A stretch of 64,000 nt of DNA. It comes from Dehalococcoidia bacterium (GTDB taxonomy: Bacteria; Chloroflexota; Dehalococcoidia; UBA2979). Made by a program: the position numbers and the translations under genes. The stretch's first letter is position 1. Every line of letters starts with the position of its first letter. The stretch covers positions 32,001-96,000 of the forward strand of contig CAXXDN010000001.1 of assembly GCA_963667465.2 (NCBI GenBank), in the 5' to 3' direction. Positions 1-64,000 of the stretch are shown in pieces. Below the pieces are notes generated by a model. It was given only the letters and a program-made list of their open reading frames with translations, made no database searches and was not told where the DNA came from.

Positions 1-626
<626 letters not shown>

Positions 627-627
<1 letters not shown>

Positions 628-2552
628 TGGCCTACTGGGGCAGCGGCCAGGTCGGCGGCTGGAGCGGCAACATGAGCGGCGTCCGCCACGGCCGCGCCGC
701 CGACGGCTGGGACTACGAGGAGCTGGGCCGCGTCTACGACCCCATACTCGTGCGGCGCATCGTGCCGATGCTCCGCCCCTACAAGCTGCAGGCCGCGATC
801 GCCGTCATCTCCATGTTGGTCTTCGCGATCGCCTCCTACGCGCAGCCCTACGTGATGGCAACCGCCACTGCATCGATCGTCGACAAGCTGCGCTCCGGGG
901 AGGCTGCCTCGCTGGCGGCGGTGGACGCGGAGATCGTCGAGTTCGGCCTGCTGCTCATCGGGCTCGCCATCATCTCCTTCATCTCTGCCGCGGTGCAGCG
1001 GCTGATGACGGGCTACGTTGGGCACCGCATCCTGCGCGACATGCGCAGCAACATGTTCGCGCACCTCAATCGCCTCTCGCTCAGCTTCTACGACCGCGAG
1101 GAGGTCGGGCGGATTATGTCGCGCGTCACCTCGGACGTGGTGACGCTGCAGGAGCTGATCACCACAGGCTTCCTCAACATCCTCGCGGACGCGGTGGGGC
1201 TGGCGCTGATCGTCGGCTTCCTGTTCTGGCTGGACCCGCTGCTGGCCGTGGTGGCGCTGTCCGTGATCCCGCTGCTGCTCGCCTTCATGGCCTGGTGGCA
1301 GACGCCCGCCGCGCGCGCCTTCATCCGCGTGCGACAGGCGATCTCGATCGTCAACGGGGCGATCAACGAGAACGTCTCCGGGGTCCGCATCGTGCAGTCC
1401 CTCAACCGCGAGGAAGAGAACCTCAAGCGCTTCGAGCTGCTCAACCGCCGTCACCGCGACGCCAACATGCAGGCCGTCCGGCTGCAGGCGAGCGTCATCC
1501 CCACCGTCGAGGTGCTCGCCACGATGGCCACCGGCATGGTGCTGATCGTGATCGGCATCCGCGTCTTCAACGGCAGCCTCGGCGCCGGCGAGGCGCTCGG
1601 CTTCACCGTTGGCTTCCTGCTCTACATCCAGCGCTTCTTCAACCCCGTCCGCGACATCGTCCTGCAGTACACGATGCTCCAGCGCGCCATGGCCGGCGCG
1701 CACCGCATCTTCGAGGTCCTCGACACCGAGCCGGAGATCGTCGATCCGCCGGACGCCGTCTCACTCCCCGATGTCGAGGGCCGCATCGACTTCAACAAGG
1801 TGGACTTCAGCTACGTCGAGGGCGTCCCGGTGCTGCGCGGCTTCGACCTGCAGATCGCGGCCGGCGAGACCGTCGCCTTCGTCGGCCACACCGGGGCGGG
1901 CAAGACGACGGTGACCGCCCTCGTCAACCGCTCCTACGACATCCAGGACGGCGAGATCCTGGTCGACGGGCACGACCTGCGGTCGATCGAGCGCGCCTCG
2001 CTGACGCGGCGCATGAGCGTCGTGCTGCAGGAGCCCTACCTCTTCTCCGGCACGATCGCCGACAACATCCGCTACGGCCGCCTCGACGCGACCGACGCGG
2101 AGATCGAGGAGGCCGCACGCGCGGTCGGCGCCAGCGAGTTCATCGAGCGACTGCCGGAGCGCTACGAGACGGAGCTGCACGAGCGCGGGCTCAACCTCTC
2201 GGTCGGGCAGCGTCAGCTGATCGCTTTCGCGCGCGCCGTCGTCGCCGAGCCGCGCATCCTGATCCTCGACGAGGCGACGGCAAACATCGACACGCACTCG
2301 GAGCGGCTGATTCAGCAGGCGCTGCGCACGATCCTGCGCGACCGCACCTCGCTGGTGATCGCCCACCGGCTCTCGACGATCCGCAGCGCCGACCGGATCG
2401 TGGTGATGCGCGACGGCGAGATCGTCGAGATCGGCCCGCACGAGGAACTGATGGTCCTCGACGGCGTGTACGCGGACCTCTACCGCATGACCTACCAGCA
2501 CTCCGAGGATGACGGCGCAGCGGTTGGGGAGGCGGCCGGGACCGAGGCCTAG
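627..2552 (+). CDS. ABC exporter permease/ATP-binding subunit (probable heterodimer partner of upstream gene)
   Basis: N-terminal TM domain, GHTGAGKT Walker A, LSVGQRQ, ILDEAT, IAHRL; start overlaps upstream stop (TAATG). Confidence 0.93.
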
Positions 2553-2615
2553 CGCGCTTCACCGTCTCCCTTACTATTGTCATACATACCGGTCGCACCG
2601 CGTGCATATGGCGTC

Positions 2616-2621
2616 TACAAT
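2616..2621 (+). promoter_or_regulatory. putative -10 box (TACAAT) upstream of ispH copy 1
   Basis: Near-consensus hexamer about 46 nt upstream of the ATG; a similar TACGAT lies upstream of copy 2. Confidence 0.4.
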
Positions 2622-2667
2622 GCCGTCGCGCCCGGATGGGACGAGGGGTTCGCGGGGACGCTCACGC

Positions 2668-3585
2668 ATGCCTCACACGCTGCTGCTCGCCGAGCCTCGA
2701 GGCTTTTGTGCGGGCGTGGTTCGCGCGATCGATGTCCTTGACGCGGTGCTCGACCGCGAGCCGCCGCCCGTCTACGTCTTCCACGAGATCGTGCACAACC
2801 GCCACGTCGTGGACGGCTTCCGCGCTCGCGGCGCCATCTTCGTCGACGAGCTCGCCGAGGTGCCCGCTGGCTCGCGCATCGTGTTCAGCGCGCACGGTGT
2901 CTCGCCCGCCGTCGTCGAGGAGGCAGAGCGCCGTCGCCTGCGCGTGATCGACACCACCTGCCCCCTGGTGACCAAGGTGCACCTCGAAACGAAGAACGCA
3001 GTCAAGCTCGGCTACGACGTACTCCTCGTCGGCCACCGCGGCCACGACGAGACCGTCGGCACCCACGGCGAGGCGCCCGATCGCACGCGGATCGTGGAAA
3101 TCGCCGGCGAGGTCGCCGCCATCGAGGTCGAGCGGCCCGTCTTCGTCGTCACGCAGACCACGTTGTCCGTCAACGACACGGCGGACGTCATCGGCGAGAT
3201 CCGCGACCGCTACCCCGACGCCGAGGTGCGCAGCGACATCTGCTACGCGACCACCAACCGCCAGTTCGCGGTGCGCAAGGTCGCCGAGCGCGCCGACCTC
3301 CTGCTCGTCGTCGGCTCGCGGAACTCGAGCAACTCCGTGCGTCTGCGCGAGGTCGCCGAGGACGCCGGCGTGACCGCCTACCGCGTCGACGGCCTCGACG
3401 AGATCGACCCCGCCTGGTACGAGGGCGTCGACGTCGTCGGTCTGACCTCAGGGGCCTCCGTGCCCGACGAACTGCTCGAACCGATCATCGAGGACCTCAA
3501 GGCCCGCGGTGTGACGCGCGTCGAGCCCGTCGTCGTCGCCGAGGAGAACGTCGAGTTCCGCCTGCCGCAAGGGCTGGAAGCGTAG
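2668..3585 (+). CDS. ispH: 4-hydroxy-3-methylbut-2-enyl diphosphate reductase, copy 1
   Basis: PRGFCAGV, EIVHN, SAHG, TCPLV, QTT, DICYAT, SSNS motifs. Confidence 0.96.
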   Translation: MPHTLLLAEPRGFCAGVVRAIDVLDAVLDREPPPVYVFHEIVHNRHVVDGFRARGAIFVDELAEVPAGSRIVFSAHGVSPAVVEEAERRRLRVIDTTCPLVTKVHLETKNAVKLGYDVLLVGHRGHDETVGTHGEAPDRTRIVEIAGEVAAIEVERPVFVVTQTTLSVNDTADVIGEIRDRYPDAEVRSDICYATTNRQFAVRKVAERADLLLVVGSRNSSNSVRLREVAEDAGVTAYRVDGLDEIDPAWYEGVDVVGLTSGASVPDELLEPIIEDLKARGVTRVEPVVVAEENVEFRLPQGLEA

Positions 3586-3601
3586 CGGCAGCCTCCGGAG
3601 T

Positions 3602-3640
3602 CCCTCTCACCCTAACCCTCTCCCGCCGGGGGAGAGGGGA
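3602..3640. repeat. REP-like palindromic element (ccctcacc-n-ccctctccc-loop-gggagaggg family)
   Basis: ctcaccctaaccctctcccgccgggggagagggg hairpin; related copies at about 5296, 5361, 5483, 45084 and 49712. Confidence 0.75.
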
Positions 3641-4098
3641 TCGGAAAGGGTCGCGCGAGCCGGGTCTCCACCTGCTACAGCACCAGCTGCTACAGCACCA
3701 GCTGCTACAGCACCAGGCGCTGATCCGGCGCTGGAGTTGGGTCCGACGATGGCATGCACGCCCTCATCCTCAATGAGGCGGCGAGCCTCCTCGGCAGGGT
3801 TGAGGGTGTCGCCTTCCGCGATTTCCACCTGTTGCCCGAACACGCCGCCGGCCTCGTTGACGTGCTTGATGGCCAGTTTGAAGGAGCGCAGGCGGTCGAG
3901 GGCCGTCTCCGTTTGCGCCTCGCTGTTCACCAGCAGCGCGCCGATCTTGAGGGGCGCCCGCTCTTCGTCGCCGCAGGCTGCGAGGGTCCCGGCGCCGATG
4001 GCCAGGGCGGCGATCACGACCAGCAGCACGCCCCGCAGCGCGCCGCCGGGGCTGCGCCAGCCGTCCAGCATGTCCTGCCACGCTTCCAGGTTCATCAT
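3607..4098 (-). pseudogene. truncated branched-chain amino acid ABC substrate-binding lipoprotein
   Basis: Lipobox LAAC, LKIGALL, AIKHVNEAGGVFGQQVE, VHAIVGPNSS; homology stops after about 125 aa and the frame runs into a tandem repeat and a REP element. Confidence 0.75.
3672..3716. repeat. 15-bp tandem repeat x3 (ctgctacagcaccag)
   Basis: Three exact copies read directly. Confidence 0.9.
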
Positions 4099-4520
4099 GA
4101 CCCTCGCTCGTTCATGACCACCGCCGCTCGCCGACAGGCCGCAAGGCTCAGCCTCAGGCCCGGGGCCAGCAACCGCTGTATCAGCTGCACATGCTGCATC
4201 GACAGGCCGGCCATGGGCACGCCCTCGTGGCCGGTCGGTGTACCGTACCGGATCTCCCGGTGCGGGTCAGGGAAGGACGTGCTCGTACAGGGATAACAGC
4301 GCCTGCACCATGTAGCCTGGGTAGGCGGGGTGACCGATGGTCGCGGCGATCTCCCCGTCGACAAGGTTCCTCTGAAGCCAGCCGCCGGAGTTGGTGACGC
4401 CTCCTCATGTCGGGATACCGGTGTCCTCCATACTCGGCTGAGTGCGGTAGGTCGGCGATCGTGAACCGGACCATAACCGCTGTCTTCGCAGGCGGCGGCG
4501 TGCATCGAGCCGAGGAGGCG

Positions 4521-4790
4521 TCAGGCGCGCCTCAGCAGCCGGCCATATTCGTCGTGTGGCCCAATCCAGAACCAGACGATGTCACCATCCTCAAGGATGC
4601 CCAAGGCGCGATAGTTCCTGCTCACACGCACCGAATACACCGGGCGCCGCTGCCCCACGCGCTTGAATTTGAGGCCCGGATGTTGCGGATCCAGCAGGAA
4701 GAACCGGTACGCGCCACGCGCCTGCTGCTTCACGGCGTCCGGGAGCCGGCGATAGGCGCTCCAGAAGCTCGGCAGCGTGTAGGAACGCAC
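4521..4790 (-). CDS. RelE/ParE-like toxin
   Basis: 89 aa; FWSAYRRLP...DPQHPGLKFKRV...YSVRVSRNYRALG...WFWIGPHDEY pattern. Confidence 0.8.
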   Translation of the reverse strand: MRSYTLPSFWSAYRRLPDAVKQQARGAYRFFLLDPQHPGLKFKRVGQRRPVYSVRVSRNYRALGILEDGDIVWFWIGPHDEYGRLLRRA

Positions 4791-4792
4791 GC

Positions 4793-5017
4793 TTAGAGGC
4801 GGCTCAGATCCAGAGGCTCCGTTTGCCCCGCCCGGTGAGCCTTGATCGCCTCGTCCGCCATCTGCTCCAGCATGTACTGCGACTCTGGGTGGTCTAGCAA
4901 GTCATCCCATTGCCGCTCTGCATCCAGCTCGGCAAGCAGGAACCGGGCGAACGCATTCTGCTCGTCTCGCGGCAGCGCCGCTGCCCTGTCGAACGCCTGT
5001 TGGAGAAGGTCGGTCAT
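4793..5017 (-). CDS. cognate antitoxin
   Basis: 74-aa acidic protein (MTDLLQQAF...W...LEQMADEA...GQTEPLD) directly upstream of the toxin. Confidence 0.75.
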   Translation of the reverse strand: MTDLLQQAFDRAAALPRDEQNAFARFLLAELDAERQWDDLLDHPESQYMLEQMADEAIKAHRAGQTEPLDLSRL

Positions 5018-5129
5018 GGGTACGATTCCGGGACTGCAGATTCTCAAGCCAGGTCGGCGCTCCGGGGGCGGCGTGGCGCCTCTCTGGGGGCTCTTCTCAC
5101 GCAGCTTACCACTTCACACGCCTCGAGCC

Positions 5130-5280
5130 GTGCTCCCTCGCCGTCGAGGGCGAGTTGCCCGAGGACGGGCTCGCCGCCTTCGGGGACGACGGCGACGACC
5201 TGCTGCTGGCGCTCGCGAACGGCAGCGCACGCTGTTCTCGTGGGCGGAGTTCATGACCGGGGAGCAGGACGAGCGGCCGC
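5130..5280 (+). pseudogene. C-terminal remnant of a large helicase-type gene of mobile origin
   Basis: Reads SLAVEGELPEDGLAAFGDDGDDLLLALA, then in a shifted frame QRTLFSWAEFM; no start codon; family recalled from memory. Confidence 0.4.
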
Positions 5281-5535
5281 GGCGCTGCGCGCCGACCCCT
5301 CACCCTCCGCCCTCTCCCGCAAGGGGCGAGGGGACCGGAGGCGTCCTCGGTCCTGTCCGGCCCCCTCTCCCGGGGGAGAGGGTTGGGGTGAGGGGGCGCG
5401 CCGGACCGGCGCCGATCTCGAAAGAGAGGTGCGCCGCCGCAGGCTCTTGGCCGGCGGGGGCGGGAGCGGCGCTGCGCGCCGACCCCTCACCCTCCGCGCT
5501 CTCTCGCAAGGAGAGAGGGGACCGGAGGCGTCCTC
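5281..5535. repeat. REP-like cluster: two ~68-bp direct repeats (5281-5348, 5468-5535) with an inverted copy between them (5361-5396)
   Basis: ggcgctgcgcgccgacccctcaccctccgc...gcaagg...gaggggaccggaggcgtcctc present twice. Confidence 0.85.
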
Positions 5536-5570
5536 TACTGGGGGAATGGGTGGTGCGGGTGGGAGGTCGG

Positions 5571-5610
5571 GCGGGGAGGGTGCGCCCCTGGTGAGGCGCA
5601 CCCTCCCCGC
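5571..5610 (-). terminator. 16-bp stem hairpin downstream of the large secreted protein gene
   Basis: gcggggagggtgcgcc-cctggtga-ggcgcaccctccccgc perfect inverted repeat 15 nt from the stop; no clear U-tract. Confidence 0.55.
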
Positions 5611-5625
5611 CTTCGTCCCGACGCC

Positions 5626-8600
5626 CTAGTCGCAGTTGACGAGGACGTACTCGCCCTTGCGGTCGTCGTTCTTGTTGGTCGTGCCGTCGTAGTAGTCGAG
5701 GTGTTCCGGCACGCCGGAGTGCTGACCAACAAGGATGCGGGCCCAGACCCTGATGTCTGTGGCGCCGCCGTCGCAGTCTTGATCGATGATCCTGGAGCCG
5801 AACCGGTCCAGGTCATTGGTGGCTTCGGCGTCAAACACGACTGCCCAGTTGTTCCATGCGCTGGACACGCTATCGGTGTCCAGTTGGATGGTCACGTCGG
5901 TCCATACCTTCTTGGCGAGGTAGACCCGCAGCCTGCCGTTCTCCTGTTGCGGGTGCAGGCTGAAGACGACGGCATCATCCTCGACGACCTTGAGGATCGG
6001 GTTCGCCCTGGTCGTGTTGGTCGAATGCTTCACCCGGAACTGGTAGTAGCGCTCGGGCTGGCCCACGAAGTTGTCGTCGTGGGACACGAACGTCAAATCA
6101 AAAAATTCCTGGCTATTGCCCCTATTCGCCCACCTGCCGGGGCCTCCGAAACAGTTGTACCCGCCGGGATCGAAGCATCCGACGAAACCGCCCGTGTAGA
6201 GGCGCCACTCGGACTCTTCCCTGATTGCCAGCGAGCGGTGGCCGACCTCTTGATCCAGATTCTTCCACGACGACCATTGGGTGCCGTCGTCATTCGTCGC
6301 CGTGCGCACCTCGAGCGCGACCCGTGGAGTGCCGCCCCGAGTGCCGGCGACGACTTTCAGTTCGAACTTGTCGCCTTCGGTGATCGTGGTGACGTTGCCA
6401 AGTGACGTGTTGGCAGTCTTCTGACCGCCCGCAGCCTCCACCCAGTAATTGTCGACGCTTCTGGTGTCGCTCGCCACCCAGCCGTTCGGATTGCCGGGGG
6501 AAGGGCCGGTGTCGGACATCGTGATCGTACTGACTTCGGTGGTGTGCACATCCGGGAGGTCCCAGCCGGCCCCGTCCGTCTCGTGCCAGACCAGCTTGAC
6601 CGTGCCTTGGCTCCCGTTGGAGCCGTCTGACTGCCAGTTCCACGAGACCTCGCAGGTGGCCGTCCGGTCATCCTGGTTCGCGCCCGCGTTTGCCTCCTTG
6701 TTGAAGGCGCAGACGCTGGGCTGCCAGTAGACAGCATGCCCGTGCTCCAGATGCATCCGCGCCGCCGAGGCTCTGCCGCCCTTTCGGATGTCCTCCATCC
6801 GCGGGGCGAGGTAGCCGGTCAGGTGCTCACCCGACAGGGTGATCGTCGCGGTGCCGCTGGTGCCTTCGGTGATGGTGAAGTCGCCGTTGGAGGTGGAGTG
6901 GCTGGTACCGTCGCCAGTGCTCATGGTGGTAGTGATGGTGGCGATGCTGTCCCGGAAGTGAATCAGCAGGATGTCGTAGGTGCCGACCACGGAGGTGCCG
7001 CTGGCGCCCATGTCGTGGTAGACCAGTTTGGCGCCGTTGAGGGTCGTGCCGGGCATGCTGTCGGCGGCGGGCAGGTTGTATGTGACACGGGCTTCACGGT
7101 AGTTCCTGTTGCTGTTCGTCAGGAAGCCGTTGGAGCAATTGGCGTCAGTCCAGCCTTGGGCGCTGGCATGCGGGCTGGTGGTGTTGCCGACGGTGCGCGC
7201 TATCCCCCCGGTGGGGATGGTGGCGCCGCCGGTCTGGGGCTCGATGGTGAGGTAGCCGCGCATCCGGCACGTGCTGCCGACATCATTCCTGTTGACCCAG
7301 ACGCGCACACTTATCGTGTTCGATGTGCCTTCCTCCAGCCTGATCTCAGGCTTGAAGTTATCGGCCGGACCACCCGGGCTGCTCGGATGGGGGCCGATGC
7401 TGCCGTTGTAGGCGAGCGCTGTTTGGGCAGCGACGCAGAACGTGCCATCAGACGACAGGCGCGAGCCCGGGTTGCAGGCGGCTTCGACGCTGGATGAGGC
7501 GCTGATGCTGTTCGTGCCGTCGCTGGCCTCGACGGTCATCGTGGCCGTCCCTGTGCCGGTGTTCTCGATCGAAATGAGCTCATCCCACTGGCTAATCGTG
7601 GCGATGGGGTTGTCGAGCGTCACCGTAAAGGTCAGCTCGGCGCCCGTCTCGTGGCCGAAGTAGTCGGTCAGCGTGAGCTGCGTCGGCTCGATGTTTGTGG
7701 ACATGTTGATGGACGTGGGCAACGGGTTGTCCAGCGTCGGCAGCGGCGCTGGCGGCGGACCGTTGTGGAAGATCCAATCCAGCGCCGGCGCGATCTCGTC
7801 CCAGATGTCGGTCGAGCGGGGTGCGGCCAGGCTGCGCGCTTTCGAGGCGGACAGCGGCTGAATCGACTGCTTCGCGACATCCTGCCCGAGCGCGAGCAGG
7901 ACAGAGTCGTAGAGGTCGGTGTGCGATGAGAACTGGCCATAAAGCTCGTGGTTGCGATACGCCTCCACCTTGGCGATCAGGTCCTGGTAGGGCGCCCAGA
8001 ACTCGGTGTAGGTCACGGGGGTTCCGGAGCCCGGCGCATCGTCGTCCGAGACGACCACGGTGGCCGCGCCCTGCGTCGCCGAGACGGTGAAGCGCGGGTT
8101 ATCGCGCGGGTCCGCCTGCAGCGTCAGTGTCAGCGAGCCATCGGGCTCGTCGCGGTCGTCACCCAGCGTGGGCACGGTGATCGTGGTGCTGCCGGACAGG
8201 CCAATCGAATCCACGTACTGGCCGTCGCTGGAGGTGAAGCGGCCGTCCTGCGTCACCACCGCGACGAAGGTGAGGGCGTTGGTGCCGGTCGGCGCGGGAG
8301 TGGCGGTCACGGTGAAGGTGGCAGCGCCGCCCTCGGTGATCGTGGGGCCGCCCACAACACTGAACTCAGGCAGGGAGTTCGTATTGGATGGAGTCGGTGG
8401 GGTCTGGGTGTCTGTGGTATCGGTGTCGGTATCGGTGTCGGTATCCGTGTCGGTGTCCTGCTGCTGCGAGTCGCCGTCGGTGGAGCCTTCGCACTGCTCC
8501 AGGGCTTCCAGGGTGCGCGCGGTGCGATCCCAGCGGGAGTTGTTGATCTGGTTCTTGATGCCCTGCGCCTGCGCCGCGGTCATGGCCGTTTCGCCGCTGC

Positions 8601-9870
8601 CGGTGTCCTCGCCCAAGGCCTCGAGCACCCGGTTCCAGCGCGATTGATGCGTGGCGGCGCTGTGCTCGTCGCGCCAGCCCGTGACCTCGCTCACGGTGAC
8701 GGCGTCGGCTGGCAGGGTGCAATCAGTGGACGTCTCCTGCGCTTCTGGTCCGGGATCAGGCGTCGGGGTCGGCGTTGGCGTTGGTGTTGGCGTCGGGGTC
8801 GGCAGCGGATAATCGTCGTCGGAGACGGCAGCCGTGGCCGCGCCCGCGCTCGACGACACGGTGTAGCCCGTGCCGCTCGCGAGCGTCGCCGTGACCGAGC
8901 CGTCGGGCTCGTCGGTTGCGTCGCCGCTCGTGCTGATCGTAAAGGACCTGGAGCCACTCGTGGGAATGGTGACGCTCTGTGAGCCGGTCGTGACGCCAAA
9001 GGCTCCCGTTGCGGACACCGTGACGCTCACGGTCAGCGCGGAGTGCGGCGTCGGGCTGGCGGTGATCGTGAAGCTGGCGTTGGCGCCTTCGATGACATCG
9101 CCGCCGGAGGCGATGCTCAGTTCGGGCACATCATCGTCCGCGACGGCAACCGTGGCCGCGCCCGAACTTGACGACACGGTGTAGCCCGTACCCGCGCCCA
9201 GCGTCGCCGTGACCGAGCCGTCGGGCTCGTCGGCGCTGTCGTTGGTCGTGGAGACGGTGAGCGTGTAACTGCCGGAGGCCGGGATCGTCACTGTCTGCGA
9301 ACCGGCCTGGGCGAAGTCGCCGCTCTGGGAGACGGTGACACTCACAGCGAGGTCGGAGGCGGGTGCGGGGCTGGCGGTGACGGTGAAGCTGGCGGCGGCG
9401 CCCTCGGTGACGCCCGAGCCTGCGGCGATGCTGATCTCAGGAGTGGGAGCAGGCGTGGGAGTCGGCGTGGGCGTCGGCGTTGGCGTCGGTGTGGGAGTCG
9501 GGGCGGCCTCGGCCGCCGCTTCGATGCACTCCAGCGCCTGCCGGATGGGCTTCCACCCTGACCAGCGCGCTTCCCGCGTGCGGGCCTCGGCGGCGGAGAA
9601 CGGCGTCAACTGCGAGTCCTCGACATCGCCGAAGGCGATCAGCACGCGCTTCCAGTTCAAGCCGGTGCGGCCCTGGGCCGTGTTGATGTCGTAGTAGAAG
9701 CGAACTCGCTCGAGCAGGGCGTCGCTCACGCAGCTCGACGCGTCCTGGGCGTTGGCGGTGGTCGTGGATGAAGCGCTGAACAGCAGCGTCGCCGCCATGA
9801 TCGCGAGCAGCGCGAGGCCAAACAGCGGCGCCCGCCAGCGGCGCGCTCTCATCGGGCGTCGCGCCCACAA
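5626..9870 (-). CDS. large secreted/surface repeat protein with Calx-beta/Ig-like domains (putative adhesin); true start probably 9904 across a poly-C tract
   Basis: Signal peptide ending ANA-Q, three EG...F-T-v-T-A-s-P...DEPDGS-v-T...ATV.V.DDD modules, three W-x-R-V-L-x-A-x-G-type helical modules, (PT)n and (TD)n linkers. Confidence 0.85.
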   Translation of the reverse strand: MWARRPMRARRWRAPLFGLALLAIMAATLLFSASSTTTANAQDASSCVSDALLERVRFYYDINTAQGRTGLNWKRVLIAFGDVEDSQLTPFSAAEARTREARWSGWKPIRQALECIEAAAEAAPTPTPTPTPTPTPTPTPAPTPEISIAAGSGVTEGAAASFTVTASPAPASDLAVSVTVSQSGDFAQAGSQTVTIPASGSYTLTVSTTNDSADEPDGSVTATLGAGTGYTVSSSSGAATVAVADDDVPELSIASGGDVIEGANASFTITASPTPHSALTVSVTVSATGAFGVTTGSQSVTIPTSGSRSFTISTSGDATDEPDGSVTATLASGTGYTVSSSAGAATAAVSDDDYPLPTPTPTPTPTPTPTPDPGPEAQETSTDCTLPADAVTVSEVTGWRDEHSAATHQSRWNRVLEALGEDTGSGETAMTAAQAQGIKNQINNSRWDRTARTLEALEQCEGSTDGDSQQQDTDTDTDTDTDTDTTDTQTPPTPSNTNSLPEFSVVGGPTITEGGAATFTVTATPAPTGTNALTFVAVVTQDGRFTSSDGQYVDSIGLSGSTTITVPTLGDDRDEPDGSLTLTLQADPRDNPRFTVSATQGAATVVVSDDDAPGSGTPVTYTEFWAPYQDLIAKVEAYRNHELYGQFSSHTDLYDSVLLALGQDVAKQSIQPLSASKARSLAAPRSTDIWDEIAPALDWIFHNGPPPAPLPTLDNPLPTSINMSTNIEPTQLTLTDYFGHETGAELTFTVTLDNPIATISQWDELISIENTGTGTATMTVEASDGTNSISASSSVEAACNPGSRLSSDGTFCVAAQTALAYNGSIGPHPSSPGGPADNFKPEIRLEEGTSNTISVRVWVNRNDVGSTCRMRGYLTIEPQTGGATIPTGGIARTVGNTTSPHASAQGWTDANCSNGFLTNSNRNYREARVTYNLPAADSMPGTTLNGAKLVYHDMGASGTSVVGTYDILLIHFRDSIATITTTMSTGDGTSHSTSNGDFTITEGTSGTATITLSGEHLTGYLAPRMEDIRKGGRASAARMHLEHGHAVYWQPSVCAFNKEANAGANQDDRTATCEVSWNWQSDGSNGSQGTVKLVWHETDGAGWDLPDVHTTEVSTITMSDTGPSPGNPNGWVASDTRSVDNYWVEAAGGQKTANTSLGNVTTITEGDKFELKVVAGTRGGTPRVALEVRTATNDDGTQWSSWKNLDQEVGHRSLAIREESEWRLYTGGFVGCFDPGGYNCFGGPGRWANRGNSQEFFDLTFVSHDDNFVGQPERYYQFRVKHSTNTTRANPILKVVEDDAVVFSLHPQQENGRLRVYLAKKVWTDVTIQLDTDSVSSAWNNWAVVFDAEATNDLDRFGSRIIDQDCDGGATDIRVWARILVGQHSGVPEHLDYYDGTTNKNDDRKGEYVLVNCD

Positions 9871-9878
9871 CGAACGTC

Positions 9879-9891
9879 GGGGGGGGGGGGG
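9879..9891 (-). repeat. G13/C13 homopolymer between the RBS-linked ATG (9904) and the large ORF
   Basis: 13 consecutive G on the + strand; GGAGG at 9915-9911 precedes ATG at 9904. Confidence 0.9.
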
Positions 9892-10115
9892 TCGCGTTGG
9901 TCATGCTTCGCCTCCAGTGGCAGGCCACTTACCCCGCGACCTGAGCCTGAGAAAGATCGTAACACGCAGATGCCTCTCGCCACATCCCACGCGCCCCCTC
10001 TCTCCGCCGATCGGCGGAGCCGCCGCCCTCGCGCAGCGGGGGTTGGCTGCGGGGCCCGTGCTACGATGACAGCGCGACCGGGTTTCAGTTGCGACCGGTC
10101 CCGGGTAGGGCCCGC

Positions 10116-11036
10116 ATGCCGCACACCCTCCTGCTTGCCGAGCCGCGCGGCTTCTGCGCCGGTGTCGTGCGCGCGATCGACATCCTCGACTCTGTGCTCG
10201 ACCGCGAGCCGCCGCCCGTCTACGCCTTCCACGAGATCGTGCACAACCGGCACGTCGTCGACGGCTTCCGCGCCCGCGGCGCGATCTTCGTCGACGCTGT
10301 CGCCGAGGTGCCCGAGGGCTCGCGCATCGTCTTCAGCGCCCACGGCGTCTCGCCCGCCGTGATCGACGAGGCGAAGCGCCGTCACCTGCGCATCATCGAC
10401 GCAACCTGCCCGCTGGTGACCCGTGTGCACCTCGAGACACGCAAGGCCGTCAGCGACGGCTACGACATCCTCCTCGTCGGCCATCGCGGCCACGACGAGA
10501 CCGCCGGCACGCTCGGCCAGGCGCCCGATCGCATGCGGATCGTCGAGGACGCCGGCGAGGTCGCCAGGATCGACCCCGGCGAGCGCCCGGTGTTCGTCGT
10601 CACGCAGACCACGCTCTCAATGGACGACACGGCGAGCACCATCGACGGGATCCGGGCCGTCTACCCCGACGCCGAGGTACGCAACGACATCTGCTACGCC
10701 ACCACCAACCGCCAGCTCGCCGTGCGCGCGATCGCCGAGCGGGCCGACTTGCTGCTCGTCGTCGGCTCGGCAAACTCGAGCAACTCCGTGCGGCTGCGCG
10801 AGGTTGCCGAGGCCGCCGGCGTGACCGCCTACCGGATCGACGGGATCGAGGAGATCGACCCCGCCTGGTACGAGGGTGTCGCTGTCGTGGGCCTCACCGC
10901 GGGGGCCTCTGTCCCCGACGAGCTCCTCAACCCGATCATCGAGGATCTGAAGGCGCGGGGCGTCTCCCGGATCGAGCCCGTCGTCGTCGCCGAGGAGACC
11001 GTGGAGTTTCGGCTGCCGGACGAGCTTGAGGTGTAG
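10116..11036 (+). CDS. ispH: 4-hydroxy-3-methylbut-2-enyl diphosphate reductase, copy 2
   Basis: Same motifs as copy 1; all three Fe-S cysteines retained. Confidence 0.96.
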   Translation: MPHTLLLAEPRGFCAGVVRAIDILDSVLDREPPPVYAFHEIVHNRHVVDGFRARGAIFVDAVAEVPEGSRIVFSAHGVSPAVIDEAKRRHLRIIDATCPLVTRVHLETRKAVSDGYDILLVGHRGHDETAGTLGQAPDRMRIVEDAGEVARIDPGERPVFVVTQTTLSMDDTASTIDGIRAVYPDAEVRNDICYATTNRQLAVRAIAERADLLLVVGSANSSNSVRLREVAEAAGVTAYRIDGIEEIDPAWYEGVAVVGLTAGASVPDELLNPIIEDLKARGVSRIEPVVVAEETVEFRLPDELEV

Positions 11037-11041
11037 CGGAC

Positions 11042-11266
11042 ATGACCTGGGAGAGTTGCGCCGCGGTTGAGCGCCGTCTGGACACCCTCAGCGGGGCATG
11101 GGTGTTCCGCGGTACTCGCGTACCCGTCTCCACGCTCTTCGAGAACCTCAAGGATGGCGCCTCGACGGAGGAGTTCCTGGAGTGGTTCCCCGGCGTCGAG
11201 CGGAGCCACGTGGAGGCTGTCCTCGACCATGAAGTCGAGGGGTTGGCCGGCCCGATTCGTTCGTGA
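11042..11266 (+). CDS. DUF433 family antitoxin
   Basis: SGAWVFRGTRVPV..LFENL..G.S.EEFLEWFPGV. Confidence 0.88.
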   Translation: MTWESCAAVERRLDTLSGAWVFRGTRVPVSTLFENLKDGASTEEFLEWFPGVERSHVEAVLDHEVEGLAGPIRS

Positions 11267-11580
11267 GGATCCTGTTCGACCAGGGTGTACCCGCACCACT
11301 CCGCCAGGGCCTTCCCGGGCATGTGGTCGAGACCGCATTCGAGCGCGGCTGGTCCGACCTGCGCAACAGCGTGTTGCTTCAACGAGCGGAGGATGAGGGC
11401 TACGCGCTTCTGATCACGACCGACCAGAGCCTTCGGCACCAACAGAATCTCGCCGGGAGGAACCTCGGGGTTTTGGTATTGCTCTCAACCTCGTGGCCGC
11501 GCATCCAGTTGCGGGCAGACGACATCAAGGCCGTCGTCGATGTAATGGGCACGGGAGACATTCAGGAGATCAGCATCTGA
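11263..11580 (+). CDS. PIN-like (DUF5615/VapC45-type) toxin
   Basis: MRILFDQGVP...GW...N..LL..AE...LITTDQ.L..QQNL; GTGA overlap with the DUF433 gene. Confidence 0.85.
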   Translation: MRILFDQGVPAPLRQGLPGHVVETAFERGWSDLRNSVLLQRAEDEGYALLITTDQSLRHQQNLAGRNLGVLVLLSTSWPRIQLRADDIKAVVDVMGTGDIQEISI

Positions 11581-11651
11581 AGTGAGTTCGACGACAACCG
11601 CTCGTCGTCGGCTCGGCAACGGTCACCCGGAACATCGCGAGGAAGGGTCAC
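11562..11651 (-). pseudogene. HicA-type toxin N-terminal remnant
   Basis: GTG overlapping the antitoxin stop reads MTLPRDVPGD (HicA-like start), then degenerates and stops after 29 codons. Confidence 0.5.
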
Positions 11652-11860
11652 GCCGGAATGAGTTCGTCTCGCACCAGCTGGAGCCGGATCGCGCGAGGCC
11701 GATCGGGGTCGTCCTCGTCGAAGTGGGTACGAACGGCGTCGCGCGTCATCACGCGGAGTTCTTCGAAGGTGTCGGCCTCGGTGAAAATCGAGTACCCGAG
11801 CGCGCGGGCGGTGTAGCCGCCCTCCGGCGCTTCCTCGACCTCGAAGATGATCTCGCTCAT
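11648..11860 (-). CDS. small HicB-like antitoxin
   Basis: EIIFEVEEAPEGGYTARALGYSIFTEADT.EEL...RDAV..HF; RBS and TATACT upstream. Confidence 0.8.
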   Translation of the reverse strand: MSEIIFEVEEAPEGGYTARALGYSIFTEADTFEELRVMTRDAVRTHFDEDDPDRPRAIRLQLVRDELIPA

Positions 11861-11878
11861 CGGTCTCCCTGCCCCGAG

Positions 11879-11884
11879 AGTATA
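11879..11884 (-). promoter_or_regulatory. putative -10 box TATACT for the HicB-like gene
   Basis: agtata on + strand, 18 nt before the ATG. Confidence 0.5.
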
Positions 11885-12066
11885 GCGCGGCCCCGGGCGC
11901 TTCCGGGATCTTCGCCGTGGCGGTCAGCCTCACGGGGCGCCGCTCGTCGACGTTGTCCATTGCCACGAGCGACTCGGAGACGAGCGTCACTGGCCGGCCC
12001 GGTCTAGAGTGATCGCCGTCCAGCTCGCCTGCGCCGGCGAGCGTCGGAAGGAAGAGAGCAGTCAGG

Positions 12067-13128
12067 ATGAGATCACGAGCCGCGATCCTGACGAGCGCCG
12101 ACGCGCCGATCCGCATCGAGGAAGTGGAGCTCGGCGACCCGGCGCCGGGCGACGTGCTCGTGCGGATGTCCGCGACCGGTGTCTGCCACTCCGACCTGCA
12201 CTACCTGCGCGGCTACCGCGAGGTGACGGCCCCGACACTGCTGGGCCACGAGGGCACGGGCGAGGTCATCGCCGTCGGCGAGGGCGTCTCGCACCTCGTG
12301 CCCGGTGATCGCATCGTCACCTCGCTTGTGCCGCGAGACGGCGATCCCGCCGGCTCGGGCACGCCGTGGTCGGACAGCTCGGTGACATGGCGCGGCGAGG
12401 AACTCGACGGCCACAAGAACAACATCTACACGTGGGCCGAGCACGCGCTGCTCAACGCCGAGTTCATGGTGAAGGTGCCGGCCGACACGCCTCTGGACGT
12501 GGTCGCGCCCCTCGGCTGCGGCGCGCTCACGGGCGCCGGGACGGTGCTCAACGCGCTGGACGCGCAGCCGGGCCGATCGGGCGCCGTGTTCGGCGCCGGC
12601 GGCGTCGGCCTCTCGGCCATCGCCGCGCTGCGCGTGCGAGGCTGCGACCCGATCATCGCCGTCGACCTCTCGGACGAGAAGCTCGAGTTCGCGCGCCGCT
12701 TCGGGGCGACCGAGGTCGTCAACGCCAGCGAGGGAGACCCGGCCAGGCTGGTCCGCGAGCTGAGCGGCGGCGGTGTCGACTACGCGATCGACGCGATCGG
12801 CGCGCGCGGGACCACGGAGCAGATCGTCAAGGCGGTGAAGCGCCGCCGTGGCGCCGAGCGCGGGGGCACCGCCGCGATGCTCGCCACCGGCAACATGGTG
12901 CGCGTGCCGACCGGCGAGATGGTCACGGGTCAGAAGTCGCTGATCGGCGTCCTGCTCGGCTCTGCCGTGCCGGAGCGCGACGTGCCCGAGCTCCTGCGCT
13001 GGCACCGCGAGGGCATGTTCGACCTCGACGCGCTCGTGACGGAGCGCTATGCGCTCGACGAGATCAACGAGGCGACAAGCCGGCTCGATCGCGGCGAGGT
13101 CTTCGGCCGCGGCATCGTCGTCTTCTAG
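12067..13128 (+). CDS. Zn-dependent alcohol dehydrogenase family protein
   Basis: GVCHSD, GHEG, LGCG, GAGGVG; lacks the structural-Zn four-Cys loop. Confidence 0.92.
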   Translation: MRSRAAILTSADAPIRIEEVELGDPAPGDVLVRMSATGVCHSDLHYLRGYREVTAPTLLGHEGTGEVIAVGEGVSHLVPGDRIVTSLVPRDGDPAGSGTPWSDSSVTWRGEELDGHKNNIYTWAEHALLNAEFMVKVPADTPLDVVAPLGCGALTGAGTVLNALDAQPGRSGAVFGAGGVGLSAIAALRVRGCDPIIAVDLSDEKLEFARRFGATEVVNASEGDPARLVRELSGGGVDYAIDAIGARGTTEQIVKAVKRRRGAERGGTAAMLATGNMVRVPTGEMVTGQKSLIGVLLGSAVPERDVPELLRWHREGMFDLDALVTERYALDEINEATSRLDRGEVFGRGIVVF

Positions 13129-13529
13129 CCCCCCGCCGGCGGCGGCGCGACGCGCACCGAGGCGCGGGTCACCTCGGTACCGTTGATCACGAGGTGGAAC
13201 GAGTGATCGCCGTAGGCGGGGAAGTTCACGCCGACGAGGTTCACCAGCACGCGCGCCGTGCCGCTCGTGCCGCCGCTCACCGGCGGCAACGGCATCTCGC
13301 CCTGGATGCGATCGATGATCTGCTGGCCGTCGGCGTCGTAGCCGCTGACCTCGAGGCGGTGCGAGCCCGCCTCGGCGACCGAGTAGCGGATCTGCGCGAC
13401 CATCGTGAGCAGCGGGTGGCGGGTCGGCACATCGGCGGCGTGGATCGTGTCCACGCCGATGCCGAGCGCGTGCAGCTTCCCGCCGGACTCCTCGGCGAAG
13501 TCGCTGAGGAAGGCGAACTCCAGGTCCAT
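13125..13529 (-). CDS. conserved hypothetical beta-sandwich protein (DUF6941-like)
   Basis: MDLEFAFLSDFAEESGGKLHALGIG...FPAYGDHSFHLVING; AAGGA RBS; last gene of the PDH operon. Confidence 0.7.
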   Translation of the reverse strand: MDLEFAFLSDFAEESGGKLHALGIGVDTIHAADVPTRHPLLTMVAQIRYSVAEAGSHRLEVSGYDADGQQIIDRIQGEMPLPPVSGGTSGTARVLVNLVGVNFPAYGDHSFHLVINGTEVTRASVRVAPPPAGG

Positions 13530-13534
13530 CGTCG

Positions 13535-14971
13535 TCAGTTCCTTTCGTGGCCGCGCCGCCGCCCGATGTAGTCGGGACTGCGGCCATAGAAGGCGGCGGC
13601 GGCGTTCATCAGCGTCTCGCCGAGCGTGGGGTGCGGGTGGATGGTCAGCTCGAGGTCCTGCACCACGGCCCCCATCTCGATCGCCAGAGCGGCCTCCGAG
13701 ATCAGGTCGCCCGCCCCCACGCCGACGATGCCCACGCCGAGCACCCGATCGGTGTGCGGCTCGACGACGAGCTTGGTCGCGCCGTCGGTGCGGCCCAGCG
13801 TCGTCGCGCGGCCGGAGGCGGCCCACGGCAGCGTCGCGGTCTGCACCTCGATGCGCTGGTCCGCCGCCTCCGTCTCGGTCAGCCCGACCCAGGCGATCTC
13901 CGGGTCCGTGTAGACCACCGCAGGGATCACGCGCGCGTCCCAGACCAGCGGCCTCCCCGCGATCGCCTCGACGGCGACGCTGGCCTCGTGCGTGGCCTTG
14001 TGCGCGAGCATCGGCTCCCCCGCCACGTCGCCGATCGCGAAGATCGCCGGGTCCGCGCTGCGGCGCTGCATGTCCACCTCGACGAAGCCGCGCGCGTCGA
14101 GCTTCGCGCCTGTTTGCGCCAGGCCGAGGCCGGCGCTGTTCGGGCGGCGCCCGACGGCGACCAGCACCTGCTCGAACAGCTCCTCCGTGGGCTCGCCGTC
14201 GGAGCCGCCGAGGCGGCCCAGCACGCCGCCCTCCGCCTCCTCCATCGAGAGCACTGTCGTCTCCAGCCGGATCGCCTCGAAGTTGCGCCGCAGGCGGCGC
14301 TGCAATGTGCGCACGAGGTCGCGATCGACGCCGGGCAGCAGCCCGTTCGTCATCTCGACGACGGTGACGCGAGCGCCGAGCGCAGCGTAGACGCTGCCGA
14401 GCTCGAGCCCGATGTAGCCGCCGCCGATGACGAGCAGCGTCGCCGGCACGCGCTCCAGCTCCAGCGCCGAGGTGGAATCCAGCACCAGCGGCGAGTCCAG
14501 CGCGAGGCTCGGGACCGTCGCCGGGACGGAGCCGGTTGCGACGATCGCGTACTCGAAGCCAATCGTGCGCGGCTCGCCCTCGGCCGGGGTCACCTCGACG
14601 GAGCGCGGGCCGTTGAAGCGGGCGCGCCCGCTCACGAACTCGACGCCGTGCTGCTTCGTCAGCTGGCCGAGCCCGCCGGTCAGGCGGTTGACCACGCCCT
14701 GCTTCCACTGCCGCAACCTGTCGAGGTCGATCGAGGGCGGCCCGTAGCTGACGCCCCAGTCCTCGGCCTGCTTCGCCTCCTCGAGCTGCGCGGCGACGTG
14801 CAGCAGCGCCTTGGAGGGGATGCAGCCGCGGTAGAGACAGACGCCGCCGGGGTTCGGCGCGTCGTCGATCAGCGTGACCTTCATCCCCATGTCGGCCGCG
14901 AGGAACGCCGCCGGGTAGCCCCCCGGCCCCCCGCCGATCACGACCAGATCGCTGCCGCCGTCAGCCACCAT
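13535..14971 (-). CDS. lpdA: dihydrolipoyl dehydrogenase (E3)
   Basis: GGGPGG, GGVCLYRGCIPSK, GGGYIG, HPHPTLGE. Confidence 0.96.
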   Translation of the reverse strand: MVADGGSDLVVIGGGPGGYPAAFLAADMGMKVTLIDDAPNPGGVCLYRGCIPSKALLHVAAQLEEAKQAEDWGVSYGPPSIDLDRLRQWKQGVVNRLTGGLGQLTKQHGVEFVSGRARFNGPRSVEVTPAEGEPRTIGFEYAIVATGSVPATVPSLALDSPLVLDSTSALELERVPATLLVIGGGYIGLELGSVYAALGARVTVVEMTNGLLPGVDRDLVRTLQRRLRRNFEAIRLETTVLSMEEAEGGVLGRLGGSDGEPTEELFEQVLVAVGRRPNSAGLGLAQTGAKLDARGFVEVDMQRRSADPAIFAIGDVAGEPMLAHKATHEASVAVEAIAGRPLVWDARVIPAVVYTDPEIAWVGLTETEAADQRIEVQTATLPWAASGRATTLGRTDGATKLVVEPHTDRVLGVGIVGVGAGDLISEAALAIEMGAVVQDLELTIHPHPTLGETLMNAAAAFYGRSPDYIGRRRGHERN

Positions 14972-16350
14972 CAGCCCTCCGATCCTGGCTCGGTCTCCGG
15001 GAACTCCTCGAGCATGTAGGGCCGCGGCTGTTCCAGTGTCTCGCAGATCCAGGCGAGGGCGCGCGCACCGTCGGCGCCGTCGATCAGCCGGTGGTCGAAG
15101 TTGATCGCCAGCGGCATGCGCAGCCGCGGCTCGAACTCGCTGCCGGTCCAGACCGGCTCCTGCTCCGCCCTCCCGACGGCGAGGATCCCGACCTGCGGCG
15201 GCAGCAGCACGGCGTTGAAGAAGCCGATCCCCATCCCCCCGAGGTTCGAGATCGTGAACGTCCCGCCTCGCAGGTCCTCGAGCGTGCTCTTGCGATCGCG
15301 CGCCCGCCCGATCAGCTCGCCGATCTCGATTGAGAGCTCGGTAATGCTCTTCTCGTCGGCGTTGCGTACGACGGGGACGATCAGGCCGTGGTCCGTGTCC
15401 GTTGCGACGCCGACGTGGACGTAGCGGCGGTAGACGATCTCCTCGCTCGCCACGTCGATCGAGGCGTTGAGCCGCGGGAACTCGCGCAGCGCCCCGGCGA
15501 CGACCTTCATCAGGATCGGCATCATCGTCAGCTGGCCGCCGGCGGCGGCGATGCGCTCGCGGTTGGCGCGGCGGATCGCCTCGAGCTCGGTGACGTCGGC
15601 CTTGCGCTGCAGCATCACGTGCGGGCTCTGCGACCAGGACTGGCTGAGCGTGCGCGCGGTCGTGCGCCGCACGCCGCTCATCCGCTCGCGGTCGACCTCG
15701 CCGAACTGCGAGAGGTCGGGCAGCGCGGTGGGCGGGGGCGCGGCGCCCCGTCGCGGCGCCTCGGGCGCACCGGGCGTGGCCGCCGCAGTCGCCTCGCTAC
15801 GCATCACCCGGGCGTGCGCCTTCACATCGTCGATCGAGACGCGCCCGCCCGGACCGCTGCCCGTCACCTCGCCGAGCGCCACGCCGATCTCGCGCGCGAA
15901 CATCCGCACCGAGGGCGAGGCGGGCACGAGGCCGCCGTCGGAAGGCAGCACGGGCGTAGCCGCTGCCGCTGGTCTCGCGGATGCGGCGGCGGGAGGCGCC
16001 GGGGCCGGTGTGGTCGGTGTGGGGGGAGGCGGCGGCGCAGCCGGCTCGCTGGCGGGTGGCGCGCTCGCGGCGGGCGCCTGTGGCGCGGCCGGCGAGGACG
16101 GCTTGACGCCCTCCTCGGCCTCGATCGCGACGATCGCCTGCCCCGGGCGGATCGTGTCGCCGACGCTGACATGGACGGCGGTGATCGCCCCCGCGTAGGG
16201 CGCGGGCACGTCGAGGTTCGCCTTCTCCGTCTCGACCTCGATCACGGGCGCGTCGCGCTCGACGCGGTCGCCCGCGTGGACGTGCACCGCGATCACCTCG
16301 GCCTCTTCGATGTCCTCGCCGAGGTCGGGCAGCAGATAGTCCGTGGCCAT
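14971..16350 (-). CDS. aceF: pyruvate dehydrogenase E2 acetyltransferase
   Basis: Single lipoyl domain ETEKA, Pro/Ala linker, ASPSVR E3-binding domain, DHRLIDG. Confidence 0.92.
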   Translation of the reverse strand: MATDYLLPDLGEDIEEAEVIAVHVHAGDRVERDAPVIEVETEKANLDVPAPYAGAITAVHVSVGDTIRPGQAIVAIEAEEGVKPSSPAAPQAPAASAPPASEPAAPPPPPTPTTPAPAPPAAASARPAAAATPVLPSDGGLVPASPSVRMFAREIGVALGEVTGSGPGGRVSIDDVKAHARVMRSEATAAATPGAPEAPRRGAAPPPTALPDLSQFGEVDRERMSGVRRTTARTLSQSWSQSPHVMLQRKADVTELEAIRRANRERIAAAGGQLTMMPILMKVVAGALREFPRLNASIDVASEEIVYRRYVHVGVATDTDHGLIVPVVRNADEKSITELSIEIGELIGRARDRKSTLEDLRGGTFTISNLGGMGIGFFNAVLLPPQVGILAVGRAEQEPVWTGSEFEPRLRMPLAINFDHRLIDGADGARALAWICETLEQPRPYMLEEFPETEPGSEG

Positions 16351-16384
16351 GCGTCCTCCTGCAGCCCGTCGGGCGGCGCGTCGC

Positions 16385-19123
16385 TCAGACGAGCCGCGGG
16401 TTGACCTTCTCCGGGTCGATGTCGAGTTCCTCGATCGCCTGCTTCGGCACGCCTGCGGGGATCACTCCGTCGAGGGCGAGCGCGTGCAGCGCGGCGAGCG
16501 CGATGTGCTTCGCGTCCACCTCGAAGAAGTCGCGCAGCACCTCGCGAGTCTCGCTGCGCCCGAAGCCGTCCGTGCCGAGCGAGACGAGGCGGCCGGGCAG
16601 CCACTTGGCGACGGCGTCCGGCAGCGACTTGAGGTAGTCCGTCGCGGCAACGAACGGCCCCTCCGCGTCCGCGGTGACCTCGGCGAGATAGGAGCGCCGC
16701 GGCGGCTCGTCCGGGTGCAGCATGTTCCAGCGATCGGCGTCCATGGCGTCGCGGCGCAGCTCGCTGTAGCTGGTCACGGACCAGACGTCGGCGGCGACGC
16801 CGTAGCGCTCGCCCAGCAACTCCTGCGCGGCGACGACCTCGTTGAGGATCGCGCCGCTGCCGAAGAGCTGGACGCGCGGGCCGCGTCCCGCGGAACGGTT
16901 CAGCCGGTAGCTGCCGCGGATCACGCCCTCGGCCGCGTCCTCCGGCTGCTCGGGCTGCGGGTACGCCTCGTTGGTGACGGTCAGGTAGTAGAAGACGGGG
17001 TCCTGCAACTCGTGCATGCGGCGGATGCCCTCGCGCACGATCAGCGCCACCTCGTAGGCGTAGGCCGGGTCGTAGCTGAGCAGGTTCGGGACCACCGAGG
17101 AGAGTACGTGGCTGTGCCCGTCCTGGTGCTGCAACCCCTCGCCCTGCAGCGTGGTACGGCCCGCCGTCGCGCCTACCAGGAAGCCGCGCGTGCGTGAGTC
17201 GGCGGCCGCCCAGATCAGATCGCCCACGCGCTGGAAACCGAACATCGAGTAGAAGATGAAGAACGGCAGCGTGCACGCCCCATGCACCGCCGAGGCCGTC
17301 CCGGCAGCGATGAACGAGGCCAGCGACCCGGCCTCGGTGATGCCTTCCTCGAGGATCTGACCGTCGGTCGTCTCCTTGTAGTAGATCAGGCTGTCGGCAT
17401 CGACAGGCTCGTAGAGCTGGCCGACGTGCGAGTAGATGCCGGCCTCGCGGAACAGCGTCTCCATGCCGAAGGTACGGGCCTCGTCGGGAACGATCGGCAC
17501 GATCAGGTCGCCCACCGTCTCGTCGCGCAGCAGCCGCGAGAGCAGCCGCACGAACGCGAGCGTGGTCGAGACCTCGCGGCCCCCGGAGCCACCGCTGAAC
17601 TCCTCGAAGACCGACTCCGCCGGCGACATCCCGGCGCAGGAGATGGTGCGCCGCAGCGGCAGGAAACCGCCGAGGGCCTGGCGGCGCTGCTGCAGGTAGC
17701 GCGCCTCCGGGCTGTCCTCGCCGGGGCGGTAGAGCGGCGCGTGCACGACTTCCTCGTCGCTGAGCGGGATCGCGAAGCGGTCGCGGAAGTGCATCAGCTC
17801 GTCTTCGTTGAGCTTCTTCTGCTGGTGGGTGATGTTCTTGCCCTCGCCCGCCTCGCCGAGGCCGTAGCCCTTGATCGTGCGCGCGAGGATGACGGTCGGG
17901 CCGCCTTCGTGGCGCACCGCCGCGTGGTAGGCGGCGTGGACCTTGGCCGGGTCGTGCCCACCGAGGCGCATCGACCACAGTTCGTCGTCGCTCATGTGCT
18001 GCACCAGCTGCAGCAGGCGCGGATCGACGCCGTAGAAGTGCTCGCGGATGTAGGCGCCGCCGGCGACGGTGTACTTCTGGTACTCGCCGTCGACGACCTC
18101 GCCCATGCGCTTGGCCAGCAGGCCCTGGTCGTCGCGGGCCAGCAGCTCATCCCACTCGGCGCCCCACAGCACCTTGATCACGTTCCAGCCGGCGCCGCGG
18201 AAGACGGCCTCCAGCTCCTGGACAATCTGGCCGTTGCCGCGCACCGGGCCATCGAGGCGCTGCAGGTTGCAGTTGATCACGAAGATCAGGTTGTCGAGCT
18301 GCTCGCGCGCCGCCAGCGAGATCGCGCCCAGCGCCTCAGGCTCGTCCGTTTCGCCGTCGCCGAGGAAGACCCAGACCTTCGCGTCCGTCGGCTCCTTCAG
18401 CCCGCGATCGACGAGGTAGCGCATGAACCGCGCCTGGTAGATCCCCATCAGCGGGGCGAGGCCCATCGAGACGGTCGGGAACTTCCAGAAGTCCTCCATC
18501 AGCCAGGGGTGCGGGTACGAGGGCAGCCCGCCGCCCTCGGCCAGCTCGCGGCGGAAGTTGCGCACCAGCTCCTCGCTGATCCGCCCCTCCAGGTAGGCGC
18601 GTCCGTAGATGCCGGGCGAGGCGTGGCCCTGGATGTAGATCAGGTCGCCCCCGCTCGGGTCGTTCGCGCCGCGGAAGAAGTGGTGGAAGCCGACCTCGTA
18701 GAGCGTCGCTGCCGAGGCGTAGGTGGAGATGTGACCGCCGATGCCGTCCGCCTTGTTGTTGGCGTCGACGACCATCGCCATCGCATTCCAGCGCACAAAG
18801 CTCTTGATCCGCTGCTCGAGGTGGCGGTTGCCCGGGTAGGCGGGCTCACGCCCCACCGGAATCGTGTTGACGTACGGAGTGCGCGAGGTGACCGGCAGTG
18901 GCGCCATCTCCTTCTGCGCCTCCAGCTGCAGATCCTGTAGCAGCTCCGCGACGCGCTCCGGGCCGCGCCGGAAGAAGACCTCGTGCAGCGACTGGCGCCA
19001 CTCCTCGGTCTCGATCGCGTCGAGCTCGGCCTCGAGCGCGGCGCGCGCGGCCTCGAGGTCCGCGCCGTTGCCGTCAGGCGCGAGCTGCCCGCCGGCCTGG
19101 GTGGGTACGGCTTCGATGGTCAC
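16385..19123 (-). CDS. aceE: pyruvate dehydrogenase E1, homodimeric type
   Basis: [44 protein letters not shown]; GTG start overlaps the lipA stop. Confidence 0.96.
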
Positions 19124-20052
19124 GGCGTATCGCCCTTCCCCGCCGGCGCGGCCCCGGAGGCCTGCTCGGCGGCGTGGTAGGAGCTGCGCACCAGCGGTCC
19201 GCACTCGGCGTGCCGGAAGCCGATGGCGTGCGCGTAGTCCGCGATCTCGGCGAACTCGTCCGGGTGCCAGAAGCGCTTGACCGGCAGGTGCTTCAGCGAG
19301 GGCCGCAGGTACTGCCCCACGGTCAGCAGGTCGCAGCCGTGCTCGCGCAGGTCGTCCAGCACCTGCTTCACCTCGTCCAGCGTCTCGCCGAGGCCGACCA
19401 TGATGCCGGACTTGGTTGTCAGCTCCGGGTCGATCTCCTTGACGCGGCGGATCAGCTCGAGCGAGCGCCGGTAGCGCGCCTTCGGGCGCACCCGCCGGTA
19501 GAGCCGCGGCACCGTCTCCGTGTTGTGGTTGAGCACCACCGGCTGCGCCTCGATCACGGTCGCGAGGGCGTCCCGATTGCCCTCGAAGTCCGGGATCAGC
19601 ACCTCCACCTGCGTCTCCGGCAGGCGCCGGCGGATCGCACGGATGCAGCCGGCGAAGACCTCCGCGCCGCCGTCCGGCAGGTCGTCGCGATTGACCGAGG
19701 TGATCACGACGTAGTCGAGGCCCAGCCGCTCGACGGCCTGCGCCAGCCGGAACGGCTCCAGCAGGTCGAGACCCTCGGGGCGGCCGGAGGTGACGTCGCA
19801 GAAGCCGCAGGCGCGCGTGCAGACATCGCCGAGGATCATGAAGGTGGCGGTCCCGGCGTTGAAGCACTCGCCGATGTTCGGGCAGCGCGCCTCCTCGCAG
19901 ACGGTGTGCAGCTCGTTCTCGCGCAGCAGCGACTTGATCTCGGAGAAGCGCTCGCCCGCGGGGAAGCGCGCCTTCAGCCAGCGCGGCTTGCGCGGGAACG
20001 GCTTTTCCATCAGCGGGGCCACTCCGCCGCCCGCGGCGCCGCGCGAGCTCAC
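19120..20052 (-). CDS. lipA: lipoyl synthase
   Basis: [26 protein letters not shown]; alternative start ATG at 20010. Confidence 0.96.
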
Positions 20053-20792
20053 GACGCCGCTCCCGCCGCCGCCGGCACGGGCGCGCCCTCTGCCCACGAC
20101 GCCACGATCAGCGTGCAGCCGAACTCGCGCTCGAAGGCCTCGGCGAGCGCGTCTTCGACCTCCTGCAGCGCGGGCGCATCGCCAAGCAGCCGCTCCAGCG
20201 AGGTGGCCTCGATGTCCGGGATGCCGCAGGGGACGATCCGTGCGAACCACTCGAGGCCGGTCGAGACGTTGAGGGCGAGGCCGTGGCTGCTGACACCGCG
20301 GCTGACGCGGACGCCGACGGCGCCAAGCTTCGCGCCGTCCACCCACACGCCGGGGCGACCTCGCACCCGCTCGGCCTGTACGCCGAAGCGCGCGGCCGCC
20401 TCGATCATGATCGCCTCGAGGGCGCGGACGTAGCTCGCCACGCCCATGCCGCGCCCGCGCAGGTTGAGAATCGGATAGGCGACGAGCTGGCCCGGGCCAT
20501 GGAAGGTCACGTTGCCGCCGCGGTCGGTCTGGACCACCTCCGCGCCAAACGCGGCCAGCGCCTGCGGCGAGGCGAGCAGGTGGCTGTCGTCGCCGCGCGC
20601 GCCGAGCGTGTAAACCGGCGGGTGTTGCAACAACGCGAGCGCCTCGCCCTCGCTGCCCGCGTACAGGGCGGCGGCGCGGGCGTGCTGCCACTCCAGCGCA
20701 CGCCCGTACTCGACGAGTCCGGGACGCCAGAGGCCCACGACGCCCTCGGGGCGCTCATCGGGCAGCTGCCGGGCGTCTGCCGGAAGGGTCAT
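20049..20792 (-). CDS. lipB: octanoyltransferase
   Basis: [38 protein letters not shown]. Confidence 0.95.
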
Positions 20793-20858
20793 GGCGTACC
20801 CCGCCTGTATCCGCCTGCTCCGCGGCGGGAGGCCGCAAGTCACGCAGGCGACCGTTCC

Positions 20859-20921
20859 AGTATATGAACAGCACAGGGAGCTGCGCAGGCGGCGTCTGCC
20901 GATCGCAGCGTCCGCTATGCT
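20859..20921. promoter_or_regulatory. divergent -10 boxes: TATACT (- strand, 20859-20864) and TATGCT (+ strand, 20916-20921)
   Basis: Hexamers in the lipB/MBL divergent intergenic region. Confidence 0.4.
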
Positions 20922-20971
20922 CCGAGGCGATCGGCGCGCCGACGCGCGCCCCGACGCAAGGCGAGGAAGCG

Positions 20972-21955
20972 ATGCAGATCAGCCCATCCGTGCGCGCCGC
21001 AATGGTGCCGGACGAGAACGTGATGCACCCCGACTTCACGTCGATCTACCTCGTCGGTCCACAGGGCGGCCAGTCACTCACGATCGACTCCGGCGAGGCG
21101 ATCGAGCGCTACCAGTGGTTCCTGCGCGGCTACCTCGCGGCGACCGAGCACGCCGAGATCGGCGTCGCCACGATCACCCACCACCACGCCGATCATTCGG
21201 GCAACCTCAAGTGGGCGAAGGAGTTCCTCGACGCCGAGATCTCGATCCCGAAGGGCGGGCGGCGGCTGCTCAAGGGCCGCATCCCCCGCCAGGTCAACCA
21301 GTTGGCCGATGGCGACGTGCTGGACATGGGCAGCGGCGTGCGCCTGGAGGTGCTCGCGACGCCCGGCCACAGCGTCGATTCGCTCTGCTACTACCTGGAG
21401 GACGAGGGCGTGCTGTTCACCGGCGACACGCTGCTCGGCTCCTCGACGACGACAGTCGGGGACCTCGGGGCGTACCGGCGCAGCCTCGAGCGGCTGCTGG
21501 AGCTGCCGAACCTGAAGGTGATCTGCCCCGGCCACGGCAAGATCGTGAACGACCCACGCGAGCGCCTCCAGCTGTACGTCGACCACCGCAACCTGCGTGA
21601 GCAGCAGATCATCGAGGTGCTCAAGGGCGGGGAACAGCTCAGCAGCTGGGACATCATGCTGCGCGTCTACGGCGACGAGATCGACACCCGCCTGCGCCGC
21701 GCCGCCGACGGGAACGTGCGCAGCCACCTCGATCAGCTCCGCGACGAAGGCCGCATCACCGAGTACGAGGGCAAACCGAAGCGCGCCCGCAGCAAGCAGG
21801 CAGTCGAGCACGAGCATGAACACGAGCGCGAGCGAGACCGCATCCTCCGCGAGGCGAGGCGCATCAATGCAGCGCGCAGTCGCGAGGAAATCCGCCGCCA
21901 GGAGAACCCGCCGAGCGAGCAGTGGTCGAAGCCGCCACTCTACGAACTCGTCTAG
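20972..21955 (+). CDS. MBL-fold metallo-hydrolase with charged C-terminal extension
   Basis: THHHADH, TPGH, FTGD, PGHG. Confidence 0.9.
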   Translation: MQISPSVRAAMVPDENVMHPDFTSIYLVGPQGGQSLTIDSGEAIERYQWFLRGYLAATEHAEIGVATITHHHADHSGNLKWAKEFLDAEISIPKGGRRLLKGRIPRQVNQLADGDVLDMGSGVRLEVLATPGHSVDSLCYYLEDEGVLFTGDTLLGSSTTTVGDLGAYRRSLERLLELPNLKVICPGHGKIVNDPRERLQLYVDHRNLREQQIIEVLKGGEQLSSWDIMLRVYGDEIDTRLRRAADGNVRSHLDQLRDEGRITEYEGKPKRARSKQAVEHEHEHERERDRILREARRINAARSREEIRRQENPPSEQWSKPPLYELV

Positions 21956-22183
21956 CTACGCGACGGGCAGTTGCTCGACAAGCTCATCCGGATCTCGGCC
22001 GCGCAGGCGCCGGAGATAGCCGCGGTACCTCTCGAACGGAGCCGCGCCGACTTCCCGACGGATCTGCCAACCACCGGCGTCTTCGGTGAATGCGAGTCCG
22101 TCGCCCGGACGCAGGCCGAGGCGTGCCCGCACCTGCTTCGGGATCCTGATCCTGCCGCGGCTGGTGACTTGGGCCGTGGTCAT
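21956..22183 (-). CDS. AbrB/MazE family antitoxin (orphan)
   Basis: AQVTSRGRIRIPKQVRARLGLRPGD. Confidence 0.82.
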   Translation of the reverse strand: MTTAQVTSRGRIRIPKQVRARLGLRPGDGLAFTEDAGGWQIRREVGAAPFERYRGYLRRLRGRDPDELVEQLPVA

Positions 22184-22222
22184 CGGGGCGCTCCGCGTCT
22201 GGGCCTGCTGCGGACGATCAAC

Positions 22223-23185
22223 TTACCCCAGCCGCCGCAGCTTCTTGATGCTGCGCAGCTCCCGAGGCGGGTCGAGGTGGCGGCCGCGGATCGTGTAGGA
22301 GACCTCGGCGACGTAGATGTCACCCCGCGAGTCTACCGCCATCCCGTGCGGCGCGATGAAGCGCCCCGCTTCCTCGCCCTCCTCCGGGTCGCCGAGGCGC
22401 GCGAGCAGCTCTCCCTCGCGACTGTAGATGCTGACGCGGTGCCCGACGCCGGCGGCGCCGGCCATGAGCGCGACGCCGTTCAGCTCGCCGACGTAGAGCA
22501 GGCCGTCGCCGCCCATCGTGATGCCGCAGGGGCGGTGGATGTTGTTCCACATCGCGAGCTGCCCGCCCTCGCGGTCGAAGACCTGGATCCGATGGCTCTC
22601 GCGGTCCGCGACGTAGATCCGATCCGCTTCGTCGATCGCGAGGTTGTGCGGGACCATGAACTGCCCGGCATCGACGCCTGGCGAGCCCCACGACAGCTCC
22701 AGCTCGCCCTCGGCGGAGTAGCGGTGGACGCGCGCGTTGCCGTACCCGTCGCTGATGAAGATCGAGCCGTCGTGCGAGGACACGACGGCGTCCGTGGGCC
22801 GGTTGAACGGTTCGCCGCTGTGCCGCTCCGAGGACACTCCCGGCTCCCCGATGGTGAGCAGGAGCTCGCCCTCACGCGTCCACTTCGTGATCGTGTGCGA
22901 GCCGTCGTCGGCGCAGTAGAGGAAGCCATCGGGCCCGACGCCGACGGCGTGCGTACGATCCGTGAACACGCCCTCGCCGAAGCTGCGCAGGACGTTCCCG
23001 CCGGGATCGAAGACGATCAGCGGGTTCGAGGTGTTCCTCGTCAGCACGTAGACGCGGTCCTCGGCGTCGACTGCGACGCCGGCGCACTCGTGGAGGGTCA
23101 TGCCGTCGGGCAGCTGCTCCCACGTCGCCAGCGCCTCGTAGCGGAACGTCCCGGCCCCAAATTCAACCGACCCTGCGCTGACCAT
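22223..23185 (-). CDS. NHL-repeat beta-propeller protein (peptidyl-hydroxyglycine lyase-like)
   Basis: FNRPTD, SDGYGNARVH, GQFMVPHNL, YVADRESHRIQVF, FIAPHGMAVD. Confidence 0.9.
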   Translation of the reverse strand: MVSAGSVEFGAGTFRYEALATWEQLPDGMTLHECAGVAVDAEDRVYVLTRNTSNPLIVFDPGGNVLRSFGEGVFTDRTHAVGVGPDGFLYCADDGSHTITKWTREGELLLTIGEPGVSSERHSGEPFNRPTDAVVSSHDGSIFISDGYGNARVHRYSAEGELELSWGSPGVDAGQFMVPHNLAIDEADRIYVADRESHRIQVFDREGGQLAMWNNIHRPCGITMGGDGLLYVGELNGVALMAGAAGVGHRVSIYSREGELLARLGDPEEGEEAGRFIAPHGMAVDSRGDIYVAEVSYTIRGRHLDPPRELRSIKKLRRLG

Positions 23186-23413
23186 GCCGCACCCCCTCGC
23201 CTCAGTCGCAAGTATCGCACCGCGGGAAGCCGCGGCGAGCGGCGGGCAGCCGACGCCCCCACCCGAGCCGCCGCAATTCCCTGATGCCACGTAGCTCGCG
23301 CGGCGGCTCAGGTGGCGGCCGCAGTGGTGCCCACGCGGCGTCCAACTTACGCTCAAGTTAGCCGCGCTTTGCGAAACTGCCACAAGGCCACGGGACCTCG
23401 CGCGCAGATGAGG

Positions 23414-25807
23414 ATGGCAATGCTGGTACGAGTCGCGCGCTGGTGCTTCCACAACCCCCGCAAGACCGTGGCCGCCTGGGTCGCGGTCGTCCTCGTGACG
23501 TTCGCGGCGGCCGCCGTCGTCGGTCCCTCGTTCTTCGCGCAACTCGAGGCCCCGGAGTCGGACAGCCGTGACGGATTCGCGGTGCTCGAGGAGCACTTCG
23601 GCGGCGTCGGCAGCGGCCTCAGCGGCTCGATCGTCTTCCGCTCCGAGTCCGGTATCGACGATCCGGCTGTGCGGGCGGCGATGGAGGCGATGTTCGGTCA
23701 GGTCGACGCCTACGAGGGCGTGAGCGTCACCAGCCCGTACCAGGCCACGCCTCCGCCCCCGGATGCACCGCAGCAGCAGTCCCGGAGCCTGCCCCACGCG
23801 CCCGGCCGTCCCCAGGTCAGCGCGGACGGGCTGGTCGCGTTCGCCAGCATCGACCTCGCGCCGGACATGGACTTCAACCAGACGTCCGCACTGGGCGGGG
23901 ACTTCGCCGACCTCGTGCCCGAGCTGCCCGGGCTGACGATCGAGATCGGCGGCGAGGCGCTCAGCGAGTTCGAGCCGCCGCAGTCGGAGTTCATCGGGCT
24001 GGCGTTCGCCGTCGTGGTGCTGATTCTCGCCTTCGGTTCCGTGATGGCGATGGGCCTGCCGATCGCGATCGCGGCGGCCGGCGTCGGCTTCGGCCTCGGC
24101 CTGGCCATCATCCTCTCCAACGTGCTGTCGATCCCCGAGTTCGCGACGACGATCGGCGCGATGATCGGCATCGGCGTCGGCATCGACTACGCGCTGTTCA
24201 TCGTGACCCGCTACCGCGACGGCCTCGCCGAGGATGGCGCGGTTGAGCCCTCGATCTTCCTTGCCATGGACACCGCCGGACGGGCGGTCATCTTCGCCGG
24301 GTTGACGGTGGTGATCTCGCTGCTCGGCATGCTCTTCATGGGCCTGCCGTTCATCACCGGGCTCGCGGTTGCCGCGGCGATCCCGGTCGCCGCCACGATG
24401 ATCGCCTCGGTCACGCTGTTGCCCGCGCTGCTCGCATTCGCGCGTGAACGGATCGAGGTGACGCGCTGGCGCGGGCTGATCGCTGCCGCGCTGGTTGCGG
24501 TGGCGCTGCTCGGCATCGGCCTCGGCTTCCCGCCGCTGCTGCTCGCCGCCCCGCTCGCCATCGTCGTGCTCCTCGCCGGGTTCGTGGTGCGGCCGCTGCG
24601 CGCGATCGTGCCGAGGCGGCCCCGCACGCCGATGAAGCAGACATTCGCCTGGCGCTGGAGCCGCCTGGTGCAGCGCCACCCGTGGATCGCGCTCGCCGCC
24701 GGCGCCGCGCTGCTGCTCGCGATGGCGTCGCCCGCGCTCTCGCTGCAACTCGGCTTCGCCGACGAAGGCAACTACCCGGAGGAGACCACGACGCGTCGCG
24801 CCTACGACCTCCTCGCCGAGGGCTTCGGGCCGGGCTTCAACGGGCCGCTCCTTGTCACGGTCGAACCGCGGGCCGAGGACGATCGCGCGGTCATCGAGCC
24901 GCTGGTCGCGACCCTCTCCACCAGCGACGGCGTCGCCTCGGTGAATGGCCCGCTGCCGAGCGACTTCGCGAATCCCGCGAACGCAGCCGCGTACATCGTG
25001 CAGGTCTACCCGGCGACCGCTCCGCAGGACCCGGCCACCGCGGATCTTGTCGACCGCCTGCGCGCCGAGGTGATTTCCGCGGCCGTCGAAGGGAGCACGC
25101 TGGCGGTCAACGTCACCGGGTCCGTCCCGCTGGGCGTGGACTTCACGGACTACCTGGCCGCACGCACACCGGTGTTCTTCGCGGCCGTGCTCGTGCTCTC
25201 GTTCCTGCTGTTGCTGATCGTCTTCCGCTCGATCCTGGTGCCGATCAAGGCCGTAGTCATGAACCTGCTCTCGATCGCCGCCGCCTACGGCGTGGTGGCC
25301 GTCGTCTTCCAGCACGGCTGGCTCGGCTCACTGATCGGCGTCGACGCGGGCCCGATCGAGCCGTTCATCCCGATGATGCTGTTCGCCATCGTGTTCGGGC
25401 TCTCGATGGACTACGAGGTGTTCCTGCTCTCGCGAGTGCGCGAGGAGTACGACCGCACCGGGGACCCGGCCGGCTCGGTTGCGGACGGCCTCGCCTCGAC
25501 CGCACGGGTGATCACGGCCGCTGCGGCGATCATGGTCGTCGTCTTCGCCAGCTTCGTGTTCGAGGACAACCGCGGCATCAAGATGTTCGGCCTCGGCCTC
25601 GCCGTCGCCGTGTTCCTCGATGCGACCGTGGTGCGGCTGCTGCTGGTGCCCGCGGCGATGGAGCTGCTGGGCGCGCGCAACTGGTGGGTCCCCGGCTGGC
25701 TCGACCGCAGGTTGCCGCGGCTCACCATCGAGCACGCGCCGGACCTCGATCCGGTCGCCGTGACGGCCGGCAACCCCGCCGACCCTCGAGGGCAGGACCT
25801 GCCCTAG
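23414..25807 (+). CDS. MMPL family (RND-like) transporter
   Basis: GIGVGIDYALF, GRAVIFAG, GFGPGFNGP, FGLSMDYEVFL, DATVVRLLLVPA; start approximate. Confidence 0.93.
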   Translation: MAMLVRVARWCFHNPRKTVAAWVAVVLVTFAAAAVVGPSFFAQLEAPESDSRDGFAVLEEHFGGVGSGLSGSIVFRSESGIDDPAVRAAMEAMFGQVDAYEGVSVTSPYQATPPPPDAPQQQSRSLPHAPGRPQVSADGLVAFASIDLAPDMDFNQTSALGGDFADLVPELPGLTIEIGGEALSEFEPPQSEFIGLAFAVVVLILAFGSVMAMGLPIAIAAAGVGFGLGLAIILSNVLSIPEFATTIGAMIGIGVGIDYALFIVTRYRDGLAEDGAVEPSIFLAMDTAGRAVIFAGLTVVISLLGMLFMGLPFITGLAVAAAIPVAATMIASVTLLPALLAFARERIEVTRWRGLIAAALVAVALLGIGLGFPPLLLAAPLAIVVLLAGFVVRPLRAIVPRRPRTPMKQTFAWRWSRLVQRHPWIALAAGAALLLAMASPALSLQLGFADEGNYPEETTTRRAYDLLAEGFGPGFNGPLLVTVEPRAEDDRAVIEPLVATLSTSDGVASVNGPLPSDFANPANAAAYIVQVYPATAPQDPATADLVDRLRAEVISAAVEGSTLAVNVTGSVPLGVDFTDYLAARTPVFFAAVLVLSFLLLLIVFRSILVPIKAVVMNLLSIAAAYGVVAVVFQHGWLGSLIGVDAGPIEPFIPMMLFAIVFGLSMDYEVFLLSRVREEYDRTGDPAGSVADGLASTARVITAAAAIMVVVFASFVFEDNRGIKMFGLGLAVAVFLDATVVRLLLVPAAMELLGARNWWVPGWLDRRLPRLTIEHAPDLDPVAVTAGNPADPRGQDLP

Positions 25808-25828
25808 CAGCCTGCCGCCCCTTACCTA

Positions 25829-26023
25829 CCCCAGCCGCCGCAGCTTCTTGATGCTGCGCAGTTCGCGAGGCGGGTCGAGGTGGCGGCCGCGGATCGTGCA
25901 CGCCGCCTCCGCGACGTAGCTGTCGCCCCGCGAGTCGACGGCGATGCCGTGCGGGGCGATGAAGCGGCCCACCTCCTCGCCCTCCTCGGGGTCGCCGAGG
26001 CGCGCGAGCAGCTCGCCCTCGCG
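25829..26023 (-). pseudogene. diverged duplicate of the 3' ~195 bp of the NHL gene (22227-22420)
   Basis: Colinear match from ccccagccgccgcagcttcttgatgctgcgcag to cgcgcgagcagctc.ccctcgcg with scattered substitutions. Confidence 0.85.
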
Positions 26024-26073
26024 CAGGGCGCCTGCTCGCGCGAGGCGGCCGCAGGCGCAAAGATGGCAGGCAC

Positions 26074-28002
<1,929 letters not shown>

Positions 28003-28188
28003 CGGACGCGGTCTCCGCACGGCGACCGCAGATCGAGGGCGAGAGGCGGTGGCCGACAGGACAGCGGGGGACACCGTGCGGGACATCGTTGTGGACAGCG
28101 GAACTGGCGAAGATCCAGATTTCACTTGTGACAATTGATAAGTTGGAGGACACTGGAGTGGACAACATGCGGGACATCGACTGATAAC

Positions 28189-28400
28189 GGCGGCTCGACC
28201 TCGTGCGCTGGACGATAGCCCACCCGATCCCCCTGGCCGGGCTTCGCGCTCGGGAACACCCCGCTGCCTCGCTCTACGCCAGCACCACGAACAAGACGCT
28301 GACGCGCGACATCAACTACCTGCGGGACCACAACTTCGTGCGGATCGAGGACGGTCTACTGCGCGCCAACGTCGGCTTGATGAACCAGTTCACGACCTAA
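28189..28400 (+). pseudogene. C-terminal winged-helix remnant, Fic-family-like
   Basis: LYASTTNKTLTRDINYL...V...G..RAN..LM..F; preceded by in-frame stops and AT-richer DNA. Confidence 0.45.
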
Positions 28401-28488
28401 TGCCGACTGAGCGCGCGACCTTCGACGCATCGACAACCGGCCGGGGCGCCTGGCCCGGCTTGATGCGGAACCGTGAGCGAGGCGATCG

Positions 28489-29217
28489 GTGACGGAACGG
28501 GACAGCGTCCGCGTCGGCGATACGGTCATCGAGTACGAGATTCGCCGCAGCGTGCGGCGCAAGAAGACCGTCCAGATCAGGATCGACGGCGGCGCCGTAC
28601 GGGTCGCAGCGCCCTCGACGACCCCGGACGCCGAGCTGCGGGCGATCGTCCGCGCGCGGGCGCCCTGGATCCTCGAACGCCTCTCCGGGGCGGTCCCGGA
28701 GCCCGCAACGGAACGATTCGTCAGCGGCGAGACGCTGCCGTACCTGGGCCGGCACGTCCCGCTGGTCGTCGAGTGCGGGGAGGCGCCCGCGCCGCAGATC
28801 CGGCTCGACCGCCGAGCCTTCCGGATCGTCGCGCCCGGGAACCTCGAGGCTGGTGAGCGCGAGGAGCAGGTTCGCGGGGCCGTCGTCGCGTGGTACGCGG
28901 CGCGCGCCGCCGAGCGCTTCCCGGCCGGCGTCGAGCGCTGGTGGCCGCGGCTCGGTTGCGGCGAGCCGTCGCGAGTGCTGATCCGCGACCAGCGCCGGCG
29001 TTGGGGGAGCTGCGCCTCGGACGGCACGCTGCGCTTCAGCTGGCGGGGGATGATGCTGGAGCCCGCGCTGATCGACTACATCATCGTCCACGAACTGGCC
29101 CACCTCGCCGTGAAGAACCACTCGCCCGACTTCTGGAAACTGGTCGGCAGCGCGCTGCCCGATGTACAGCAACGGCGCAAGCGGCTGCGCGAGGCCGGGC
29201 GCGCGCTCCCCTTCTGA
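28489..29217 (+). CDS. YgjP/DUF45 (M48/SprT-like) metal-dependent hydrolase
   Basis: RRSVRRKKT, GETLPYLG, RWGSC, DYIIVHELAH, NHSPDFW. Confidence 0.92.
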   Translation: MTERDSVRVGDTVIEYEIRRSVRRKKTVQIRIDGGAVRVAAPSTTPDAELRAIVRARAPWILERLSGAVPEPATERFVSGETLPYLGRHVPLVVECGEAPAPQIRLDRRAFRIVAPGNLEAGEREEQVRGAVVAWYAARAAERFPAGVERWWPRLGCGEPSRVLIRDQRRRWGSCASDGTLRFSWRGMMLEPALIDYIIVHELAHLAVKNHSPDFWKLVGSALPDVQQRRKRLREAGRALPF

Positions 29218-29304
29218 CACCCGCCGCCGCGCCCGCGACGCTAGACTGCGCGGAAATGCTCCACAGTCGCCTCGCAGCCGGGGCGCGAGCGAAGGGAGAC
29301 CCCC

Positions 29305-30399
29305 GTGCAGGCCGTCGTGTTCCATGAGCTGGGCAAGCCACCGGCCATCGAGGAGGTCGATCTCGCGCCGCCGAAAGCGCGCGAGGTGCGTGTGAAGGTC
29401 GTCGCCAGCGGGCTCTGCCACTCCGACATCCACCGCCTGCACGGCCACCTGCCCTCGGCCACGCCGATGGTGATGGGCCACGAGGGCTCCGGCGTCGTCG
29501 AGGAGGTCGGCGACGCGGTGACCGACGTCGCGCCCGGCGATCACGTCGTGATCAGCTTCGGTCCCTACTGTGGCGGCTGCGGCGCCTGCAGCGACGGGCG
29601 CTTCAGCAACTGCGAGCGCAAGCTGGCCAACGCCCAGCGCGGCAACCTGTTGGACGGCACCAGCCGGCTCAGCCTCGACGGGCAGCGGATCAGCCACCAG
29701 TCCTCGGTCTCCTCGTTCGCGCAGGAGGCGGTGGTGCATGAGTCGAGCGCAGTGAAGGTGCGCGAGGACGCGCCGCTGGAAACGATCGCGCTGCTCGGCT
29801 GCGGCGCCACCTCGGGCCTCGCGCCGGTCTTCAACGACGCGCAGGTCGAGGCCGGCAGCACCGTCGCCGTGATCGGCGTCGGCGGGCTCGGGCTGAATAC
29901 CGTGCAGGCCTCGGCGCTCTCGGGCGCGCTGACGATCATCGCGATCGACCTGCTCGACCACCGCCTCGAGCAGGCGCGCGAGTTCGGCGCGACGCACGCG
30001 ATCAACGCCGGGGAGCAGGACCCGATCGCCGCGGTGCGGCGCATCAGCGGCGGCGGCGTGGACTACGCCTTCGAGGTGATCGGCCTGCCCGAAACGGTGC
30101 TGCAGGCGATCCAGATGGTGCGACCCGGTGGCGAGACGATCGTCATCGGCGCGCTCTCCGGCGACGCCGTGGTCTCGATTCCGTGGATGGGCATGATGCG
30201 CGGTCCGCTGCGGCGCAGCGGCTTCGGCGCCTCGCGCCCGAACGTCGACATCCCGCGCTACGTGGACCTCTACATGGCCGGCAAGCTGCGCTTCGACGAG
30301 CTGGTGACGGGCCGCTACCCGCTGAGCCGCTTCAACGACGCCGTCGCGGTGATGGAGCGCGGCGAGGGCGTGCGCAACATCATCCACCCCAACGGGTAG
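29305..30399 (+). CDS. Zn-dependent alcohol dehydrogenase
   Basis: GLCHSD, GHEG, CGGCGAC...C, GVGGLG. Confidence 0.94.
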   Translation: MQAVVFHELGKPPAIEEVDLAPPKAREVRVKVVASGLCHSDIHRLHGHLPSATPMVMGHEGSGVVEEVGDAVTDVAPGDHVVISFGPYCGGCGACSDGRFSNCERKLANAQRGNLLDGTSRLSLDGQRISHQSSVSSFAQEAVVHESSAVKVREDAPLETIALLGCGATSGLAPVFNDAQVEAGSTVAVIGVGGLGLNTVQASALSGALTIIAIDLLDHRLEQAREFGATHAINAGEQDPIAAVRRISGGGVDYAFEVIGLPETVLQAIQMVRPGGETIVIGALSGDAVVSIPWMGMMRGPLRRSGFGASRPNVDIPRYVDLYMAGKLRFDELVTGRYPLSRFNDAVAVMERGEGVRNIIHPNG

Positions 30400-30414
30400 C
30401 GGGCCGCGCAGCGG

Positions 30415-30590
30415 TGACCGATCAGCAGTGGGACGAGGCGCCAGACAGCCAGGAAACAGCACCTGACCAGAAACCCGAGACGGGAAGGAGCCTGGCGCGC
30501 GCCATCCGCGCCCGGTTCGCGCCCCTCGGCGGTATCGCCCTGAAGCTCCCGCCCCGCGGACCGATGCGCGAGCCACCCCGCTTCGACTGA
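30415..30590 (+). CDS. small protein resembling the FitA/plasmid-stabilisation antitoxin C-terminus
   Basis: LARAIRARFAPLGG..L.LPPR.PMREPP.FD; paralogous to 35430-35684. Confidence 0.55.
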
Positions 30591-30616
30591 ACGCGCCGTC
30601 CGGTCCCACCTCCCAC

Positions 30617-30653
30617 CCCCACCCCTCGCCTGCAACCGGCGCTCTGGTAGGCT
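30617..30653 (+). repeat. 37-bp direct repeat, copy 1 (contains TGGTAGGCT extended -10-like motif)
   Basis: ccccacccctcgcctgcaaccggcgctctggtaggct, identical at 31524-31560. Confidence 0.92.
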
Positions 30654-30662
30654 TTCGGTGAG

Positions 30663-31475
30663 ATGAATCGGTACAAGCAGCGTAGGGTGGGCCGTCGCCT
30701 GCTCGCGGACGTGTTCGCCGACGAGAAGAAGTCTCATCTCCGGTTCATCCACTACTCATGCGAGAGCTTCTACGATCGCTCGGATGGCTCCTCCCCGAGG
30801 ATCACGTCAATCGCTGTCCGGCACCATGCATCAGGTCAGGCACGCTCGTTCTCAATCCACCAAGTGGCCGAGCGGTGCGGCTCTTTGGATGACATCGAGA
30901 AGATTGAGCAGAAATACGACGACTTCGAGCGAACTATGCTCACGGAATTCTTCAAGTACGCGGAGAAGCAACAGGACGCGAAGTGGATTCACTGGAATAT
31001 GCGCGATGCCAACTACGGATTCGCGGCCATCGAGCACCGGCTTCGAGTCCTCGGCGGTGAGCCCTTCGCGGTTCGGGACTCAGACAAGGTCGACCTGTCG
31101 ATTCTGCTATCAGACATCTACGGCCGGGGTCTTGCTCCCCACCCACGCCTCGCGAAACTGGTCGACTTGAACGGACTGACCAAGCGCGACTTTATGACGG
31201 GTAGGGAGGAAGCCCGCGCCTTCGAGGACAAGGAGTACGTGAAGCTGCATCAATCAACGCTGAGAAAGGTCGACTTGATCGCCCGGTTAGCCTCACTCGC
31301 CGCTGCCGGCGAACTCAAGACAGCCTCAACCTGGCGTGAGCAGTACGGTATGAGCATCGCGGGTGGAATCGACACTGCGATGCAAAGCACGACCGGAAAG
31401 GTCTTCTCAGTGATCGGGTGGGGCGTGGGACTGGTTGGGGCAGCTCTCACAATCTGGGCAGTCCTTCTCGACTAA
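30663..31475 (+). CDS. hypothetical protein, possible divergent 3'-5' exonuclease-like fold with C-terminal TM helix
   Basis: 270-aa ORF, AT-richer codons than neighbours, hydrophobic tail VFSVIGWGVGLVGAALTIWAVLL. Confidence 0.8.
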   Translation: MNRYKQRRVGRRLLADVFADEKKSHLRFIHYSCESFYDRSDGSSPRITSIAVRHHASGQARSFSIHQVAERCGSLDDIEKIEQKYDDFERTMLTEFFKYAEKQQDAKWIHWNMRDANYGFAAIEHRLRVLGGEPFAVRDSDKVDLSILLSDIYGRGLAPHPRLAKLVDLNGLTKRDFMTGREEARAFEDKEYVKLHQSTLRKVDLIARLASLAAAGELKTASTWREQYGMSIAGGIDTAMQSTTGKVFSVIGWGVGLVGAALTIWAVLLD

Positions 31476-31523
31476 CGTATCACCCGGTCGCTGCGCGTGA
31501 AGCGCCGACTCGTGACTCACCCA

Positions 31524-31560
31524 CCCCACCCCTCGCCTGCAACCGGCGCTCTGGTAGGCT
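31524..31560 (+). repeat. 37-bp direct repeat, copy 2
   Basis: Identical to 30617-30653; lies upstream of the dehydratase gene. Confidence 0.92.
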
Positions 31561-31633
31561 GGCGTCCCGCGACGCGGCTACCGAGGCATGCGAGCGTGAT
31601 ACCAGGCAACACGATGCACGGGAGAGGCAACAG

Positions 31634-32929
31634 ATGACGACCACCGAGCGGCGCTACCCGAAGATCACCGACGAGGGCGTGACCGCGATGCGCGCGCGCG
31701 TCGGGATCCCCGCGAAGCGCGACGACCGCGGAAAGTACACCCAGATCAACGCCGACGCCGCGCGCGGCTACTCGATCGCCACCGGCGACCTCAACCCGCT
31801 CTACGTCGACGCCAACCACGCGCGCGCCAGCCGCTGGGGCGACACTGTCGCGCCTCCCGGCATCCTGCTCGCCACCGGCGAGCCGGAGGGCCGCGACATC
31901 ACTCCCGAGGAGCGCGAGGCCGGGCGCGGCGGCGCCCTGCCCGGCGTCCACGGCATGTTCGCCGGCCGCGATTTCGAGTGGTACGCGCCCATGCTCGCCG
32001 GCGACACCATCCACAAGGTCACCTACGAGGCCGGCTTCTACGAGAAGGACGGCAAGTTCACCGGCAGCCGCCAGATCCTCCAGATGGTCGAGACGCTGTT
32101 CCGCAACCAGCGCCACGAGGTCGTCGCCAAGATGCTCGGCTGGCGCATGCGCACCGAGCGCGACGCGGCCCGCGAGCGCAAGTCCGTCTTCCGCGAGTCC
32201 CGCGTCTGGAGCGACGAAGAGCTGGCAGAGATCGACGAGGCCTACGCGCGCGAGACCTGGCGCGGGCCGGAGCCCCGCTACTGGGAGGACGTGCAGATCG
32301 GCGACAACCTCGGCGAGATGGTGCGCGGCCCCTTCCGCGTCACCGACGGCGTGGCCTGGGAGATGGGCTGGGGCGGCCCCTACGCCCGCACCGGCAAGTC
32401 CGACCACGAGTTCCGCTCGCGCCACCCCGGCGCCTACACGCAGGACCCGCGAGGCGTCTGGGACGTCGTCGAGCGCGTCCACTGGGACGACGACTTCGCG
32501 CGCGAGATCGGCGTGCCCGCCGCCTACGACTACGGCGCGCAGCGCGTCGGCTGGACCTGCAACTTCCTCACCAACTGGATGGGTGACGACGCCTGGCTGA
32601 AGCGCATGTGGGTCCAGATCCGCAAGTTCAACATCCTCGGCGACCTCCAGACCTTCACCGGCGAGGTGATCGACAAGCGCATCGAGAACGGCGAGTACCA
32701 GGTCGTCTGCGACTTCCAGGCGATCAACCAGCTGAACGAGATCACCACGCCGGGCCAGGCAATCATCCTGCTGCCCTCGCGCGAGGCGGGGAACCCGCAA
32801 CTGCCGACCGGCAACCAGCCGCCCTACCCCACCTGGGAGGGCGACAAGAAGGTCGTGCCCGTCGGTCCGTCGCCGTTCCAGCCGGTCTCTTCGACGCACG
32901 GCTTCCGCATGGTCGGGCTGCAGGAGTAG
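31634..32929 (+). CDS. double hot-dog (MaoC/FAS1-like) acyl dehydratase
   Basis: GDLNPLY...A..SRWG..VAPP, RYWEDVQIGD, RVHWD..FAR.IGVP.AYDYG; GGAG RBS. Confidence 0.87.
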   Translation: MTTTERRYPKITDEGVTAMRARVGIPAKRDDRGKYTQINADAARGYSIATGDLNPLYVDANHARASRWGDTVAPPGILLATGEPEGRDITPEEREAGRGGALPGVHGMFAGRDFEWYAPMLAGDTIHKVTYEAGFYEKDGKFTGSRQILQMVETLFRNQRHEVVAKMLGWRMRTERDAARERKSVFRESRVWSDEELAEIDEAYARETWRGPEPRYWEDVQIGDNLGEMVRGPFRVTDGVAWEMGWGGPYARTGKSDHEFRSRHPGAYTQDPRGVWDVVERVHWDDDFAREIGVPAAYDYGAQRVGWTCNFLTNWMGDDAWLKRMWVQIRKFNILGDLQTFTGEVIDKRIENGEYQVVCDFQAINQLNEITTPGQAIILLPSREAGNPQLPTGNQPPYPTWEGDKKVVPVGPSPFQPVSSTHGFRMVGLQE

Positions 32930-32939
32930 GACCCCGGCC

Positions 32940-35420
32940 GTGAGCGAGCAGCTCGTCCCGGCGCCCGCCCTCCTCGAGGGCATCACGGCCGTCGAGTACG
33001 GCGAGAGCGCGGCGATCGGCTTCGCTGGTCGGCTACTCGCCGACCTCGGCGCGACGGTCACCAAGATCGAGCCACCCGCGGGCGACCGCACCCGCTTCGA
33101 GGGCTACACCTCGCCCGGCGCGGACGCCTCTGCCCTCTTCGCTTACGCCAACGCCGGCAAGCGGAGCGTCGTGCTCGACGACACAACGGCCGAGGGGCGC
33201 GACGAGCTGGCGAGGCTGCTCGCGAGCGCCGAGATCGTGATCGACGCACACGCGGCGAGCCACTGGCGCGAGCTCGGGCTGGACTTCGACGCGCTGCCGG
33301 GTAGCGGGCGTTGCCGCCTCGCGGTCTCGCTGACGCCGTTCGGGCGCTTCGGCGAACGCGCGGAGTGGGCGGCGACACACCTCACCAGCCACCACACGGG
33401 CGGTGAGTCCTACGCCTTCCCCGGCGGCCTCAGCTGGCTGCGCTACCCGGACCGCGAGCCGGTCCGCGTGCCCGGCCGCGTCGCCGAGTTCGACGCCGGC
33501 ACCGCAGCCGGCCTCACGATGCTCGGTTGGCTCGCCGGAGACCGCGCGGCGGCGGTGGTTGAGCTGAGCTGGCAGGAAGCGGCGATCGCACTGAGCCGCC
33601 AGGACATCGTGAAGTGGCCCAACGACGGCTTCATCGACAACCGCGCGACGCGCCAGATCCCCGTGCTCGGCCTCGTCGAGTGCCGCGACGGCTGGGTGGA
33701 GATCTACCCGTCCGAGCAGCACATGTGGGAGCGCCTCGTGCTCGCCGTCGGCGACCCGGAGTGGGCGCACACGCTCGGCGAGACAGCCGAGGACCGCATC
33801 AAGAACACAGGCGAGCTCAACGACCTCTTCGCCTTCTGGCTCAAGGAGCGCACCAAGTCCGAGGTCTACGAGGCCCTCCGCAAGGAGGGCGTGCCCGGCG
33901 GGCCCGTGCGCACAATGCAGGACATCTACGAGTCCGATCAGCTGCGCTTCCGCGACTTCTTCCACGGCGTCGCCTACCCCGACGGCGAGCTGCAGGACGT
34001 GCCCGGCCACCCCTACATCGTGCGCGAGGCGCACGGCGGCGCGGACGACCGCGCCTGGCGGCCGGGACCGCGTGGGGCCGCCGCGCCGTCGCTGGGCGCG
34101 GACACCGAGGAGACGCTCGCGGCCCTCGACAGCGAACGCGCTCCGGTGGTCCGCTCCGGCGCACCCGCGCCCGAGCAGACCGAGACCCCGGCGCGGCCGA
34201 TCGACTGGCTCAAGGGCAGGCGCGTCGTCGACCTCACCTGGTACCAGGCGGGACCCTACGGAAACATGATCCTCGCCTCACTCGGCGCCGAGGTCGTGAA
34301 GGTCGAGAGCCTCGGCCGCACCGACCCGTTCCGCAAGGCGCGGCGCCTCAAGACTGTCATGCTCGACGAGTTGAAGCACGGCGACTGGGTCGACACCGGC
34401 TACCGCTTCAACGAGGTCAACATGGGCAAGCAGAGCGTCCAGGTGGACCTCGGGCACGAGCGCGGCCGCGAGATCGTGCGCGAGCTGGTCGCCGGCGCCG
34501 ACGTGATCATCGAGAGCTTCCGGCCGGGCGCGGTGGCGCGGCTCGGGCTCGGCTTCGACCGGCTGATCGAGGTTAACCCGCGCATCGTCATGCTCTCGCT
34601 CTCGGCCAACGGCGAGACCGGGCCGGACGGCCACATGCCCGGCTACGCCGCCGTCTTCGGCGCGACCTCCGGCATGTCCGGCCTCAGCGGCTACGACGTG
34701 AGCACCCCCAGCGAGTACCGCGGCCCGCTCGACCAGCGCGTCGGCACCTCGGTCGCCCTCGCCGCGATCGTCGGGCTGATGGCGCGCGACCACTCGGACA
34801 GCGCCGTGCTGATCGACTTCGCCGCCTCCGAGGTGGGGACCACGCTGGTCGGCGACCAGCTGCTGGAGTGGCAGCTGCGCGGGACCGTCGACGAGCCGCT
34901 GGGCAACCATCACCCGGTGCTCGCGCCGCACAACTCGTACGAGTGCGAGGACAGCGACCGTCCCGGCTGGATCGTGCTCGCCGTCGAGCGCGACGCGCAG
35001 TGGCGGCGGCTCGCCGGGCACATCGGCGACTGGCGGCTGGACCCTGCCTGGGACCAGCAGGCGCGCAAGGCGCAGGAGCCCGCGATCGACGCGGCGATCG
35101 CCGACTGGGCGCGCGGCCGCGACCGCCACGAACTGGTCGCCGAGCTGCAGTCGCTCGGCGTTGCGGCCTCGCCGAGCATGAACGTGCGCGACCTCTACGA
35201 GGATTCGCACATCCGCCAGCGCGGCATGTGGACGCGCGTCGACCACGCCCGCCTCGGCAACATCGAGGTGCTCTCGATGCCCTGGCTGGTCAACGGCGCC
35301 CGCCCCGTGATGCACCCCGCGCCGGCGCTCGGCCAGCACAACGACTACGTCTACCGCGAGATCCTCGGCCTCACCCCCGAGGAGCAGGCCGCCCTCGCCG
35401 CCTCCGGGGTGGCGTACTAG
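32940..35420 (+). CDS. family III CoA-transferase, two fused domains
   Basis: Two CaiB-like units (LADLGATVTKIEPPAGD/NAGKRS; LGAEVVKVE/NMGKQS/ESFRPG), each ending AP.LG. Confidence 0.92.
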   Translation: MSEQLVPAPALLEGITAVEYGESAAIGFAGRLLADLGATVTKIEPPAGDRTRFEGYTSPGADASALFAYANAGKRSVVLDDTTAEGRDELARLLASAEIVIDAHAASHWRELGLDFDALPGSGRCRLAVSLTPFGRFGERAEWAATHLTSHHTGGESYAFPGGLSWLRYPDREPVRVPGRVAEFDAGTAAGLTMLGWLAGDRAAAVVELSWQEAAIALSRQDIVKWPNDGFIDNRATRQIPVLGLVECRDGWVEIYPSEQHMWERLVLAVGDPEWAHTLGETAEDRIKNTGELNDLFAFWLKERTKSEVYEALRKEGVPGGPVRTMQDIYESDQLRFRDFFHGVAYPDGELQDVPGHPYIVREAHGGADDRAWRPGPRGAAAPSLGADTEETLAALDSERAPVVRSGAPAPEQTETPARPIDWLKGRRVVDLTWYQAGPYGNMILASLGAEVVKVESLGRTDPFRKARRLKTVMLDELKHGDWVDTGYRFNEVNMGKQSVQVDLGHERGREIVRELVAGADVIIESFRPGAVARLGLGFDRLIEVNPRIVMLSLSANGETGPDGHMPGYAAVFGATSGMSGLSGYDVSTPSEYRGPLDQRVGTSVALAAIVGLMARDHSDSAVLIDFAASEVGTTLVGDQLLEWQLRGTVDEPLGNHHPVLAPHNSYECEDSDRPGWIVLAVERDAQWRRLAGHIGDWRLDPAWDQQARKAQEPAIDAAIADWARGRDRHELVAELQSLGVAASPSMNVRDLYEDSHIRQRGMWTRVDHARLGNIEVLSMPWLVNGARPVMHPAPALGQHNDYVYREILGLTPEEQAALAASGVAY

Positions 35421-35429
35421 GCTTCAGGT

Positions 35430-35684
35430 ATGGCAAACGCACCGCGCGACGAAGACGGCTACCTGCGCGCTGTCAGCGAGACGCTGACCGAGTGGAACTC
35501 GCCCGAGGACGAGGACGCCTGGCCTGACGAAGCGCCGGATACGCAGAGTGCTGCGCCGGAGCAGGAACCTCCGCCGCGCGCGGATCTCGCGCGCTCGATT
35601 CGCGACCGGTCTAAGTCCCTGGGTGGCACCGAACTGGACCTGCCGAACCGTGAACCGAAGTGCAAGCCTCCACAGCCCGACTGA
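35430..35684 (+). CDS. small acidic protein made of antitoxin C-terminal-like segments
   Basis: YLRAVSETLTEWNSPEDEDAW (AbrB-type tail) followed by LARSIRDR...LGG.ELDLP.REP (FitA-type tail). Confidence 0.55.
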   Translation: MANAPRDEDGYLRAVSETLTEWNSPEDEDAWPDEAPDTQSAAPEQEPPPRADLARSIRDRSKSLGGTELDLPNREPKCKPPQPD

Positions 35685-35700
35685 TCGGGCAGCGGCGACC

Positions 35701-35727
35701 ACGCTCGATCCCAACGTGGTCTCGGGG
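35701..35727 (+). pseudogene. possible VapC/PIN toxin N-terminal vestige
   Basis: Translates TLDPNVVSG, resembling the PIN start xLDTNVVSE, just after the antitoxin-like ORF. Confidence 0.35.
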
Positions 35728-35853
35728 AGCCACGAGAGCGTTCAGGACGATTGGAGGCCCTTCAGCCCGGAGAGCCCGCCTTGACACTGCCCTACAGGCT
35801 GCTCGGGCGTTCGAAGATTGCGGGTCGTTACGTCTGCTCGCTACCATGAGCCA

Positions 35854-36429
35854 GTGAGAATCGCTTGGACCTCCGGCATTGTCGGCATAGTGACTGCAGC
35901 CGTTAGCGGGCTTGCCGAGTATGTGCTTACGGGTGGAACGGCGACTTGGATTCCGTTGACGTCCGGCATGATAGGTGCCGTACTTGCACTCGCAGCAGGC
36001 ACCTTAGTTGCACCGCGTATTGGTGCCAGACCAGTAGAGCCTTACAGCCCTGTCGTTCAGGGAGAGCACTATACCCGGCGCACAGTTTCGGAGTTGGTGC
36101 GCGCGCTAGAAGGCAAGACATCAGTGGAGGGTGAGCACATTAGCGCGCTCCATGTCGATACGCGAATCGTGGTCAGCGGCAGCGTGAGTGACGTCAGAAG
36201 AAGCTATAGCACTCCGTCTAGCTGCACCGTCTCCATACGCGTTCCCCTAGGAGTGCTGAAGTTCTCCTGCTTCGCCCAAGCCGAATTTGACCAAGACCGG
36301 TCCGTCGGCGCACAAACGCTACAGGTGGGCGACCCAGTCCTGATCGATGGGCGGATCTCGTCGATCCATGGGCAGAGCGTTTTCTTGGAAGACTCTCGGC
36401 TCCTTCCGACGAATCAGCCCCAAGGGTAG
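35854..36429 (+). CDS. hypothetical protein, two TM helices plus possible OB-fold domain
   Basis: AT-richer ORF; two hydrophobic helices, then IVVSGSVSDV...LQVGDPVLIDGRI...L.D; TACCAT 6 nt before GTG suggests a leaderless start. Confidence 0.7.
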   Translation: MRIAWTSGIVGIVTAAVSGLAEYVLTGGTATWIPLTSGMIGAVLALAAGTLVAPRIGARPVEPYSPVVQGEHYTRRTVSELVRALEGKTSVEGEHISALHVDTRIVVSGSVSDVRRSYSTPSSCTVSIRVPLGVLKFSCFAQAEFDQDRSVGAQTLQVGDPVLIDGRISSIHGQSVFLEDSRLLPTNQPQG

Positions 36430-36472
36430 GTTCACTCCGCCCGTAGATGGCACGTGTTTGTCCTGATGGGTA

Positions 36473-37436
36473 TCAGCGCCCCGTCACATCCGGAGCACTC
36501 CGGATGCGCTCGACGTAGTCGGCGAGGCCGGCTTCGATGGTGTAGCGGGGGGCGAAGCCGAGCTCCTCGCGGATCAGGGTGTTGTCCATGAGCTGGCCGA
36601 CGTGGGCCGGGCGCTCGCTGACCTCGATGCGGGCGTCGGGGAGGAGACGGCGCAACTCGGCGGTGTAGTCGCCGATCGGGCGCTGCTCGGCGCGCATGTT
36701 GTAGGCACGGTGCGGCGGGTTCACGGCCATCAGCGCCAGCCACCACGCCTCGGCGGCGTCGGCGGCGTAGCACCAGTCCGCCAGCTGCGAGCCGGGAGGC
36801 ATGGTGATCGGCTCGCCGCGCACCGCCAGCTCGGCCAGCGCCATGTAGTGCGGCAGATCGCGCACGTGCACCAGCCCCGAGGCGCACGATCCTCGCCAGG
36901 CCCGGCCCAGCCCGAACACCGAGCAGGGCCGCAGGCTGACGATCTCCATGCCCGTGCTCGTCGTTGTAGACGTCGGCCAGGTGCTCGCTCCACAGCTTGC
37001 ACGCGCCGTAGAGGCTGTCCGGCCGCTTCGGGTCGTCCTCGCGCAGCGAGCTGGACTCGTGCGGACCGTAGACGGCGAGCGAGCTGGCGTTGACGACGCG
37101 CACGATGCCGTGCAGCCGCGCCGTCTCGAAGACGTTCGCGGTACCCATCGTCTGCACCCGCGCGTAGGGCACGATCTTCTCCGGCTCCGGCCCGCCCACG
37201 CCGAAGGCGAGATGCACCACCCGCTCGACGCGATGGCGGTCCAGCGCCGCCAGCAGTTCCTGCGGCTCCAGCACGTCGCCCTCGACAACCGTGACGCGGC
37301 CCTCGATGCCCTCGAGCTTGCGCAGGTCCGGGTAGCGGTCGAAGAGCACGACGTCCGCGACGCCCTTCTCAAGCAGCAGGTGGCGCGCGCGGCAGGAGCC
37401 GAGGAACCCGGTCCCGCCCGTGATCATGATCGACAT
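36473..37436 (-). pseudogene. NAD-dependent epimerase/dehydratase, frameshifted near 36952
   Basis: TGGTGFLG and YGACK in one frame, MEIVSLRPCSVFG...ELGFAPRY in another; one extra G in CAC-GGG-C-ATG. Confidence 0.8.
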
Positions 37437-37553
37437 CGCGCACCTCCCGAGCGGGCCAACCTCGATACTCGCCCGCGAGGCGCTAAGATACCGGCGCGCC
37501 GCGCCTCAGGCCGCGCCGCGCCCTCGCGACCAGACGCGACCGCTGGAGGAACG

Positions 37554-38780
37554 ATGGACTGGGAAGACACGACAGAGCAGGCCACGTTCCGCTCCGAGGT
37601 GCGCCAGCTGATCGACGATCGCCTTCCAGAGTGGTATCGCGAGCGCACGCGCCTCGGCATCGAACACGGCCCCGAGGGCGGCTGGGTCGCCGACCGCGCC
37701 TCCGGCGATCCCGAGCGCACCTCAGCAGCGAACGAGTGGACCGAGGCGCTCGCCGAGCGCGGCTGGTTCGCCCCGCATTGGCCGAAGGAGTACGGCGGCG
37801 GCGGCCTCAGCGCGATGGAGCAGTTCATCTTCAAACAGGAGGTTGCCGAGGCGGCCGCACCCGATGTCGGCGGGCAGGGCGTGAGCATGCTCGGCCCGAC
37901 GATCATCGTGCACGGTTCCGAGGAGCAGAAGTCGGCCTACCTGTCGGGCATCCTCAGCGGCGAGATCCTCTGGGCGCAGGGCTACTCCGAGCCCGGCGCG
38001 GGCTCCGACCTCGCCTCGCTGGCCACGCGCGCCGTGCGCGACGGCGACGAGTTCGTGATCAACGGGCAGAAGATCTGGACGTCGAACGCCCACCACGCCG
38101 ACGCGCTGTTCGCCCTCGTGCGCACCGACCCCGACGCACCGAAGCACCGCGGCATCAGCTTCATGCTGATCGACGACATCCACACGCCGGGCCTCAGCGT
38201 CCGGCCGCTGATCAACATGGCCTGGGAGCACGGCTTCAACGAGACCTTCTTTGAGAACGTCCGCGTCCCCGCCAGCAACGTCCTCGGCGAGGAGAACCGC
38301 GGCTGGTACGTCGGCATGACGCTGCTCGACTTCGAGCGCTCGAACATCTCCGAGGCCGTCCGCATCCGCCGCTACATCCGCCGGCTGGTGCGCGACGCCA
38401 CCTCGGGGCCGGCGAGCGCCTACGCACGCCGCGCCGGCACGCTGCGCCACGAGGTGGCCGACCGCTTCATCGAGACGGAGGTCTGCCAGAACTTCTCGTT
38501 CCGCGTGATCTCGATCCAGAACGCCGGGCTGATCCCGAACTACGAGGCGTCGACCTCGCGCATGTTCATGGTGGAGCTGGACCAGCGCACGGCGCGCACT
38601 GGCGCCAAGGTGTTCGGGCTCTACTCGAACCTCTGGGACCCCGAGGACGAGCGAGCGCCCTCGATGGGCCTGTTCACGCTGCGCTACGTCACGACGATCT
38701 CGCGCACGATCGCCGGCGGTTCGTCCGAGATCCAGCGCACGATCATCGCCACGCGCGGCCTCGGACTGCCGCGCAGCTAG
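37554..38780 (+). CDS. acyl-CoA dehydrogenase family protein
   Basis: WPKEYGG, QGYSEPGAGSDLASL, NGQKIWTS, TIAGGSSEIQR; GGAGG RBS. Confidence 0.95.
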   Translation: MDWEDTTEQATFRSEVRQLIDDRLPEWYRERTRLGIEHGPEGGWVADRASGDPERTSAANEWTEALAERGWFAPHWPKEYGGGGLSAMEQFIFKQEVAEAAAPDVGGQGVSMLGPTIIVHGSEEQKSAYLSGILSGEILWAQGYSEPGAGSDLASLATRAVRDGDEFVINGQKIWTSNAHHADALFALVRTDPDAPKHRGISFMLIDDIHTPGLSVRPLINMAWEHGFNETFFENVRVPASNVLGEENRGWYVGMTLLDFERSNISEAVRIRRYIRRLVRDATSGPASAYARRAGTLRHEVADRFIETEVCQNFSFRVISIQNAGLIPNYEASTSRMFMVELDQRTARTGAKVFGLYSNLWDPEDERAPSMGLFTLRYVTTISRTIAGGSSEIQRTIIATRGLGLPRS

Positions 38781-38803
38781 CAAACCACCAGGAGTACCGC
38801 CCA

Positions 38804-39664
38804 ATGCCGTTCGTCGAGCGCCCCGACGGCGCACGCATCCACTACCAGACCTGGGGGCCGGAGGACGGCGCCACTCCGCTGCTGCTGATCGCGCCCGGCG
38901 GCGTGCGCTCCGAGATCGACTTCTGGCGCCGCGGCGACATCGACCCGACACGCGAATTCTCGGACGAGCGGCTGGTGATCGGCATGGACCAGCGCCACGC
39001 CGGAGACAGCTGCGAGGCGCCGCTGGAGTTCTCCTACGAGCTCGCGCTCGGCGACCAGCTCGCCGTCCTCGACGCGCTCGGCGTCGAGCGCGCGCACGTG
39101 ATGGGCGGCTGCATCGGCGTCGCCTACCTGCTGCGCATGATCCGCGAGGCTCCCGATCGGGTCGCCTCGGCGGTGGGGCAGAACCCCGTGGGCATCGACC
39201 ACACGAACTCGCGCGGGACGTTCATGGAGATGTTCCGCGAGACCGTCGAGCTCGCGCGCGCCGAGGGCATGGCGGCCGTCGTCGCGAGCGCCCTCGAAGA
39301 CCCGCAGTTCGTCACCAACAACGCGGGCGGCCCGTTCTCGCGTCGCATCGAGGTCGATCCCGCCTTCCGCGACGTGCTCGCGGCGATGCCGCCGGAGGAG
39401 TACGTCGCGACCGTCGGGCGCCTCGGCGATGCGTTCTGGCCGGACGATCCGCCCTACTTCACGGTCAGCGAGGAGTGGCTGCGCGGCTGCCCGGCGCCGC
39501 TGTTGATCCTGCCCGGCAGCGACGAGTTCCACCCCACCTCGATCGCCGAGCGCATCTGCGCCGAGGCCCCACACGCCCGTTGCCTCGCTGTGGACTGCCG
39601 ATCGCCGGCCAACCTCTCCGCCACCATCGAGGAGATCCGCGCCTTCCTCCGCGCGCACTCGTAG
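38804..39664 (+). CDS. alpha/beta hydrolase with Cys at the nucleophile elbow
   Basis: MDQRHAG, GGCIG, PGSDEFHP. Confidence 0.87.
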   Translation: MPFVERPDGARIHYQTWGPEDGATPLLLIAPGGVRSEIDFWRRGDIDPTREFSDERLVIGMDQRHAGDSCEAPLEFSYELALGDQLAVLDALGVERAHVMGGCIGVAYLLRMIREAPDRVASAVGQNPVGIDHTNSRGTFMEMFRETVELARAEGMAAVVASALEDPQFVTNNAGGPFSRRIEVDPAFRDVLAAMPPEEYVATVGRLGDAFWPDDPPYFTVSEEWLRGCPAPLLILPGSDEFHPTSIAERICAEAPHARCLAVDCRSPANLSATIEEIRAFLRAHS

Positions 39665-39685
39665 CGGCCGGCAGGCGCGTAGCGC

Positions 39686-40930
39686 ATGCGCCTGTTGATC
39701 ACTCCCGCCCGCCACTCGCTCGTCGCGAACACGCTGGAGTCGCTGCGCGCCTACCCGGACTTCCGCGCGCTCTGGTGGAGCACGCTGTTCGCGTGGAGCG
39801 CGTGGTGGGGGCTAAACGTCGTGCTCATCTGGCTGGCGTTCGATATCACGCGCTCGGAGTTCGCAGTCTCCGCGGCGGCGGCAGCCGGGTTGACGCCGAT
39901 GCTACTCGGGCCGGTCGGCGGCCTGCTCGCGGACCGACTCCACCGTCCACGCCTGCTCATCGGCGCACAGTCGCTCGGGCTCGCCACCGGGGTCACGATC
40001 GCCGCGCTCGTAACGCTGGAGCGGGCGGAGTACTGGCACGTCGTTGTGGCCACGGCGCTCCTCGGTCTGACCACGCAGCCGCTGATGCCGACACGGTTCA
40101 CGCTGACGATCGACCTCGTAGGCGAGCGACGCGTCTCGAGCGCGAACGCGGTCACGACCGCGGGGATGCTGGGCAGCCGCATGATCGTTCCCGCGGCGGC
40201 GGGTGCGCTGATCGCGACGTTCGGTGCGGATGTGGCGCTCTGGTTCTGCGCCGCCTGGTACCTGCCCGCATCGTGGCCCCTGCTCCGCATCAAGGACGCT
40301 CGCCGCGGTCCTCGCTCCGCCATGGCGGCGGCGCCGGCCGAGGTCTTGCACGGGTTCCGCTACGCCCTCACGAACCCCGCGCTGCGCGCCCTGCTGCTGG
40401 TCACAGTGCTGGCCAACATCCTCGGGTGGCCTGTGATCCTCGGCTTCCTCCCCATCTTCGCGGAGGAGATCTTCGAGGTCGGCGCCGCGGGGCTCGGCCT
40501 GATCGTCGCCGTCAACGGGCTCGGGGCGCTGGTCGCCGCCCTCGCGATCGCCTCCTGGGGGGACTTCCGCTGGAAGGGCCTGCTCTACCTGGTGGCGACG
40601 GTACTGTTCGGGCTGGGGCTCGCCGCGTTCGCGCTGAGTGGCGGGTTCGCACTCGCGCTGCTGCTCATCTTCTTCGCCGGCCTGGGGGGTTCGGGGTTCG
40701 GCGTGATGCAGAGCACCGTGACGATGCTGCTCGCGCCGGCCGACGCGCGCGGGCGCGTGCTCGGCGTGCTCATGGTTTCGATCGGCGTCCTGCCGGGCGC
40801 GATGCTTGTGCAGGGCGCGGCCGCGTCGGCGCTGGGCGTCGTGGCGACGACGGCGGCCTCGGGCCTGCTGCTCGCCGCCCTGACGATCGCCATCACCACC
40901 GTCTCGCCCGAGTTGCGGCGAGCCCACTGA
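39686..40930 (+). CDS. MFS transporter
   Basis: About 12 hydrophobic helices, GGLLADR, ARGRVLG. Confidence 0.92.
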   Translation: MRLLITPARHSLVANTLESLRAYPDFRALWWSTLFAWSAWWGLNVVLIWLAFDITRSEFAVSAAAAAGLTPMLLGPVGGLLADRLHRPRLLIGAQSLGLATGVTIAALVTLERAEYWHVVVATALLGLTTQPLMPTRFTLTIDLVGERRVSSANAVTTAGMLGSRMIVPAAAGALIATFGADVALWFCAAWYLPASWPLLRIKDARRGPRSAMAAAPAEVLHGFRYALTNPALRALLLVTVLANILGWPVILGFLPIFAEEIFEVGAAGLGLIVAVNGLGALVAALAIASWGDFRWKGLLYLVATVLFGLGLAAFALSGGFALALLLIFFAGLGGSGFGVMQSTVTMLLAPADARGRVLGVLMVSIGVLPGAMLVQGAAASALGVVATTAASGLLLAALTIAITTVSPELRRAH

Positions 40931-40957
40931 GGGCCGTCCGCGAGCGCCAGCCGGCCG

Positions 40958-41581
40958 CTACCCGATCGAGACGCCCCAGCGATCGACCGAGGCGACCTCG
41001 GCGAGCGGCTTGCGGGTGACCGGGCCGAAGTTGCCCTTCGGGTAGCCGAGCGGCACGGCGTAGACGATCTGCAGCTCCTCGGGAATCCCGAACAGCTCCT
41101 TCGCGCGCTCGTCGACGACGGCGTGCAGCGTCGTGATCGTGCCGCCGATGCCGATCGCGCGGGCGGCGAGCAGCAGGTTCTGCACCGCGGGAATCACCGA
41201 TGCCAGCGGGCCCGCTCCCTGCCCGGTCGCGCAGAGCAGCACGATCACCGGTGCCTCGGCGAACTCGTCTGCGAGCCGCATCGCCGAGACCAGCGTCCCG
41301 TTCGAGCGGTCGATGTCCTCGGGGCCGTGGATGCCCTGGTCGGCGCGCTTCGCCCACCACGCCTCGCGGTAGAGCGCGCCGAGCTGCCGCCGCAGCTTCG
41401 GGTCGCGCACCACGAGGAAGTGCCAGGGCTGGGCGTTGCCGCCGTTTGGCGCCTGGATCGCCGCCGTCAGGATGTCGCGCAGATCGTCCTCGGGGATCGC
41501 GTCGGGCTTGACGCGGCGGATCGCCCGCAGCGAGAAGATCGCCTCGCCGAGGCTGATCGGGAATCGTTCGCTCGGATCCAT
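40958..41581 (-). CDS. nitroreductase family protein
   Basis: RAIRR, APNGGNAQPWHF, QNLLLAARAIG, LGYP. Confidence 0.92.
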   Translation of the reverse strand: MDPSERFPISLGEAIFSLRAIRRVKPDAIPEDDLRDILTAAIQAPNGGNAQPWHFLVVRDPKLRRQLGALYREAWWAKRADQGIHGPEDIDRSNGTLVSAMRLADEFAEAPVIVLLCATGQGAGPLASVIPAVQNLLLAARAIGIGGTITTLHAVVDERAKELFGIPEELQIVYAVPLGYPKGNFGPVTRKPLAEVASVDRWGVSIG

Positions 41582-41584
41582 CGT

Positions 41585-41662
41585 GGCCTCCTGTGTCGTC
41601 GCGGCCTCCTGTGTCGTCGCGGCCTCCTGTGTCGTCGCGGCCTCCTGTGTCGTCACGGCCTC
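41585..41662. repeat. 18-bp tandem repeat x4.3 containing the nitroreductase RBS
   Basis: ggcctcctgtgtcgtcgc units; the - strand carries AGGAGG in each. Confidence 0.92.
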
Positions 41663-42329
41663 AAACCCCGCCCAGCGTTGGCGCATCCAGCCCAGCGAAC
41701 GCCGCAATCGAGGGGAGGCGCACGTCCGGCGGCGCGCCCTCGGCGGCCTCGAGGGCGTACGGGCCTTGCTCCACCAGCACCGTAGTCACCACGTCGCCGA
41801 GGGCGGACTTCACGGCGGCGAGGATGCGCGGCTTGTCGTCGATCAGCGCGTAGTGGCGCGCCGGGTAGCGCGCGCGGATCGCCTCCAGCTCGTGCTCCTT
41901 GTGCTCGAAGATCAGCACCCGGCCTTCGAAGGCAGCATCGAGGCCGGAGGTGCGGATCTTGTGGCGCTGGTAGCGCTCGTCGCCGTCCGAGGCGATCACC
42001 GGCAGGCCGAGACCGCCCGCGTGCGCGACGGCCGCGAGCGCGCCGGGGAACAGGCAGCCCGCGTAGTCGAAGCCCCACACCGCAGCGGCGACCTGCTCGC
42101 CGAGGGCCGCAGCGCCCGCCTCGCGGCCGGAGCGCTCGATCGTCTGCGGCAGGTCGGCGTAGCCGAGCTCGGAGCGGACCGCCTCGTACGCCTGCCAGAA
42201 GCGCCGCGCGCCCTCAACTCCGGCGACCGCCTGGATCCTCGCGTCCAGTCCGGCCTTCAGCGCCGCACCGTCGATCAGCGTGTGGTCGACGTCGAAGAGC
42301 AGGACGAGGTCCGACGAGGACGCAGCCAC
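41661..42329 (-). CDS. HAD family hydrolase
   Basis: FDVDHTL, SDGD, HKE, IDDK. Confidence 0.88.
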   Translation of the reverse strand: MAASSSDLVLLFDVDHTLIDGAALKAGLDARIQAVAGVEGARRFWQAYEAVRSELGYADLPQTIERSGREAGAAALGEQVAAAVWGFDYAGCLFPGALAAVAHAGGLGLPVIASDGDERYQRHKIRTSGLDAAFEGRVLIFEHKEHELEAIRARYPARHYALIDDKPRILAAVKSALGDVVTTVLVEQGPYALEAAEGAPPDVRLPSIAAFAGLDAPTLGGV

Positions 42330-42360
42330 CGGGGACTCCCCTCGCGCCGCCCGCCGCGCG

Positions 42361-43614
42361 TCAGGCCGCGAGCGTGTTCTTGTGCGCGCGGCCGCCCTGC
42401 ATGATCACCCGCAGCCGCTCCGTGTCCTGCAGCAGCGTGATGTCCTCGAGCGGATCGCCGTCGACGACGATCAGGTCGGCGAGCTTGCCTGCCTCGAGGG
42501 TTCCGATCTCGTCCGCCATGTGGATGCACTCGGAGGCGGTCTTCGTCGTCGCGACGATCGACTCCATGGGCGTCATGCCGTGCTGCGTCATCAGCTCCAG
42601 TTCCCACGCGTTCGTGCCGTGGACGCCGACTCCCGCATCGGTGCCCATCGCGATCCGCACGCCCGCCTCGTGGGCCGCGCGGAAGCTCTCCGCGTTCGCG
42701 TCGATCACCTCGCAGGCCTTGCGCAGCGACTGCGGCAGCACGGACTCCGGGGTCGCCTCTTCGCGCAGCACGATGCTGCGAGGCGCGTGAATCGTCGGGA
42801 CCAGGAAGGCGCCACGCTCGATCATCATTGCGATCGCCTCGTCGTCGAGGTAGAAGCCGTGCTCGATCGACTCGACGCCGGCGCGGACGGCGTTCTTGAT
42901 GCCCGCGGTCGCCTGCGCGTGCGCCATGCAGGTCTTTCCGACCATGCGCGCCTCGTAGACCATCACGGCGATCTCTTCCTCGGTGAACTGCGGCGAGCCC
43001 GGCTCGTCCGAGGGTGACATGACGCCGCCGGTGGCGTGCAGCTTGATGAAGTCCGCGCCGAGGCGGAGCACGCCGCGCACGGTCTTGCGCACCTCGTCCG
43101 GGCCGTCGCAGATCGTCTCGATCCACTCCGGACCCCACTGCCGCCAGAAGCGCACGCCGCTCGGCAGCACCCCGTCGCCGTGCCCACCCGTCTGCGAGAG
43201 CGCCCCAACGGCGATCTTCATGCGCGGCCCCGGAATCAGCCCGCGCTCGATCGCGAGCTTGAAGCCGGCCGGCGATCCGGACGCCTCGCGCACCGCGGTG
43301 AACCCCGCGTCGAGGGTGGCGAGCGCGTTCTGCGCCGCCTCGAACGTCGCGAGGGTCGGCGGCGTCAGCGCTCGCTGCTGCATCGACTTCCACGAGCTGT
43401 AGAAGTGCACGTGCGAGTCGATCAGCCCCGGCAGCAGCGTCGCTCCCGAGGCGTCGATCACCTCCGCGTCCTGCGGCAGCGTGTCGAGGCGGCCGGCGCA
43501 CGCGATTCGGCCGTCCTCGATCACCAGGCTCGCGCCCGGGACGGGGTCGGCGCCCGTACCATCGATCAGCGTGACGCCGGTGATGGCGAGCGTGCCGGCA
43601 GCGGGGGCAGTCAC
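42361..43614 (-). CDS. amidohydrolase family protein (prolidase-like)
   Basis: PGLIDSHVH, IKLHATGG, AHA, SIEHG, MGTDAG, GKLAD. Confidence 0.93.
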   Translation of the reverse strand: MTAPAAGTLAITGVTLIDGTGADPVPGASLVIEDGRIACAGRLDTLPQDAEVIDASGATLLPGLIDSHVHFYSSWKSMQQRALTPPTLATFEAAQNALATLDAGFTAVREASGSPAGFKLAIERGLIPGPRMKIAVGALSQTGGHGDGVLPSGVRFWRQWGPEWIETICDGPDEVRKTVRGVLRLGADFIKLHATGGVMSPSDEPGSPQFTEEEIAVMVYEARMVGKTCMAHAQATAGIKNAVRAGVESIEHGFYLDDEAIAMMIERGAFLVPTIHAPRSIVLREEATPESVLPQSLRKACEVIDANAESFRAAHEAGVRIAMGTDAGVGVHGTNAWELELMTQHGMTPMESIVATTKTASECIHMADEIGTLEAGKLADLIVVDGDPLEDITLLQDTERLRVIMQGGRAHKNTLAA

Positions 43615-43994
43615 GCGTCGACGCCCTGGTCGCGCAGCACCTGCTTGGCGATGCGCATCGCCTCGAGCGCGGCGGGCGCCCCGCAGTAGACCGCGACCTG
43701 CCGGATCACCTCGGAGATCTCCGTTGGCGTGAGGCCGTTGCCGAGGCCCGCGCGGATGTGCGTCGTCAGCTCCGTCGTCTTGCCGAGCGCGGCGAGCATC
43801 CCGAGGTTGAGCAGGCTGCGGTCGCGACGGCTGAGCCCGTCGCGCGTCCAGACCTGGCCCCAGGCGACCGCGGTCACGAACTCCTGGAACTCGCGATCGA
43901 AGTCCGTGACGCCCTCGAACGCGCGGTCCACGTACTCGTCGCCCAGCACCTCGCGGCGAACCTTGAGGCCTTCCTCGAACCCATCCAGCGGCAT
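43611..43994 (-). CDS. carboxymuconolactone decarboxylase family protein
   Basis: GLKVRREVLG, WGQVWTRDGL.RRDRSL, YCGAPA. Confidence 0.9.
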   Translation of the reverse strand: MPLDGFEEGLKVRREVLGDEYVDRAFEGVTDFDREFQEFVTAVAWGQVWTRDGLSRRDRSLLNLGMLAALGKTTELTTHIRAGLGNGLTPTEISEVIRQVAVYCGAPAALEAMRIAKQVLRDQGVDA

Positions 43995-44100
43995 GTCAGC
44001 CCCTTCCCGCATCCAGTTCCGAAGTCGCCCGAATCATACGGCGCACCGCCGCAGGAACGAGGAGCGGCTACGATGCCCCTCACGAGCAGAGGAGCGAGCC

Positions 44101-45042
44101 ATGGCGACGATCCCGACACTGCGCGGCGAGCTCGAGCCGAGCGCCCTCGGCTTCACATTGATGCACGAGCACCTCTTCCTCCAGACGCCGGCGCTCTACG
44201 ACAACTACCCGCAGCTCTTCGACCGCACGGCCGAGGTCACCGCCGCCGCGGAATTCTGCGAGGAGGCGCGCGCGGCCGGCGTCGCCACGATCGTCGACGT
44301 CACGACCGTGGACCTCGGGCGCGACATCCGCCTGATGGCCGCGGTCGCCGAGCGCACGGAGCTGCAAGTGATCGCCGCCACGGGCGTGCACCTCAGGGTG
44401 CCGAACTACTTCCGCCGCAGGACACCCGACCCCGTCGTCGAGCTCTACCTGCACGACATCAACGTCGGCATCGCCGGCACCTCGATCCGCGCCGGCGCGC
44501 TCAAGATCGCCACCGAGGAGTACGAACCGGACGATGAGTTGCAGCTACGCGCTATCGCCCTCGCGCACCGCGCCAGCGGCGTCCCGATCATGACGCACAG
44601 CAACCCCTTCGCCGGCTCGGGCAACGACCAGCAGCGCGTCTTCGCCGCCGAGGGCGTCGACCTCGCGCGCGTCGTGGTCGGCCACTCCGGCGACTCGACG
44701 GACTTCCACTACCTGAGCGGGCTGATGGAGCGTGGCAGCACGATCGGGATGGACCGCTTCGGGTCCGGCCTCAACGCGACCACCGAGGAGCGGATCGACA
44801 CGATCGCGAAGCTCTGCGCACGCGGCTACGCCGACCGCATGGTGCTCAGCCACGACACCTCGCCGCACATGCAGGGCGTGCCGCGCGAGATCCTCGACCG
44901 CGCGCTGCCCGAGGCGAACTTCCTGACGATTCCGAAGATCGTGGTCCCCGGCCTGCGCAACCGCGGCGTCCCCGATGAGCAGATCGAGGCAATGACCACC
45001 GGCAACCCGCGCCGCATCTTCGAGGCGCAGGGCGCCTACTGA
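44101..45042 (+). CDS. phosphotriesterase family protein
   Basis: LGFTLMHEH, DLGRD, THS, GHSGD, LSHD, NPRRIF. Confidence 0.92.
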   Translation: MATIPTLRGELEPSALGFTLMHEHLFLQTPALYDNYPQLFDRTAEVTAAAEFCEEARAAGVATIVDVTTVDLGRDIRLMAAVAERTELQVIAATGVHLRVPNYFRRRTPDPVVELYLHDINVGIAGTSIRAGALKIATEEYEPDDELQLRAIALAHRASGVPIMTHSNPFAGSGNDQQRVFAAEGVDLARVVVGHSGDSTDFHYLSGLMERGSTIGMDRFGSGLNATTEERIDTIAKLCARGYADRMVLSHDTSPHMQGVPREILDRALPEANFLTIPKIVVPGLRNRGVPDEQIEAMTTGNPRRIFEAQGAY

Positions 45043-45083
45043 GCCGGGCTGTCCCGTGTCCTCAGAAGCCGCTCTCCCACCGA

Positions 45084-45122
45084 CTCTCCCACCACCAGGG
45101 GAGAGGGATAGGCTGAGGGGGG
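45084..45122. repeat. REP-like element (inverted orientation)
   Basis: ctctccc-accacca-ggggagagggataggctgagggg. Confidence 0.7.
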
Positions 45123-45138
45123 AGGGAAGGAGCACGCC

Positions 45139-45462
45139 GTGTTCGTTGCGATGAACCGCTTTGTCGTCGTGCCCGGCCAGGAAGAGGCCTTCGAGGCGCG
45201 CTGGCGCGATCGCGAGACGTACCTCGGCGACGTGCCCGGCTTCGTGCGCTTCGCGCTGCTGTGCAGCGACCGCCAGGGCGAGTACCTGAGCCACAGCACC
45301 TGGGAGTCGCGCGAGGCCTTCGACGCCTGGACGCGCAGCGAGGCGTTCACGCTCGGCCACCGCCAGGGCTCGCTCCAGGGCATCCTCGCCGAGCACCCGG
45401 AGGTCTCGCTCTACGAGGGACTGTTCACTCAGGAGCAGGGCGAGCGCCGGACAAGCAGCTGA
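45139..45462 (+). CDS. antibiotic biosynthesis monooxygenase (IsdG/HmuQ-like)
   Basis: MNRF, FEARW, VPGF, WES.EAF.AWTRSEAF..GH. Confidence 0.88.
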   Translation: MFVAMNRFVVVPGQEEAFEARWRDRETYLGDVPGFVRFALLCSDRQGEYLSHSTWESREAFDAWTRSEAFTLGHRQGSLQGILAEHPEVSLYEGLFTQEQGERRTSS

Positions 45463-45555
45463 GGCCCGCGCCTGACCTCACCCGCCCTCGCATGCGCCGC
45501 GAGTGCGTTAGCATGAGGCGCGCAGCCGCCGGGAGGACGCTCGAGGAGGATTGCG

Positions 45556-46734
<1,179 letters not shown>

Positions 46735-46752
46735 CGAGCTTCTCAGCCGCCG

Positions 46753-48126
46753 TCAGCGCGCCGCGTCGCGCTCCTTGAGGCGCGCGACCTGCGCGTCGAT
46801 CGCCTCGCGGAAGTCCGCGTCGATGCGCAGGATCGAGCCCTGCTCGATGTAGCGCTCGAAGGGGATCGGCGTCATCTCGCGCGCCGCCGGGCTCATCCAG
46901 GCCACGGGTTCACCTCTCGTGACCCCCCGTTCGGCGAGCCCGGCCAGTTCCTCGTCGCCGAGGCCCAGCACCTCACGCAGCACGTCGTCCGTGTGCTCGC
47001 CGAGCTTCGGCGCGCGGCCGGCTGCGCCGACACCTTCGCCGTCGACGCGCGCGCTGAAGTAGCGCTCGACCGGGATCTCGCCAACGTCGGCGATCTCAAC
47101 CGGATCGAAGAACTCGCGCGCCTCGAGCTGCTCGTCGGCGAGCACCTCGTCGGCGGCGAGCACGGGCGCGGCGGGCACGCCTGCCTCCTGCAGTAGCCGC
47201 GCCGCCTCGAACTTCGAGCGGCTCGCTGCCCACTCGGCGAGCCCCTCGTCGAGGGCGTCGTGCTGCTCGTAGCGGCCCGCGGCCGAGGCGAAGCGCGAGT
47301 CCTCCAGCCACTCCGGGTGACCGACGGCGTGGCAGCAGGCCTGCCATTCGGCCACGTCGCGAACGGAGATCGCCAGCCAGGCGTCCACGCCGGCGCACTC
47401 GTAGTAGCCGCGCACCATGCCCTCGCGGCGCGGGTTGTTGGGGCCGTGGAGGCGTCCGTGCTGCTGGTACTCGGCGACGCGTGCGGCCAGCATCGGGACC
47501 GCCGCTTCCTGCATCGCGACCTCGACGTGCTGGCCCTCGCCGCTGCGGGCGCGGTGGATCAGCGCGGCGATCGCGCCGCCCGTGCCCTGGAAGCCTCCGT
47601 AGTGGTCGATCCAGGTCTGCCCCGTCTTCATCGGCCCGACGCCGCGGTAGCCGGTCAGCGCCGAGACGCCCGAGGCCGGCTCCATGCTCATGCCGTAGGC
47701 GGCGCGGTGCGCGTGCGGGCCCGTCTGCCCGTAGCCGGAGAGCGAGCACATGATGATCGAGGCGTTGTGCTCGCGCAGCGAGGCGTAGTCGAGGCCGAGC
47801 CGTTCCATCACCCCCGGCGTGAAGTTCTCGACGACCATGTCCGCCGCGCGGACCAGGCGCAGGAACAGCTCCTTGCCCTCGGGATCGCGCAGGTTGATCT
47901 GGATCGCGCGTTTGCCGGCGTTGCGCTTCGTGAAGTACGGGCTGTGGTGCCAGTACTCGCCGCTGGTGTCGTTGTCGGTGACGAAGCCGACGCGGGTGTT
48001 GTCCGGGTGCGAGGCGTGCTCGATCTTGATCACGTCCGCCCCGAAATCGGCGAGCACGCGCGTCACCAGCGGCCCGATCCAGACGTGGGTGAGGTCGAGC
48101 ACGCGCAGGCCCTCGAAGAAGCGCAT
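46753..48126 (-). CDS. family III CoA-transferase
   Basis: GLRVLDLT..W.GP, GADVIKIE, ENFTPG, SGYGQTGP. Confidence 0.93.
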   Translation of the reverse strand: MRFFEGLRVLDLTHVWIGPLVTRVLADFGADVIKIEHASHPDNTRVGFVTDNDTSGEYWHHSPYFTKRNAGKRAIQINLRDPEGKELFLRLVRAADMVVENFTPGVMERLGLDYASLREHNASIIMCSLSGYGQTGPHAHRAAYGMSMEPASGVSALTGYRGVGPMKTGQTWIDHYGGFQGTGGAIAALIHRARSGEGQHVEVAMQEAAVPMLAARVAEYQQHGRLHGPNNPRREGMVRGYYECAGVDAWLAISVRDVAEWQACCHAVGHPEWLEDSRFASAAGRYEQHDALDEGLAEWAASRSKFEAARLLQEAGVPAAPVLAADEVLADEQLEAREFFDPVEIADVGEIPVERYFSARVDGEGVGAAGRAPKLGEHTDDVLREVLGLGDEELAGLAERGVTRGEPVAWMSPAAREMTPIPFERYIEQGSILRIDADFREAIDAQVARLKERDAAR

Positions 48127-48127
48127 C

Positions 48128-49303
48128 TCAGGCCTCCCCGTCCGAGGCGTCGAGGTCCTCGACGCTCGTCGAGCCGAGCGCGGGCGCCGGCTGCCCGGCG
48201 AGCAGCGGGCTGGCGGGGAGGCGCAGCGGCGGGCCAATCACGGACTCGCCGTCCGGGCCCTCGATCCAGAAGCCGCGCTCGTGCAGGTGCTCGTCCGCCA
48301 GCAGGTCGGCGACGCTCGGCACGGCGGCGAAGGCGAGATGCAGCTCGTCCGAGCGTTGCAGCAACTCCGCCGGGGTGTGCTCCAGCAGATAGGGGTCGAG
48401 GATCGCGTTGAGATCGCGCCAGCGCATGACGCGCTCGCGGCGATCGTTGAGCAACGGGTCGGCGGCGGCCTCGGGGCGTCCGATCAGCTCCGCGACCCGA
48501 TCGGGGAACGCGCCCTGCGGCGTGACGAAGGCGATATGGCCGTCCTTGCAGGCCATGATGTCCGAGGGGTAGCTGACCAGCACCCGCGAGTAGTAGCGCT
48601 TTCGGAGCGCCCCCGTCCCGACGTAGATCGAGAGGCTGTGGTCGTCCGAGGAGGCGAGCACCTCGTGCGCCGAGACGTCGATCAAGCCGGGCCGCTCGCC
48701 GACGCTCGCCTGCGCGAGCGCGGTGAGCGAGGCGATCCAGCCCATCAGCCCCGCGAAGTAGTCGGCGACGTCGACGCCGAGCGCGAGCGGCTCGCGGTCC
48801 GGCTCGCCGCTGACGTAGGTGATGCCGGAGAGCGCCTCGTGGATTAGCGAGTCCGCCCGCCAGCCGACGCGTGGCCCGGTCATCCCGAAGTCGCTGATCG
48901 AGACGCAGGTGGTCTCCGGGAAGCGCTCGCGCAGCGCGCCGGCGTCGCCGAAGGGCAGCAGGCCGCTCTCACGCCAGTCGCCGACGAGCAGGTCGCTGCC
49001 GGCGATCAGCCCGGCAGCGAGGGCGACGCCCTCCTCGGCGCCGAGATCGAGCACGACGCTGCGCTTGCCGCCGTTGAGGTAGCGGTGCAGGCCGCCGCTG
49101 TCGAGGTCCGGCGAACCCTCCGCCTCGCCCTCGGGGAAGGGTCCGGCGAGGCGCACCGCGTCGCCTCCGGGCGGCTCGATGCGAATCACCTCGGCGCCGA
49201 GCTGTCCGAGCAGTTGCGTGGCGTACGCGACGGCCACGCCTGAGGCGAGCTCGACCACGCGGACATCGGGCAGGACGGAGGGCGCGGGTTGCGTAGCCGT
49301 CAT
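48128..49303 (-). CDS. family III CoA-transferase
   Basis: LGAEVIRIEPPGGD, NGGKRSVVLD, FGMTGP, APALG. Confidence 0.92.
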   Translation of the reverse strand: MTATQPAPSVLPDVRVVELASGVAVAYATQLLGQLGAEVIRIEPPGGDAVRLAGPFPEGEAEGSPDLDSGGLHRYLNGGKRSVVLDLGAEEGVALAAGLIAGSDLLVGDWRESGLLPFGDAGALRERFPETTCVSISDFGMTGPRVGWRADSLIHEALSGITYVSGEPDREPLALGVDVADYFAGLMGWIASLTALAQASVGERPGLIDVSAHEVLASSDDHSLSIYVGTGALRKRYYSRVLVSYPSDIMACKDGHIAFVTPQGAFPDRVAELIGRPEAAADPLLNDRRERVMRWRDLNAILDPYLLEHTPAELLQRSDELHLAFAAVPSVADLLADEHLHERGFWIEGPDGESVIGPPLRLPASPLLAGQPAPALGSTSVEDLDASDGEA

Positions 49304-49711
49304 CGGCGCTCCCGGCAGTCACTCCCCGCCGCGTGGGCGGGGCCGCGATGATGGTCACGCCTCGCCGGGCTCGTCAAACCGCGGCCTCGAGGCTGACCGG
49401 TTCGCCGGCGGCTGCCGCATCAGGGAGCCGCGTGCTGCTCTTGCCCACTTCGCCGCGTGCGGGCGATCGCGCCGCGAGCGTGGACCCCGGCGACAGCGAC
49501 AAGCCCGGCGGCGTGGACGCCGCCGATCGCGACGAAACAGACCGCGCTCACTCCGCCGAAGGCAATGCTGTTCGCCGCGTTGACCGGGCGCGCTGTCAGC
49601 CAGGTCGGACGTGCCACGTGGCTCCGGCACCACGGTAGGGTCGGCGGTCACAACGTCCGGCCGGTCTCGAAGGCTTCCCTTGTTGGGCGAGTCGCGTTGC
49701 TCCGGCGAGCG

Positions 49712-49810
49712 CCTTCACCCCCGCCTCTCCCGCGGCGAGAGGGAGCCGGACAAGCGAGGGGCCGGACGAGCAGGGCCGGACGAGCGAGGGCCGGACAAGC
49801 GAGCGGGCCG
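49712..49810. repeat. REP-like element followed by ~15-bp imperfect tandem repeat x4 (gccggac[ag]agc...)
   Basis: ccttcacccccgcctctcccgcggcgagaggga, then four gccggac(a/g)agc units. Confidence 0.7.
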
Positions 49811-49870
49811 CCCAGCTCCAGCTGTGGCGGCCCGCTGCGTTGTTGCTTCCGCGCGGACGCGCGCCCGCGG

Positions 49871-52162
49871 CTACTCCTCCGGCTGCAACTGCTCCAGCAG
49901 CGACCGTGGCGAAGCCGGGAGCGAGGTGATGCGCAGGTCGGTGGCGTCGTGGATCGCGTTCGCGATCGCGGCCAGCGGCGGCACAATCGGCACCTCGCCC
50001 ACGCCGCGCACGCCGTAGGGGTGCCCGGGGTTCGGGACCTCGACGAGGATCGTCTCGATCTCCGGCAGGTCGAGCGCCGTCGGCATGCGGTAGTCGAGCA
50101 GGCTGGAGTTCGCCATGCTCCCATCGTCGCGGTAGTAGTACTCCTCGGTCAGCGCCATGCCCGCGCCCTGCGCGGCCCCGCCCTGGATCTGCCCCTCGAC
50201 ATACGAGGGGTGGATGGCGGTGCCCACGTCCTGCACGGCCGTGTAGCGCAGCACGTCCACCTTGCCCGTCTCCGGGTCCACCTCGACGTCCACGATGTGG
50301 CAGCCGAAGGCGGCCCCGACGGTAGTGGGCGCCACGTCGGCGCGGCCCTGGATCATCCCGCCGCTGCCGCCGAGCTTCCCGCAGATCTCGTTGAAGGTCA
50401 GCGAGCGGGCCTCGCCGTCATCGCCGGCGGGGCCGCGGATCACCGCGTCGTCGCCATAGCTGACCGAGTCGCGGTCGACCTCCCAGATCTGGGCTGCGCG
50501 CTCCTCGAGCTGGCGGCGGATGTCCATCGCCGCCTCGTAGACCGCCCAGCCGGTGGCGAAGGTGGTGCGGCTGCCGCCGGTGACGCCGTTGAAGCCGACC
50601 GAGTCGGTGTCGACGACCAGCGGCTTCACCTGCTCGTAGCTGATGCCGAGCGCTTCAGCGAACTGCATCGCCTGCGCCGCGCGCTGCCCGCCGATGTCGA
50701 CCGAGCCGAGCACGAGGCTGGCCGTGCCGTCGGCGTTCAGCGAGCCGTACGCGCTCGACTCGAGGCCGGCGTTGTGCCAGAAGCCCATCGAGACGCCGCG
50801 GCCCTGGTTCTTGCCCTGCAGCTCGGAGCGGTAGTGCGGGCTCTCCATCGCCGCCCGCATCACCTCCTCGGAGCCGATGCGGCCCTGCGCGACGCCATCG
50901 ACGCGGCGCGAGCCCTGGGTGGCGGCGTTCTTGAGCCGCAGTTCCATCCCGTCCACCTCGAGGCGCTCCGCCAGCTCGTCGATCAGCGACTCGACGGCGT
51001 AGGTGCCCTGCGGCGAGCCGGGGGCGCGGTAGGCGGAGACCTTCGGCTTGTTCGTCACCACATCGTAGGCGTCGGTGATCAGGTTCGGGATGTCGTACGA
51101 GGAGAACATGCAGCCCGCGCCGGCGCCGACGGGGGAGCCGGGGAAGGCCCCGGCCTCGTAGGCGAGGTAGGCCTCGCCGGCGACGATCGTGCCGTCGCGC
51201 TTGGCGCCGATCTTGCAGCGCACGTAGGTGGCGGAGGTCGGCCCGGTGCCGATCAGCACCTCCTCGCGCGTCATGATCATCTTGACCGGGCGGCCGGTCT
51301 TCTTCGAGAGGATGGCCGCCATCGGCTCCATGTAGGTGTTGATCTTGCCACCGAAGCCGCCGCCGATCTCCATCGGCACAACCTTGACCCTGGAGACCGG
51401 CACGTCGCACAGCTTGGCGACCTGGATGCGCACGGCGAACGGGCCCTGCGTGCTGACCCAGACCGTGATCTCGCCGTCCTTGTTCCAGAACGCGGTGCCG
51501 TTGTGCGGCTCGATGTAGCCTTGGTGCGCCGTCGAGGTCTCGAACTCGCGCTCGAGAATGATGTCCGCGTCGGCGAAGCCCTGCTCGACATCGCCCAGCT
51601 CGAAGCGCAGGTGGCTGGCGGTGTTCGAGTTGTCCTCGGAGCGGTTGTCGCTGGGCACGAAGCGCGCGGCCATCTCCGTGGTGCGCATGTGCTCGTGCAC
51701 CTGCGGCGCGCCGTCGGCCATCGCCTCGTGGACGCTCATCACCGGGTCGAGCGGCTCGTACTCCACCTCGATCAGCGCGAGCGCATCCTCGGCGATGTGC
51801 GGGTCCGTCGCGCAGACAGCGGCGACGGCGTGCCCGGCGTAGAGCGCCTTGTCCGAGGCGAGCACGTTGTCGCGAATGTATTTGAACGGCGCGAACGTCT
51901 CGCCGAGGTCGACGAGGTCGTCGCCGAGCCGCGGGAAGTCGTCGTTGGTGACGACGGCGTGCACGCCCTCGAGGGCGAGCGCCTTCGAGGCATCGATACT
52001 GACGATGCGGGCGTGCGCGTGCGGGCTGCGCAGCACGCGCCCGTAGAGCATGCGCGGCAGGCGGATGTCCGCGCCGTACTCGGCCCGTCCGGTGACCTTG
52101 TCCGCGCCGTCCGGGCGGACCGGTCGGGTGCCAATGACCTTGTTTCGCTCGGTCGCGACCAC
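49871..52162 (-). CDS. xanthine dehydrogenase family molybdopterin-binding subunit
   Basis: KVTGRAEY, RSPHAHARI, GGGFGGK, AYRAPG, EGQIQGG, RGVGEVP; AAGGAG RBS before GTG 52162. Confidence 0.94.
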   Translation of the reverse strand: MVATERNKVIGTRPVRPDGADKVTGRAEYGADIRLPRMLYGRVLRSPHAHARIVSIDASKALALEGVHAVVTNDDFPRLGDDLVDLGETFAPFKYIRDNVLASDKALYAGHAVAAVCATDPHIAEDALALIEVEYEPLDPVMSVHEAMADGAPQVHEHMRTTEMAARFVPSDNRSEDNSNTASHLRFELGDVEQGFADADIILEREFETSTAHQGYIEPHNGTAFWNKDGEITVWVSTQGPFAVRIQVAKLCDVPVSRVKVVPMEIGGGFGGKINTYMEPMAAILSKKTGRPVKMIMTREEVLIGTGPTSATYVRCKIGAKRDGTIVAGEAYLAYEAGAFPGSPVGAGAGCMFSSYDIPNLITDAYDVVTNKPKVSAYRAPGSPQGTYAVESLIDELAERLEVDGMELRLKNAATQGSRRVDGVAQGRIGSEEVMRAAMESPHYRSELQGKNQGRGVSMGFWHNAGLESSAYGSLNADGTASLVLGSVDIGGQRAAQAMQFAEALGISYEQVKPLVVDTDSVGFNGVTGGSRTTFATGWAVYEAAMDIRRQLEERAAQIWEVDRDSVSYGDDAVIRGPAGDDGEARSLTFNEICGKLGGSGGMIQGRADVAPTTVGAAFGCHIVDVEVDPETGKVDVLRYTAVQDVGTAIHPSYVEGQIQGGAAQGAGMALTEEYYYRDDGSMANSSLLDYRMPTALDLPEIETILVEVPNPGHPYGVRGVGEVPIVPPLAAIANAIHDATDLRITSLPASPRSLLEQLQPEE

Positions 52163-52364
52163 GCCGTACTCCTTCACATAGCGCGCCTCGGGAGGCGCGT
52201 CGGTTGCCTGTTGCCGCGCATGATACCGCGCCTTGCGCCTGCGCGACGCTCTCGTGTCGCGCGCGACCGCTCGGTCCGGCTGGGTTGGGGCTCGACGCCG
52301 CACACCTATCGCAGCGGTTACATCTTCCGGTTGGCCGTTGCGGGCCCCCTGGCGCCGTGCCGGG

Positions 52365-54113
52365 TCACTCCCCCGGTCGAGGCCACCGGAGAACGGCCTG
52401 CTCAGCGAGCTCCTCCGTCCTTTCGCGGATCTGCTGTGGCCCCCAAATCGCGTACTGATCCAGGACTTCCCTAGTGGTCCTGTAGATCGTCTCGTTTCGG
52501 AGACGAGCATGTGCCTCGGCCCAATCGGCAGCCCCCTTTGTTGAGTTGTCAGACTGACTAAGCGGCACGAGGTTCCCCAGCAAGCCGAGAAGTCGCTCCC
52601 GCTCTTCGCTATCGTCCGGAAACTCATCACTCCAGGCACCCTTGAGGGATTGCGGAGCGAGGTGATCGACTGTGATCGCATCGAGCTGCTCGCGGGTGAT
52701 CGGGTTCTTCTTGTGAGCGGCGATCTCGAGTTCGGCGAGGACGTAGCCGTCGAGGCGACGCCCATAGAAGGATCTACTCAAGATGTCTCGTCGGAGTTGA
52801 TCGTCGTCGGGGAAGTCGATGGTTCTCGTCTGGAGGTCGGCAACGAGTGACGACGGGTCACCACCATTCTTCCGCCAAAGACCCTTGAACACGGCGTGGA
52901 GCCCGGTCGGCTCTCGACCGGAGAACGCTCGCCTCACCAAGAAGGACTCGACGATGCGGAGGCACTCCGCCGCTGCGGCCGAACTCACGCTTCCCAAGCG
53001 TTGAGCCCTAAGCAACTGAATCAGGAACGCGTAGGTCACGCGGGGTGCCGGCATGCGTACGAGACGCTCCACCAACTCCGCGACCTCTGGTGTCGTTTCG
53101 TAGTCGGCCCCCGCCGACAGCGCGTTGTACTCAGGCACGAACCGCCCAAGATCCTCGATGATGAGTTCGGCTGTGGTTGCCGAGTCATCTTCATCTCGAA
53201 TAGTTGAATCCCAGTGCCGATTGAGCACGCGGAACGCCCCTGCGACGGTCGCGCCGTCATCGACGGTTAGCGTGAAGGGGTAGTAGTAGTTGTCGAGCTG
53301 CTTTCGGTCCGTGAACGACCCTTCGAAGGGCTCCCAATGCTCTTGGTAAAGGCGGATCGCCGTGCCCGCTTCGGCTGCCAGTCGCCGAAAGATCTCGTTC
53401 TTCACAAGATCACCGACCGTGAGGAGCTGGCCCTTCCGGTTCAAGCGGTCGAAAACCTCGTTCGGCTGGTGCCGCTCCGCGATGTTGATCGCTGCAATCT
53501 CGACCTTGTCAACTATTGTCCGTTCAAGAGTCCTCAGTGCTTCTCCATCGAATCCGTCCGCGCTTTCGCATCGGGCGCGCACCTCTGATTGCGCTCGCTC
53601 AAGCGCAGCGGACATCCTTCCCGGCCTGAACTTCGCTGCAGGCGGCACCTCCCAGGCAACCTTCAACTTCCGACACAGCGAGAAGAATTCTGGCGTGTCC
53701 GGAATCGTTGGCAGAAAGCGGGGTTCACCTCTGGTCGTCGTTCGTGCGGACATAAGAAACGCTTCTGCGATTGCGGTAGCCTCGTTTGGATGCCCGTGCT
53801 CCTGCCACTCGAGTGCGATGGCGAGGAGCGTGAGGAACAAGGTTGCAATCCGCTGCTGGCCGTCCAACACCAGAAATTTCTCGAGAACGCCTGCGCTAGG
53901 GTCACTAGGTCCCTCATGCTTCAAGATGATCGCGCCCAAGAAGAGCGCCACTGATTCGCCTTCCTCTACGAGGCTCACATCCTCCCAGAACTCGTCCAGG
54001 TTTTTTCGGTCCCAGGAGAACCGCCGTTGGTAGAGGGGCGCAGAAAGCTGCCGCTCAAGCTCGAAAACGCTGCGTACGGTAACGCAGGAATCTTGTTGCC
54101 CTGGCAGGGTCAC
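52365..54113 (-). CDS. DUF262/DUF1524 (GmrSD-like) putative modification-dependent restriction protein
   Basis: PLYQRRFSW, LDGQQR, FDRLNRKG, C-terminal DHLAPQ...LGNL..L...DN; AT-richer codons. Confidence 0.9.
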   Translation of the reverse strand: MTLPGQQDSCVTVRSVFELERQLSAPLYQRRFSWDRKNLDEFWEDVSLVEEGESVALFLGAIILKHEGPSDPSAGVLEKFLVLDGQQRIATLFLTLLAIALEWQEHGHPNEATAIAEAFLMSARTTTRGEPRFLPTIPDTPEFFSLCRKLKVAWEVPPAAKFRPGRMSAALERAQSEVRARCESADGFDGEALRTLERTIVDKVEIAAINIAERHQPNEVFDRLNRKGQLLTVGDLVKNEIFRRLAAEAGTAIRLYQEHWEPFEGSFTDRKQLDNYYYPFTLTVDDGATVAGAFRVLNRHWDSTIRDEDDSATTAELIIEDLGRFVPEYNALSAGADYETTPEVAELVERLVRMPAPRVTYAFLIQLLRAQRLGSVSSAAAAECLRIVESFLVRRAFSGREPTGLHAVFKGLWRKNGGDPSSLVADLQTRTIDFPDDDQLRRDILSRSFYGRRLDGYVLAELEIAAHKKNPITREQLDAITVDHLAPQSLKGAWSDEFPDDSEERERLLGLLGNLVPLSQSDNSTKGAADWAEAHARLRNETIYRTTREVLDQYAIWGPQQIRERTEELAEQAVLRWPRPGE

Positions 54114-54328
54114 GTGCGAACTCCTCCCCAGCGATAGACCGTTGGCCCGGATGGGTGACCTGCGCGCCTAGTCTGGATTGCCCGCGAGGCTAGCATCACC
54201 CTGTACCCCTCGCGAAACGGGCGGCTCGTGCAGTCGATGCCGACAGCGTGGCACCGCCTGGCTCACGTCCAGACCAAGACTAGCATCCCGCGAACGCGCA
54301 CCTATTGTCGCGGTGAACCGACCCGTCC

Positions 54329-54928
54329 TCAGACCCAGCGCATCGAGGCGCGGGCGGCGGCCTGCTCGCGGCGGCTCTTCTCCGCCCAGCGCTCCAGGAA
54401 CTCCGCTCCCACGACCTGCTGCGCGTCCGGCCAGCGCAGCGCCGGCTCCGCGCTGAGCGTCTCGCGCTCGCGCACGGCGCAGAGGAAGGCCGTCGCGTCG
54501 CCGAGGTCGTGACGCTCGATCACCACGCAGCCGAGGTAGCCGACGCAGCCGGGGAACCACGGGTCGCCCGCCCCGGTCAGCGCGACCTCGAGGCCGGCGA
54601 GCTTGTCGCCGTCGCGGCCGGAGCGCAGGCCGAGCGGCTCAAGCAGCGGCAGCTGCGACGCGGAGAGCGCGGTGACCGCCAGCGTGCCGGAGGCGATGAC
54701 CAGCTCGTGCGTGTAGTTCGTCTTCGAGAGCGAGACGAGTACGCGCGGCCGCTCCGGCACGATCGAGGCGCCGAAGACGGAGACGCAGATCTGTGCGTTC
54801 GGAGCTGCGTTCGGAGCTGCGTTTGGCGGCGCGCCCGCCTCGAGGCCGCGCGCGCCGATCGCGCAGAGCGGCGACCAGAACGAGGACAGCACGTCGCGCG
54901 GCGGTCTTCCGCTTCCCTGCTGCGTCAT
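54329..54928 (-). CDS. flavin reductase family protein
   Basis: KTNYTHELV, GLRSGRDGDK, LGCVV....DLGD; includes a 12-bp tandem duplication (NAAP). Confidence 0.82.
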   Translation of the reverse strand: MTQQGSGRPPRDVLSSFWSPLCAIGARGLEAGAPPNAAPNAAPNAQICVSVFGASIVPERPRVLVSLSKTNYTHELVIASGTLAVTALSASQLPLLEPLGLRSGRDGDKLAGLEVALTGAGDPWFPGCVGYLGCVVIERHDLGDATAFLCAVRERETLSAEPALRWPDAQQVVGAEFLERWAEKSRREQAAARASMRWV

Positions 54929-55045
54929 TGCCGTCCTCCTCACCCGCGCGCACAGCATGCCAGCCATGCCCCGCCAGCCTGCCATGCTGTAGCCTGACCG
55001 CCGGCGCGCGTGCCGTGCCGCCGGGTCCGATGGGAAGGCCGGTTC

Positions 55046-55954
55046 GTGAGCGAATCCAGCGAGGGCCAGGTCACGATCGAGGAGGCCGTGCCGGTCGGCC
55101 ACGGCGGCGATCGCGAACTGCTCGTCGACATCTACCGGCCGCCCGAGCACATCGAGACGCGGCCGGCGGTGCTGCTGATCCACGGCGGCGGCTTCCAGAT
55201 GGGCGACCGCGAGCAGCTCAAGTGGTACGGGCTGATGCTCGGTCGGCGCGGCTACCTGTGCGTCACCTGCGAGTACCGCCTCGTGCAGGAAGCGCCCTGG
55301 CCCGCCCAGATCCACGACATCAAGACGGCGCTGCGCTGGATGCGCGCCAGCGCCGATGAACTCGACATCGACCGCGAGCGGATCGCCGTCTGGGGCCACT
55401 CGGCCGGCGCGCACCTCGCACTCTTCGCCGCCGGCACGCAGAACGACCCGGCCTGGGAGGGCGAGGGCGGCAACGCCGGCGCGGGCACGGACGTGGCCGT
55501 CGCCGTCGCCTACTACGCGCCGGTGAAGCTGTGGCGCTCGGAGGACAGCTTCAGCCCGATCGACATCCTGCTTGCCGGGGACGGCAGCGCTGACGCGGTT
55601 CGCGCCGCGAGCCCGCTCAGCTACGTCAGCGGGTCGTACCCGCCGACTGCGCTGCTCCACGGCTCGGACGACGTGACCGTGCCAGTGGAGCAGAGCACGC
55701 TGATGTACGAGGCGCTGCGCGAGGCGGGTGTGCCCGTCGAGCTGCTGATCTTCGCCGGGCAGCCGCACTCGTTCGACCTCGGGCGGATCGTGGGCCGCCA
55801 GGGCATGACAACGGGAGCGCTGTTCCTCGACCGTTACCTGGCCGGCAGCGTGCCGGCCGACGGGACCGAGGTGCTGCGCAGAATGAGGGAGATCGGCGAC
55901 GCCGACCGGGCCGCGCGCGCGGCCGCGGAAGCAGGGATGCCGGACCGTACCTAG
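55046..55954 (+). CDS. alpha/beta hydrolase (HSL-type esterase)
   Basis: HGGG, GHSAG, HGSDD..VP, PHSF. Confidence 0.92.
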   Translation: MSESSEGQVTIEEAVPVGHGGDRELLVDIYRPPEHIETRPAVLLIHGGGFQMGDREQLKWYGLMLGRRGYLCVTCEYRLVQEAPWPAQIHDIKTALRWMRASADELDIDRERIAVWGHSAGAHLALFAAGTQNDPAWEGEGGNAGAGTDVAVAVAYYAPVKLWRSEDSFSPIDILLAGDGSADAVRAASPLSYVSGSYPPTALLHGSDDVTVPVEQSTLMYEALREAGVPVELLIFAGQPHSFDLGRIVGRQGMTTGALFLDRYLAGSVPADGTEVLRRMREIGDADRAARAAAEAGMPDRT

Positions 55955-55961
55955 AGGTGCG

Positions 55962-56114
55962 TTCCGGTTCGACGCGGCGCACGGCAAGAGTAGCCATGGA
56001 CGACTGTTCGCGGTTCGCGGTTCGCGGGTCGCCACAGTGCGGCGGGGCGAACTGTCGCCGGGCAGCCTCGCCGCGATGCTGCGCCAACTGGACAGCGACC
56101 GCAGGGAGTTCTGA
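55962..56114 (+). pseudogene. HicA toxin remnant lacking its N-terminus
   Basis: FRFDAAHGKSSHGRLF...TVRRGELSPGSLAAMLRQLDSDRREF*; no start codon found; 7-bp x3 repeat inside. Confidence 0.65.
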
Positions 56115-56117
56115 TTG

Positions 56118-56546
56118 ATGCTGTACGCCTACCCCTGTGATCTCACCCCCGACGGCGACGGGGGCCTCGTTGCCACCTTCCCCGACGTGCCCGAGGCCAT
56201 CACGGGCGGAGCGGACCGCGCCGAGGCGCTGGCGATGGCCGGGGACGCCCTCGTCACGGCCCTCGCCGGGTACGTGCATGAGCAGCGCGAGATTCCCGCG
56301 CCCGGCGCGGCCACCGAGGACCGGGAACTGGTCGCCGTGCCGGCGGTGGCGGCGGCCAAGCTGGCCCTCTACTCCGCCATGCGGGCGCAGGGGATCACGA
56401 AGGTCGAGCTGGCGCGACGGCTCGGCGTCAGCGAGTCGGCCGTGCGCAAGCTCGCCAACCCGGACCACCGCTCCCACGTCAGCCAGGTCGAGAAGGCGCT
56501 CCGCGCCGTCGGCCGAAGCATCCGCGTCGAGGTGACCGCCGCCTGA
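56118..56546 (+). CDS. HicB family antitoxin with HTH
   Basis: YAYP..LTPD.DGG.VATFPDVPEAIT, AKLALY..MR..G.TK.ELARRLG. Confidence 0.92.
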   Translation: MLYAYPCDLTPDGDGGLVATFPDVPEAITGGADRAEALAMAGDALVTALAGYVHEQREIPAPGAATEDRELVAVPAVAAAKLALYSAMRAQGITKVELARRLGVSESAVRKLANPDHRSHVSQVEKALRAVGRSIRVEVTAA

Positions 56547-56620
56547 CTCCGCCGCACACTGCCCCGCGCGACAGCAGCGCGGCCGACGCGGTAGCCTGTC
56601 GCGGGCGAGAGGCGGGAACC

Positions 56621-58036
56621 ATGAGGGTCGAACGCGAACGGCTGGACCGAACGATCAACCCGCGCACCGTGGCGGTGGTGGGCGACGCCAAGATCCGCAA
56701 CTACCGCTGGCTGAAGAGCATGGAGACCTTCCAGGGACCGGTCTACTCGGTCCAGGTCGACCCCAACGAGATCCCCAACATCGAGGAGCTGGGGATCCCC
56801 AACTACACGAGCCTCCTTGAGATCCCGGACGAGATCGACTTCGTGCTCGTGGCCGTGCCGCGCAACGTCGCGCCATTCATCCTGCGGCAGTGCGTCGAGA
56901 AGGACGTGGCCGGCGCGGCGTTCTTCACCTCCGGCTTCGCCGAGACCGACAGCGAGGACGGCCGCGAGTTGCAGGCGACGATGACCGAGCTGGCGCGCGA
57001 CTCCGGCCTCGCGCTGATCGGCCCGAACTGCATGGGCCTCTACAGCCCCGGGGTCGGCGTGCGCTTCGGCCCCAACCAGCCCGCGGGCTTCGAGGGCCGG
57101 ATCAGCTTCGCGGCGCAGAGCGGGGCGCACACCGGCGACCTGATCGAGGCGGCCTACGACGCCGGCGTGCTGCTCGGCAAGGCCGTCAGCTTCGGCAACG
57201 GCATCGTGTTGGAGAACGCCGACTACCTCGAGTACTTCGCCGGCGACCCCAGCACCGACATCCTCGCGATGTACGTCGAGGGTCTGCAGGACGGGCCGCG
57301 CTTCTTCCGCACGCTGCGCGAGACGACGCGCCACAAGCCGGTGGTGCTCTGGAAGGGCGGCCGCACCGAGGACGGCGGGCGCGCGACCCGCTCGCATACC
57401 GCCTCGCTGGCCGGATCGTCCGAGGTCTGGGACGCCGCCTGCCGCCAGGCGGGCGCGCTGCAGGCGCGCAACCTCGTAGAGCTGGTCGACATCCTCAAGG
57501 CGCTGACGCTGGTCCCGCCGTTCACCGGCGACGGCGTGGGCATCGCGGGCGGCTCCGGTGGGCAGTCGGTCGCCATGGCGGACAGCTTCGCCACCGCCGG
57601 CCTGCGCGTCCCCACGCTCACGGACGAGTCCTACGCGCAGCTCGAGGAGTGGTTCAGCCTCGTCGGCGCCAGCTTCCGCAACCCGATCGACATGGGCTCG
57701 AACCGCACCGAGCTGGAGCAGATCTTCGGCATCCTCGACAAGGACGAGAACATCGACATCGTCGTGATGCAGATCCGGCCACGGCCGCAGGACGACCCGG
57801 ACCGCGAGTTGCTCGAGGAGTTGGTGGAGGCGCTGGCGAGGGCGAACGAGCGCTCCTCGAAGCCGCACATCGCCTTGCTGCACTCGCCGAAGCCGCTCGC
57901 CCACGCCGAGGCGATGCGCGAGATCGCCGCGACGCTCGCGGAGCAGGGCATCGCCAGCTTCGAGACCTACGATCGCGGCGCGCACGCCCTCGCCGCCGTC
58001 CGCAGCTGGTACGCCTCGCGCGCCAACGGGGGGTAG
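56621..58036 (+). CDS. CoA-binding acyl-CoA synthetase (NDP-forming) alpha-type subunit
   Basis: NPRTVAVVG, GPNCMG, QSGA, SFGNG, SHTASLAG, NPIDM; no ATP-grasp domain. Confidence 0.9.
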   Translation: MRVERERLDRTINPRTVAVVGDAKIRNYRWLKSMETFQGPVYSVQVDPNEIPNIEELGIPNYTSLLEIPDEIDFVLVAVPRNVAPFILRQCVEKDVAGAAFFTSGFAETDSEDGRELQATMTELARDSGLALIGPNCMGLYSPGVGVRFGPNQPAGFEGRISFAAQSGAHTGDLIEAAYDAGVLLGKAVSFGNGIVLENADYLEYFAGDPSTDILAMYVEGLQDGPRFFRTLRETTRHKPVVLWKGGRTEDGGRATRSHTASLAGSSEVWDAACRQAGALQARNLVELVDILKALTLVPPFTGDGVGIAGGSGGQSVAMADSFATAGLRVPTLTDESYAQLEEWFSLVGASFRNPIDMGSNRTELEQIFGILDKDENIDIVVMQIRPRPQDDPDRELLEELVEALARANERSSKPHIALLHSPKPLAHAEAMREIAATLAEQGIASFETYDRGAHALAAVRSWYASRANGG

Positions 58037-58053
58037 GTACGGTGCCCGAGGCG

Positions 58054-60588
58054 TCAGTGCGCCTCGGCGACCAGCCCGGCCTCGGCGCGCTCGACGAGGG
58101 CGCGCAGCGCGGCGTGCGGCTCGGCCGCGAGCTCCGGGTCTGCCTCGAGCAGCGCCTCCGCCTCGACGCGGGTGGTGTCGATCAGGCGGGCGTCGAGCAG
58201 CGAGGCGACGCGTAACGAGGGCGTCCCGGCCTGGCGTGTGCCGAACAGCTCGCCCGGACCGCGCAGCTCCAGGTCCGCCTGCGCGAGCGCGAAGCCGTCG
58301 CGGTTGCGCGCCACCAGCGAGAGCCGCTCCTGCGCCTCGGGCGAGGGGTCGTCCGCCAGCAGGTAGCAGGTCGAGGGGTGCTCGCCGCGACCGACACGCC
58401 CGCGGAACTGGTGCAGCTGCGAGAGCCCGAAGCGGTCCGCGCCCTCGATCAGCATCACCGTCGCGTTCGGCACGTCGATGCCGACCTCGACGACGGCGGT
58501 CGAGACGAGGATCGAGGCCTCGCCCCGCGCGAAGCGCTGCATCACAGCGTCCTTGTCGCGGCCGGACATGCGGCCGTGGAGCAGCGCGATGCGGTCCGCG
58601 AGGTCGGGGAACTGCTCGCGGCAGAGCCGCTCGTACTCCTCGGTGGCGGCGCGTGAGACGACGGCGTCCGAGCCCTCGACGAGCGGGCAGATCACGAAGC
58701 CCTGGCGGCCCGCCTCGACCTCGGAGCGCAGCGCGGCGAAGGCTTCGCCGCGGTCGTGCGGTGGTAGCCACGTAGTCTCGATCGGCGTGCGGCCGGGCGG
58801 CAGCTCGTCGATCACCGTCAGATCGAGGTCGCCGTAGATCGTGAGCGCGAGCGAGCGCGGGATCGGCGTGGCGGTCATCACCAGCAGGTGCGCGGTCGCT
58901 GCGGCCTCGACGGCGCCGTCCCCGTCACCCGTCCGCTCGGGCTGGCGCAGCGCGGAGCGCTGCATCACGCCGAAGCGGTGCTGCTCGTCAACGACGGCGA
59001 GGCCGAGCCGCTGGAAGTCGACGCCCTGCTGGATCAGCGCGTGCGTCCCGACGATCAGGTTCGCCCCGCCGTGGCGGATCGCATCGAGGGCGTCGCGGCG
59101 CTCCTTTGCGCGCGTCGAGCCGGTGAGCAGCACAACGCGCAGCGGGAGCGACAGGAAGGGCAGACTGACCACGCCGTTGAGCGGCGGCTCCGGCTCGCCC
59201 GAAAGCACGCCGCAAATCGTGCGGAAGTGCTGCTCGGCGAGCACCTCGGTGGGGGCCATCAGCACGGCCTGGTGGCCTTCGGCGACGGCGCCGATCATCG
59301 CGGCGAGGGCGACGACCGTCTTGCCCGAGCCAACGTCGCCCTGCAGCAGCCGCGCCATCGGCTGTGGGCGCCCGAGGTCGTCGAGCATCGTGTCGAGGGC
59401 GGCCCGCTGCGCCCCGGTCAGCTCGAACGGCAGCGTCCCGAGGAACGCCTCGATCGCCGCGTGGCCGGCGAAGGCCGGCGCGTCGCCGTGCGCGCGCCAC
59501 TCGCGCTTGCGCCGCACCACGCCGATCTGGATCGCCAGCAGCTCGTCGAAAGCGATGCGCCGCCGCGCAATATCGAGCGCCTCCTTGCTGTCCGGGTAGT
59601 GCATCTGCCGCGTCGCCTCGACGATGCCGGGCAGTCCGTGCTTCCCGCGCAGCTCCTCGGGCAGCGTCTCCGGCAGCCGCTCGGCGAAGCGGTCGAGCAG
59701 CGCGGCGATCGTCGTGCGTAGCGTCCGCTGGGCGAGTCCCTGCGTCGAGGGATAGACGGGCACCAGGCGGCCGGTCTCGCGCTGCTCGCCGCCGAGCTTC
59801 TCGAAGGCCGGATTGTCGATCGTCGGGCGGCCCCGGTAGGCCTTGACCGTGCCGGAGAGCGCGATCTCCGTGCCCGCGGGGAGCTGCTGGGCGAGCCAGG
59901 GCTGGTTGAACCAGACGACGCGCAGGCGCGCGCCGGTCTCGTCCGTGATCGTCGCCTCGCAGACCTGCATGCGGCCACCCCGGCCCATCCGCACCGGACG
60001 GGCGCGGTCGACCGTGCCGCGCACGGTCTGCTCCTCGCCGATCCGCAGCGCGGCGATCGGCACGGTCACGGAGAAGTCGTGGAAGCGGTGCGGGTAGTGG
60101 CGCAACGCGTCGCCGACGGTGCTCAGCCCAAGCCGCTCGAGGCGGTCCAGGTTCTTCACCCCGAGCCGCGTCCCGGCGCGTGCGATCGGCCACTCGAGGG
60201 CGGCCGCGCCCTTGGGAATCGGATCAGCAGGCGGTTTGCGTGGTGTGGGCTTGCGGCGCGGCGCTGCGTCCTCGGGGGAGGCGGGCGCGGCGCGCTTGCG
60301 AGGGCGCGCGGCCGCGGGCGCGGGCGCGCCGTTCGTGGCGCGGCCCTGCTCGTGCGCGATCGTCGCGCGCGCGCGGCGCAGCCAGCTCCTTCGCTCCTCG
60401 ATGCCGAGCGAGCGGTAGCCGGCTGCCGGGAGCGCGGCGACCATCCGCAGCAGCGGCGAGCGCGGCGGCTCGTCCCGGGCCTGGAGGCGTAGCAACTCGT
60501 CGAGGCCGCCCTCGACGAGCGTGTCGGCACAGCCGGAGCGGAGCTCGCCTTCGAGCACCGTCGCGAGCCGCTCCAGGTCGGCGGTCAT
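58054..60588 (-). CDS. recG: ATP-dependent DNA helicase RecG
   Basis: QGDVGSGKT, DEQHRFG, MTATPIPR, HQFRGRVGRG, LRGPGE. Confidence 0.97.
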   Translation of the reverse strand: MTADLERLATVLEGELRSGCADTLVEGGLDELLRLQARDEPPRSPLLRMVAALPAAGYRSLGIEERRSWLRRARATIAHEQGRATNGAPAPAAARPRKRAAPASPEDAAPRRKPTPRKPPADPIPKGAAALEWPIARAGTRLGVKNLDRLERLGLSTVGDALRHYPHRFHDFSVTVPIAALRIGEEQTVRGTVDRARPVRMGRGGRMQVCEATITDETGARLRVVWFNQPWLAQQLPAGTEIALSGTVKAYRGRPTIDNPAFEKLGGEQRETGRLVPVYPSTQGLAQRTLRTTIAALLDRFAERLPETLPEELRGKHGLPGIVEATRQMHYPDSKEALDIARRRIAFDELLAIQIGVVRRKREWRAHGDAPAFAGHAAIEAFLGTLPFELTGAQRAALDTMLDDLGRPQPMARLLQGDVGSGKTVVALAAMIGAVAEGHQAVLMAPTEVLAEQHFRTICGVLSGEPEPPLNGVVSLPFLSLPLRVVLLTGSTRAKERRDALDAIRHGGANLIVGTHALIQQGVDFQRLGLAVVDEQHRFGVMQRSALRQPERTGDGDGAVEAAATAHLLVMTATPIPRSLALTIYGDLDLTVIDELPPGRTPIETTWLPPHDRGEAFAALRSEVEAGRQGFVICPLVEGSDAVVSRAATEEYERLCREQFPDLADRIALLHGRMSGRDKDAVMQRFARGEASILVSTAVVEVGIDVPNATVMLIEGADRFGLSQLHQFRGRVGRGEHPSTCYLLADDPSPEAQERLSLVARNRDGFALAQADLELRGPGELFGTRQAGTPSLRVASLLDARLIDTTRVEAEALLEADPELAAEPHAALRALVERAEAGLVAEAH

Positions 60589-61439
60589 GCCGCAGAGGCG
60601 TCGGGGGAGAGTACTGCGACGACGGCGAGCAGGCCGGGGCCGACGTGCACGCCGATGGCGGGACCGACCTGGCCCTGCATCACCGCCGCGCCGGGCGCGA
60701 CCTCGCCGAGTCGGCTGGCGAGGTCGGCCGCTTCGTCCGGGGTCGTCGAGTAGAGCACGGCAAGCTGCTCGATCGAGCCGAGCGCCGCCGTGCGACGGAC
60801 CACCTCGGCGACCGCCTTCTTCTTCGTGCGCACGCGCCCAACCGGGACGATCTCGCCGTTCTGGATGGAGAGCAGCGGCTTGACGCGCATGAGGCCGCCG
60901 AGCAGCTCCTGCGCGCGCCCGATGCGACCGCCGCGGCGCAGGTACTCGAGCGTGTCGACGAGGATGAAGTCGTGGGTGCGGCTGTAGTGTTCGAGCACCC
61001 GGTCGCGCGCTTCGTCGAGGCTCGCACCGCCCTCGACCGCCTGCGCCGCCGCAATCGCGCCCATGCCGAGCGCCAGCGTCGCCATGCCGGAGTCGACGGC
61101 CTCGATGCGGACGCCCTCGACCTGTTGCGCGCCCTGGCGCGCCGAGGCGAGCGTGCCGCTCAGCTTCTCGGAGACGTGGAGCGAGAGGATCTCCGTGGCG
61201 CCTTCGTCCTTGAGTTGCTGGTAGACGTCGCGGAACGCGCCCGGCGAGGGCTGCGAGGTGGTCGGCAGCCGGGACTCGCGGGCGAGCCGCTCGAAGAACG
61301 TGTCGGAATCGATGTCCACGCCGTCGAGGAGGTGCTCGTCGCCGAAGAACACGCTCGCCGGGACGATGGTGATGCCGTGCTCCCCGGCGAGGTCGCGAGG
61401 GATGTCACAGGTCGAGTCGGTCACGATGCGGATGCTCAT
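60585..61439 (-). CDS. DegV family fatty-acid binding protein (FakB-like)
   Basis: IVTDST, TTSQPSPG, LSGT, YLRRGGRIG, HVGPG. Confidence 0.95.
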   Translation of the reverse strand: MSIRIVTDSTCDIPRDLAGEHGITIVPASVFFGDEHLLDGVDIDSDTFFERLARESRLPTTSQPSPGAFRDVYQQLKDEGATEILSLHVSEKLSGTLASARQGAQQVEGVRIEAVDSGMATLALGMGAIAAAQAVEGGASLDEARDRVLEHYSRTHDFILVDTLEYLRRGGRIGRAQELLGGLMRVKPLLSIQNGEIVPVGRVRTKKKAVAEVVRRTAALGSIEQLAVLYSTTPDEAADLASRLGEVAPGAAVMQGQVGPAIGVHVGPGLLAVVAVLSPDASAA

Positions 61440-61464
61440 CAGGCGTAGTCCTTCCGGCTGCTGT

Positions 61465-63093
61465 CTACTCGAGGCTCACGAGGTATGGATAGTGCGGCTG
61501 TCCGCCCGTGTATACCTCGACCTCAAGATCTTCGTGCGCGTCCTCCAGCAATTCCCGAACCCGATCCGCCGAGCGGGCGGGCGCGTCCACACCAAGGTAG
61601 ACGGTCGCCAGCTCGAGCATGTCGTCGGACTCCAGCGCCTGCGAGACGCCGGCGAGCAGCGCGGCGTCGATGTCCTCCGCGCGCGCCACGAGGCGACCGT
61701 CGAGGATGGCGATCGCGTCGCCCGCCGTTACGCTCACGCCGTCGGCAGTCGCGTCGCGGACGGCGCGCGTGACCTCGACGCAGCGGGCAGAAGCGGCGGC
61801 GTTGGTGAGCGCCTGGGCGAGCGCCTCGGGCGACTCGCCAGGCACGAAGCTCAGGGCCGCGGCGAGGCCGGCGGCGACGGTGCGCGCGGGGACGACGCTG
61901 ATCAGGTCCGGCTCCTGCTGCGCGGCCTGCTCGGCGGCGAGCAATACGTTGGAATCGTTGGGCAGGATGAAGACCCGGTCTCGCCCGGCGCGGCGGGCCG
62001 CCTCGAGCAACTCGCCGGCGCTCGGGTTGTTCGTCGCGCCGCCGCTCACGATGCGGGTCACGCCGAGGTCGCGGAAGTGCGCCGTGAGCCCCGGGCCCTG
62101 CACGACGGCGACGAGGCCGACCGGAGGCGCGGGCGCGGCGTCGTCCTCGGCATCCTCGTGGCCCGCGGCCCAGCTCTCGTGCTGGGCCTGCATGTTGTCG
62201 ACCTTGACGCTCTGCAGGCCGCCGTGGGCGGCGCCCCTGGAGAGCGCGACGCCGGGATCCTCCATGTGCACGTGCACGCGCAGCGCCGAGGGGTCGCCGA
62301 CGACGAGCACGGACTCGCCCTCGGCCTCGCTGAGCTCGGTGGCCAGCACGGCGCGCTCGAGGCCCTGCCCCTGCACGATGTACTCGACGCAGTAGCCGTG
62401 GCCCTCGTGCGCGACGCCGCCGAGGTCGACCGCGCCCGTGGGGGCGGGCGGGGGCTCGGGCAGCGCCTCGCCGCGCACGCCGTAGAGCAGGCCCGCCAGC
62501 ACGACGGCGACGCCCTGCCCGCCGGCGTCCACGACGCCCGCCTCCTGCAGCCGCGGCAGCAGCTCCGGCGTGCGCTCCACGCTCGCCTCCGCCTCCTCGA
62601 CGGCGACCGCCAGCAGCTCGTCGAGGGCGAGCGCGGCGGCGGCGTCCGCCGCGACCGCGGCGGCCTCGCGCATCACGGTGAGCATCGTGCCCTCGACGGG
62701 CTCGGGCACGGCGCCGTAGGCGACCGCCGAGGCAGTGCTGAGGGCGGTGCGCAGCTCCGCGGGCCCGAGCGCCTCAACGCCCTCGAGGCCGTCGGCGAAG
62801 CCGCGCAGCATCTGGGAGAGGATGACGCCGCTGTTGCCGCGCGCGCCGAGCAATGCGGCGTCGGCGAGCGCCTTGCTGATCGCGCCCGCCGCGCCGGACT
62901 CGGGCAGGGCCGCGTTGGCGGCGCGCAGGGTGAGCAGCATATTGGTCCCGGTATCGCCGTCCGGGACGGGGTAGACGTTGATCGCGTTCAGCGCCTCGCG
63001 GTTGGCCTCGAGCCAGAGTTCGGCGACCTGGAGCGCGTGGCGCAGCTCCGTGCCGTCGAGGGCGCTAGGGGCGGTGGCGTCGGTCGAGGTCAT
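61465..63093 (-). CDS. DAK2 domain fatty acid kinase subunit (FakA/YloV-like)
   Basis: NVYPVPDGDTGTNM, GARGNSGVILSQ, EGTMLTV, VDAGG, GGQPHY. Confidence 0.95.
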   Translation of the reverse strand: MTSTDATAPSALDGTELRHALQVAELWLEANREALNAINVYPVPDGDTGTNMLLTLRAANAALPESGAAGAISKALADAALLGARGNSGVILSQMLRGFADGLEGVEALGPAELRTALSTASAVAYGAVPEPVEGTMLTVMREAAAVAADAAAALALDELLAVAVEEAEASVERTPELLPRLQEAGVVDAGGQGVAVVLAGLLYGVRGEALPEPPPAPTGAVDLGGVAHEGHGYCVEYIVQGQGLERAVLATELSEAEGESVLVVGDPSALRVHVHMEDPGVALSRGAAHGGLQSVKVDNMQAQHESWAAGHEDAEDDAAPAPPVGLVAVVQGPGLTAHFRDLGVTRIVSGGATNNPSAGELLEAARRAGRDRVFILPNDSNVLLAAEQAAQQEPDLISVVPARTVAAGLAAALSFVPGESPEALAQALTNAAASARCVEVTRAVRDATADGVSVTAGDAIAILDGRLVARAEDIDAALLAGVSQALESDDMLELATVYLGVDAPARSADRVRELLEDAHEDLEVEVYTGGQPHYPYLVSLE

Positions 63094-63220
63094 GGGCTGT
63101 TGCGTCCTCGTCGTTCGCGCCTCATGGCGCTGGCGGCGGCGTGGCGCAGCACCCGGTCCGGTGCTACGCTCTGATCCCGGTCAAGCATAGCGCGAGCCGC
63201 GCAACGAGAGATGGCGTCTC

Positions 63221-63478
63221 ATGGCCTCCGGAAAGTGCGACCTCTGTCCGAAGCGCACCGCCTTCGGCCGCAATATCCGGCACAAGCACTCCGGCCGCTG
63301 GGAGCGCAAGGCCCAGCGCACCAACCGCGAGTTCCGCCCCAACGTGCACAAGAAGCGGCTGCTGATCGACGGCCGCTGGAAGCGCGTCAACGTTTGCACG
63401 CGCTGCCTGCGCACGCAGCTCAAGCGCCTCGCCGAGGGCAAGCCCGCCATCCCCTCCGCGAGCACCGCCACCGCCTGA
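63221..63478 (+). CDS. rpmB: 50S ribosomal protein L28 (Zn-binding type)
   Basis: CDLC...FGRN...T.R.F.PN...VCTRCLR. Confidence 0.93.
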   Translation: MASGKCDLCPKRTAFGRNIRHKHSGRWERKAQRTNREFRPNVHKKRLLIDGRWKRVNVCTRCLRTQLKRLAEGKPAIPSASTATA

Positions 63479-63527
63479 CCGTCCGCCCGACTCTCGCACC
63501 TGCCTCGACCGCAGTTGCGCGCGCCCG

Positions 63528-64000
63528 TCAGCCCTCGAGGGCAGCGCGCAGTGTTGCGAGCGCGGCCTGCGGCGTCTCGTTCGGGTTGTAGACCGCAGAG
63601 CCGGCGACCAGCAGGCTCGCGCCCGCGTGGGCGCACTGCAGCGCGTTGTGCGCTTTGACGCCGCCGTCGACCTCGATCACCGCGTCGCTCCCGAGCGCGT
63701 CGAGGGCGGCGCGCAGCTCGCGGACCTTGTCGAGCAGCTCCGGCATCAGCTCTTGCCCGCCGCGCCCGGGGTGCACGAGCATCACCGTCACCTCGTCGAG
63801 CTGCGGGAGCCAGGGCTGAAGCGCCGCGGCGGGCGTCTGCGGGCTGATCGCGATGCCGACCTCGCAGGACAGCTCGCGCGCTCGCGCGATCTCGCGCTGC
63901 GGCTCGTCCGTCGCCTCGAGGTGGAAGATCAGCCGCCCCGCGCCCGCCTCGGCCAGCGGCTCCAGCTGCTCGAGCGGGTCGGCCACCATCATGTGTGCCT
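63528..64000 (-). CDS. rpe: ribulose-phosphate 3-epimerase (5'-truncated by window edge)
   Basis: HMMV, FHLEA, M.V.PG.GGQ, IEVDGG, VAGSA. Confidence 0.93.
   Translation of the reverse strand, partial: AHMMVADPLEQLEPLAEAGAGRLIFHLEATDEPQREIARARELSCEVGIAISPQTPAAALQPWLPQLDEVTVMLVHPGRGGQELMPELLDKVRELRAALDALGSDAVIEVDGGVKAHNALQCAHAGASLLVAGSAVYNPNETPQAALATLRAALEG

Follow-up and report, generated by a model that had tools for sequence, protein, structure and literature searches.

A variable poly-C tract in the leader of a large Calx-beta-like repeat protein gene: a candidate phase-variation switch

Results

The window (the whole 64-kb stretch of DNA that was analysed) carries on its minus strand a long gene for a putatively secreted repeat protein, whose leader contains an uninterrupted run of 13 cytosines. 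The features at the locus are as follows, L001 and L002 being the two orthologous loci described below.

9956..9964, minus strand: extended -10-like element TGTTACGAT, read by eye, roughly 50 nt 5' of ATG 9904
9911..9915, minus strand: Shine-Dalgarno GGAGG, 6 nt 5' of ATG 9904, invariant in L001 and L002
9902..9904, minus strand: upstream start codon ATG, 13 nt upstream of the tract; ATG-ACC-AAC is kept in L001 and L002 and is in frame with the long ORF there
9879..9891, minus strand: poly-C tract of 13 nt (G13 on the plus strand), the proposed hypermutable element; the orthologous positions hold C18 (L001) and C9+AA (L002)
9437..9904, minus strand: out-of-frame reading from ATG 9904 with C13, 155 codons, crossing ATG 9852 out of frame
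9849..9852, minus strand: ATGA, that is, the in-frame internal ATG 9852-9850 and an overlapping third-frame TGA 9851-9849 (frames read directly)
9748..9852, minus strand: signal-peptide-like segment MRARRWRAPLFGLALLAIMAATLLFSASSTTTANA, likely cleaved before QD (assigned by eye from the translation)
5626..9870, minus strand: ORF for the putatively secreted repeat protein, 1414 codons from TTG, 4.2 kb and unbroken (ORF list, translation, and models)
5570..5611, minus strand: perfect 17-bp inverted repeat, a possible terminator stem, about 15 nt past the stop codon

Read on the reverse strand from 10100 to 9700, the leader runs from GGAGG (9915-9911) through the spacer cgaagc to ATG (9904-9902), ACCAACGCGA, C13 (9891-9879), GACGTTCG, and TTG 9870. 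The A of ATG 9904 and the T of TTG 9870 are 3+10+13+8 = 34 nt apart, and because of this spacing the ATG lies one base out of frame with the 1414-codon ORF; the computed frames show that C12 or C15 would bring it into frame. This reading agrees in every element with the original prediction, which had described the GGAGG-N6-ATG, the tract, the 34-nt spacing, and the lengths that restore the frame. A TGA at 9903-9901 overlaps ATG 9904 and closes the frame of the main ORF upstream. The out-of-frame ORF that includes the 9904 start is listed as 9437..9928 (minus strand, 163 aa), and GC3 is 0.66 in the frame read from ATG 9904 versus 0.86 in the true ORF frame. For tracts of C14 or C11, the frames as read predict that translation begun at ATG 9904 would end at TGA 9851-9849; the ATGA to which this stop belongs is also present in L002. 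The in-frame ATG 9852 that the prediction had noted as lacking a clear ribosome-binding site is indeed there, with no GGAGG-like motif in the preceding 14 nt (gggcgcgacgcccg). The upstream GGAGG-spacer-ATG, by comparison, represents a start type used by the organism, since the Pfam-confirmed E2 acyltransferase gene at 16350 is also headed by one.

The tract is the sole homopolymer longer than 6 nt in the 64-kb window, as had been claimed; after it come C or G runs of 6 nt, with 6 and 7 cases. Under a first-order Markov model, about 0.001 G runs and about 0.0015 C runs of at least 13 nt would be expected in 64 kb, and set against this expectation the tract is non-random. The leader RNA (9950-9840, minus strand) folds at -43.7 kcal/mol with z = -0.21 versus shuffled sequences, giving no sign of a structured element. 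Rfam returned two chance-level matches in 3500-12000 at E up to 1, none of them at the tract, and no tRNA was found in 1-14000.

Conserved versions of the -10-like element are present in L001 (TGTTATGAT) and L002 (TGTTAGAAT), and the element would put the C13 tract within the transcript. Because a consensus scan of 9700-10200 returned 0 promoters and 0 terminators, this placement rests on the motif as read by eye. The same observations bear on a promoter-spacer role, in which the length of the tract would set the distance from an activator site or -35 element to the -10 element and so control transcription. The precedent is the promoter C-stretch of Bordetella fim2, fim3, and fimX, which is 10-22 nt long and varies in length among strains and species (PMC1891110); like the present tracts, it is a long poly-C of variable length, found in a GC-rich genome ahead of genes for envelope proteins, and at one related locus (L025) the tract ends 4 nt ahead of the ATG. 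The Bordetella stretch, however, is a transcriptional promoter spacer, whereas the tract here lies downstream of both the conserved -10-like motif and the conserved Shine-Dalgarno-led ATG. Furthermore, the promoter scan is empty on both sides of the tract, and by eye no TAnnnT -10-like hexamer stands between tract and start codons in the leaders of the window, the L003 family, the MRLPQW family, or L019+. A spacer function is therefore regarded as highly improbable.

The encoded protein comprises a four-helix N-terminal domain, which recurs as three diverged copies within the protein, and Calx-beta-like sandwiches, with PT/DT linkers between. The peptide from ATG 9852, MRARRWRAPLFGLALLAIMAATLLFSASSTTTANA followed by QD, looks like an ordinary signal peptide: read by eye, it has a charged N-region, a hydrophobic core, and an ANA-QD junction, and it aligns with the N-termini of the related proteins P0006 and P0005. 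An AlphaFold2 model of residues 40-250 has a mean pLDDT of 79, with 81-93 per 10-residue block in the sandwich, and a Foldseek comparison with the PDB retrieved 2dpk, 3gin, and 3e9t (E 1.4e-6 to 1.7e-6; target TM-scores 0.66-0.72). At the level of fold, the model thus indicates a Calx-beta-like protein whose repeat module is predicted to fold like the Calx-beta domain CBD1. In sequence-based searches, Pfam Calx-beta (PF03160) gave no match to the window protein (P0001) even at E up to 5 and a sub-threshold one to P0002 (12.4 bits versus a cut-off of 27); the window protein matched CBM_4_9 only, at 18.2 bits and under the cut-off of 25.9, and a PDB sequence search yielded nothing better than E = 0.012. 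The C-terminal part of about 725 aa is predicted to be beta-rich in a low-confidence AlphaFold2 model from a 10-row alignment (mean pLDDT 38), which was unusable for assigning a fold. An ESM Atlas search with this part pointed, as a lead, towards bacterial Ig or cadherin-like clusters (best score 0.81). Relatives of the protein come from Poriferisodalis, Poriferisocius, and Aldehydirespiratoraceae records. What remains of the term 'adhesin', under which the gene had been introduced, is the signal-peptide-like N-terminus, as read by eye, and the predicted Calx-beta-like fold; a Pfam family above cut-off is not part of it.

The orthologue set consists of three DNA loci and one protein, P0006. 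The window gene together with about 120-150 nt of upstream DNA shares, in alignment, 82% DNA identity with L001 and 85% with L002, and the flanks of both loci are without match to the window beyond approximately 5541-10025. GGAGGCGAAGCATGACCAAC is invariant among the three loci, and the two orthologues have the GGAGG-ATG-ACC-AAC leader in common. The comparison of orthologues that had been proposed as a check on the tract reveals C18 and C9+AA at the same place, so that C13, C18, and C9+AA stand between invariant flanks, and in both orthologues the retained GGAGG-N6-ATG is in frame. The few differences between the leader peptides are non-synonymous, and this short peptide accordingly bears no sign of purifying selection.

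Each orthologue has an unbroken ORF of 1415 codons, dN/dS is 0.53-0.59 at dS 0.24-0.30, and these two facts together indicate that the gene is not decaying. The view that it is a recently inactivated pseudogene with a functionless tract would fit the out-of-frame position of the best start at C13, but it is scarcely credible given the intact 1414-codon frame, the dN/dS, and the recurrence of tracts at the same position, which chance decay would not yield.

This recurrence emerged from a survey of 36 related loci plus the window, in which C or G runs of at least 9 nt were counted. The survey found 25 such runs, 23 of them at the 5' end of signal-peptide-like ORFs and from at least nine genomes; 21 precede open frames of 293-1533 aa, and two more (L003 minus strand, L015) precede ATG-led signal-peptide-like sequence. 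In all 23, C is on the sense strand, with lengths of 9-38 nt. The OZ219805.1 loci contain at least six tracts, those of OZ219765.1 and OZ219764.1 together at least six, and the window one. Within the L003 family, the tract ranges from C10 to C18 among eight paralogues, of which two are fused in frame to an ATG at -22, three to an ATG at -59, and three to none; near-equal states of this kind would also be expected from a tract in an untranslated leader. The variation reaches the proteins as well: 16 of 120 homologous proteins have 5-9 consecutive Pro in their first 60 residues, and the run differs in length between close relatives (6 in P0034, 5 in P0072, 9 in P0083).

The position of the start codon relative to the tract differs among these leaders, which raises the question whether translation always begins downstream, at ATG 9852 or TTG 9870, with the tract confined to a 5' leader or upstream ORF that tunes expression indirectly or not at all. 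Such tuning might depend on the site of leader-ORF termination (AUGA coupling versus overlap), on EF-P-dependent polyproline stalling, or on Rho loading on poly-C uncovered by ribosomes; runs of Pro stall ribosomes, and poly(C) is the classic Rho activator. Several paralogues conform to such an arrangement, in that their tract cannot belong to the main coding sequence in the arrangement observed: L015 has a stop between tract and ATG; in L019+, L001b, and the MRLPQW (L020) family, an ATG led by GGAGG or AGGTGG comes after the tract; and in L025 the tract stops 4 nt short of the ATG. The MRLPQW family furthermore has upstream ATGs in all three frames. A stop codon overlapping the main start (AUGA or UGAUG) recurs in four leader types, that of the window and those of the L003 family, L019+, and the MRLPQW family, and in the latter three it is the stop of an upstream ORF. 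In addition, ATG 9852 gives a signal peptide of textbook length, by eye, and for P0006, the closest protein on record, the gene caller chose the equivalent of this internal Met. On the other hand, ATG 9852 has no Shine-Dalgarno motif, whereas that of ATG 9904 is perfect and conserved. In L001, an 18-nt deletion removes the internal ATG and leaves a TTG directly behind the tract as the sole alternative start, yet the upstream ATG is in frame. The upstream ATG is likewise in frame in L013, L018 (C38, encoding 13 Pro), and the L019 minus strand, which have no in-frame ATG, GTG, or TTG before the charged N-region, so that the upstream ATG is in frame in four of four loci without a usable downstream start. 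A homology query made of residues 1-75 of the L001 protein in its in-frame form (MTNAT start) retrieved P0006 alone from 599 candidates. For the window gene, exclusive use of a downstream start is considered unlikely.

A different concern is the assembled length itself. Most indel errors that persist in long-read consensus sequences fall in long homopolymers. The tract might be real and unstable and yet have been miscalled as C13 in the consensus, or C13 might be a single variant that happened to be sampled, most cells carrying C12 or C15 and being ON; this would bear solely on the OFF state and would leave the rest of the interpretation intact. Both orthologues being in frame speaks for it, as do L020 and L021, two contigs of one metagenome-assembled genome that align over 8940 nt with 0 mismatches and differ only by C17 versus C18 and one 12-nt indel. 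That single C could be biology or consensus error, and either way it illustrates how easily one-base changes arise. Against a miscall, the window has no other sign of indel error, with its one long homopolymer and unbroken 4.2-kb ORF, and 6 of 21 family loci are out of frame, such that an out-of-frame consensus is not unusual in this family. A miscalled or unrepresentative C13 is accordingly judged possible, if rather doubtful.

Discussion

Our preferred model, which is probably correct, treats C13 as hypermutable and places it in a leader that is transcribed as well as translated; the gene behind this leader encodes the large, putatively secreted protein with Calx-beta-like repeats, and tract length modulo 3 would set the outcome. 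The anatomy, conservation, length polymorphism, and reading frames are observed here; how often the tract slips, which start ribosomes choose, what this does to expression, and what purpose it serves are inferred. Slipped-strand mispairing at replication would add or remove C, and ribosomes would load at the strong, conserved GGAGG-N6-ATG 9904, from which three outcomes could follow. With C12, C15, or C18, ATG 9904 would be fused to the ORF, as in L001 and L002, and the gene would be ON, its pre-protein gaining a longer N-region, rich in Pro and Arg, before the signal peptide. The C13 of the window would lead ribosomes through 155 out-of-frame codons and over the weak ATG 9852, and expression would be OFF or low. 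With C14 or C11, the leader frame would end at the TGA overlapping ATG 9852 (AUGA), which might permit termination-reinitiation at an intermediate level. The family to which the gene belongs appears to be large and to extend over Chloroflexota and Actinomycetota, with C tracts whose lengths differ from copy to copy, and because of these individual lengths a population would show varied subsets of surface proteins.

Several features characterize contingency loci, and their counterparts can be named here. A run of C13 is longer than the approximately 8 nt from which G/C homopolymers are prone to slippage, its length differs between orthologues while the flanks are conserved, and several such tracts occur per genome, mostly in putative surface functions. 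The variation in tract length among orthologues, paralogues, and near-identical copies is the comparative signature of a putative slipped-strand contingency locus. The slipped-strand switch of the original prediction is thereby upheld insofar as the tract is real, non-random, well placed, and variable in length. The OFF state stays a proposal. So does ATG 9904 as the sole productive start, given that ATG 9852 yields a signal-peptide-like N-terminus and that P0006 is called from the equivalent position.

Homopolymer contingency loci are textbook knowledge in a few cultured pathogens and commensals, and the poly-G/C tracts of Neisseria, Haemophilus, and Campylobacter measure approximately 8-14 nt. 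In the Neisseria, Haemophilus, and Campylobacter loci (e.g. hmbR, nalP, and mspA of N. meningitidis), as is proposed for the present family, surface-protein genes carry, early in the reading frame, a G/C homopolymer that shifts the frame when its length changes, and there are many of these loci per genome (PMC3786947, PMC3723659, PMC8355987). In contrast to these, the tracts described here are longer, are always C on the sense strand, and sit in a leader, before the signal peptide and in many cases before a further start codon, and their hosts are uncultured Chloroflexota and Actinomycetota rather than proteobacterial pathogens. Closer in setting are the sortase-dependent pilus genes of Bifidobacterium breve, a GC-rich, non-pathogenic, host-associated bacterium in which an intragenic G tract in a surface-structure gene acts as a slippage switch, with an OFF-frame reference and a range of lengths in the population (PMC9187656). 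That switch was quantified with maximum-depth sequencing and followed in mice, whereas the present case is built on comparative genomics, and the genes here encode another protein class and have an internal alternative start. The 5' poly(A) of Listeria monocytogenes inlA, a case to set beside the general bias of homopolymers towards gene 5' ends, likewise lies a few codons past the start of a surface-protein gene and switches the frame reversibly (PMC2831843), but such A/T tracts are about 7 nt long and belong to low-GC genomes, while here poly-C is found in a 70% GC genome.

The protein itself recalls the Calx-beta 'eukaryote-like' proteins in which families of sponge-symbiont Actinobacteriota are enriched (PMC11706023), both through the provenance of its relatives and through a module predicted to fold like CBD1, although Pfam Calx-beta does not match the window protein. 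The part of PMC11706023 considered here makes no mention of homopolymers or phase variation, and among the matches listed by a literature search none described homopolymer contingency loci in Chloroflexota, Acidimicrobiia, or sponge symbionts. The proposed mechanism is of a known kind, and what looks new is its setting, uncultured and probably sponge-associated lineages of two phyla.

More tentatively, one may ask whether a general principle applies to these lineages. Uncultured, probably sponge-associated Chloroflexota (Tepidiformaceae, Dehalococcoidia) and Actinomycetota (Acidimicrobiia) might share giant Calx-beta-like surface-protein genes, each gated by its own sense-strand poly-C in a translated leader, as a mutualist counterpart of the contingency loci of pathogens. 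Rather than acting as a plain ON/OFF switch, these leaders would then follow a three-state logic: in-frame fusion, a leader ORF stopping on the main start (AUGA or UGAUG) with reinitiation, or a leader ORF overrunning that start. Polyproline stalling and Rho loading on naked poly-C may add further layers. The result could be cell-to-cell diversity of surface proteins inside the animal host, for instance against host phagocytosis or phages.

If the tracts do switch, two consequences would follow. Genome annotation in these lineages would misplace the starts of such genes, or split them, in a systematic way. Moreover, the large 'eukaryote-like' surface proteins of the symbionts would vary stochastically, a point of relevance to the persistence of these bacteria in a filter-feeding host.

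Results

Re-reading the surface-protein gene's leader on the reverse strand places the following elements:

9915-9911 (-), GGAGG, read from the reverse strand and followed by cgaagc
9904-9902 (-), upstream start ATG, directly after cgaagc and followed by ACCAACGCGA
9891-9879 (-), poly-C tract of 13 C, between ACCAACGCGA and GACGTTCG
9870 (-), TTG, first codon of the long frame, directly after GACGTTCG
9870 to stop 5626-5628 (-), long frame of 1414 aa in the ORF listing

The upstream ATG stands 34 nt from the TTG and is thus one base out of frame, and an overlapping TGA (9903-9901) closes the long frame on its 5' side. Reading from ATG 9904 in this wrong frame continues for 155 codons, with a GC3 of 0.66 vs 0.86 in the long frame. 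An internal ATG at 9852, 18 nt into the long frame, opens a peptide, MRARRWRAPLFGLALLAIMAATLLFSASSTTTANA and then QD, that by eye resembles a normal signal peptide. The description and arithmetic of the original prediction are correct, and its claim that the tract is the only long homopolymer is borne out: no other exceeds 6 nt in the 64-kb window (70% GC), against about 0.001 such runs expected under a first-order Markov model.

Comparison with the orthologous loci L001 and L002, both from Tepidiformaceae (Chloroflexota), indicates that the tract varies within a conserved setting. L001 aligns with window 10017-5550 at 82% DNA identity and L002 with 10025-5541 at 85%; outside the aligned span, their flanks do not match the window. 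The upstream SD-ATG (Shine-Dalgarno and start), a -10-like TGTTAnnAT motif upstream and the upstream string GGAGGCGAAGCATGACCAAC are kept in all three, and the tract differs in length: it is C13 in the window and C18 in L001; L002 has C9 and then AA. In both orthologues the long ORF continues the frame of the upstream ATG, giving the leaders MTNATPPPPPRHSLWARRWRAPLFG... and MTNTTPPQRRSFWARRPMRARRWRAPLFG..., respectively. In L001, 18 nt are missing, the internal ATG among them, and the TTG directly after its tract is, the upstream ATG aside, the sole in-frame start ahead of the hydrophobic core. A fourth relative, the protein P0006, is called from the internal Met and was alone returned by a second protein search for further orthologues. 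Decay of the window's gene into a pseudogene is contradicted, because the three orthologous ORFs are intact (1414-1415 codons; dS 0.24-0.30; dN/dS 0.53-0.59); across the family, moreover, 21 tracts directly head long open frames.

The C-stretch of Bordetella fim is described as a promoter spacer (PMC1891110). Such a role is unlikely here, as the conserved SD-ATG lies upstream of the tract and no -10-like hexamer is seen by eye downstream of it; a consensus promoter scan around the leader, however, found no promoter on either side of the tract.

The gene belongs to a large family. A protein database search yielded 1783 proteins at E <=0.001 among 7994 scored candidates, with Candidatus Poriferisodalis and Poriferisocius among the few sources named, and scanning genome contigs with an alignment of N-terminal regions gave 36 loci. 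The MAGs behind related loci belong to Tepidiformaceae, Dehalococcoidia, Acidimicrobiia/Acidimicrobiales and Aldehydirespiratoraceae; for the last family and for Poriferisodalaceae, symbiosis with sponges and an enrichment in Calx-beta proteins are described (PMC11706023). Identity over the C-terminal 725 aa is 68-76% among Tepidiformaceae, Dehalococcoidia and Acidimicrobiales loci (L001-L011 and L013, except L008, which has no match to this part), and the family is therefore common to these phyla. An Acidimicrobiales locus shares 72% with the window's C-terminal part vs 68% for the Tepidiformaceae orthologue L001, which is thus no closer; this suggests exchange between phyla.

Across the 36 loci and the window, 25 runs of C or G reach at least 9 nt. 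Most (21/25) directly head an open frame of 293-1533 aa, and for two (L003 minus strand and L015) an ATG and a signal-peptide-like MRLPQWRLPLLGL... sequence come no more than about 30 nt after the run. Two have no long ORF downstream: the C16 run of L007 (5315-5330), which precedes a broken PKRLRP-like leader and may mark a gene remnant, and the G10 run of L024 (1690-1699). The sense strand carries C in 23 of the 23 positive runs, at lengths of 9-38. The leaders around the tract differ (window, L003, MRLPQW and PKRLRP types, besides single-locus leaders in L013, L018, L019- and L025), so the tract was retained or acquired in several settings. At least six tracts occur in the Dehalococcoidia genome OZ219805.1 and at least six in a second one (OZ219765.1 with OZ219764.1). 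At the protein level, 16 of 120 homologues carry 5-9 consecutive prolines in their first 60 residues, where Pro-run density is 2.2 per 1000 aa vs 0.6 per 1000 aa in the remainder of these proteins, and run length varies among close relatives.

Individual loci add further variants. The longest tract, C38 in L018 (4558-4595; Aldehydirespiratoraceae MAG), is in frame, adding 13 prolines in a row before the signal peptide. L008 (5840-6050) has only TCCCCG where the tract sits in other family members and may be a "locked" copy without the switch. An A8 run (A9 in L007) is conserved about 260 nt 5' of the C tract in L003, L004, L007, L009, L010 and L011, at about 5682-5693.

Two contigs of one MAG, L020 and L021, align over 8940 nt with 0 mismatches and two indels, namely C17 vs C18 in the tract and one 12-nt indel. 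The tract difference is either true heterogeneity or consensus error; whichever the cause, no base string in these 9 kb is less stable than the tract. The window's 13 C may reflect a miscall or a single variant that happened to be sampled, which would touch only the claim that it shows the OFF state.

For each of the 21 tracts with a long ORF directly behind it, ATGs were sought in the 70 nt upstream. Thirteen tracts are in frame with at least one such ATG, six are out of frame (window, L001b, L003, L005, L011 and L019+) and two have none (L002b and L025). At the loci without a usable start after the tract (L001, L013, L018 and L019-), the tract is in frame in 4/4, which speaks for translation of these tracts as polyproline and for a role of the frame. 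Other patterns point the other way: in L015 a stop separates tract from start; downstream of the tract, GGAGG or AGGTGG with an ATG is found in L019+, L001b and the MRLPQW family; MRLPQW leaders carry ATGs in all three frames ahead of it; and the L003 family divides 2, 3 and 3 among the frame states of its 8 loci. Polyproline stalls ribosomes, and Rho loads on poly-C. Translation of the protein may begin at 9852 in every case; the tract would then act through the leader ORF, polyproline stalling or Rho loading.

One wrong leader frame stops exactly on the main start, recurrently across leader types:

9852-9849 (-), window: AUGA, wrong-frame stop on the internal start
L002: AUGA at the main start, from the leader sequence
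L003 family and L019+: AUGA at the main start, from frame reading
MRLPQW family: UGAUG at the main start, from frame reading

For the window, we infer a three-state model of slippage, start choice and expression. Ribosomes would load at the conserved GGAGG-ATG (9904), and tract length would decide the state: C12 or C15 would fuse ATG 9904 to the long ORF (high expression), C13 would give the 155-codon overrun past the internal start (off or low), and C14 or C11 would end the leader frame on the internal start (intermediate). Length variation, the kept SD-ATG and the family-wide pattern lend good support to the candidate contingency switch originally proposed.

The protein has no Pfam match above cut-off and no match in a PDB search by sequence. 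In an AlphaFold2 model, residues 40-250 form a four-helix domain and then a beta-sandwich (mean pLDDT 79), and the C-terminal 725 aa give no usable fold (pLDDT 38). Because the modelled sandwich superposes on Calx-beta/CBD1 domains (Foldseek: 2dpk, 3gin and 3e9t; E about 1.5e-6; target TM-scores 0.66-0.72), the product is predicted to be a secreted, modular, Calx-beta-like repeat protein, for which an adhesin role is plausible. In-frame 6-nt and 12-nt tandem repeats at 8416-8457, 8759-8803 and 9438-9513 encode PT and DT linkers; they constitute a second simple-repeat class through which linker length could vary.

Two LytB/IspH paralogues, at 2509-3585 (+) and 10089-11036 (+) (Pfam E 1.9e-87 and 1.1e-88), flank a stretch of about 6.5 kb with the surface-protein gene. 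Synteny with the orthologous loci is lacking over this stretch, which may therefore be an insertion between duplicated genes. Just downstream of the gene, a ParE-like toxin domain ORF (E 2.6e-9) preceded by a small ORF without Pfam match (4521-4790 (-) and 4793-5047 (-)) is probably a toxin-antitoxin pair. Window 3607-4098 (-) encodes a 163-aa periplasmic binding protein fragment matching only the first ~84 of 343 positions of the Peripla_BP_6 profile. Window 3728-4294 shares 94% DNA identity with L002 2095-2661, above the 85% of the large gene. On the 3' side of the gene, a 76-nt sequence occurs twice as a direct repeat with 92% identity (5273-5348 and 5460-5535). Pieces of 5132-5285 occur in two to five copies in L001 and L002 (84-93% identity), and these sequences may represent a dispersed repeat element of small size.

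Discussion

The proposed device would work as intragenic G/C tracts do in Neisseria and Campylobacter, and it resembles the poly(A) tract at the 5' end of Listeria inlA (PMC2831843). Its closest parallel in a non-pathogen is the G-tract slippage switch described for Bifidobacterium breve pilus genes (PMC9187656). It differs from these systems in tract length, in carrying C exclusively on the sense strand, in its hosts, and in where the tract sits, namely in the leader of a signal peptide and ahead of a second start. In titles and abstract openings, no literature was found that ties phase variation or homopolymers to sponge symbionts, Chloroflexota or Dehalococcoidia, and none under the name "Poriferisodalis". 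As a mechanism, the putative switch belongs to a known class; what appears to be new is the lineage and the tract pattern across the family.

Follow-up and report, generated by a model that had tools for sequence, protein, structure and literature searches.

A foreign gene between two exact copies of a host control block: a probable recent insertion with target duplication in a Dehalococcoidia genome

How does a single foreign gene come to lie between two identical copies of a host sequence, directly ahead of a working operon? The question arises in a stretch of 64,000 nucleotides of Dehalococcoidia DNA (hereafter the window), in which the 37-mer CCCCACCCCTCGCCTGCAACCGGCGCTCTGGTAGGCT is found both in front of an acquired gene and in front of native genes for a dehydratase and a CoA-transferase (Table 1). 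The two copies are 100% identical, their starts are separated by 907 nucleotides, and TGGTAGGCT forms the terminal part of both, all of which a preliminary description of the locus had reported and which exact positions and a mismatch scan confirm. That scan, which covered both strands of the 64 kb and allowed up to three mismatches, returned these two copies and no others; the number of such pairs expected by chance is 0, since none of 100 dinucleotide-preserving shuffles gave any match.

The segment between the copies is 870 bp long and contains a single intact ORF, the ATG of which lies 9 nucleotides past the end of copy 1 (at 30663); the ATG of the dehydratase gene (at 31634) lies 73 nucleotides past the end of copy 2. 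GC content is 0.55–0.60 inside the insert versus 0.70–0.73 in the flanks (0.59 versus 0.70 in a second comparison), and third-position GC (GC3) of the acquired ORF is 0.73 versus approximately 0.9 in neighbouring genes. The 9 nucleotides preceding its ATG, TTCGGTGAG, contain no Shine-Dalgarno sequence at a usable distance. The early picture of an AT-richer gene without a ribosome binding site (RBS), placed 9 nucleotides after copy 1, thus agrees with base composition and spacing, and Pfam assignments agree with the native identity of the genes behind copy 2. The tail of the segment can form a hairpin, the energy of which is the same as that of shuffled sequences (z −0.21, not significant), and no terminator-like site was found in it. 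We also considered whether this tail might descend from a duplicate of the native sequence ahead of the block, left by a longer and older duplication or brought in from a related donor, and found no support for this idea, as 109 of 2000 shuffles scored equally high against the window's own upstream region. Comparisons of the tail with the upstream regions of relatives were mostly non-significant (the best, with L003, was equalled by 59 of 2000 shuffles, uncorrected).

Table 1. Features of the insertion locus and its native neighbours (positions in the window)
Feature	Position	Strand	Basis or remark
Zinc-type alcohol dehydrogenase gene, native and conserved, to the left of the insertion	29305..30399	+	Pfam ADH_N/ADH_zinc_N; 88–98% nucleotide identity to 10 relatives
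C-terminal remnant of a FitA/VapB-like antitoxin gene	30414..30590	+	Translated tail matches the C-terminus of the L004 FitA-like protein
Possible imperfect extension of copy 1, C-rich tract	30610..30616	+	44-nt BLAST overlap on L018; low-complexity, hence uncertain
Repeat copy 1, now ahead of the acquired gene	30617..30653	+	Exact 37-mer; alignment of the native upstream flank with L018 reaches 30653
TGGTAGGCT, extended -10-like element of copy 1	30645..30653	+	TGNTANNNT enrichment; conservation in 10/10 relatives
9-nt spacer from -10-like element to ATG, left end of the foreign segment	30654..30662	+	L018 homology ends at 30653
Acquired gene, P0001, 270 aa, phrog_8766 family	30663..31475	+	Predicted RNase H-like/DEDD-exonuclease fold, C-terminal membrane helix
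48-nt tail of the foreign segment	31476..31523	+	Hairpin present, U tract absent
Possible imperfect extension of copy 2	31516..31523	+	Last 8 nt of the insert tail
Repeat copy 2, native place before the operon	31524..31560	+	Exact 37-mer; aligns with the single block of 10/10 relatives
Conserved 73-nt 5' leader of the dehydratase gene with RBS GGGAGAGG	31561..31633	+	Alignment of 10 relatives and the window
Native FAS1/MaoC-type dehydratase gene	31634..32929	+	Pfam; 94–99% amino acid identity to 10 orthologues
Native family III CoA-transferase gene, two-domain	32940..35420	+	Pfam CoA_transf_3, E 1.3e-142

The product of the acquired gene, P0001, is a member of a large, unnamed protein family that counts more than 3,000 relatives in different phyla, and matches the profile phrog_8766 with an E-value of 6.4e-70 (residues 1–256 on positions 1–250 of 262). 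Because that profile aligns from residue 1, the ATG at 30663 corresponds to the family's normal start. The closest relatives, P0002 and P0003, are 78% and 67% identical to it. The low GC and GC3 values, the phage and plasmid distribution of the family and a closest relative at 78% identity all support the view, taken from the start, that the gene is foreign. Members of the family often lie directly beside tyrosine or serine recombinase genes (one directly after a tyrosine integrase, another directly after a serine recombinase); those on plasmids are found near TA and HEPN genes and recombinases, and in the Streptococcus prophage Javan528 the family gene sits in the integrase-proximal module, between genes for a cI-type repressor and an excisionase. 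The family domain is fused to serine-recombinase domains in P0126 and to a PtuA/AriA-like (Septu/PARIS-type) ATPase in one relative. None of the eight other members examined, from plasmids and phages, is bracketed by a repeat longer than 11 nucleotides, and for these eight we rejected such repeats as a family-wide feature.

The state of the locus before the insertion can be read from 10 orthologous loci of related Dehalococcoidia genomes (species representatives, all metagenome-assembled). In each of them the block is present as a single copy at the same place, approximately 73 nucleotides before the dehydratase ATG, and therefore constitutes an empty site. A 29-nucleotide core of the 37-mer occurs exactly once per orthologous locus and, at up to eight mismatches, nowhere else in 988,600 nucleotides of 86 fetched loci. 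With two copies in the window and one in each relative, the 37-mer does not behave as a dispersed multi-copy repeat, the finding that the preliminary description had named as contrary to its reading. In the comparison with the nearest relative, L018 (∼96% nucleotide identity), homology extends to 30653 and resumes at 31516, and the BLAST alignments of the two window flanks overlap by 44 nucleotides on the L018 empty site (5884–5927). Judging from this overlap, the duplication may consist of 37 exact bases and approximately 7 imperfect ones in a C-rich tract (Table 1). The empty site that had been predicted was thus present in all 10 related genomes, and these single-block loci and the overlap on L018 fit an insertion that duplicated the host block. 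None of the 10 species representatives has an insertion between the block and the dehydratase gene, and among them there is no recurrent use of the site; no remnant of P0001 was found in the relatives, and a tblastn search of all fetched loci matched plasmid and phage loci only.

The flanks also bear on the age of the event. When they were divided into bins of 200 alignment columns, L018 was the nearest relative in all 10 bins on the left and in 17 of 20 on the right (27 of 30 in all); the three bins with another nearest relative lie in the right flank, starting at 31718, 31918 and 34303, and differ by a gap of 1–2 points. In the bins that adjoin the two insert junctions, L018 stands at 96% on each side. 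Since L018 is nearest right up to both junctions, no divergent flank was brought in with the insert (a flank imported from a divergent donor was rejected on this ground), and the insertion appears to be recent and lineage-specific. We regard a recent foreign insertion with target duplication as very probable.

Directly upstream of the putative promoter block lies a toxin-antitoxin spot that is variable, as judged from the gene content of the aligned loci: L004 encodes an 81-residue FitA-like protein followed by a PIN gene, L002 has a different, PIN/PrlF-type pair at the same spot, and the antitoxin remnant in the window, an ORF for which no Pfam match was found, has neither an RHH domain nor a PIN toxin beside it. 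Another insertion neighbours the P0001 site. In L006 a Fic gene is bracketed likewise, by a 23-bp target duplication (23–29 bp) that has a different target, a stop-codon and spacer block, and different ends. This insertion is patchy, being present in L006 and L009 and, as a remnant, in the window; it has diverged to a degree similar to that of core genes (86% nucleotide identity), and neither L009 nor the window has the exact repeat that flanks it in L006. Because it is old and messy, we treat it as a weaker parallel. At the window-specific insertions (27995–28479, 35546–36473 and a GmrSD gene) no bracketing repeat longer than 12 nucleotides was found. Two repeats in other loci were rejected as comparable cases, that of L039 being an 84-nucleotide MITE-like element and that of L046 being REP-like.

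The duplicated block is itself conserved, with 29 of 37 positions invariant across 10 species; it differs between species at up to 5 positions, compared with 37 identities out of 37 between the window's two copies. The -10-like element reads TGGTAG[G/T]CT in all 10 relatives, and the block has the TGn + TAnnnT pattern of an extended -10 element in conserved, non-coding DNA upstream of a gene. Of the 11 occurrences of the motif TGNTANNNT in the window, 10 fall in the ∼14% that is non-coding (3.25 expected, an approximately 3-fold excess) and one falls in coding DNA (19 expected). This enrichment is consistent with an extended -10 element. A strict sigma-70 search for two hexamers found no promoter, and the motif does not occur 4–12 nucleotides before the start of any other gene in the window. 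No Rfam match was obtained within 30300–31800, a region that includes the 73-nucleotide leader, at E-values up to 1, and the window contains no tRNA or tmRNA gene; a structured RNA or tRNA-like insertion target was rejected on these grounds. The block probably contains an extended -10 promoter that would drive near-leaderless expression of the acquired gene, a reading supported by conservation of the block in 10 species and by the enrichment of the motif in non-coding DNA.

The comparisons indicate that an 870-bp foreign piece entered directly after the -10-like element of the dehydratase/CoA-transferase control block, and that the host sequence immediately before the point of insertion, 37 bp or perhaps 44, was duplicated in the process, with copy 2 keeping the native 73-nucleotide distance to the operon. 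The acquired gene, its own leader and RBS lost, would then be read from copy 1 as a leaderless or near-leaderless mRNA, and the operon would be read from copy 2 and additionally by read-through, which we propose because no terminator is evident. Selection may have kept the insertion, since the newcomer would be expressed and the operon spared. The likeliest route would be a one-off duplicative insertion independent of the target sequence, either by joining of the piece into a gap or a staggered break that was then filled in, or by template switching in the course of repair or replication. The usual outcome of illegitimate recombination is deletion or replacement, and we know of no standard bacterial process that regularly gives target duplications of 23–44 bp. 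Once established, the 37-bp repeats would let host recombination or slippage delete the insert exactly, and would offer an excised circle a way back into any genome with the block; the empty sites look exactly like the predicted product of such an excision. Taken as a whole, and with the specific mechanism left aside, this is the best explanation and on balance is likely to be correct. That the mechanism was independent of a recombinase is a tentative proposal, which we hold with less than even confidence. It is improbable, in our view, that the clade more generally gains small toxin- or defence-type genes in intergenic DNA by recombinase-independent copying of 20–45 bp of target.

The same arrangement could be produced if the 37-mers were the attL and attR sites of a minimal integrative unit (CIME-like or a satellite) that lacks a recombinase of its own and is moved in trans by an integrase encoded elsewhere in the genome or by a helper element. 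Its attP would have contained the host promoter sequence, much as elements that target tRNA or ssrA genes bring along the end of the gene. Exact flanking direct repeats are the classic signature of such sites, the empty sites equal the excision product that would be predicted, and the P0001 family is typical of the recombinase end of mobile elements, with P0126 even fused to serine-recombinase domains. A precedent exists within the same class: the Dehalococcoides ssrA islands, as far as the source describes them, have a 20-bp repeat of the end of ssrA on either side and are moved by a serine recombinase, and an integration module is reported for 16 identified islands, implying that some islands are without one (PMC3146451). 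Like other cis-mobilizable elements, they resemble the window's insert in consisting of lower-GC foreign DNA and in having exact host-sequence repeats that restore target function, but they are described as kilobases long, targeted to the 3' ends of ssrA or tRNA genes, assembled in one-site arrays and served by a known serine recombinase (PMC3146451). The insert examined here, in contrast, is a single 813-nucleotide gene in a putative promoter; the 64 kb around it yielded no recombinase, and the 10 relatives show no recurrence. A Pfam scan of the translations of the 54 ORFs in the 64-kb window found no integrase or transposase domain and no recombinase, as had already been noted for the surroundings of the gene. 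The site is also without dyad symmetry (in the L018 empty site the best arrangement pairs 9 of 16 arm positions, and 90% of 1000 random 70-mers from the window do as well or better), and the insert holds the gene alone, with flanks of only 9 and 48 nucleotides. Although the block is host sequence specific to the clade, the gene has the GC3 of a newcomer; no other cargo occupies this position in any of the 10 relatives, and the Fic insertion in L006, which duplicates an unrelated 23-bp target, would need a second site-specific system. We consider an att-bounded unit rather unlikely, and a recombinase that recognises the 37-mer less likely than an insertion independent of the target.

Three further explanations have little to recommend them. 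Had the insertion been present in the common ancestor and then been removed cleanly from every relative sampled, through recombination between its repeats, deletion would have left the single block that is observed, and the patchy Fic insertion at the neighbouring site shows that loss does happen here. However, many independent losses would be needed, including one in L018 at ∼96% nucleotide identity; the two copies have remained identical at 37 of 37 positions in a block that differs between species at up to 5, the composition of the gene is not ameliorated and no relative keeps a remnant, and we find this history very unlikely. Hardly credible, too, is a transposon-like passenger (a mobile insertion cassette or MITE-like element) with short terminal inverted repeats, a transposase acting in trans and an unusually long target duplication. 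GGTGAG does lie 3 nucleotides inside the left end and its complement CTCACC 2 nucleotides inside the right end, and a flanking target duplication is a hallmark of transposition, but an inverted repeat of 6 bp whose two offsets differ slightly is weak evidence. The target duplications made by known bacterial transposases are 2–15 bp long and of fixed length, whereas the length is not fixed in these cases (37–44 bp here versus 23–29 bp at the Fic gene) and the ends differ as well; moreover, the window ORFs scanned include no transposase, and the insert is present as a single copy in the window and is not found in the relatives. An assembly artefact, such as chimeric joining or repeat collapse during assembly of the metagenomic contig, deserves mention in view of the fact that all of the relatives, and probably the window, were assembled from metagenomes. 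An intact, full-length and conserved ORF placed precisely between exact 37-mers, with outer flanks collinear with 10 genomes, makes such an error extremely improbable; the contig that encodes the protein is listed as 1.06 Mb long.

Target-independent insertion with duplication also differs from several described ways of adding single genes. Integron gene cassettes are comparable in that they too consist of one ORF without a promoter and with hardly any sequence around it, positioned immediately behind a promoter already in place; the window's insert differs in having no attC-like structure (as judged from folding of its tail) and no intI/attI platform among the scanned ORFs, and to our knowledge integron insertion does not duplicate the promoter. 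Sites of the dif type are 28 bp long, bound by XerC/XerD and near-palindromic, whereas the 37-mer is without such symmetry and is a unique block, putatively a promoter, rather than a repeated site. The Xer-dependent dif modules of Acinetobacter are similar in being described as very small, often limited to one gene, bracketed by short sites and moved by host-encoded recombinases (PMC12907356, PMC9947245). The insert shares with homology-facilitated illegitimate recombination a possible microhomology at its right junction, in the C-rich tract, and differs from it in the clean 37-bp duplication and in having no imported homologous flank. That process usually replaces host DNA, and we do not know of it giving a clean 37-bp duplication. 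As outlined in the source, foreign DNA is anchored on one side by a short stretch of homology and joined illegitimately on the opposite side, with no dedicated recombinase (PMC3240628).

The locus provides an unusually clean natural case in which one foreign gene was added to a working operon without cost, and the empty sites in 10 relatives define every insert junction to the base. Recurrence of this anatomy, at which the Fic case hints, would point to a so far unrecognised way for uncultured Chloroflexota to gain genes with neither an integrase nor a transposase. If recombinase-independent copying is indeed responsible, flanking genes would never be broken and a ready-made promoter could be supplied for leaderless expression, and the repeats would allow excision and re-insertion by host recombination, making the insert a minimal mobile cassette without a mobility gene.

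What the acquired gene might contribute can be approached through its predicted structure. An AF2 model of P0001 (pLDDT 91.7) matched PolB exonuclease domains with a Foldseek probability of 1.00 and RNase T with one of 0.99 (TMq 0.34–0.49, E ∼4e-4), and viral RNase H-like/exonuclease models also match the structure. The modelled fold is that of the RNase H-like/DEDD exonucleases. P0001 resembles the DEDD 3'-5' exonucleases (RNase T, DnaQ and the PolB exonuclease domain) in this fold and in a set of conserved acidic and histidine residues, comprising E34, D115 (52 of 54 family members), D144, E183, H196 and D204 (also 52 of 54). It differs from them by an added C-terminal membrane helix, seen as a hydrophobic helix in 46 of the 54 members, and by an invariant serine, Ser32 of a HYSCES motif, at the position where our mapping of the motifs by eye would place the first aspartate. 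Because this first aspartate of the DEDD set appears to be replaced by an invariant serine, nuclease activity of P0001 is uncertain. Searches of Pfam, NCBIfam and PDB sequences with P0001 gave nothing useful, the defence models of PADLOC-DB 2.0 returned 0 families at E-values up to 1, and a protein atlas returned unnamed clusters only, together with distant PolB-exo/RNase_H_2 look-alikes at 0.78. A cluster look-up of the closest relatives yielded no names, and a literature search on the phrog identifier and the accession numbers found no mention.

The contexts of the family suggest that a membrane-anchored P0001 could serve an anti-phage or exclusion function of mobile elements; we put this defence role forward as a possibility, somewhat short of an even expectation, and the family as a candidate for phage defence or exclusion by a single gene. 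The nearest comparison is with phage morons and with the exclusion or defence genes of prophages, in that they too are single lower-GC accessory genes that form independent transcription units, and relatives of P0001 are found in Streptococcus lysogeny modules and beside defence-type genes on plasmids. P0001 differs from them in its place, the leader of a chromosomal metabolic operon, where it would make use of a borrowed and duplicated host promoter.

The 37-basepair sequence CCCCACCCCTCGCCTGCAACCGGCGCTCTGGTAGGCT is present in two identical copies (copies 1 and 2), which are its only matches in the whole 64-kb window on either strand with three mismatches allowed; no match was found in 100 dinucleotide-preserving shuffles. 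A single ORF of 270 codons lies between the copies. Its ATG is 9 nt past copy 1, without a Shine-Dalgarno sequence at a usable distance, and the insert contains just 9 nt and 48 nt of DNA outside the gene. The GC content is 0.55–0.60 inside the insert versus 0.70–0.73 in its flanks, and GC3 is 0.73 for the acquired ORF versus ∼0.9 for neighboring genes. A stretch of 73 nt separates copy 2 from the ATG of a FAS1/MaoC-type dehydratase gene, and a gene for a family III CoA-transferase comes next. The preliminary description had reported this same arrangement, with an AT-richer gene between exact repeats, no ribosome-binding site behind copy 1 and native genes behind copy 2; that observation holds, and its interpretation as a cassette that duplicated a host promoter is supported in its testable parts.

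Positions of the inserted segment and of other features in the window and in related loci
Sequence	Feature	Position (strand)	Remarks
Window	Copy 1 of the 37-mer	30617-30653
Window	Acquired gene (P0001)	30663-31475 (+)	phrog_8766
Window	TGATACGTT	31474-31482 (-)	extended -10-like; overlaps stop codon of acquired gene
Window	Copy 2 of the 37-mer	31524-31560
Window	Dehydratase ATG	31634
Window	Toxin-antitoxin hot spot	30414-30590	between alcohol dehydrogenase gene and promoter block; same position in ten relatives
Window	Fic-insert remnant, decayed	27995-28479	upstream region plus last ∼65 codons
Window	Small ORF	35430-35684	same FitA-like C-terminal motif as hot spot
Window	Region with ∼800-nt insertion	35430-36473	insertion follows small ORF; missing from L018
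Window	Low-GC3 ORF in ∼800-nt insertion	∼35857-36429	hydrophobic segment at N terminus; no match in Pfam or PADLOC
Window	GmrSD-type type IV restriction gene	52365-54167 (-)	GC3 0.70 (low); PADLOC Orf5/HEC-06 models
Window	Two TGCTAG[T/C]CT extended -10-like motifs	54187-54195, 54277-54285	90 nt apart, ahead of GmrSD gene
Window	200-nt direct repeat, 90% identity	22221-22420, 25824-26023	3' end of NHL-repeat gene, minus strand
Window	76-nt direct repeat, 92% identity	5273-5348, 5460-5535	187 nt apart; region without clear gene
Window	Four tandem 18-nt units (TCGCGGCCTCCTGTGTCG)	41581-41670	in or beside ORF 41661-42404 (-)
L006	23-nt direct repeat	2309-2331, 3736-3758	around 1,404-bp lower-GC insert
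L006	Fic gene, intact	2507-3664
L009	Fic insert	1478-3040	86% nucleotide identity; no exact repeat
L039	84-nt element, three copies	6456-6539, 8365-8448, 8579-8662	terminal inverted repeats GGTTCTCTTGC...GCAAGAGAACC

A search of a genome collection with the dehydratase protein as query returned 78 loci, ten of which (L002–L009, L018 and L020, all from metagenome-assembled Dehalococcoidia/Chloroflexota genomes) carry orthologues at 94–99% amino-acid identity. The empty sites anticipated in the preliminary description are present in these relatives: all ten loci have a single block, at the same distance ahead of the dehydratase ATG. The exact 37-mer was found in L002 and its exact 29-nt core in L002, L008 and L018, while the other orthologue loci differ from the core at one or two positions. 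The core was found nowhere else in 988,600 nt of 86 loci with up to eight mismatches, which, together with the two copies in the window, refutes a dispersed repeat.

Homology between the window and its nearest relative, L018, ends at 30653 and restarts at 31516. The alignments of the two flanks share 44 nt of L018 sequence, and the duplicated target therefore corresponds to 37 exact bases, perhaps with ∼7 imperfect ones upstream, where the tract is C-rich. Of the ten relatives, L018 is nearest in 27 of 30 bins of 200 columns, with the junction-adjacent bins at 96% each; in the three others, all in the right flank, another relative is closer by 1–2 points. As judged from these alignments, divergent flanking DNA was not imported along with the insert. 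No trace of P0001 was detected by tblastn in the relatives' chromosomal loci. The simplest reading is that the branch of the window itself gained the insert recently. At ∼94–96% nucleotide identity between the window and L018, the insertion is close to within-species polymorphism.

Alignment of the ten relatives with both window copies showed 29 of the 37 block positions to be invariant, and conservation extends from the block through the 73-nt leader to the ribosome-binding site GGGAGAGG. The sequence upstream of the block is completely different between species. L004 has a complete FitA-like antitoxin and PIN toxin pair there, as do L009 and L020 if judged by regional nucleotide similarity. 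Another pair, of PIN and PrlF/MazE-like type, is on the opposite strand in L002 and, judged by the region's nucleotide sequence, in L003 and L008. The window, L005, L006, L007 and L018 have a FitA-like C-terminal remnant alone. Past a toxin-antitoxin spot of variable content, conserved sequence thus resumes with the block.

The 3' end of the block, TGGTAGGCT, fits the pattern TGn + TAnnnT; a strict two-hexamer scan found no sigma-70 promoter. The motif class TGNTANNNT occurs 11 times in the window, counting both strands. Ten occurrences, two of them the block's own copies, are in non-coding DNA (∼14% of the window by a rough gene map), versus 3.25 predicted from base composition, and one is in coding DNA, versus 19 predicted. 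No Rfam family was matched at the block region, nor was any tRNA or tmRNA found. Given this non-coding enrichment and these negative searches, we infer that the block is best understood as an extended −10 promoter.

Transcription would start ∼7 nt past the element, at 30659–30662, so that copy 1 would drive the acquired gene with a leader of 1–4 nt. No other window ORF of at least 100 codons has a TGNTANNNT-type motif 4–12 nt before its start codon, and routine leaderless messages in this organism therefore remain a supposition. No terminator-like site was found after the acquired gene (the hairpin in its tail is not significant), and the operon behind copy 2 would therefore receive read-through in addition to transcription from copy 2. 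The minus-strand motif TGATACGTT could be an antisense promoter or a chance occurrence.

The acquired protein, P0001, has no match in Pfam, NCBIfam or PADLOC. Its full length is matched by phrog_8766, a family of unknown function (E 6.4e-70). Of 7,026 candidates in a large protein collection, 3,117 are relatives with E no higher than 0.001; the named ones are all labeled 'hypothetical', and the two closest share 78% and 67% identity. Searches by two accessions and by the phrog identifier returned no papers on the family. AlphaFold gave a confident model (pLDDT 91.7, pTM 0.85), whose best structural matches are family B polymerase exonuclease domains and RNase T (E ∼4e-4, TMq up to 0.49), accompanied by viral RNase H-like/exonuclease proteins. 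An alignment of 54 members displays invariant or near-invariant motifs HYSCESFY (30–37), HWNMRD (110–115) and LHQSTLRKVD (195–204); E34, D144, E183 and H196 are kept in all 54, D115 and D204 in 52, and a C-terminal hydrophobic helix in 46. The expected first Asp of a DEDD site is an invariant Ser in this family (position mapped by eye). We read P0001 as a putative nuclease-like protein, anchored in the membrane and accessory to mobile elements, whose predicted role is most likely defense or exclusion.

In Streptococcus prophage Javan528, whose database match is nearly identical to those of 16 further Streptococcus prophage records, the family gene is flanked by genes for a cI-type repressor and an excisionase. 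There it is part of the integrase-proximal module and has the same orientation as the integrase. Plasmid relatives adjoin toxin-antitoxin, HEPN and IS genes, and individual relatives are immediately 3' of a tyrosine integrase, a serine recombinase and a gene annotated as a TrlF-family AAA-like ATPase. Two relatives are composite. In P0127 the RNase H-like domain lacks the membrane helix and is fused to a PtuA/AriA-like AAA_15/AAA_21 ATPase. In P0126 serine-recombinase domains come after the complete protein, which may reflect either genuine fusion or read-through in gene calling.

A scan of 1.05 Mb of sequence for exact direct repeats of at least 22 nt, spaced 300–5000 nt apart, returned one comparable case, the Fic insertion in L006. 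Its 23-nt repeat consists of the native ABC-F stop-codon sequence plus the spacer ahead of a YgjP-like gene, and is single in L018, L002, L003 and L008, where flank alignments overlap by 22–29 nt. Both cases combine a toxin-type gene in an intergenic spot with a long duplication that is imperfectly extended, on the same side in each; their duplicated targets are unrelated. The L006 case is older and less clean, and the window insertion is a single event with this one weaker parallel.

Exact flanking repeats are a classic att signature and the phrog_8766 family is often found beside recombinases, both of which would suit 37-mers that are att sites used by a dedicated site-specific system. There is precedent in Dehalococcoides (PMC3146451), where a CcrB-like serine recombinase moves islands that have a 20-bp repeat of the ssrA end at their borders; among the islands identified, just 16 were found to carry an integration module. 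We nevertheless consider such a system rather unlikely here. The 54 window ORF translations scanned contain no integrase or transposase domain (in agreement with the preliminary description), the insert has room for the gene alone, and the empty site lacks dyad symmetry (best 9/16, equaled by 90% of random 70-mers). No different cargo occupies the block position in any of the ten relatives, and no bracketing repeat above 11 nt was seen in the eight further family members that were inspected.

Two targets with two duplication lengths also fit poorly to one site-specific recombinase or a fixed-stagger transposase, and are a better fit to a duplicative process blind to target sequence, which we put forward tentatively as a possible explanation. 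The process might be joining of the segment at a staggered break or a gap, followed by fill-in, or it might be template switching; selection would then retain the rare events in which the newcomer is expressed and its neighbors are spared. A candidate microhomology at the right junction (CTCACCCA versus native CTCCCAC) and a 6-bp inverted repeat close to the insert ends (GGTGAG/CTCACC) are too weak to lend weight to any mechanism. The available facts narrow the options; we place the structure among known kinds, as att-flanked cargo or a moron-like insertion, and not as a demonstrably new class of element. The 37-bp repeats would be long enough for occasional precise deletion, the product of which would look identical to the observed empty sites.

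Several further features were noted. The ∼800-nt insertion has no bracketing repeat. The GmrSD gene looks like a further solitary foreign defense gene. The 200-nt repeat flanks ∼3.4 kb that include an MMPL transporter gene, in place of which L018 has a candidate FAD-oxidoreductase-like ORF. The 84-nt element of L039, an unrelated Dehalococcoidia MAG, is MITE-like.
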